Assembly (NCBI GenBank): GCA_002496845.1
Contig: DALQ01000085.1
Span: forward strand, 1-15,497
Direction of reading: 5' to 3'
Length of the DNA stretch: 15,497 nt
Source: Euryarchaeota archaeon UBA495
GTDB taxonomy: Archaea > Thermoplasmatota > Poseidoniia > Poseidoniales > Poseidoniaceae
The notes under the pieces were generated by a model that was given only the letters and a program-made list of their open reading frames with translations, was not told the origin of the DNA and did no database searches. This document shows positions 1 to 15,497 of the stretch, piece by piece. The translations under genes and the position numbers were made by a program. Positions within the stretch are counted from its first letter, which is position 1. The number at the start of each line of letters is the position of its first letter.

Positions 1-794
1 CCTTCGAAGCACCAGTCTTCTGGAGATTCGCCGCAGTAATCGGGAACGGTCGGGTCCTTCGCGAAGGAGATGTAATCGGTGGCATCGCCGGTGCTGTGTT
101 CAGCCAAGCAGCGGAGGGAACCGATGTACTTGTGATAGGGCGTGCCGCTGGAGGGAATGGACGAATCCTCGGAGAAGTGGTTGCGGACCGTGTCGGTCAA
201 GGAATCAATCGTGTCCGGGTCACCGACCACTTCGACGTAGCCGTTGCTGATCATGAAACCCATTGGAAGCAGCATTCCAGAACTGCCCAGGGCAGAGGTG
301 TGGCACGACACCTTGCCTTCCATCAGGGCGAAGGGGTCGGTGTCAGGGTCATCGTCAAGATCGGCCTGAGCGATGTCCGAATCCACGTGGACCCATGCGA
401 TCGCCTTGTAGAAGGGACGACCGTCTGCCTTTTGTTCGGCAGCAAGCACTTCGAGACCATGAGTCTGCCAGCTGAGCCATGCAGCTCCGCCGTCCATGAA
501 TCCGATGTCAGCGTGCCCGAACCGCAGGGCTTCGATGGCGCCTGCAGCGCTGGTCACGGGGTAAATCTCAACCTCCATGTCCAGGAGTTCGGCGAGACGA
601 TCTGCGAATTCTTGAGGGCTCTCCTCCGTGTTCTGGTACTCTTCTTTGGTCTCGAAAGCAATCGTCAAACAGTTGTCTTGGTCTTCGCAGGTGGGGAAGC
701 TGGCCGAGTTGGAAAGGCAGCCCGAAAGTCCTGCTGAAACCATGACGAGGCACATCAGGAGGGCGTGAGCGGCGGGAAATGCGGTGCGAATCAT
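1..794 (-). CDS. Transferrin-like / PhnD-superfamily binding-fold lipoprotein (3' end cut by window edge)
   Basis: Absent from the ORF track because no stop lies in the window. Hand translation of the minus strand from ATG 794-792 stays open to nt 3 (264 codons). It begins MIRTAFPAAHALLMCLVMVSAGLSGC (signal peptide plus lipobox Cys). Later blocks are LRFGHADIGFMDGGAAW, FYKAIAWVHVDS, GKVSCHTSALGSSGMLLPMGF and GSLRCLAEHSTGDATDYISFAKD. These parallel the transferrin-lobe blocks YYAVAVV, SCHTGLGRSAGWNIPIG and CL..GAGDVAFVK as I remember them. Third codon positions are C/G-biased as in neighbouring genes. Confidence 0.75.
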   Translation of the reverse strand, partial: MIRTAFPAAHALLMCLVMVSAGLSGCLSNSASFPTCEDQDNCLTIAFETKEEYQNTEESPQEFADRLAELLDMEVEIYPVTSAAGAIEALRFGHADIGFMDGGAAWLSWQTHGLEVLAAEQKADGRPFYKAIAWVHVDSDIAQADLDDDPDTDPFALMEGKVSCHTSALGSSGMLLPMGFMISNGYVEVVGDPDTIDSLTDTVRNHFSEDSSIPSSGTPYHKYIGSLRCLAEHSTGDATDYISFAKDPTVPDYCGESPEDWCFE

Positions 795-815
795 GGCCCC
801 CCCACACAAGACCTC

Positions 816-821
816 TTTTTA
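816..821 (-). promoter_or_regulatory. TATA-like box (TAAAAA on minus strand) for the transferrin-like gene
   Basis: AT-rich hexamer centred about 24 nt upstream of ATG 794. No Shine-Dalgarno lies between them, which fits a leaderless archaeal-type promoter. Confidence 0.4.
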
Positions 822-826
822 GGAAT

Positions 827-849
827 TCCGAAATATCCCTGTTTTCGGA
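827..849. promoter_or_regulatory. Inverted repeat TCCGAAA-N9-TTTCGGA in divergent promoter region
   Basis: Read directly: 827-833 tccgaaa and 843-849 tttcgga are exact reverse complements. It overlaps the 8-bp palindrome GGAATTCC at 822-829. Confidence 0.4.
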
Positions 850-853
850 CATC

Positions 854-871
854 CTTAACCAAGTGGCTAAG
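854..871. promoter_or_regulatory. 18-bp imperfect dyad CTTAaCCAagTGGcTAAG, candidate metalloregulator operator
   Basis: 14 of 18 positions are self-complementary. It lies between the two divergent TATA-like boxes of an iron-related gene pair. Confidence 0.35.
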
Positions 872-904
872 AGGGGTTTTGCTATTTTTAGGGCAAACGA
901 AACA

Positions 905-910
905 TTATAT
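905..910 (+). promoter_or_regulatory. TATA box (TTATAT) with purine-rich BRE-like tract (aaacgaaac) for the 934 gene
   Basis: Centred about 27 nt upstream of ATG 934 with no SD motif, implying a leaderless transcript. Confidence 0.5.
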
Positions 911-933
911 TCAGGTGCTGATTCGGCCCGACC

Positions 934-2199
934 ATGACGAAGACACTTCGTGCACTTGCCCTGACCCTGACTTTGCTCCTGGCTTCCCTTGCGGGTTGCG
1001 TTGCAGAAGAAGAAGAAACGACCGAAACTCCTGCCGAGGAAACCAAGCCTGCGTTCTTGGACACCGCTGACGCAGGGTACACCTACGCCTCGAACGTGGA
1101 CAACCACCGTTCGCTGATGCTGGACCTCTGCGACATCAAGACCGCAGCCAGCGAAAGCGACTGGGACACGGCCACCATGATTTACATGAACGGCAAGAAC
1201 GCTCAGAAGGACGACGGTTCCTTCCGCACGCTCGCTGGATTCGCAGCCGCCTCCGGCAAGAACCACAACTACGACGCATACCACGGCATGGACGGCGCCA
1301 TCGGCGCCCACATCATGAGCGCGCTCAACGGTGACGGCGACTTCGCCGGCACCTCGGACACCGTCCGCTACCAAGGCATCGCCAAGCTGACCGTCAACAT
1401 GGGCATGGTCGGCTACACGATCCACGAGATCAACTCCGCTGTTGCCAAGGCTGACGCCGGCAACATCGACGACGACACCGGTGCACCTCACAACTGGGAC
1501 GAAGGCTGGGCCTTCTTCCACGGACCGGATGAGCACTACGACTGCTCTCCTGCCAAGGTCATGGAGAAGCGCGCCAGCGACTTCGGCACGGCTGACGCTG
1601 ACGGCGTTGCGGCCACCTTCAAGGCCACCGAGCAAGCCATGGTCGACGGACTCGCCGCCCTCCAAGCTGGCGACGAAGCTGGCTACGACGCTGCCGCCGA
1701 GACCGTGGTGAAGAACATCATCATCACCTACTCCCAAGCGACGCTGAAGTACACCTCCAAGATGGACAACGCCGATTCCGGCGCCAAGTACCAGGCTGAG
1801 GGCTACGCCTTCTGGAAGGCCATCGAGGCCTACGCGGCCCCCTACACCGACGGCTGCTACAACATGGCCGTTCACAAGGTCTTCATGATGGGCGACATCG
1901 ATGCAGCCGCTTGTGACGCCTTCATCTGGACCAACGGATCCATGGACAGCACCGGCACCAACGACACCTGCTACAACACCGTGACCCACCAAGTGTCCAC
2001 GGACGTCAGCAACGAGACCGAGTGCGACGGCTACGCGGCCATGTACTTCCAGGACATGTACGGCGCCCAGAAGATCAACGAGATCCTCAACTTGCAGGAC
2101 GCGACCCAACTCGGCACGTCCTACGACGTTGCGCCTCACCTCGCACACGTCTGGGCCCACTACGGCATCACGGCCGCCGACATCGGCGCCATGAGCTGA
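934..2199 (+). CDS. Acidic, Cys-containing secreted lipoprotein of uncertain function, possibly DUF4856/FEA1-like and iron-associated
   Basis: 421-aa ORF. The N-terminus MTKTLRALALTLTLLLASLAGC is a signal peptide plus lipobox, followed by an acidic linker EEEETTETPAEE. The block HNWDEGWAFFHG resembles the hWDEafGYf block I associate from memory with DUF4856/imelysin-neighbour lipoproteins. There are six non-lipobox Cys and three N-x-S/T sequons. Third positions are strongly C/G-biased. The 609-aa antisense ORF is V/G/R-rich. Confidence 0.85.
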   Translation: MTKTLRALALTLTLLLASLAGCVAEEEETTETPAEETKPAFLDTADAGYTYASNVDNHRSLMLDLCDIKTAASESDWDTATMIYMNGKNAQKDDGSFRTLAGFAAASGKNHNYDAYHGMDGAIGAHIMSALNGDGDFAGTSDTVRYQGIAKLTVNMGMVGYTIHEINSAVAKADAGNIDDDTGAPHNWDEGWAFFHGPDEHYDCSPAKVMEKRASDFGTADADGVAATFKATEQAMVDGLAALQAGDEAGYDAAAETVVKNIIITYSQATLKYTSKMDNADSGAKYQAEGYAFWKAIEAYAAPYTDGCYNMAVHKVFMMGDIDAAACDAFIWTNGSMDSTGTNDTCYNTVTHQVSTDVSNETECDGYAAMYFQDMYGAQKINEILNLQDATQLGTSYDVAPHLAHVWAHYGITAADIGAMS

Positions 2200-2251
2200 G
2201 GCTGGCAAAGCGTCACAACGCATACGCGTCCCAAAACGGAGGCCATGAGCA

Positions 2252-4582
2252 ATGGAGCGTCGCGCCATGCGCGCGCTCCTGCTCATGGTCGTCCTTTTGG
2301 GATCGCTGCTCAGCACAACAGTCGCAGCAAACGACTCCACAGAGACCTTCACCATCACCGGTGACGCACTGTTGGAAAACGGCCAGCCTGCTGGCACGTC
2401 TTACGTGCGGCTTGACGACCAAGGGTCTGTGTCGACCAACAACGGCGCGTACGTCATTGAAGGCGTGACGCCTGGGAGACACACCCTCCGCACCTACTTC
2501 ATGAACGACGGCCACGTTGCCGTTTACCGTGAAATCATGGTGACGGGCGACATGACCGTGGACTTCATGATCGGTCAAAACGTGGTGACAGCTTCGTTGA
2601 GCAACGCAGACAGCAACGCCGCGAATGCAACCCTCCGGACGCCCAGTACGCCATGGAGTGCGGCAAACGGGTGGGCTGAATTTGGCCCTTACCCACACGA
2701 CACAATGGTTGAAATTCACGCCCAATTCGATGACGGCACGCAAGCATCGCATGCAATTTTGATGGATGGCGGCAAAATAGGCGAGCCTTGGCGAAACCAC
2801 ATCCCCATCTCGGAGGGATCTACCGGAGTCTACGGCTACGTCCATGATCAGCTTGGCGGCCCTGTTCCCAACATCGACGTGGTTTCAGGAAATCACTCGT
2901 CACGCACGGATGCCACCGGCTTCTACACGATGCAGGGGCTAGAAATCAACGTCAGCCACACGTTTGCATACACCCAGCAGGGGCTCGAGGTGGCATCGAA
3001 CAACAGCGCTGTTTTCCACGGGGATTCAGGATGGATGAACATCAGCCTCGAACGAACCCTGACGCTGCCTGGGAATGTGTCCTTCACGACCGTACCTGCA
3101 ATTGTGCCAATGGAACCCTTCAGGGTCGAGTGGACGCAGGCGCCTCATGCCACGCGCTACGTGCTCACCCTCGGCGACGTCCCAATGTACGACGGCCCCT
3201 CAACTGGGTTCACCTTCACGCCTCAAACCGATGGAGAACACCGCTTTGGCCTACAAGCCGTCAACCCAAACGGGTCGACCTCGGCCTATCAGGATCTTTT
3301 GATGGTGGTCTTGCCTGAGCAAGATGAAAACGGATATTGGACCGCGGGCATGAGCTGGACCTATGACCAGACCTACACCCCGGCCGCGCGAGATGGAGTG
3401 CTGCGGCGCACCTACACGTGCTTGGGTTCTGAAACAATCACCGACGCGTTTGGCGAGGAACGTCCAGCCTACGTGGTGAACGTTGAGGATCCGAGGTACA
3501 TGCCCGATGAACGGTCGATGCGTTGGGTCGATCAACAGTCACTGTTGACCATCAGGAGCTATTGGGCCGACGACCCCTCAAGTTCCAACCAATTCACCGA
3601 TGCCTCTTCCGGGTGGGGTTTTACCACCAGTACCGGAGCAAGCACATCCCTAATGGAAGACCCAAGTTCGTTGTGGTTCAATCGAACGACCATCATTGGT
3701 GTCCCAGGGCATCCAAACGGATACACGGACACAAACAGCAGCGTGCTGGTTGAACACAACGTCAGCGTGACCACGCCTGCTGGCACATTCATCACCACCA
3801 AGTACACCATCACCGACCTCAACGACGGCGTCGTGTCATGGGAATTGTACTACAACGCGACCGTGCGAAACCATGTCAAAGTGGTCGATCGACTACCCGG
3901 CACCCACTCGGAAATGGTCGAAAGGGTTCTGGTCAGCTACGATGTACCGACGGAGCCTGTGTTCATCACAGAGTCTGGCCAGATTATGACCAAGGAAACG
4001 ACCGTTCAGTGGGGGGCCTTCCCCGGAGCGACGGAGTACGTACTGCTCCAAAACGGCGTCGAGGTCTACACTGGAAACGCCACAAACGCGACGGTCACAG
4101 ACCTCAATGATGGAAATTACGCGTTCCACCTGCGCGCAATCATGGACGATGGGCGCCAGTTGGACGCCGAAGAATTGGTGCTGGAGGTGGCCTATGAAAG
4201 CCTACCACCAACCCTCGCAAATTCCACGGGCACCGCCACGCGAGGCGATACGGTTGATCTCGCATGGACGCATGAACGCGGTGTCGAATACATGCTCTTG
4301 CATGAAAAGCCCAGTGGGGCATCGGAGACCACAAGCGACCTCGTGGACCTCACATGGTCTGTGGAGGTCAATGAGAACGGGCGACACCGGTTCCGGGTCA
4401 AGGCCATCGAGGCAGACGGCACCACCTCAGACTGGTCAGACTCTGTTGTCGTGCTGGTCGAGGAAGGCGAAGGGGCTTCAAGCCGCAGCATTGGGGAAAA
4501 CAACCCATGGCTGTTGGCAGCATGCGTGCTTGTCTTCGTGGCCATTGGTCTGCAACTTCTTCTCAGGGGGCGACCTGATTGA
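2252..4582 (+). CDS. Secreted, C-terminally membrane-anchored multidomain surface glycoprotein (2 CarboxypepD_reg-like, 3 FN3-like modules, unassigned central domain)
   Basis: 776-aa ORF with GGAGG at 2238-2242, 9 nt upstream. Signal peptide is MERRAMRALLLMVVLLGSLLSTTVAA. Two beta-sandwich-like segments are present (GAYVIEGVTPGRHTL; GYVHDQLGGPVPNIDVVSGNHSSRTDATGFYTMQGL). Three modules share W-x3-P/x-x-AT/V-x-Y-V/M-L-L: RVEWTQAPHATRYVLTL, TVQWGAFPGATEYVLLQ and DLAWTHERGVEYMLLH. The C-terminal TM is NPWLLAACVLVFVAIGLQLLLRGRPD. I counted 15 N-x-S/T sequons. Confidence 0.85.
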   Translation: MERRAMRALLLMVVLLGSLLSTTVAANDSTETFTITGDALLENGQPAGTSYVRLDDQGSVSTNNGAYVIEGVTPGRHTLRTYFMNDGHVAVYREIMVTGDMTVDFMIGQNVVTASLSNADSNAANATLRTPSTPWSAANGWAEFGPYPHDTMVEIHAQFDDGTQASHAILMDGGKIGEPWRNHIPISEGSTGVYGYVHDQLGGPVPNIDVVSGNHSSRTDATGFYTMQGLEINVSHTFAYTQQGLEVASNNSAVFHGDSGWMNISLERTLTLPGNVSFTTVPAIVPMEPFRVEWTQAPHATRYVLTLGDVPMYDGPSTGFTFTPQTDGEHRFGLQAVNPNGSTSAYQDLLMVVLPEQDENGYWTAGMSWTYDQTYTPAARDGVLRRTYTCLGSETITDAFGEERPAYVVNVEDPRYMPDERSMRWVDQQSLLTIRSYWADDPSSSNQFTDASSGWGFTTSTGASTSLMEDPSSLWFNRTTIIGVPGHPNGYTDTNSSVLVEHNVSVTTPAGTFITTKYTITDLNDGVVSWELYYNATVRNHVKVVDRLPGTHSEMVERVLVSYDVPTEPVFITESGQIMTKETTVQWGAFPGATEYVLLQNGVEVYTGNATNATVTDLNDGNYAFHLRAIMDDGRQLDAEELVLEVAYESLPPTLANSTGTATRGDTVDLAWTHERGVEYMLLHEKPSGASETTSDLVDLTWSVEVNENGRHRFRVKAIEADGTTSDWSDSVVVLVEEGEGASSRSIGENNPWLLAACVLVFVAIGLQLLLRGRPD

Positions 4583-5682
4583 GTGGACCTGAACCTCGCA
4601 AGGCATTGGCTGCGATACAAATCGTGGTGCTACTCGTCCTCGGGTACGCGATGCTCAACGTCTTCAGCGACTCCCGAAATGCAGAAGAAGACGGCACAAT
4701 CGTCATCACAGACACGACCGGCGAGGTGCACGCATTCGATGCACCACCGGATCGAATTGTGCTCTCCAATACCTTCGGAGCAACCGCGATGCGGATGCTC
4801 GATGCGGACATGAGCTCCGTGGTTGGAGTGAGCGGAGATTTTGATGACGAGGCCTTGTGGCCCGAATTGGTTGACCGACCGTGGGTCCAGTTTTCCGCTC
4901 ATTCAGAAATCGACTTCGAGGCCTTGCTCGACGTCCGACCCGACGTGTATGTGGTGTTTGCAACCAACGGCATGGTTGATACGGCAGCCATTCGAGAGCG
5001 ATTGGCCCCAATGGGAATCGACGTTGTCGCATTTGATTTCTACAAGTACGACGCGCTGCGGGAAGAATTCAAACAGCTGGCCATCATGCTCGATCGGATG
5101 GACAGTTATGAGGAGTTGATGCAGGAATTCGACGAAATCGAAGCCGACATGGCCGTGGCTCTGGAAGGTCTCGAAGATTCCGAACGGCCTGCAGTGGTGA
5201 TGGAACATCACGCTTCCTTGACCCGTGACCCAGTGGTGTTGACCGGTTCATCCCAATGGGACGACATCATTCGAATCGCAGGAGGAACAAACGTGTTCAG
5301 CGACCTACCTGGTCACACCACACACGTCGACATGGAAGCCATCCTCGATGCCGACCCCGAGGTGATGATGTTTGACGGCATTACGTTTGAGCTCGGTTTC
5401 AACATGGACGACCCGAAGGGCGGGTGCGGCGAACATTTCAACCTCATTCAGAGCCGGCCTGGCTTCGACTCCATGCAGGCCATCGAAGAGGAACGCATGC
5501 TGATTTTTTCGGGCTCCTTTGCCGGCCCAATGATGATCCACGGGCTGCCCTTCATCGCTGAGCAATTCCACCCAGAACGCTTCGATGAAGGGACTGGAGC
5601 TGCCCTGTTGGACAGCTTTTACGCCGACCATTTTGCAGTGGATCGCGACGGCACATTCCTATGCAAGATGACAGGTGAGTAA
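4579..5682 (+). CDS. ABC transporter substrate-binding protein, Peripla_BP_2 (FecB/BtuF/HemT-like) class, N-terminal TM anchor
   Basis: 367-aa ORF. The TTG start at 4579 overlaps the upstream TGA (TTGA), with CAGGGGG 8 nt upstream. The TM anchor is ALAAIQIVVLLVLGYAMLNVF. The layout is typical of iron-siderophore/heme/cobalamin binding proteins (PDRIVLSN, LDVRPDVYVVF, ILDADPEVMMF). It sits immediately upstream of the FecCD permease. Confidence 0.8.
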   Translation: MSGPEPRKALAAIQIVVLLVLGYAMLNVFSDSRNAEEDGTIVITDTTGEVHAFDAPPDRIVLSNTFGATAMRMLDADMSSVVGVSGDFDDEALWPELVDRPWVQFSAHSEIDFEALLDVRPDVYVVFATNGMVDTAAIRERLAPMGIDVVAFDFYKYDALREEFKQLAIMLDRMDSYEELMQEFDEIEADMAVALEGLEDSERPAVVMEHHASLTRDPVVLTGSSQWDDIIRIAGGTNVFSDLPGHTTHVDMEAILDADPEVMMFDGITFELGFNMDDPKGGCGEHFNLIQSRPGFDSMQAIEEERMLIFSGSFAGPMMIHGLPFIAEQFHPERFDEGTGAALLDSFYADHFAVDRDGTFLCKMTGE

Positions 5683-6724
5683 CGTGGAAGATGTGGCCGA
5701 AGCCTATCTTCACGGGCAGCGGCAACGCATGCTCTTTCTTCTGATGGCATCGGTCATGACGGCCGTTGGCGCCATCCTCGCGATGGGGTTTGGGTCATCT
5801 GAAAACCTCTCCATGCGGTCCACGCTTGGGATTCTTTTCGGATTCCAATCGGCTGAAGGGCTCCAAATGGAAATCCTGGTCAATTTGCGGCTACCACGTG
5901 TGCTCATCGCGCTGGTGGGAGGGGCCGCACTTGCGATGGCAGGCACGATGATGCAAGGGGCCCTCGGGAACCCGCTTGTTTCGCCCCTCACCTTGGGCGT
6001 CGCATCGGGTGCTGGCCTTGGGGCCGCTCTTGCCATCGTGCTTGATATCACGATTTTTGGATTGGCGGAATTTGCGATCCTTGGAAACGCATTCATCTTC
6101 GCCATGCTTGTGGTCGCCTTCATCGTCAAGCTCGGCGACATGTCAACCGTCACCAGTGAATCCTACATTTTGGTCGGCATTGCGATCACGTTCATCGCTG
6201 GAGCCATCATCCAGACCATGACATACTTCGCGACCGATGCGGAAATCTCCCAACTCACACACTGGAGTTTCGGCAGTTTGTCGCGACCTAATCTCGCGCA
6301 AGCGATCTTAATCGGTTTGACTATCCTTTCCTTCATGCCATTTGGCATGGTGGCAGCGTGGGATCTGAACACCCTCGCGGTGGGTGGCGACGATTTTGCC
6401 GCGTCGACTGGTGTCGACCCTCGGAAAACCCGCCGGTCCATCCTCATCCTTTCTGCAACCATGACGGCTGTGGTCATTGCCTTCACGGGCATCATTGGAT
6501 TCCTTGGATTGGTTGCTCCGCACATCTCACGGATTTTGGTCGGCAACGACTACCGTGTTTTGATCCCCACCTCGGCGGTCATGGGCGCAGCGGTCCTCCT
6601 CGTGGCAGACACCATCGGCCGGACCCTGTTCGCACCAATCGTACTCCCAGTTGGCATAATGCTCTCCATCTTGGGAGGACCATTTTTCCTCTACCTGTTG
6701 ATGCTTCGGAGGAAAAGCCTGTGA
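5675..6724 (+). CDS. FecCD/BtuC-family ABC transporter permease
   Basis: 349-aa polytopic ORF with hallmark blocks LRLPRVLIALVGGAALAMAGTMMQGALGNPLVSPLTLGVASGAGLGAA and GIIGFLGLVAPHISRILVGNDYRVLIP. GTG 5675 overlaps the upstream TAA. An alternative GTG at 5684 lies 5 nt after AGGTGAG, so the start is uncertain by 3 codons. Confidence 0.9.
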   Translation: MSNVEDVAEAYLHGQRQRMLFLLMASVMTAVGAILAMGFGSSENLSMRSTLGILFGFQSAEGLQMEILVNLRLPRVLIALVGGAALAMAGTMMQGALGNPLVSPLTLGVASGAGLGAALAIVLDITIFGLAEFAILGNAFIFAMLVVAFIVKLGDMSTVTSESYILVGIAITFIAGAIIQTMTYFATDAEISQLTHWSFGSLSRPNLAQAILIGLTILSFMPFGMVAAWDLNTLAVGGDDFAASTGVDPRKTRRSILILSATMTAVVIAFTGIIGFLGLVAPHISRILVGNDYRVLIPTSAVMGAAVLLVADTIGRTLFAPIVLPVGIMLSILGGPFFLYLLMLRRKSL

Positions 6725-7548
6725 CCGATATGCTCCTTCAAGCGACGAACCTGCGCTTTGCGTGGGGCGATCGTCCGGTGTTGGAAGGGGTTGACCTCGA
6801 GGTCCACAGCGGCGAAGTCGTCGCCTTGCTGGGTCGAAACGGTGCGGGTAAAACCACACTTTTGCGGATGCTAAACGGCCTGCTCACCCCGCAAGGAGGC
6901 GAAGTGCTCGTCGGCGGAGATGCCTTGGGAATGATGGGGCTTACGGAACGTGCAAAACGCACAGCTTACGTTCCACAAAGCATCACAAGCGCCTTCCCGA
7001 TGCGGGTGATTGACGTCGTCTTGTTGGGTCGCCGGCCACACGTGACGTGGCGATTGAGCGATTACGATGTCCAGGTCGCCACGGATACCCTCAAGATGCT
7101 TGGGCTCAATGAATTCGCCTTCCGCCGGTTCACGGAACTCTCCGGCGGTGAACGTCAGCAGGTGATCTTAGCAAAGGCCATGGCGCAGGAGGCTGGCGTG
7201 CTGCTGCTCGATGAACCCACAAGCGACCTCGATCTCAACAACCAAATTGGGGTGATGAAGCGTATTCGCAGCGTGGTCGATACCGATGAAAAGCGTGGAG
7301 CAGTCATCGTGATGCACGACCTGAACATCGCTGCGGGTTTTGCCAATCGTGTTGTGCTTCTCCATGAAGGAAAGGTTGAGGCCGTAGGCTCACCGCGCGA
7401 TGTGCTCACGAAAGAAAATTTGGCCAAGGTTTTCATGGTCAACTGCACGGTTGATGAGGCACCGACGGATGGCCGACTGAGGATTCACGTGCACGACGAA
7501 GTAAAACCGTCGCTGCAAAATGAAAAGATCGAGGATGATGCACAATGA
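6721..7548 (+). CDS. ABC transporter ATP-binding protein (FecE/FepC/HmuV-like)
   Basis: Walker A is GRNGAGKTT, signature LSGGERQQ, Walker B VLLLDEPTSDLD and H-loop VMHDLN. The GTG at 6721 overlaps the permease TGA (GTGA) and has GGAGGA 7 nt upstream; ATG 6730 is an alternative. The track ORF 6358-7548 only adds an in-frame extension across the permease gene. Confidence 0.9.
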   Translation: MTDMLLQATNLRFAWGDRPVLEGVDLEVHSGEVVALLGRNGAGKTTLLRMLNGLLTPQGGEVLVGGDALGMMGLTERAKRTAYVPQSITSAFPMRVIDVVLLGRRPHVTWRLSDYDVQVATDTLKMLGLNEFAFRRFTELSGGERQQVILAKAMAQEAGVLLLDEPTSDLDLNNQIGVMKRIRSVVDTDEKRGAVIVMHDLNIAAGFANRVVLLHEGKVEAVGSPRDVLTKENLAKVFMVNCTVDEAPTDGRLRIHVHDEVKPSLQNEKIEDDAQ

Positions 7549-8405
7549 GCCAAGAGACCGATGACCAAAACACCGATGCCACCGCTGAGGCGGACGCCCA
7601 TCGCGAAGCCCATGACGGGGAAGATCCCTCAGCCAACGTTGCAATTTGGTTGCATGAGACGCGCGCAGCAACCCTCTCAACGTTGGCCGTAAAACCAGGC
7701 ATCGAAGGATTCCCGATTGGATCGATTGTCCCGTTTGCGCTTGATGGAAGCGGCCGTCCGTTCATTCTGGTGGCGAGCATCGCTGCGCACACACGGAACA
7801 TCGACGCAGACCCACGGGCTTCCCTGTTCATTTCGGACCCAGAGGCCAAGGGAGACCCCCAATCAAGCTGGCGTGCATCGTTGCTTGGAGAAATGCGCCA
7901 CGTTGCCGTGGAAGGAGAAGAGGTTGATCTGCCCGAAGAGCGGATTGACCGCGTCACGCCAGAAGAACACGCGCATTTGTTGGCGCGCTACGTGGAACGG
8001 GTGCCTGCGGCCGAATCGTACGTGAAGGTCCACAACTTCAGTTTCTACCGGATGAGCACCATCGAACGCATCCGCTACATCGCGGGCTTTGGGCGCATTT
8101 GTTGGATTCCGGGGCGCAAATACATGGAAGCCGTGGCCGATACCGGACTTGCAGAAGCCGCCCCTGAGGCCATTGAACACATGAACGACGACCATGTTGA
8201 TGCCATGGTGACCATCGTCAAAGGCCATCGCGGCATCGATGTCGAGTCTGTGAACATGGTCGACCTTGATCCAAACGGCATGATGCTGGAAACGCATGAG
8301 CCACATCACCTGATGTACGTCTCTTTCGAGAACCGAATCACGGCAGAGAGCATGCGAACCGAGATCATCAACAGCGTGGTCGCTGCAAGGAAAGCCATTG
8401 GTTGA
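7545..8405 (+). CDS. HugZ/HutZ-like heme-utilisation protein (PNPOx-like split barrel + DUF2470)
   Basis: 286-aa ORF. ATG 7545 overlaps the ATPase TGA (ATGA), with GAGGA 9 nt upstream. The block GFPIGSIVPFALDGSGRPFILVASIAAHTRNIDADPRASL is typical of the HugZ-like FMN-binding split-barrel family. The C-terminal part (AIEHMNDDHVDAMVTIV...) is DUF2470-like. Confidence 0.8.
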   Translation: MSQETDDQNTDATAEADAHREAHDGEDPSANVAIWLHETRAATLSTLAVKPGIEGFPIGSIVPFALDGSGRPFILVASIAAHTRNIDADPRASLFISDPEAKGDPQSSWRASLLGEMRHVAVEGEEVDLPEERIDRVTPEEHAHLLARYVERVPAAESYVKVHNFSFYRMSTIERIRYIAGFGRICWIPGRKYMEAVADTGLAEAAPEAIEHMNDDHVDAMVTIVKGHRGIDVESVNMVDLDPNGMMLETHEPHHLMYVSFENRITAESMRTEIINSVVAARKAIG

Positions 8406-8430
8406 CCGCGGATGGCCTTCGCTTGCGAGG

Positions 8431-9645
8431 TCAGTCAAAGTCGAGGTCGATTTTCTTCGGGCCATCGATGCTGAGAATCTTGACGTCGATGGGCTTGCCC
8501 ACGGCATAGAACATCTCGATGTGGTCCATGCTCATCCCGTCCATCTTTGAGATGTGAACCATGCCGGTGACCTCACGCTCGACCAACGCAACAAGAAGGC
8601 CGTAAAAGGGCCCTCCGTCCTTGCGGTACAGGTGTTTGACGACCGTGCCGGTGTAGGTTCCTCCCACTTCGAAGGCTGCAAGCGGATCGGCGGCTTCCGT
8701 GGCGTCGCCGTCGGATTGGGGCGTCACGTCCTCCCAACGAAACTTCGCTTCGTTGCCGAAGAGCACCTTTCGGACATGCTCGATGGGGTACGTGCCCTTG
8801 CCGTCGATGCCTGACTCGTCCCAGGGCTGGGTGTGCCGAACGGTCAGGCCTGGCGTCATGTCCTCCGTGACCTTCGAGCCGTCCCGCCGGTGGAAGGTGA
8901 CGGTAAGGCGTGGGCCGCGAAACAAGGTGGAGAACAACCCCCCTTCCACAGCGATTTCAACGGCCGAGTGGTCCGCACGGGTCCACCCTTCTGGAAAATC
9001 ATCGTCAATGAAGTCCCCCGTATGTCGCTGGCCGCCGTCAAAGGTGAGCACGTCCCAGGTACCGAACCGTCGAAGCATGGCGTCTTGGCGAGCGATTTCC
9101 TCCTCGCTCACGGGCTCCCGCGTGGCCAAGAGAGCCTCGATCTTTGCAGGAAGGTCCGCCACCGTCGACACCTCTGGGTGCGCCAACACCTCCTCGCTGA
9201 GGTTCCCCTTCGGATTGGCCAGCACCACGATGGGGAGGACTTCGAGCATCTCAATGCGGTCGATGGACAAGGAACATCGTTGCAGCATCCGCACCTTGGC
9301 CCGCAGTTTTTCGATGACCGGCTTGGGCGGCTCGCCCTTGTCCAACAAGCGTTGTTGCACAAGGTCATTGTCGCGCAAATGGACGTCGCCACCCCAATTC
9401 TTCACTTCGAGCAGAATCACGGCCCGGTCGGTGATGGCGATGACGTCGACTTCACCTGAGCCACGTCGCCGATCGGGGTCCGGAATGCGAATGGCCAGAT
9501 GCACATGCCGCGTGCTTTTGACGCGCTTCGCGGCCGCGCCCACGGCGTGCTCCGCTTTCCAAGAGCGGACCTCGCGCTGGGGCATGTGCTCGCGACGAGC
9601 AGACCGGGTGGAACGCCACCAGCCGATGCGCGCAAAGGGGCCCAT
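8431..9645 (-). CDS. NERD (nuclease-related) domain protein with C-terminal S1-like RNA-binding domain
   Basis: 404-aa ORF. The NERD-type core is GEVDVIAITDRAVILLEVKNWGG. The C-terminus GTYTGTVVKHL...YGLLVALVEREVTGMVHISKM...VGKPIDVKILSIDGPKKIDLDF matches the S1 OB-fold pattern. The 324-aa plus-strand ORF opposite is S/R-rich. The start could also be M21 (nt 9585). Confidence 0.8.
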   Translation of the reverse strand: MGPFARIGWWRSTRSARREHMPQREVRSWKAEHAVGAAAKRVKSTRHVHLAIRIPDPDRRRGSGEVDVIAITDRAVILLEVKNWGGDVHLRDNDLVQQRLLDKGEPPKPVIEKLRAKVRMLQRCSLSIDRIEMLEVLPIVVLANPKGNLSEEVLAHPEVSTVADLPAKIEALLATREPVSEEEIARQDAMLRRFGTWDVLTFDGGQRHTGDFIDDDFPEGWTRADHSAVEIAVEGGLFSTLFRGPRLTVTFHRRDGSKVTEDMTPGLTVRHTQPWDESGIDGKGTYPIEHVRKVLFGNEAKFRWEDVTPQSDGDATEAADPLAAFEVGGTYTGTVVKHLYRKDGGPFYGLLVALVEREVTGMVHISKMDGMSMDHIEMFYAVGKPIDVKILSIDGPKKIDLDFD

Positions 9646-9713
9646 GGCACGTCAACAGAACCACCCCCTTTGAACCGCGTGCCGGCACGTTCTGACCTTC
9701 AGACCGTGCCATC

Positions 9714-10541
9714 TCATCGGTGACGACGTTGTGAAATCGCCTCGTCGCCCGGCAGGTAAAGGTCCGAAGCCAAGCCGACGGAGGCGAAAATGCGAAGCAG
9801 CAGGTAGGACAAGTCAACCTGCCCTTTCAGCAGGCCGTGGCGAGCGGATCGGGGGAAGGCGTGGTGGCCTGCGTGCCAGCCTTCCCCAAGCGAAACAAGC
9901 GCCACGAACCGGTTGTTTCGGGCCTCTCCCGCTCCGTCGAAGTCCTGCTTGCCCCACAGGTGGCCTACAGAGTTGACCGCGTCACCGGCGTTGTAGTAGA
10001 GGACGCTGGCCACCCAAGCGATGATCACGCCGTCCCACGCCATCAGGTGGTACGCCAAGAGAAAAGGCAACATCTGGAACGACGAGCCAATCAGGAAGCC
10101 GAAGCGGGTCGAAAGGAAGCGAAGAAAGCGGTCATCGAGCACGTCCTTGGCCAAAGCGTCATGTCCGCCTGGGCTCATCGGACGAAGGAACATGTCAACG
10201 ATGTATCGAAGCGGCCCTCCAAGCGCATACACGAGGCACAACCCGCGGTTCCTGATGCCAAGATACCATCCACAGTGGGCGTACCAAAACCCGTCGTTAA
10301 GCGGGCTGTGAGGGTCGTTGGGTCCGTCCGAGTCGGTATGGTGGAGACGGTGATTTCCGACCCACTCCGCCGGTGGTCCAGCAGGAAGGGCGGCCAACAC
10401 CAAGGCATAGAGCAGCGGCTTGCGCAAGTTGGCCGAACGGTGGGTCAACACGCGATGGTAGGCCACAGTGATGCCAAATCCCACTGCAAAATACCACGTG
10501 AGCAGGAGCACCCCCATCCACTGCTGTGCTGAGAGTTCCAT
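9714..10541 (-). CDS. Membrane fatty-acid (acyl-CoA/acyl-lipid) Delta9-type desaturase, OLE1/DesC family
   Basis: 275-aa ORF with three His boxes at canonical spacing: AYHRVLTHRS, NHRLHHTDSDGPNDPHSP and GEGWHAGHHAFPRSARHG. GGAGA lies 7 nt upstream, and the start is 2 nt after the upstream stop. Confidence 0.9.
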   Translation of the reverse strand: MELSAQQWMGVLLLTWYFAVGFGITVAYHRVLTHRSANLRKPLLYALVLAALPAGPPAEWVGNHRLHHTDSDGPNDPHSPLNDGFWYAHCGWYLGIRNRGLCLVYALGGPLRYIVDMFLRPMSPGGHDALAKDVLDDRFLRFLSTRFGFLIGSSFQMLPFLLAYHLMAWDGVIIAWVASVLYYNAGDAVNSVGHLWGKQDFDGAGEARNNRFVALVSLGEGWHAGHHAFPRSARHGLLKGQVDLSYLLLRIFASVGLASDLYLPGDEAISQRRHR

Positions 10542-10543
10542 GT

Positions 10544-11440
10544 TCAGTTCTCCAAGCCGAGCTCAGCACGCATACGCTCGAGGTGTCCATGCGTGTGCTC
10601 CACGAAGAAACCGTGCATCAGGAACCGGTAACTGAGACCGGTAGGGCCGACCAAAATCATCGGGAATCGGTTGTAGGCGATGTCTGCAAAGTGGCTTGCA
10701 CCAACGATGTCGTCAATGAGGAGGCCAATGGAATGATCGAATTGGAAGGAGTTGATGGCCGCCTCGTATTCTGGAGCGGTCAACCAGAAGCAAAAGGTGG
10801 TCTTGAACAGTTCATGAGCGGTTTCAAAATCGAGGAATTGCGTCCACTTTTTCCGGTCCACGCCGTAGTCGAGGCGCACCGGCTTCCAATTCTCCCAAGA
10901 CAATTCGTCCTTGGGGACAGGCCAGCGGGAACGATCTGGCTCGGTGAGGTCCCGCATCGTCATCAGCACGCCCTGGTCGTGATGAACGAAGGTCTGAACC
11001 ATGAGGTCCCTGATCATCTTCGGATGGATGAGGACCGGGTCGACTTCGTCTTGACCGGCGTTGTCAATGACGAAATTCAGCAGGTTGGATTCCGCCCAGA
11101 AATGACGCAAGATGAGGACGTTGGCTTCAGGTCGGACGAACCATTTCATGAAGAAGCAAATTTGCCATTGAAGGAAGCCATGGGCCCGCCACTGAATGGG
11201 TGAAAGTCGCTTGAGGTAGTAGGTGATGTGCAGGGTGATGGTCAGGATGATTTTCAACGTCGGGAGCACGATACGGCGAAGCGGATTTTGAAGGTCCTTG
11301 GTCCAGTATTTCTTCGCGATAGGATCCAGCGGCATGGCCTCATCGCCCGCCATGGCATCAAGGATGCTCGCTGGCATTTTGCCATGGTTTCTGGCCATGG
11401 CTTTGCGCCGCTTCCGCTCCATCCGAGCGGTGCTACTCAT
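10544..11440 (-). CDS. Hypothetical protein, no family recognised
   Basis: Open frame with C/G third-position bias and a W/F/H-rich sequence (FLQWQICFFMKWFVRPEANVLILRHFWAESNLLNF...). ATG 11440 lies 7 nt after GGAGGAG; GTG 11443 in the track is one codon upstream. It overlaps the upstream gene's stop by 8 nt. Confidence 0.7.
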   Translation of the reverse strand: MSSTARMERKRRKAMARNHGKMPASILDAMAGDEAMPLDPIAKKYWTKDLQNPLRRIVLPTLKIILTITLHITYYLKRLSPIQWRAHGFLQWQICFFMKWFVRPEANVLILRHFWAESNLLNFVIDNAGQDEVDPVLIHPKMIRDLMVQTFVHHDQGVLMTMRDLTEPDRSRWPVPKDELSWENWKPVRLDYGVDRKKWTQFLDFETAHELFKTTFCFWLTAPEYEAAINSFQFDHSIGLLIDDIVGASHFADIAYNRFPMILVGPTGLSYRFLMHGFFVEHTHGHLERMRAELGLEN

Positions 11441-12176
11441 CACCCATCTCCTCCAACTGCAACCGATACAAACGGGCGACCACCTTGGCGGTCATTTCGA
11501 TGCGTTCGACCACCAGCGTGTCGGTGCACACCTCATCGAGCATGGTGTAGAAACGCTGCATATGATCGTCGTCGTTGGCGCCGTGATAAGTCATGAACCG
11601 CGTGATGCCCTCACGCTCACAGAGCTCTTCCATCCGCGTGGCCCAACCGATGGCCATACGCTCACCGAGGCCTTCGATGATCCACATCGCGCCAAGCATG
11701 TCCACAGGATTCGGTTGGCTTGCGCGTTGCATCATAAAGGCGTGGAAGGCTTCACTGCCCACGTTTTTACCACGGCTGAGGATGGTCTCAATCTCCCCTC
11801 CTGCGTTGACGTAGTCCTGTTCCAGCATGGTGTAGTCCCGGTGTTCGTCCACCGCATGACGGAGGATGAGCGAGCGCATCTCGCTGTGATCACGGTCCAT
11901 CGAGGAGGCGGCCCGAGCAATCCACCGAGAGCCTTCCACCACCTGCTGACGCAGGTTCACAAGGAGACGACGGTGGTCTGCCAGCGTGTACGTCCCCAAG
12001 TCGAGACGGCGAAGAATCGGCACGGTCACAAGGTCGCGCTCGAAGCCAATCCACACACGCAACAAGCGCCGCAAGGCGTCTTGTGCATGTTCCTTCAACT
12101 CAGGAACGTCGTTCGCGCCAATGGCTTCAGCAGCTTGCTGAACCGGGATTCCGTCAATTGTAATGTTACCGTCCAT
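11433..12176 (-). CDS. Heme-oxygenase-like di-iron oxidase/oxygenase (HDO; iron-containing redox enzyme family, CADD/UndA/PqqC-like fold)
   Basis: 247-aa all-helical-looking ORF. H198-G-A-N-D202-D-D-H205 (nt 11562-11585) gives HxxxDxxH. Upstream acidic/His candidates are E81, E99, H107, E111-H112 and E168/E172. This ligand spacing resembles CADD-type HDOs as I remember them. The gene overlaps the KAS III gene by 11 nt. Confidence 0.65.
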   Translation of the reverse strand: MDGNITIDGIPVQQAAEAIGANDVPELKEHAQDALRRLLRVWIGFERDLVTVPILRRLDLGTYTLADHRRLLVNLRQQVVEGSRWIARAASSMDRDHSEMRSLILRHAVDEHRDYTMLEQDYVNAGGEIETILSRGKNVGSEAFHAFMMQRASQPNPVDMLGAMWIIEGLGERMAIGWATRMEELCEREGITRFMTYHGANDDDHMQRFYTMLDEVCTDTLVVERIEMTAKVVARLYRLQLEEMGDE

Positions 12177-13308
12177 TGTTATCTACCACCGTCAGATGCA
12201 TGTATGTCGTGTTGAAGCGACCGCTCTCAGGAACAAAGCACAGGATGCGTTCTCCCACCTGAGGGTTCTGCGTTCTCACGAATTCGTCGAGCATGATAAA
12301 CAGCGAGGCGGCGCCCGTGTTGCCTCGTGAGTACAGGTTCGTCCACCATTTTTCTTCTGGAATGCCCACGCCTGCGGCATCGAGCATGTCAAGGATCTTT
12401 GGCCTGAAATGATGCGAAGAATAGTGGCAGAGGAAGTGGTCCACCTCAGAAGGCACGTTGAGGCCTTCTTGCACAAGCCGCACGTAGCCGTCAACGCCCA
12501 GCCGAACAATGTGGTCGAGGAGGCGGACCTCTTGGCGGAGCAACAGGGCCCCTTCTCGTTCCGCATCTGCATAGGTGTCGTAGTCCTGCCAAGTGCGTTC
12601 CTCGTCGGCCTTGCCGCTGGAGCCCACGCTCATGCAGGTTGGCAAAGCGTGCGCGTGAGACCAACCCTTCATCCAATCGATGCGGAAGGACAAGCCCTTG
12701 GGGCGAGGTGATGTTTCCAAGAGCAAGGCTCCAGCGCCGTCGGACAGCATCCAACGAAGGAATTCTGTGTTGAAATCCACGGTCTTCTTGGCGAAAGTGG
12801 ATTCTGTCGCGGCCTCGTAGCGTTGACGCTTGAGCAAACGCGATGGCATCTCTGTGGCGACGACCAGCGCAGCGTCGTGTTCATCGCACCGCAAAGCAAG
12901 CCATGCGCCTTTGAGCGCCATCATCGAAGAGGAACAAATGGACTGAGCAGTGAGAATTTCCACCTCAGCCATGCCGAGCCCAGCCTGAACAAAGGAAGCC
13001 AAGCCCGGGACGGGATGATCGCCCTGAGTGGATGCGACGGCCAGCATACCCACCTGGTGGATGGGTCGGAAAGCGCGGTCCATGCATTCCTGAGCGGCCT
13101 GCACCGCCATTTCCGTGTTTGAAACGGTGGTCCTTTGGTTGGCATCAATCCCGTAGTGGCGCGTTTGGATACCGTTGGCTTTCTGGATTTGACCACGGAG
13201 ACCTGAGGGTTGTCCATTCACAGCCCCCAGCACGGTCTCAACCTGATCGTTGGTGATGGCAGGCCCTGGCAGGTGCCAGCCTGTGGAAGTGATGTAGACC
13301 GTGTTCAT
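12166..13308 (-). CDS. FabH-like 3-oxoacyl synthase III (KAS III) family condensing enzyme
   Basis: The Cys-His-Asn triad context is QSICSSSMMAL, FLCHYSSHH and YSRGNTGAASL. ATG 13308 overlaps the upstream TGA (ATGA) and has GGAGGA 7 nt upstream. That favours it over the track start at 13323, whose ATG lies inside that SD. Confidence 0.85.
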   Translation of the reverse strand: MNTVYITSTGWHLPGPAITNDQVETVLGAVNGQPSGLRGQIQKANGIQTRHYGIDANQRTTVSNTEMAVQAAQECMDRAFRPIHQVGMLAVASTQGDHPVPGLASFVQAGLGMAEVEILTAQSICSSSMMALKGAWLALRCDEHDAALVVATEMPSRLLKRQRYEAATESTFAKKTVDFNTEFLRWMLSDGAGALLLETSPRPKGLSFRIDWMKGWSHAHALPTCMSVGSSGKADEERTWQDYDTYADAEREGALLLRQEVRLLDHIVRLGVDGYVRLVQEGLNVPSEVDHFLCHYSSHHFRPKILDMLDAAGVGIPEEKWWTNLYSRGNTGAASLFIMLDEFVRTQNPQVGERILCFVPESGRFNTTYMHLTVVDNNGR

Positions 13309-13907
13309 GCTGAATTCCTCCATGGGAGAGAGGATACGCCGTTGTCACGCTCCCACTTCCAACAACGGTGGATTTCCAACAGGTAGGGCATGACGCCAAA
13401 CACCAGCATGATCGCCATGTAACTGGCCGCGAAGTTGCCGTTCAATCCGAGGGATTCTTTGCGCCACTCAAGCCCCATGCTCCCTGCCCAATTGAGGGTG
13501 ATGAAATCGATGAACGTCTGCCAGCGCCGAACCACGATGAGCAAGAGGATGAAGAACGGAAGGGTCGCGAGGTAACTGTGCGCATGCACTTCCCAGATGC
13601 TGATTTCACGCAAATCTTGAGCGTATTTCACGTCGTAGTGTGCCACGAGTTCGTGCGCGATGAAGGCGAGGATGCACAAAATTAGCACCAGTACGTTGAC
13701 TTCGAACAGGAGCCCCAAGAGGATGGGGATGCCCACCTGCACGCCCATGATGGCGTGGACCAGAGCTTCTCGAAGACCTGCGGTGGATTCGATGTTGGTG
13801 GCTCGGTGGCAGAACCAATCAACGCCCCCAGCCACAACCCAAAGCGGCAGCAAAACGTAGAGCAGAATGTTCAGGACAAGTGTCGACGCGTCCAACGTCG
13901 GGTCCAT
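13305..13907 (-). CDS. His-rich polytopic membrane protein, unknown family (about 5 TM)
   Basis: Hydrophobic segments are LVLNILLYVLLPLWVVAGG, HAIMGVQVGIPILLGLLF, VLVLILCILAFIA, LATLPFFILLLIVV and YMAIMLVFGVMPYLL. Loop-edge His clusters are DWFCHR, AHELVAHYD, EVHAH and EIHRC. I prefer ATG 13907 over track start 13955 for two reasons: the extra 16 codons include rare TTA TTA, and a TTATTAT box lies 27 nt upstream of 13907. Confidence 0.75.
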   Translation of the reverse strand: MDPTLDASTLVLNILLYVLLPLWVVAGGVDWFCHRATNIESTAGLREALVHAIMGVQVGIPILLGLLFEVNVLVLILCILAFIAHELVAHYDVKYAQDLREISIWEVHAHSYLATLPFFILLLIVVRRWQTFIDFITLNWAGSMGLEWRKESLGLNGNFAASYMAIMLVFGVMPYLLEIHRCWKWERDNGVSSLPWRNSA

Positions 13908-13930
13908 GTAAAAGGCCACATCTTGAGGAC

Positions 13931-13937
13931 ATAATAA
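13931..13937 (-). promoter_or_regulatory. TATA box (TTATTAT on minus strand) for the membrane-protein/KAS III operon
   Basis: AT-rich heptamer centred 27 nt upstream of ATG 13907, with no SD. The geometry matches the other first-gene starts in the window. Confidence 0.45.
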
Positions 13938-13954
13938 GACAACGCCGAAGTGCA

Positions 13955-14407
13955 TTATCCATCATGCAGTCCTACTAAACCTGCAAGAGGTTCTGCTTCG
14001 GCATGCCACCCGGAGAGATGAACGGTTGGCGCCGGCAATGCTCCCTCGCCGTGTGATGCAACGCTCAGCATGAACGCATGGAGGCTTGCAAGCATGCTGG
14101 GCGAAGGCATGCCCTCAACGTGCTCGTTGGGCGCGAGGTACCACAGAACCTCGGGCACCTTGCCGCCGAACACGATGGGGGCTCCGATGACGATTGGATC
14201 TCGCAGCTCGATGTACGAATCCTGCTGGCTCATGAGCCAAATCTGCAGGTCCTCCCCCAGCGCGACCCGATCCAGAAGGCTGTCCACGGTCTTCGCGAGT
14301 TCGACCTTCTGAGCCTTGGGGCGCAGGTGATGCAAGTGTTTCATGTCCCCCAGCCCGAGGGCAGTCATGACGTCGTCGAGGGTCCATCCAAGCATCATTG
14401 AAGCCAT
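13955..14407 (-). CDS. Hypothetical protein (150 aa)
   Basis: This is the inner part of the 240-aa track ORF, starting at M91 (MASMMLGWTLDDVMTALGLG...). A CTTATA box lies 24-29 nt upstream. The longer version would cross an AT-rich promoter region and overlap the fasciclin gene start. I recognise no family. Confidence 0.6.
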   Translation of the reverse strand: MASMMLGWTLDDVMTALGLGDMKHLHHLRPKAQKVELAKTVDSLLDRVALGEDLQIWLMSQQDSYIELRDPIVIGAPIVFGGKVPEVLWYLAPNEHVEGMPSPSMLASLHAFMLSVASHGEGALPAPTVHLSGWHAEAEPLAGLVGLHDG

Positions 14408-14430
14408 GAACAGACGGTGGTATGAGGTGC

Positions 14431-14436
14431 TATAAG
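14431..14436 (-). promoter_or_regulatory. TATA box (CTTATA on minus strand) for the 150-aa gene
   Basis: Centred about 26 nt upstream of ATG 14407. It is bracketed by the inverted repeat ATGAGGT (14422-14428) / ACCTCAT (14449-14455). Confidence 0.45.
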
Positions 14437-14536
14437 GACAGGAATTATACCTCATTTGATTGTAAAACCGGGCTACATCGCACCTGTTCCTCGTCGTCGG
14501 AATTGGTTTCCTGCATCGTTGTGTGAGAAACACCTG

Positions 14537-14543
14537 ATTATAA
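14537..14543 (+). promoter_or_regulatory. TATA box (ATTATAA) for the fasciclin gene
   Basis: Centred 28 nt upstream of ATG 14568 with no SD. It is bracketed by the inverted repeat TGTGAG (14522-14527) / CTCACA (14544-14549). Confidence 0.5.
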
Positions 14544-14567
14544 CTCACATTGCGTGCAAAATGGGAC

Positions 14568-15497
14568 ATGAAGAAATCTGCCGCGTATGTCCTCATCGTT
14601 CTCCTGATGGCATCGACCCTGCCACTGCAAGCCAGCGCTGACGCCAGCCAAGACATCCCCTCAAACGCGGTGGCCACGGGCGTTCACGATTCTCTTGTGG
14701 CCGCCTTGACCCATGCGGACTTGGTGACCACCTTGCAAGGCACGGGACCGTTCACCGTGTTCGCTCCGACGGACACGGCCTTTGCTGAGGCGGGCATCGA
14801 TTTGAGCACCTTCGACACGCCCGAAGAAAACGCAACCCTCACCGCCATCCTGCTCCACCACGTGGTGGCCGGTTCGGTGCCCTCAAGCGCGCTCTCCGAC
14901 GGCATGTTCGCCACGACGGTGAACGGAGATCGGGTTCAGTTTGGCGTCGACGCCAACGGCGTGACCGTCAGCAACGCCAACGTCACCACCCCCGACGTCA
15001 TCGCCTCCAACGGCATCATCCACTTCATCGACAAGGTCATGCTTCCGCCGGTCGACATCCCCGCCACCGCTCAAACCACGGGCATCCACAACAGCCTCGT
15101 GGCCGCTGTGGTCCAGGCAGAACTTTTGCCCACGCTGCAGGGGTCCGGACCGTTCACGGTGTTCGCACCCACGGACCAAGCGTTCACCGACGCTGGCATT
15201 GACTTGGCCGATTTTGCCACACCTGAAGGAAAGGCCACGCTCTCCGACATCCTGCTCTACCACGTGGTCGGTGCCGATGTGCCTGCTGCTAACGTGACGG
15301 AGTGCATGACCGCGGACGCCGTCAACGGCCAGCCGCTTTCGTTCACCGTGAACGGTGGCGTGATGGTCAACGACGCGAACGTGGTCCTCACCGACGTCAT
15401 CTCCAGCAACGGGTTGATCCACGTCATCGACAAGGTGCTGATGCCCACGGACACCCCCAAAGACATCCCGCGCACGGCGCAATGCACCACGGTTCAC
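14568..15497 (+). CDS. Secreted tandem fasciclin (FAS1) domain protein (3' end beyond window)
   Basis: Absent from the ORF track because no stop lies in the window. Hand translation from ATG 14568 stays open for 310 codons to the window edge. It begins MKKSAAYVLIVLLMASTLPLQASA (signal peptide). Two FAS1 units follow, each with GPFTVFAPTD.AF...LL.HVV...SNG(I/L)IH.IDKV(M/L).P. Confidence 0.9.
   Translation, partial: MKKSAAYVLIVLLMASTLPLQASADASQDIPSNAVATGVHDSLVAALTHADLVTTLQGTGPFTVFAPTDTAFAEAGIDLSTFDTPEENATLTAILLHHVVAGSVPSSALSDGMFATTVNGDRVQFGVDANGVTVSNANVTTPDVIASNGIIHFIDKVMLPPVDIPATAQTTGIHNSLVAAVVQAELLPTLQGSGPFTVFAPTDQAFTDAGIDLADFATPEGKATLSDILLYHVVGADVPAANVTECMTADAVNGQPLSFTVNGGVMVNDANVVLTDVISSNGLIHVIDKVLMPTDTPKDIPRTAQCTTVH

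What the first reader, a model, noticed from the sequence alone, without database searches (positions are those of the whole stretch)
2252..8405. Large surface glycoprotein translationally coupled to a Fec-type ABC importer and a HugZ-like enzyme: candidate novel cell-surface heme/iron capture system
The 776-aa anchored glycoprotein ends in a TGA that overlaps the TTG start of the substrate-binding protein (TTGA, 4579-4582). The remaining junctions are also coupled: GTG/TAA at 5675-5682, GTGA at 6721-6724 and ATGA at 7545-7548. The operon ends in a split-barrel + DUF2470 protein of the HugZ/HutZ heme-degrading family, which suggests heme as the cargo. The surface protein has no domain I recognise as heme- or siderophore-binding (no NEAT, HasA or HmuY-like motifs). 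It has two CarboxypepD_reg-like sandwiches, three FN3-like modules and a central region of about 220 aa (nt ~3311-3960, ENGYWTAGMSWTYDQTY...VSWELYYNATVRNHVKVV) that I cannot assign. In a cell without an outer membrane, such a protein could serve as the receptor, like Isd/NEAT proteins in Gram-positives but built from different parts.
Basis: partly seen in the sequence, partly recalled or inferred. Interest (0 to 1): 0.7.

Follow-up and report, generated by a model that had tools for sequence, protein, structure and literature searches.

The report
Archaeal surface protein tied to iron importer
In a widespread group of uncultured ocean archaea, a large and previously undescribed cell-surface protein is always encoded directly in front of an iron-chelate/heme-type ABC importer and swaps between populations together with it, so it is probably the outer capture arm of that uptake system; what it carries has not been tested.

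Summary
ORFs, start/stop overlaps and domain calls are at the stated coordinates. The window comes from a Marine Group II (Poseidoniales) archaeon.

The unit is larger than reported. It most likely starts at 934 with a FEA1-related lipoprotein gene. It faces a divergent transferrin-like binding-protein gene.

The 776-aa protein has a signal peptide, seven beta modules and a C-terminal membrane anchor. It carries twice the expected number of N-glycosylation sequons.

Across 79 species-level genomes its gene is followed by the binding protein in 70/70 informative loci, the permease in 68/68, the ATPase in 67/67 and the HOZ-type protein in 58/60. A flavodoxin is inserted in 32/60. Distant, shorter relatives keep the linkage.

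Among congeners, the surface protein, binding protein, permease and ATPase diverge or stay conserved as one block, with Fea1 and HOZ outside it.

The central domain is the most conserved part. It is a 12-strand beta barrel-like fold, remotely related to DUF3108/YmcC-like proteins, with no NEAT, HtaA, HasA or HmuY signal.

Heme is the leading cargo candidate because of HOZ, flavodoxin and reported heme-biosynthesis gaps in MGII. However, the binding protein is not in a known heme-binding clade. The receptor role is well motivated but untested. I rate it a new variant of a known kind, with fairly high interest.

The parts
1..794 (-). 5' part of a transferrin-like / Phosphonate-bd binding-protein gene with a lipobox (LSGC). 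It runs off the window and is transcribed divergently. This is context: a second iron importer.
   Evidence: Frame translation. Pfam Phosphonate-bd E 1.5e-18 and Transferrin E 2.3e-8. In relatives it sits with BPD_transp_1 and ABC_tran genes.
795..933 (.). Divergent promoter region. A BRE/TATA-like element (ACGAAAcATTATAT) lies about 25 nt before the Fea1 ATG, so the mRNA is probably leaderless. It also holds conserved TTTTTAGG...CGAAA blocks and an imperfect inverted repeat at 818-858.
   Evidence: Sequence. Inverted repeat. Conservation in three congeners. The promoter reading is inference from archaeal promoter consensus.
934..2199 (+). FEA1-related lipoprotein (421 aa, lipobox LAGC). Probably the first gene of the unit.
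   Evidence: Pfam Fea1 E 6.7e-27. NCBIfam NF038033, 301 bits against a cut-off of 250. Sequence. Immediately upstream of the surface-protein gene in 36/55 species, and within 4 kb in 7 more.
2252..4582 (+). 776-aa surface protein: signal peptide, seven beta modules, C-terminal transmembrane anchor.
   Evidence: There are 82 full-length homologues, all unnamed.
2342..3313 (+). Residues 31-354: three beta-sandwich modules (the first and third are CarboxypepD_reg-like) plus the first FN3-like module.
   Evidence: Strand pattern of model m1ecdda978cb5. Sub-threshold Pfam hits that are above threshold in relatives.
3314..3961 (+). Residues 355-570: central 12-strand beta domain, the most conserved part of the protein. 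It is DUF3108/YmcC-like.
   Evidence: Conservation profile. Model pLDDT 81.9, pTM 0.80. Foldseek hits. hhalign 96.4% over the C-terminal third. Only 36 relatives among 1.84 billion representatives.
3677..3730 (+). Residues 476-493: invariant loop FNRT..IGVPGHPNGY.D, including H487 and the invariant sequon N477.
   Evidence: Invariant columns. Low pLDDT at 480-490. Absent in the short relatives P0108 and P0111.
3887..3907 (+). Residues 546-552: second conserved loop D-R-L-P-G-x-H, including H552. D546, L548, G550 and H552 are invariant; P549 is nearly invariant.
3962..4471 (+). Residues 571-740: two FN3-like modules forming the membrane-proximal stalk.
   Evidence: Weak fibronectin and Y_Y_Y hits. 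Generic Ig/FN3 array matches.
4505..4564 (+). Residues 752-771: C-terminal transmembrane helix followed by a basic tail.
   Evidence: The same feature is present in all 42 aligned homologues.
4579..5682 (+). Class III substrate-binding protein (Peripla_BP_2) with an N-terminal membrane-anchor helix. TTG start overlapping the upstream stop.
5675..6724 (+). FecCD/BtuC-type permease.
6721..7548 (+). ABC ATPase. The best NCBIfam scores are a near-tie: corrinoid ATPase PRK09536 (241.7 bits, cut-off 537) and heme ATPase PRK13548 (241.2 bits, cut-off 261). Only the heme model comes near its own cut-off.
7545..8405 (+). HOZ-type protein: split barrel followed by DRI/DUF2470.
   Evidence: PMC11602992.

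Best explanation
**What it is**
The locus is an iron-acquisition unit of a Poseidoniales (Marine Group II) archaeon. Its genes, in order, are:
- a FEA1-related lipoprotein;
- the 776-aa membrane-anchored, probably N-glycosylated surface protein;
- a membrane-anchored class III binding protein;
- a FecCD permease;
- an ATPase;
- a HOZ-type heme-binding split-barrel protein.

**Shown**
- The surface protein is a dedicated, co-inherited component of the type II ABC importer. It is always adjacent, usually overlapping, and is exchanged between populations as one four-gene block.

**Inferred mechanism**
1. A stalk of beta-sandwich/FN3 modules holds the DUF3108-like beta-barrel domain away from the membrane.
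2. The barrel captures a scarce, hydrophobic iron chelate at or beyond the cell envelope. Heme is the most likely candidate.
3. The ligand passes to the membrane-tethered binding protein, which docks on the permease and ATPase for import.
4. In the cytoplasm the HOZ protein takes the heme and either releases its iron or chaperones it. In about half of the relatives an adjacent flavodoxin could supply electrons.
5. The FEA1-like lipoprotein and the neighbouring transferrin-like system handle inorganic ferric iron in parallel.

The logic is that of Gram-positive relays such as HtaA-HmuTUV, Shr/Shp-HtsABC and Isd, but the receptor domain is unrelated.
For: **Linkage**
- In 79 species genomes: binding protein adjacent 70/70, permease 68/68, ATPase 67/67, HOZ downstream 58/60, flavodoxin 32/60.
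- The binding-protein start lies within a few nucleotides of the surface-gene stop in most loci.
- Distant relatives, including 440-470-aa forms that keep only the central domain, Ig-like modules and an anchor, are again followed by Peripla_BP_2 or by a product matching the window's binding protein.

**Cassette behaviour**
- Against L010 the four-gene block is 57-78% identical while the flanks are 76-93%.
- Against L007 the block is 96-99% identical while the flanks are 84-97%.
- In L008, Fea1 is 98% identical while the surface protein is 72%.

**Surface topology**
-.

**Central domain**
- It is the most conserved part of the protein.
- Its invariant His, Asp, Tyr and Trp residues sit in loops that, for a simple up-and-down sheet, lie at one end of the domain. 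The placement is inference.
- Its nearest folds are open barrels that carry hydrophobic ligands or are lipoproteins: YmcC-like, DUF1849, LolA, RseB and ependymin.

**Iron and heme context**
- HOZ membership and conserved histidines.
- Prokaryotic HOZ-like genes commonly neighbour FecCD, transferrin and BPD genes (PMC11602992).
- The ATPase scores 241 bits against a 261-bit cut-off for the heme ABC ATPase model.
- FEA1-related lipoprotein, transferrin-like binding protein, and ferrochelatase and flavodoxin in relatives.
- Heme-biosynthesis gaps have been reported for MG-IIb and MG-III (10.1101/2021.01.11.426183).
Against: - No binding or transport was tested.
- The binding-protein profile is closest to unnamed structures, YiuA and MolA. 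IsdE scores only 6e-10, and HmuT/ShuT/PhuT are not hit at all.
- Permease and ATPase scores do not separate heme from corrinoid or siderophore importers.
- The fold similarity of the central domain is weak: best E 1.5e-3, TM 0.37-0.42.
- The DUF3108 family it resembles has no known function.
- The two invariant histidine loops are missing in the short relatives P0108 and P0111, so they cannot be a universal ligand site.
- No known heme-receptor domain is present.
- HOZ proteins can be sensors rather than oxygenases (PMC11602992).
- No 3D coordinates were available, so I could not check that the conserved residues cluster.
Confidence: 0.45

Rival explanations
1. Same architecture, different cargo. 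The module imports a non-heme iron complex, such as a siderophore (possibly amphiphilic), ferric citrate-like species, or iron held by a small ligand and handed over from the FEA1-like protein. HOZ and flavodoxin then serve a separate or downstream iron-release or heme-homeostasis role.
For: - The binding-protein profile is nearest to YiuA ('iron/siderophore') and other non-heme class III proteins.
- The binding protein has invariant Glu/His/His, Glu/Asp and Met clusters that would also suit a metal or metal-chelate site.
- HOZ lies outside the exchangeable cassette.
- HOZ-like genes also neighbour transferrin/BPD systems (PMC11602992).
- The FEA1-like gene lies immediately upstream.
Against: - HOZ is kept downstream in 58/60 species and overlaps the ATPase gene here.
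- No siderophore-reductase family (FhuF, SIP) was seen among the genes examined in the window or the related loci.
- The ATPase is near the heme-ATPase cut-off.
Confidence: 0.3
2. The surface protein does not bind the ligand. It is a structural partner that positions, stabilises or spaces the importer and its tethered binding protein within the cell envelope or S-layer, or controls access to it.
For: - Six of its seven modules are generic beta-sandwich/FN3 units.
- The histidine loops are not universal in the wider family.
- Cassette co-inheritance fits any tight protein-protein partnership.
Against: - The non-stalk central domain is the best conserved part. It carries invariant polar residues in flexible loops.
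- It is the element retained in the minimal relatives.
- Its nearest folds are ligand carriers.
Confidence: 0.2
3. The importer carries cobalamin or another non-iron cofactor, and the surface protein is a capture protein for it, analogous to BtuG.
For: - The best NCBIfam hit of the permease is BtuC.
- The ATPase scores equally for the corrinoid and heme ATPase models.
- There are weak BtuF matches.
Against: - All these scores are far below the equivalog cut-offs.
- BtuF similarity is only about 1e-4.
- Every conserved neighbour is iron- or heme-related: FEA1-like, HOZ, flavodoxin, transferrin-like binding protein, ferrochelatase.
- There is no cobalamin riboswitch. This is weak evidence in an archaeon.
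Confidence: 0.07
4. The surface gene is an unrelated adhesin or envelope gene that merely sits next to the transporter.
For: It has no recognisable ligand-binding domain, and its overall architecture is adhesin-like.
Against: - Adjacency is 70/70 across an order.
- The linkage persists in remote relatives.
- The surface gene diverges jointly with the transporter as one cassette.
Confidence: 0.03

Closest known systems
Corynebacterium HtaA-HmuTUV heme uptake locus (also Streptococcus Shr/Shp-HtsABC and Staphylococcus Isd). Comparison from my own knowledge of these systems.
   Same: - A surface-exposed protein is encoded directly upstream of a class III binding protein, FecCD permease and ATPase.
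- The receptor is held by a C-terminal membrane anchor, as in HtaA.
- The cell has no outer membrane.
- A heme-degrading or heme-binding enzyme is associated with the locus.
   Different: - There is no CR (HtaA) or NEAT domain, and no sortase signal.
- The candidate binding module is a DUF3108-like beta barrel.
- The host is an archaeon.
- The binding protein is not in a known heme-binding clade.
- Ligand binding is untested.
HOZ family of heme-binding split-barrel proteins (AtHOZ1 6M09, PtHOZ1B 9BL1, MSMEG_6519 5BNC, PA4388 2ARZ; PMC11602992)
   Same: - The domain order is split barrel then DRI/DUF2470.
- Sequence matches range from E 1.9e-26 to 2e-15.
- The histidine that contacts heme propionates and the HMNxDH pair are conserved.
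- The neighbourhood contains FecCD and transferrin-like genes, as reported for prokaryotic HOZ-like genes.
   Different: - This is an archaeal member, with an acidic N-terminal extension of about 30 residues.
- Heme binding or degradation has not been shown.
- It is not a HugZ or HutZ equivalog: 47.9 against 240 bits, and 27.4 against 225 bits.
DUF3108 / YmcC-like beta-barrel lipoproteins (PF11306, PF21347; structures 3FZX and 4FVS are the top fold hits)
   Same: - All-beta open-barrel fold. Best Foldseek E-values are 1.5e-3 to 7e-3, and TM reaches 0.42-0.49 with YmcC.
- The shared C-terminal motif is TPAGTF...WY...V..WVK.
- hhalign gives 96.4% probability over 67 columns against DUF3108-like repeats.
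   Different: - The window protein does not reach any Pfam threshold.
- Only the C-terminal third aligns.
- The domain is embedded in a long anchored archaeal surface protein.
- DUF3108 itself has no known function.
- That 3FZX and 4FVS are DUF3108 members is my recollection and was not tested.
BtuCD/FecBCDE-type (type II) ABC importers
   Same: The Peripla_BP_2, FecCD and ABC_tran trio is present with strong scores.
   Different: - No equivalog cut-off is reached for any substrate class.
- The binding protein is membrane-tethered by an N-terminal helix.
- There is an obligatory fourth, surface-exposed partner gene.
FEA1 / ISIP2a (phytotransferrin) family
   Same: - The upstream gene passes NCBIfam 'FEA1-related lipoprotein' (301 bits against a 250-bit cut-off) and Pfam Fea1.
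- The algal relatives bind ferric iron at the cell surface (PMC7676907).
   Different: - This is a prokaryotic lipoprotein form.
- Its role, and any hand-off to either importer, is unknown.
- It is less strictly linked to the surface gene (36/55 immediately adjacent) and lies outside the cassette.

Membership tests
Type II ABC importer (FecCD/BtuCD type) | Class III binding protein (Peripla_BP_2), FecCD permease and ABC ATPase encoded together | tested here: met
   Pfam E-values of 4e-22, 1.1e-75 and 6.2e-31 for the three adjacent genes.
Type II ABC importer (FecCD/BtuCD type) | Assignable substrate class (equivalog-level match to heme, siderophore or B12 components) | tested here: not met
   All NCBIfam equivalog cut-offs are missed. 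The nearest is the heme ATPase PRK13548, at 241 against 261 bits. The binding-protein profile is closest to unnamed structures, YiuA and MolA.
HOZ family (heme-binding split barrel, PMC11602992) | [quoted passage not shown] | tested here: met
   CREG_beta-barrel/PNPOx at residues 29-194, DUF2470 at 208-267.
HOZ family (heme-binding split barrel, PMC11602992) | Conserved His contacting heme propionates (AtHOZ1 H135 / HugZ H136) and the HMNxDH pair in DRI | tested here: met
   H82 in SIAAHTRN aligns with SLAVHTKD. HMNDDH aligns with HMNKDH/HMNRDH. H82, H212 and H217 are at least 90% conserved in 69 homologues.
HOZ family (heme-binding split barrel, PMC11602992) | Binds and/or degrades heme | not testable with these tools
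   Needs spectroscopy on purified protein.
HugZ / HutZ heme oxygenases proper | Equivalog-level match; for HugZ, DRI precedes the split barrel | tested here: not met
   TIGR04109 scores 47.9 against 240 bits, on the DRI part only. TIGR04110 scores 27.4 against 225 bits. The domain order is reversed.
Isd / Shr-type heme receptors | NEAT domain | tested here: not met
   No NEAT hit at E <= 0.01. No PDB sequence hit.
HtaA-type heme receptors | HtaA (CR) domain | tested here: not met
   No such Pfam hit. Not among the top 50 fold matches.
HtaA-type heme receptors | Surface protein with C-terminal membrane anchor encoded directly upstream of the binding protein-permease-ATPase genes | tested here: met
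HasA / HmuY hemophores | HasA or HmuY domain | tested here: not met
   No Pfam hit. Not among the top 50 fold matches.
DUF3108 (PF11306 / PF21347) | Match to the family model at or above its gathering score | tested here: not met
   No hit for the window protein. One of 23 members hits at E 0.018.
DUF3108 (PF11306 / PF21347) | Remote homology by profile comparison and fold | tested here: inconclusive
   hhalign gives 96.4% probability, E 1.2e-9, but over the C-terminal 67 columns only. Intermediates P0107, P0111 and P0116 link the two. Foldseek TM is 0.37-0.42.
LolA-like open barrels | Fold match with convincing TM-score | tested here: inconclusive
FEA1-related lipoprotein (NF038033) | Score above the curated cut-off, plus a lipobox | tested here: met
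   301.3 against 250 bits. LLASLAGC at the N-terminus.
CarboxypepD_reg domain (PF13620) | Gathering score | tested here: inconclusive
   30.7 against 32.3 bits here. Relatives score 54-73 bits at the equivalent position.

The most novel reading that the evidence does not exclude
This is the first archaeal heme-capture relay. A DUF3108-like barrel on a glycosylated stalk would act as a cell-anchored hemophore. It would feed heme to a tethered binding protein and a type II ABC importer, supplying heme and/or iron to Marine Group II archaea, some clades of which appear unable to make heme. The four-gene capture-and-import cassette would be swapped between populations, either to change ligand specificity or to escape surface-directed pressure such as viruses.
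Probability: 0.3. Interest if true: 0.8.

Novelty: new variant of a known kind. Interest (0 to 1): 0.64.

Why it matters
- Marine Group II archaea are among the most abundant heterotrophs of the surface ocean, and none has been cultured. I found nothing on how they obtain iron or heme in the literature searched.
- A conserved, lineage-specific surface component of an iron-chelate or heme importer gives a concrete target that can be expressed in the laboratory.
  - It can be used to test what form of iron these cells harvest.
  - It can guide culture attempts, for example heme supplementation, given the reported heme-biosynthesis gaps in MG-IIb and MG-III.
  - It offers marker genes for reading their iron status in metatranscriptomes.
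- It would also assign a first function to a DUF3108-like domain.
- It would show that the surface-relay logic of Gram-positive heme uptake arose independently in archaea from unrelated parts.
- The cassette-like exchange suggests that uptake specificity or surface identity is under population-level selection.

Tried and rejected
**Searches that found nothing or could not run**
- The sequence search of the surface protein against PDB gave only a chance-level fibronectin hit. A profile of the central domain gave nothing.
- Pfam on 23 central-domain sequences gave no family. One DUF3108 hit appeared at E 0.018.
- NCBIfam gave nothing for the surface protein.
- The full-length model against PDB returned only generic Ig/FN3 arrays.
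- Rfam found no riboswitch or any other RNA family.
- I looked for a shared operator. The window's inverted repeat is not found as an exact pattern in any of the 89 loci. The conserved promoter blocks in congeners are mostly explained as BRE/TATA elements.
- I could not identify the ligand of the closest solved binding proteins (9HRJ, 9HT5). No paper was found.

**Readings considered and rejected**
- A chymotrypsin-like protease (12 strands, conserved His, Asp and Ser). The only protease fold hit, Deg9, has probability 0.08-0.11 against about 1.0 for the YmcC-like hits, and there is no GDSG-type motif.
- A general S-layer protein. The strict linkage to the transporter argues against it.
- The + strand ORF at 96-737. 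It is the antisense shadow of the minus-strand binding-protein gene.

Full report
**1. What is in the window**

The + strand carries a run of closely packed genes (translations):

| Coordinates | Product |
|---|---|
| 934-2199 | 421-aa FEA1-related lipoprotein |
| 2252-4582 | 776-aa surface protein |
| 4579-5682 | binding protein |
| 5675-6724 | permease |
| 6721-7548 | ATPase |
| 7545-8405 | split-barrel protein |

- The four overlaps named in the finding read exactly as stated.
- Pfam assigns Peripla_BP_2, FecCD, ABC_tran and CREG_beta-barrel plus DUF2470.
- The upstream gene, which the finding did not include, matches Pfam Fea1 (6.7e-27). It passes the NCBIfam model 'FEA1-related lipoprotein' at 301 bits against a cut-off of 250, and it has an LAGC lipobox.
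- At the left edge, on the minus strand, sits the start of a transferrin-like / Phosphonate-bd binding-protein gene with its own lipobox.
- The apparent + strand ORF at 96-737 is the antisense shadow of that gene.
- The 139-bp gap between the two divergent genes carries BRE/TATA-like elements about 25 nt before the Fea1 start codon. These elements are conserved in congeners. The promoter reading is inference.

**2. Origin**

- The surface protein has 82 full-length homologues (31-98% identity, 766-846 aa). None carries an informative name, and many come from Tara Oceans data.
- In one genome per species, 79 genomes carry it. Nearly all are labelled Poseidoniales/Poseidoniaceae, or by older names for the same group (Euryarchaeota, 'Methanobacteriota archaeon').
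- A few bacterial labels appear on contigs that carry the same archaeal gene order. These look like binning errors.
- The closest contig is PBMM01000010.1, at 97% protein identity.

**3. The linkage is conserved**

I ran tblastn with the window's proteins against the 79 genome loci.

| Gene relative to the surface gene | Informative loci with it |
|---|---|
| Binding protein directly after | 70/70 |
| Permease | 68/68 |
| ATPase | 67/67 |
| HOZ-type gene downstream, same strand | 58/60 (the other two have it nearby on the opposite strand) |
| Flavodoxin between ATPase and HOZ | 32/60 |
| FEA1-like gene immediately upstream | 36/55 (7 more within 4 kb) |

- Many loci also hold the transferrin-like binding protein with BPD_transp_1 and ABC_tran genes (30/79), a GSDH gene (24) and sometimes ferrochelatase (6).
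- The binding-protein start lies within a few nucleotides of the surface-gene stop in most species, often as an NTGA overlap. In L010 an ATG replaces the window's TTG at the same position.
- Overlaps as such are ordinary in operons. Their persistence at this junction across an order is not.

**4. The family outside this clade**

- A profile of the central domain, searched against 1.84 billion representative proteins, found only 36 proteins at E <= 1e-3.
- The remote relatives include a 1103-aa form, several forms of about 790 aa, and three forms of 440-470 aa. The short forms keep only the central domain, two Ig/FN3-like modules and the anchor.
- I looked up four of them. Three are directly followed by a called Peripla_BP_2 gene. 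In the fourth, the cut-off downstream gene matches the window's binding protein by tblastn.
- The central domain plus anchor is therefore the core unit that travels with the importer.

**5. Cassette behaviour**

I compared the window with two congeneric contigs in 300-nt steps.

| Comparison | Surface protein-binding protein-permease-ATPase block (about 2250-7550) | Flanks |
|---|---|---|
| Against L010 | 0.57-0.78 | 0.76-0.93 |
| Against L007 | 0.96-0.99 | 0.84-0.97 |

- In L008 the Fea1 fragment is 98% identical while the surface protein is 72%.
- The four genes thus behave as one exchangeable allele. The breakpoints lie in the Fea1/surface intergenic region and at the ATPase/HOZ junction.
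- This is independent evidence that the surface protein belongs with the transporter. Fea1 and HOZ look like generic partners.

**6. Anatomy of the surface protein**

- The AlphaFold2 model built with 42 homologues has pLDDT 80.6. It shows:
  - a signal-like helix (residues 2-20);
  - three beta-sandwich modules (about 33-97, 109-170 and 183-254);
  - one FN3-like module (283-353);
  - the central domain (368-564);
  - two FN3-like modules (576-646 and 660-737);
  - a transmembrane helix (752-771).
- Sequons are twice the shuffled expectation, and four are invariant. All homologues end in a hydrophobic segment plus a basic tail.
- Conservation peaks in the central domain. Two invariant stretches stand out: FNRT..IGVPGHP...D (476-493) and D.L.G.H (546-552), the latter nearly invariant as DRLPGSH. 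Both have low model confidence and so are probably flexible loops.
- If the sheet is a simple up-and-down meander, these loops and the 522-525 and 440-447 loops lie at the same end of the domain.

**7. Fold and remote homology of the central domain**

- Modelled alone, the domain has pLDDT 81.9 and pTM 0.80, with 12 strands.
- Foldseek against PDB gives no strong match. The best are the lipoproteins BDI_3050 and BF2203 ('YmcC-like fold'), at E 1.5e-3 to 7e-3.
- These are followed by DUF1849, DUF1329, LolA/LolA3, RseB/MucB, ependymin-related proteins and YmcC. TM-scores run mostly from about 0.2 to 0.4, and up to 0.49 for YmcC.
- At the sequence level, remote relatives give weak DUF3108 / DUF3108_like hits.
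- Profile-profile comparison with DUF3108-like repeats gives 96.4% probability (E 1.2e-9). It covers only the C-terminal 67 columns, through the shared motif TPAGTF...WY...V..WVK.
- The window protein itself passes no Pfam threshold.
- I therefore describe the domain as DUF3108/YmcC-like but do not file it as a member. DUF3108 has no known function.
- Nothing points to a hydrolase or an adhesin family. No NEAT, HtaA, HasA or HmuY signal exists.

**8. The last gene**

- Its closest solved relatives are PA4388, the heme-binding MSMEG_6519, Arabidopsis AT3G03890 (HOZ1) and poplar HOZ1B. HutZ is marginal.
- Grosjean et al. (PMC11602992) define HOZ-like proteins by a split barrel followed by the DRI domain. 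They report that prokaryotic members commonly sit beside FecCD, transferrin and BPD genes. That matches this locus.
- The histidine that contacts heme propionates aligns with H82. The HMNxDH pair aligns with H212 and H217. All three are at least 90% conserved in 69 homologues.
- The protein is not a HugZ or HutZ equivalog.
- The paper also notes that family members may be sensors rather than enzymes.

**9. Cargo**

*For heme:*
- HOZ is present.
- Flavodoxin could act as an electron donor (inference).
- The ATPase scores 241 bits against a 261-bit cut-off for the heme ABC ATPase model.
- Kim et al. report heme-biosynthesis gaps in MG-IIb and MG-III.

*Against certainty:*
- The binding-protein profile is closest to unnamed structures, 4MO9, YiuA and MolA. 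IsdE scores 6e-10 and BtuF about 1e-4. HmuT, ShuT and PhuT are not hit.
- Its invariant Glu, His, Asp and Met clusters would suit heme ligation but equally a metal-chelate site.
- No riboswitch is present.

I rate the options roughly as follows: heme about 0.45, another iron complex about 0.3, and a non-iron cofactor under 0.1.

**10. Mechanism**

*Shown:*
- The surface protein is a dedicated, co-inherited fourth component of a type II ABC importer, in an iron-centred locus.

*Inferred:*
- Its barrel domain is held away from the membrane on a stalk. If the six sandwich modules of about 4 nm each are extended, the reach is up to roughly 25 nm (my estimate).
- The barrel captures a scarce hydrophobic iron chelate and passes it to the tethered binding protein. 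HOZ processes the ligand inside the cell.
- The closest working analogues are HtaA-HmuTUV, Shr/Shp-HtsABC and Isd (my own knowledge). Their defining receptor domains were tested here and are absent.

**11. Verdict**

The refutation tests that could be run (synteny, hydrolase or adhesin match) came out in its favour. The ligand tests could not be run.
- I found no prior description of this system in the searchable literature.
- It is a new variant of a known kind of system, built around an undescribed receptor family in an abundant uncultured archaeal order.

Noticed in passing
window 2200-7800, compared with L010 and L007; also L008: The four genes for surface protein, binding protein, permease and ATPase behave as one exchangeable allele. 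They are 57-78% identical to L010 while the flanks are 76-93%. They are 96-99% identical to L007 while the flanks are 84-97%. In L008 the Fea1 fragment is 98% identical but the surface protein only 72%.
   Followed up: partly
window 1-794 (-): This is the start of a transferrin-like / Phosphonate-bd binding-protein lipoprotein gene, divergent from the operon. In relatives it goes with BPD_transp_1 and ABC_tran genes and a GSDH-family gene, forming a second, Fbp/Fut-like iron importer beside the first.
   Followed up: partly
L003 9767-10222; L004 13279-13734; L006 5417-5875, and others: A flavodoxin gene is inserted between the ATPase and HOZ genes in 32 of 60 species. It is absent from the window, where those two genes overlap.
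   Followed up: partly
L004 / L005 5386-6402 (-): A ferrochelatase gene lies just upstream of the Fea1 gene in some relatives (6 of 79 loci). This is notable beside a candidate heme importer in a group reported to have heme-biosynthesis gaps.
   Followed up: no
window 9714-14677 (-): This is a run of minus-strand genes: a DesA-like fatty-acid desaturase, DUF6999, a weak heme-oxygenase-like di-iron (Haem_oxygenas_2) protein, a StlD/DarB-family ketosynthase (360 bits, cut-off 450) and two unassigned ORFs. Together they look like a dialkylresorcinol-type lipid or secondary-metabolite cluster in an archaeon. It is conserved in L010.
   Followed up: no
window 8431-9645 (-): A 404-aa NERD nuclease-related domain protein with a C-terminal S1 RNA-binding domain converges on the operon's end, leaving only 25 nt between the two stop codons.
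   Followed up: no
window 818-858 and about 880-905: An imperfect inverted repeat (TTTAGGAATTCCGAAA / TTTCGGACATCCTTAA) and a repeated TTTTTAGG...CGAAA block lie in the divergent promoter. The blocks are conserved in three congeners but were not found as an exact pattern in more distant loci. This may be an operator or just BRE/TATA elements.
   Followed up: partly
L016, L036, L082 (NZEQ01 contigs); L075: Contigs carrying this archaeal gene order are deposited under bacterial MAG labels (Verrucomicrobiales ARS100, Rhodobiaceae). One bin holds three separate copies of the surface-protein locus. This suggests mis-binning or mixed strains.
   Followed up: no
L001 14605-15870; L002 5906-7171: In one clade the ATPase gene is called as a 421-aa product, against 275 aa in the window, so it carries an extra N-terminal region of about 150 residues. 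The precomputed record lists ABC_tran hits in two separate places along it.
   Followed up: no
window 4579-5682 (binding protein): The binding protein family is unusually conserved (mean column identity 63%). It carries invariant E209-H210-H211, E110/D112/E114, H331 and M318, and a near-invariant H108 and H249. This is an atypical signature for siderophore-binding class III proteins.
   Followed up: partly

Follow-up and report, generated by a model that had tools for sequence, protein, structure and literature searches.

The question raised by this locus is what an archaeon makes with five closely packed genes, among them a ketosynthase (KS), a heme-oxygenase-like di-iron oxidase (HDO) and a membrane desaturase. 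The window, i.e. the whole analysed stretch of 15,497 nucleotides, comes from a Marine Group IIa (MGIIa) archaeon of the Poseidoniaceae that is abundant in the ocean. The archaeal host suspected in the original prediction was confirmed by the DUF6999 gene (g4), which is 98-99% identical in contigs of Poseidoniaceae/MGII metagenome-assembled genomes (MAGs). Table 1 lists the features of the locus. All five predicted minus-strand reading frames are present, and the junctions between them, read directly from the sequence, are those described before: g1 and g2 share an ATGA at 13305-13308 (minus strand), g2 and g3 overlap by 11 nt (g2 stop at 12166-12168, g3 ATG at 12174-12176), g3 and g4 overlap by 8 nt (g3 end at 11433, g4 ATG at 11440, or 11 nt if the alternative GTG at 11443 is used), and a gap of 2 nt separates the g4 end at 10544 from the g5 start at 10541.

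Table 1. Features of the KS-HDO-DUF6999 locus and its upstream region.
Feature	Position	Strand	Length	Description
g1	13305..13907	-	200 aa	Predicted five-helix membrane protein, uncatalogued family
g2	12166..13308	-	380 aa	StlD/DarB-type beta-ketosynthase by sequence, KAS III fold
g3	11433..12176	-	247 aa	Heme-oxygenase-like (HDO) protein, 3-His/3-carboxylate set
g4	10544..11440	-	298-299 aa	DUF6999, all-helical
g5	9714..10541	-	275 aa	Delta9/SCD1-type membrane desaturase
TATA-like box CTTATTAT	13931..13938	-		Starts 31 nt 5' of g1 ATG; read from sequence
Upstream ORF	13955..14677	-	up to 240 aa	Ends 47 nt before g1 start, upstream of the TATA-like box

Co-expression of the five genes is plausible. 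A Shine-Dalgarno-like site had been claimed for every internal start; g2 (GGAGG, 8 nt upstream), g4 (GGAGGAG) and g5 (GGAGA) have one, but g3 has only a weaker GGTGG. The TATA-like box expected upstream of the first gene was found, and a T/A-rich box, mostly CTTTTTAT, starts 30-45 nt 5' of the g1 ATG in 45/48 Poseidoniaceae loci, in most of the 45 within a conserved ccggaattgtCTTTTTATc motif. The box CTTATTAT probably acts as the operon promoter. The g1 start at 13907 (MDPTLDAS) is taken as the right one because it is shared by all 33 aligned homologues, and a longer g1 reading frame, to 13955, is unsupported. The reading frame further upstream has no Pfam or NCBIfam match; it is conserved (57-89%) only in the window-like clade (L001, L002, L004, L005 and L052) and was not found 5' of g1 in the Poseidoniaceae loci outside that clade, and its membership of the unit is doubtful.

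The operon had been called an orphan, a description that has to be given up: synteny of the cassette extends over 57 Poseidoniaceae species loci, and it is also found in several groups of bacteria. Three of the 57 loci are cut by contig ends; in all the 54 untruncated ones g1-g4 keep the same order and orientation. The same four genes, with order and orientation kept, are also present in Halomonas, Endozoicomonas, Pseudoalteromonas and a Myxococcota MAG, and the arrangement therefore exceeds chance. The unit itself is smaller than the five genes first proposed. Its deepest, invariant core is KS-HDO-DUF6999, common to the archaeon and many bacteria, while g1, which invariably opens the cassette in MGIIa and marine bacteria, is confined to one marine clade and absent from a distant clade from metagenomes. 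Wherever the cassette was found, KS and HDO lie next to each other or overlap, and they form one fused reading frame in 57/59 loci of the distant clade; in one 5.9-Mb genome, PF08541 and PF14518 lie together in one gene product of 624 aa. DUF6999 always accompanies the two, in the 5.9-Mb genome at a distance of 4 kb. We count this adjacency and fusion, as functional coupling of KS and HDO, towards the best explanation of the locus. The occurrence in 57 species loci, together with the conserved promoter motif, is more in keeping with a core role in the cell than with a sporadic secondary metabolite. As the original prediction had supposed, no characterised pathway of this composition was found in literature searches aimed at the cassette, and no curated name applies to it either.

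The family calls hold at the superfamily level, namely a KAS III-fold enzyme, an HDO with HxxxDxxH and a Delta9/SCD1-type desaturase with three His boxes. For g2 the assignment can be made more specific. Its top NCBIfam match is NF005293 ("StlD/DarB family"; a full-length match of 359.7 bits with E 1.7e-107, under the cutoff of 450), and the curated DarB model gives 311.9 bits (cutoff 550). FabH models reach only 64-92 bits (cutoffs 249-292), which rules out g2 as a FabH. Residues 2-375 match the StlD crystal sequence (5gk0) with E 7e-73, and Cys125, Glu153, His295 and Asn330, all with counterparts in StlD, are conserved in 14/15 family members aligned with it, the exception being a doubtful ORF call. 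By these comparisons, the "KAS III" is a head-to-head cyclising KS of the StlD/DarB type, a class of enzyme that makes dialkyl-cyclohexanediones/resorcinols from two fatty-acyl thioesters; DarB was reported to produce 4-carboxy-2,5-dialkylcyclohexane-1,3-diones (PMC5515871). This points to dialkyl-cyclohexanedione/resorcinol chemistry rather than to olefins of the UndA/UndB/OleA type. The scores lie under the curated cutoffs, so a different head-to-head reaction, e.g. pyrone formation, is possible. In a rough tree, the archaeal KS nests within a marine bacterial clade, and the acyl-based pathway, earlier called unexpected in an archaeon, is best explained by transfer from bacteria.

The g3 protein itself matches PF14518 with E 5e-4 and 20.2 bits, short of the cutoff of 28.9, and nearly all of its homologues among the matches listed carry this domain. 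Residues H107, E111, E168, H198, D202 and H205, which include the HxxxDxxH motif, are invariant in the family. Against the PDB, the family profile matched 3dde, which has an HO-like fold, at E 1e-9 and MboA (9ypi), an HDO acetylenase, at E 0.013, and did not reach UndA; a decarboxylase role for g3 consequently draws on chemical logic only. Reactions of HDOs include desaturation and, in UndA, a C-C cleavage that is directed by the carboxylate and forms an olefin, and only about a dozen HDOs have been functionally validated according to a 2026 review (PMC13108848).

The protein g4, previously thought unassignable, belongs to Pfam DUF6999 (PF22523, E 4e-85), a small family of 181 clusters at 50% identity among 1.84 billion representatives. 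H113, P140, H154, D155, D204, D235 and H276 are invariant and E281 is nearly so in 41 sequences down to 20% identity. The AF2 model is confident (pLDDT 92.6, pTM 0.87); Foldseek found nothing under E 0.5 in the PDB, the DUF6999 profile matched no PDB sequence, hhalign showed no relation to g3, and the protein has no strongly hydrophobic segment. The membrane protein g1 and 34 family members have no Pfam or NCBIfam match. Its description as His-rich was overstated, with 7 His in 200 aa, though six of them are invariant. In the 33 aligned homologues D30, C33, H34, E40, E47, H51, H85, H90, D92, R100, E106, H108, H110, Y163, P174, Y175, E178, R181 and C182 are all invariant. Four or five hydrophobic segments were found and the AF2 model (pLDDT 92.7) has five long helices, whose order would bring the His and acidic residues that are invariant to a single predicted face of the membrane. 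Foldseek found no PDB fold match (best E 1.8), and hhalign no relation to the desaturase family. From their invariant His/Asp/Glu residues, both g1 and g4 are probably metal-binding proteins.

The desaturase is an accessory and swappable fifth gene. The g5 product matches PF00487 (E 1.7e-15) and the human and mouse SCD1 structures 4zyo/4ymk (E 3e-21); in the alignment its HRVLTH, HRLHH and HAGHH coincide with the His boxes of SCD1. A desaturase of this type lies 3' of DUF6999 in only 14/57 MGIIa loci; 28 of the 57 have in its place an unrelated 290-aa gene of the FA_desaturase family (boxes HNHTH, HIGNHH and HTAHH), and 11 have no adjacent desaturase. A g5 copy, 42-49% identical, is found upstream of g1 in the Myxococcota MAG. 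Among other neighbours, L059 has an HpnN/BstA-like RND lipid transporter next to the cassette and L154 has one next to DUF6999, with a PlsC-type acyltransferase about 4 kb from DUF6999 in L154, and in a subclade of the distant clade multi-TM MacS/LiaS-type HisKA_3 kinases occur with NarL/LuxR regulators. Transporters, kinases and desaturases are not universal neighbours; each kind is restricted to particular clades. No ACP is annotated in the inspected flanks, nor is another lipid-biosynthesis gene, DarA or DarC for example, and no activating enzyme is linked to the cassette.

The two desaturase types (MGIIa and Myxococcota), the RND lipid transporters, the PlsC-type acyltransferase, the multi-TM kinases and the membrane protein g1 suggest a membrane-lipid theme, and the specialised lipid-type product guessed originally is a reasonable reading. 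We tentatively propose, with somewhat less than even confidence, that the cassette makes an oxidised, two-chain (head-to-head condensed) membrane lipid, DAR/CHD-like in nature. In this pathway, g2 would condense a 3-oxoacyl thioester with a 2-enoyl thioester, ordinary intermediates of fatty-acid synthesis and beta-oxidation, and by analogy with DarB would yield a 4-carboxy-2,5-dialkyl-cyclohexane-1,3-dione. Using Fe(II) and O2, g3 would act directly on this labile product. The simplest form of this step would be an UndA-like oxidative (aromatising) decarboxylation, in which loss of CO2 and the C5 hydrogen would create a C4=C5 double bond and hence the resorcinol tautomer, so that g3 would substitute for the missing aromatase DarA. 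The g4 protein, joined by g1 in the marine clade, may supply further metal-dependent enzymes or redox partners at the membrane, and the fifth gene, of either desaturase type, may tailor the alkyl chains or provide unsaturated precursors. The product would stay in the membranes, or be shuttled between them, with a protective or a membrane-modulating function.

The same KS chemistry could instead serve a small diffusible signal, a cyclohexanedione/resorcinol-type autoinducer whose identity is tuned by the oxidases, and we regard this as unlikely. Brameyer and co-workers reportedly described DarB-type products as bacterial signals in Photorhabdus in 2015, and dialkylresorcinol also appears in quorum-sensing papers. 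A histidine kinase and a LuxR/NarL-type regulator adjoin DUF6999 in about 25/55 distant-clade loci, and a two-component pair flanks the Myxococcota cassette. However, the kinase is of the multi-TM intramembrane-sensing type (MacS/LiaS-like), is limited to one subclade and lies on either strand, and in MGIIa, Halomonas, Endozoicomonas and Pseudoalteromonas the cassette has no linked LuxR solo or receptor. The synteny across the 57 MGIIa species loci also speaks against a signal, and the HpnN-like transporters, the desaturases and the membrane-embedded partner fit a membrane lipid better.

An improbable alternative is a hydrocarbon pathway, as guessed in the original prediction, in which the thiolase-fold enzyme and an UndA-like HDO and/or UndB-like desaturase convert fatty acids to alkenes. 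UndB, of the membrane-desaturase superfamily, and OleA are olefin-forming enzymes, and OleA is of the same fold class as the KS; the HDO superfamily has olefin-forming members too (PMC13108848). Nevertheless, the KS is StlD/DarB-like over its full length (E 1e-107) and not OleA-like, no OleBCD genes are annotated in the inspected flanks, the HDO family profile lacks an UndA match in the PDB, and the desaturase shows SCD1 His boxes and is dispensable or replaceable. The invariably linked DUF6999 would also be left without a role.

We consider equally improbable a redox-active alkyl-hydroxyquinone/hydroquinone, i.e. a resorcinol hydroxylated further by DUF6999 and/or g1 that acts as membrane electron carrier or antioxidant. 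In its favour, a single scaffold would be served by as many as three or four putative O2/metal enzymes, one or more of which are embedded in the membrane, the cassette is syntenic in 57 species loci of an aerobic, surface-ocean archaeal family, and plant sorgoleone biosynthesis follows the same logic from desaturase to alkylresorcinol synthase to hydroxylase. It is a purely inferential reading, however: oxygenase activity of g1 and DUF6999 is only putative, a methyltransferase or prenyltransferase is not consistently linked, and Halomonas and Pseudoalteromonas already possess ubiquinone. Finally, that housekeeping fatty-acid genes (FabH and a membrane desaturase) lie by chance beside unrelated genes, as the RefSeq/JGI names "beta-ketoacyl-ACP synthase III" for the KS and "fatty acid desaturase" for g5 would suggest, is very improbable and already contradicted by the FabH scores of 64-92 bits (cutoffs 249-292) versus 360 for StlD/DarB, by the strict cross-domain synteny with HDO and DUF6999 and the KS-HDO fusion, and by the lack of other fab genes nearby.

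When compared with known systems, the cassette shares parts with several. The SCD1/DesC-type Delta9 acyl desaturases have three His boxes in common with g5, which differs in being short (275 aa), encoded in a specialised cassette, and exchangeable or absent. In Sorghum, the sorgoleone pathway uses desaturases, an alkylresorcinol synthase and a hydroxylase; the analogy lies in taking a desaturated acyl chain to a resorcinol ring and then, by O2-dependent ring oxidation, to a lipophilic quinone, while the sorgoleone enzymes (type III PKS, P450) are unrelated to those of the cassette. With UndA and other HDOs (CADD, SznF, BesC, PolF and MboA), g3 shares the HO-like fold signal, the 3-His/3-carboxylate set and HxxxDxxH, and its nearest solved relatives are the unassigned 3dde and the amino-acid acetylenase MboA. 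Known HDOs act on fatty or amino acids, which makes a lipid-type substrate of g3 plausible, and none of those characterised is paired or fused with a ketosynthase, a word that occurs nowhere in the 2026 review (PMC13108848). The closest relatives of the cassette KS are found in the DarABC/StlCDE systems of Pseudomonas, Chitinophaga and Photorhabdus, which make dialkylresorcinol and stilbene/cyclohexanedione. The same Cys/Glu/His/Asn set is present, and head-to-head joining of two acyl-derived units is expected, although the cassette KS scores under the curated family cutoffs. DarABC/StlCDE include an aromatase (DarA/StlC) and an ACP (DarC/StlE), neither of which is linked to the cassette; in contrast, the cassette KS is accompanied by an HDO (to which it is fused in many bacteria) and DUF6999, joined in one clade by a novel membrane protein, and the host range of the cassette, unlike that of DarABC/StlCDE, includes archaea.

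Direct reading of the window sequence bore out the five close-packed minus-strand genes of the original prediction, together with their junctions. They encode a membrane protein (g1), a beta-ketosynthase (KS; g2), a predicted heme-oxygenase-like di-iron/di-metal oxidase (HDO; g3), a DUF6999 protein (g4) and a desaturase (g5), and the table collects their positions with those of their neighbours. The start assigned to g1 also holds, since the equivalent Met begins every aligned homologue. A Shine-Dalgarno-like site had been claimed at every internal start; GGAGG or GGAGA does precede g2, g4 and g5, while g3 has only a weaker GGTGG. The TATA-like box claimed upstream of the first gene is present and begins 31 nt before the g1 ATG, and 45 of the 48 related archaeal loci have a T/A-rich box at the same position, mostly enclosed by a conserved ccggaattgtCTTTTTATc motif, which is followed by a GAGGGG-like site. 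Across L007-L057, numbered loci of the archaeal set described below, a strongly conserved motif, ccggaattgtCTTTTTATcaaatgag, precedes the g1 start by 30-45 nt and is likewise followed by a GAGGGG-like site. The motif probably represents a BRE/TATA promoter followed by a short leader, and co-regulated genes could be sought with it.

Features of the window (read as ORFs) and of homologous loci, in nucleotide positions of the sequence named
Feature	Coordinates	Strand	Sequence
Lipoprotein resembling a phosphonate/ABC substrate-binding protein, off left end	~1-860	-	window
Long antisense ORF	568-2397	-	window
Fea1-type low-iron-inducible lipoprotein	934-2199	+	window
776-aa surface protein, CarboxypepD_reg/Y_Y_Y repeats	2252-4582	+	window
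Peripla_BP_2 binding protein	4579-5682	+	window
FecCD permease	5675-6724	+	window
ABC ATPase	6730-7548	+	window
HugZ-like CREG/PNPOx+DUF2470 protein	7545-8405	+	window
404-aa protein, NERD nuclease-related domain and C-terminal S1 RNA-binding domain	8431-9645	-	window
g5, desaturase	9714-10541	-	window
g4/g5 gap, 2 nt	10542-10543		window
g4, DUF6999 protein	10544-11440	-	window
g3/g4 overlap, 8 nt	11433-11440		window
g3, HDO	11433-12176	-	window
g2/g3 overlap, 11 nt	12166-12176		window
g2, KS	12166-13308	-	window
g1/g2 junction, ATGA	13305-13308		window
g1, membrane protein	13305-13907	-	window
TATA-like box, CTTATTAT	13931-13938		window
ORF up to 240 aa, no family match, kept at 57-89% only in closest relatives	13955-14677	-	window
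Fasciclin (FAS1)-repeat protein, off right end	~14600-15497	+	window
Long antisense ORF	14883-15497	-	window
HpnN/BstA-like RND protein	4937-7459		L059
KS-HDO fusion gene	3936-5810		L154
HpnN/BstA-like RND protein	10942-12903		L154
Half-length DUF6999-like stretch	307725-308156		L157 (NZ_CP024793.1)

The plus-strand genes at 934-8405 form an iron/heme acquisition set that adjoins a cassette of several putative iron enzymes, an arrangement confined to the window-like clade (L002, L005). The NERD/S1 gene follows g5 on the same strand after 68 nt, with no obvious T-run terminator between them; in other clades of Marine Group IIa (MGIIa) a NERD gene lies elsewhere. We did not count the ORF of up to 240 aa among the operon genes, since it is clade-specific and precedes the TATA-like box; its stop codon overlaps another possible g1 ATG, one without support. 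The two long antisense ORFs look spurious.

A one-genome-per-species scan with the g4 protein gave 57 loci (L001-L057), nearly all labelled Poseidoniaceae, Poseidonia or MGII euryarchaeote, with g4 identities of up to 99% (L001) and 98% (L002); these identities and labels confirm the archaeal host. Identical copies of the window proteins are present in NCBI among MAG proteins of "Euryarchaeota archaeon". Three loci, binned as Salinimicrobium sp. (L003), Verrucomicrobiales bacterium (L014) and 'uncultured bacterium' (L021), contain the archaeal-type cassette at 79-97% identity and are probably mis-binned MGIIa contigs. When the 57 loci were searched by tblastn with the window proteins, the order g1-g2-g3-g4 was the same in every one of the 54 loci that no contig end interrupts. 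The same four genes are found in bacteria, namely in a 3.7-Mb genome (L058), Halomonas beimenensis (L062), Endozoicomonas arenosclerae (L063), a Pseudoalteromonas chromid (L156) and a Myxococcota MAG (L059). In Halomonas beimenensis they span about 532,712-535,902 of CP021435.1, and in Pseudoalteromonas sp. THAF3 they span 702,872-706,049 of NZ_CP045419.1. With this synteny across the archaeal loci and this presence in bacteria, the operon is not the orphan it had been taken for.

Scanning with an alignment of a DUF6999 subclade yielded 80 metagenome contigs (L074-L153), a distant and probably soil bacterial clade whose DUF6999 proteins are 24-33% identical to that of the window. Among the ORFs that a simple script called on these metagenome loci, KS and HDO directly precede DUF6999 wherever the contig allows, and they share a single reading frame in 57 of the 59 determinable loci, giving a protein of about 600-650 aa. 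The same fusion occurs as one 624-aa gene in a 5.9-Mb genome (L154), and separate KS-HDO-DUF6999 trios are present in two further lineages. No g1 turned up in the distant clade when all its six-frame ORFs were searched with an HMM. From this pattern of conservation across archaea, bacteria and the distant clade, the invariant core is therefore KS, HDO and DUF6999 rather than the five genes first proposed as a unit; g1 is an addition seen in a single marine clade. That KS and HDO are fused argues strongly for their acting in succession on one molecule. A rough neighbour-joining tree of KS domains, rooted on StlD, pairs the two archaeal sequences and nests them in the marine bacterial g1-bearing clade. 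This fits a transfer from bacteria to MGIIa, only as an indication because the tree is small and carries no resampling support.

The fifth position is variable. Among the 57 archaeal loci, a window-type desaturase is found in 14, an unrelated 290-aa gene of the FA_desaturase family in 28 and no adjoining desaturase in 11, with too little sequence to tell in 4. Our tblastn reading that most MGIIa loci have no desaturase was wrong in part, as gene calls revealed the second, unrelated family member. The desaturase is an optional tailoring gene. That of the window matches PF00487 with 57.9 bits (cutoff 29.7), and its HRVLTH, HRLHH and HAGHH align with the His boxes of SCD1 (HxxxxH, HxxHH, HxxHH). 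Desaturases of this type are 4-TM proteins; two hydrophobic segments of g5, and no more, are above a strict threshold, and g5 is by prediction a short SCD1/Delta9-type desaturase with all three His boxes.

For g2, the original call of KAS III proved too loose. The StlD/DarB family (NCBIfam NF005293) is its top match by a wide margin, with 359.7 bits, an E-value of 1.7e-107 and coverage of model positions 1-378 of 378. The cutoff of 450 is not reached, nor is the cutoff of 550 of the DarB model NF053539 (311.9 bits), and g2 is therefore treated as a sister group of the StlD/DarB family and not as a member; the fused bacterial homologue in L154 scores 431 bits against the same cutoff of 450. A housekeeping FabH, an identity that had been raised for g2, is excluded by the family scores: the FabH models gave 64.3 bits (TIGR00747, cutoff 292) and 92.3 bits (PRK09352, cutoff 249), against 359.7 for StlD/DarB. 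The StlD crystal sequence aligns with g2 residues 2-375 (E 7e-73), and Cys125, Glu153, His295 and Asn330 of g2 align with the catalytic Cys-His-Asn triad and the Glu of StlD, which has all four. This set is kept in 14 of 15 KS family members, and the StlD counterpart of His295 is the residue mutated in 5gk2.

The score of g3 against Pfam PF14518 (Haem_oxygenas_2) is 20.2 bits, under the cutoff of 28.9; nearly all listed g3 homologues carry this family. Searched against the PDB, the g3 family profile matched the HO-like structure 3dde (E 1e-9) and the HDO acetylenase MboA (E 0.013), and UndA was not among the matches at E <= 10. All 19 sequences compared share H107, E111, E168, H198, D202 and H205, and so do 13 of the 15 sequences in the KS+HDO alignment, most fusions included, the two exceptions being doubtful ORF calls. 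These are the predicted metal ligands, where we infer the assignment of residue to metal, and their spacing resembles that of CADD. The set agrees with the 3-His/3-carboxylate ligand motif described for HDOs (PMC13108848). UndA, an HDO, binds a carboxylate at Fe1 and removes CO2 to form an olefin, and other HDOs are desaturating enzymes (PMC13108848). According to this 2026 review, in which the word 'ketosynthase' does not occur, functions have been validated for only about a dozen HDOs out of more than 10,000 (PMC13108848). JGI misnames the HDO as '3-oxoacyl-ACP synthase-3' and clusters it with the KS, which is an annotation artefact.

No NCBIfam match was found for g1, g3 or g4 at E <= 0.1. 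The g4 protein matches PF22523 (DUF6999) at model positions 5-275 of 275 (285.5 bits, cutoff 27, E 4e-85), a rare family with 181 clusters among 1.84 billion representatives. In 41 sequences, down to 20% identity, H113, P140, H154-D155, D204, D235 and H276 are invariant and E281 is nearly so. Its AlphaFold model is all-helical (pLDDT 92.6); Foldseek against the PDB gave no match better than E 0.5, and a profile search of PDB sequences found none. A divergent HDO paralogue was ruled out by hhalign against g3 (probability 0.4%), and the weak Foldseek match to the HDO PolF (E 1.4, TM 0.15) is noise. On a Nostoc flagelliforme plasmid (L157), a DUF6999-like stretch with 40% identity, which may be a pseudogene, sits in an unannotated gap and adjoins a cytochrome P450. 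Neither g1 nor any of its 34 homologues belongs to a Pfam or NCBIfam family. The g1 model (pLDDT 92.7) has five long helices and no PDB match by Foldseek. Six His (34, 51, 85, 90, 108, 110) and several acidic residues are invariant, and the helix order would place them at one membrane face. A truncated desaturase-family member was ruled out (hhalign probability 0.1%; no Pfam match in 34 members), and the NCBI name 'diguanylate cyclase' for g1 homologues is without support, there being no GGDEF domain. Both DUF6999 and g1 look like putative metal-binding proteins.

Lipid-themed genes lie near the cassette in several lineages. HpnN/BstA-like RND proteins, of the hopanoid/sterol transporter family, are encoded beside DUF6999 in L154 and just upstream of the four genes in the unrelated Myxococcota L059, together with a window-type desaturase. 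In L154 a PlsC-type acyltransferase lies about 4 kb from DUF6999, with a methyltransferase and a ferredoxin nearby. A MacS/LiaS-like multi-TM HisKA_3 kinase and a NarL/LuxR-type response regulator stand directly beside DUF6999, on either strand, in L094, L095, L099, L110, L117, L123, L126, L127 and others; we rejected them as a general feature because they are confined to one subclade of the distant clade. The desaturases, HpnN-like transporters, PlsC-type acyltransferase and intramembrane-sensing kinases, each of them clade-specific, suggest that the product is a lipid of the membrane and not a soluble compound.

DarB is reported to join a 3-oxoacyl and a 2-enoyl unit into 4-carboxy-2,5-dialkylcyclohexane-1,3-diones (PMC5515871). 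The KS would, as for DarB, turn a 3-oxoacyl and a 2-enoyl thioester into a cyclohexane-1,3-dione. The HDO may then carry out an oxidative decarboxylation of this carboxy-cyclohexanedione and so aromatise it in one step; lability of the intermediate would explain the frequent KS-HDO fusion. DUF6999 and g1 could add further oxygen or deliver electrons to the HDO, either being possible.

A putative quinone-like redox lipid as the product is an attractive extension of this scheme. It is possible that the product is a signal rather than a membrane lipid, as DarB products are signals in Photorhabdus and regulators adjoin the cassette in some clades, but most lineages are without a linked receptor. 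The olefin pathway of the original prediction, for which UndA is the HDO model, is weakened because the KS is StlD-like, the HDO profile falls short of UndA and the desaturase is dispensable. For the membrane lipid, we tentatively suggest that KS, HDO and DUF6999, joined by g1 in marine lineages, constitute a previously unrecognised, widespread pathway whose products would be a new class of membrane lipids, oxygenated and either dialkyl-aromatic or quinone-like, that the DUF6999 and g1 families, with new folds, are novel membrane-associated metallo-oxidases, and that the MGIIa product is a core cell component of bacterial origin; we consider this proposal rather doubtful as a whole. If it is true, the product could be a chemical biomarker for uncultured MGIIa or a redox/photoprotective lipid.

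Few archaea of the surface ocean match MGIIa in abundance, and the group is still uncultured; a syntenic acyl-condensing cassette of bacterial type is therefore relevant to which lipids these archaea make. The HDOs gain a new context, coupled or fused to a ketosynthase, and the DUF6999 and g1 families gain a concrete, testable biochemical setting. Cultured Halomonas, Endozoicomonas and Pseudoalteromonas carry the four genes, which makes the proposal directly testable by genetics and mass spectrometry.

We found no literature on this KS-HDO-DUF6999 cassette, and public annotations of its proteins are generic (NCBI names for the window proteins are hypothetical protein and fatty acid desaturase). 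The known DarABC and StlCDE clusters feature a linked aromatase (DarA/StlC), which acts separately after DarB or StlD to yield the resorcinol, and a dedicated ACP (DarC/StlE). In contrast, neither an annotated DarA/StlC-type partner nor an ACP was found in flanks of up to 10 kb of the archaeal and bacterial loci, and an HDO is always linked to the KS. When compared with the UndA/OleA olefin systems, the HDO profile is without an UndA match, the KS is best matched to StlD, and no OleBCD genes are annotated in the inspected flanks of the archaeal and bacterial loci. Foldseek against the PDB gave no known fold relatives for two of the putative oxidative partners, DUF6999 and g1. We class the cassette, as predicted from its sequence, as DarB/StlD-type head-to-head lipid biosynthesis with unprecedented oxidative partners.
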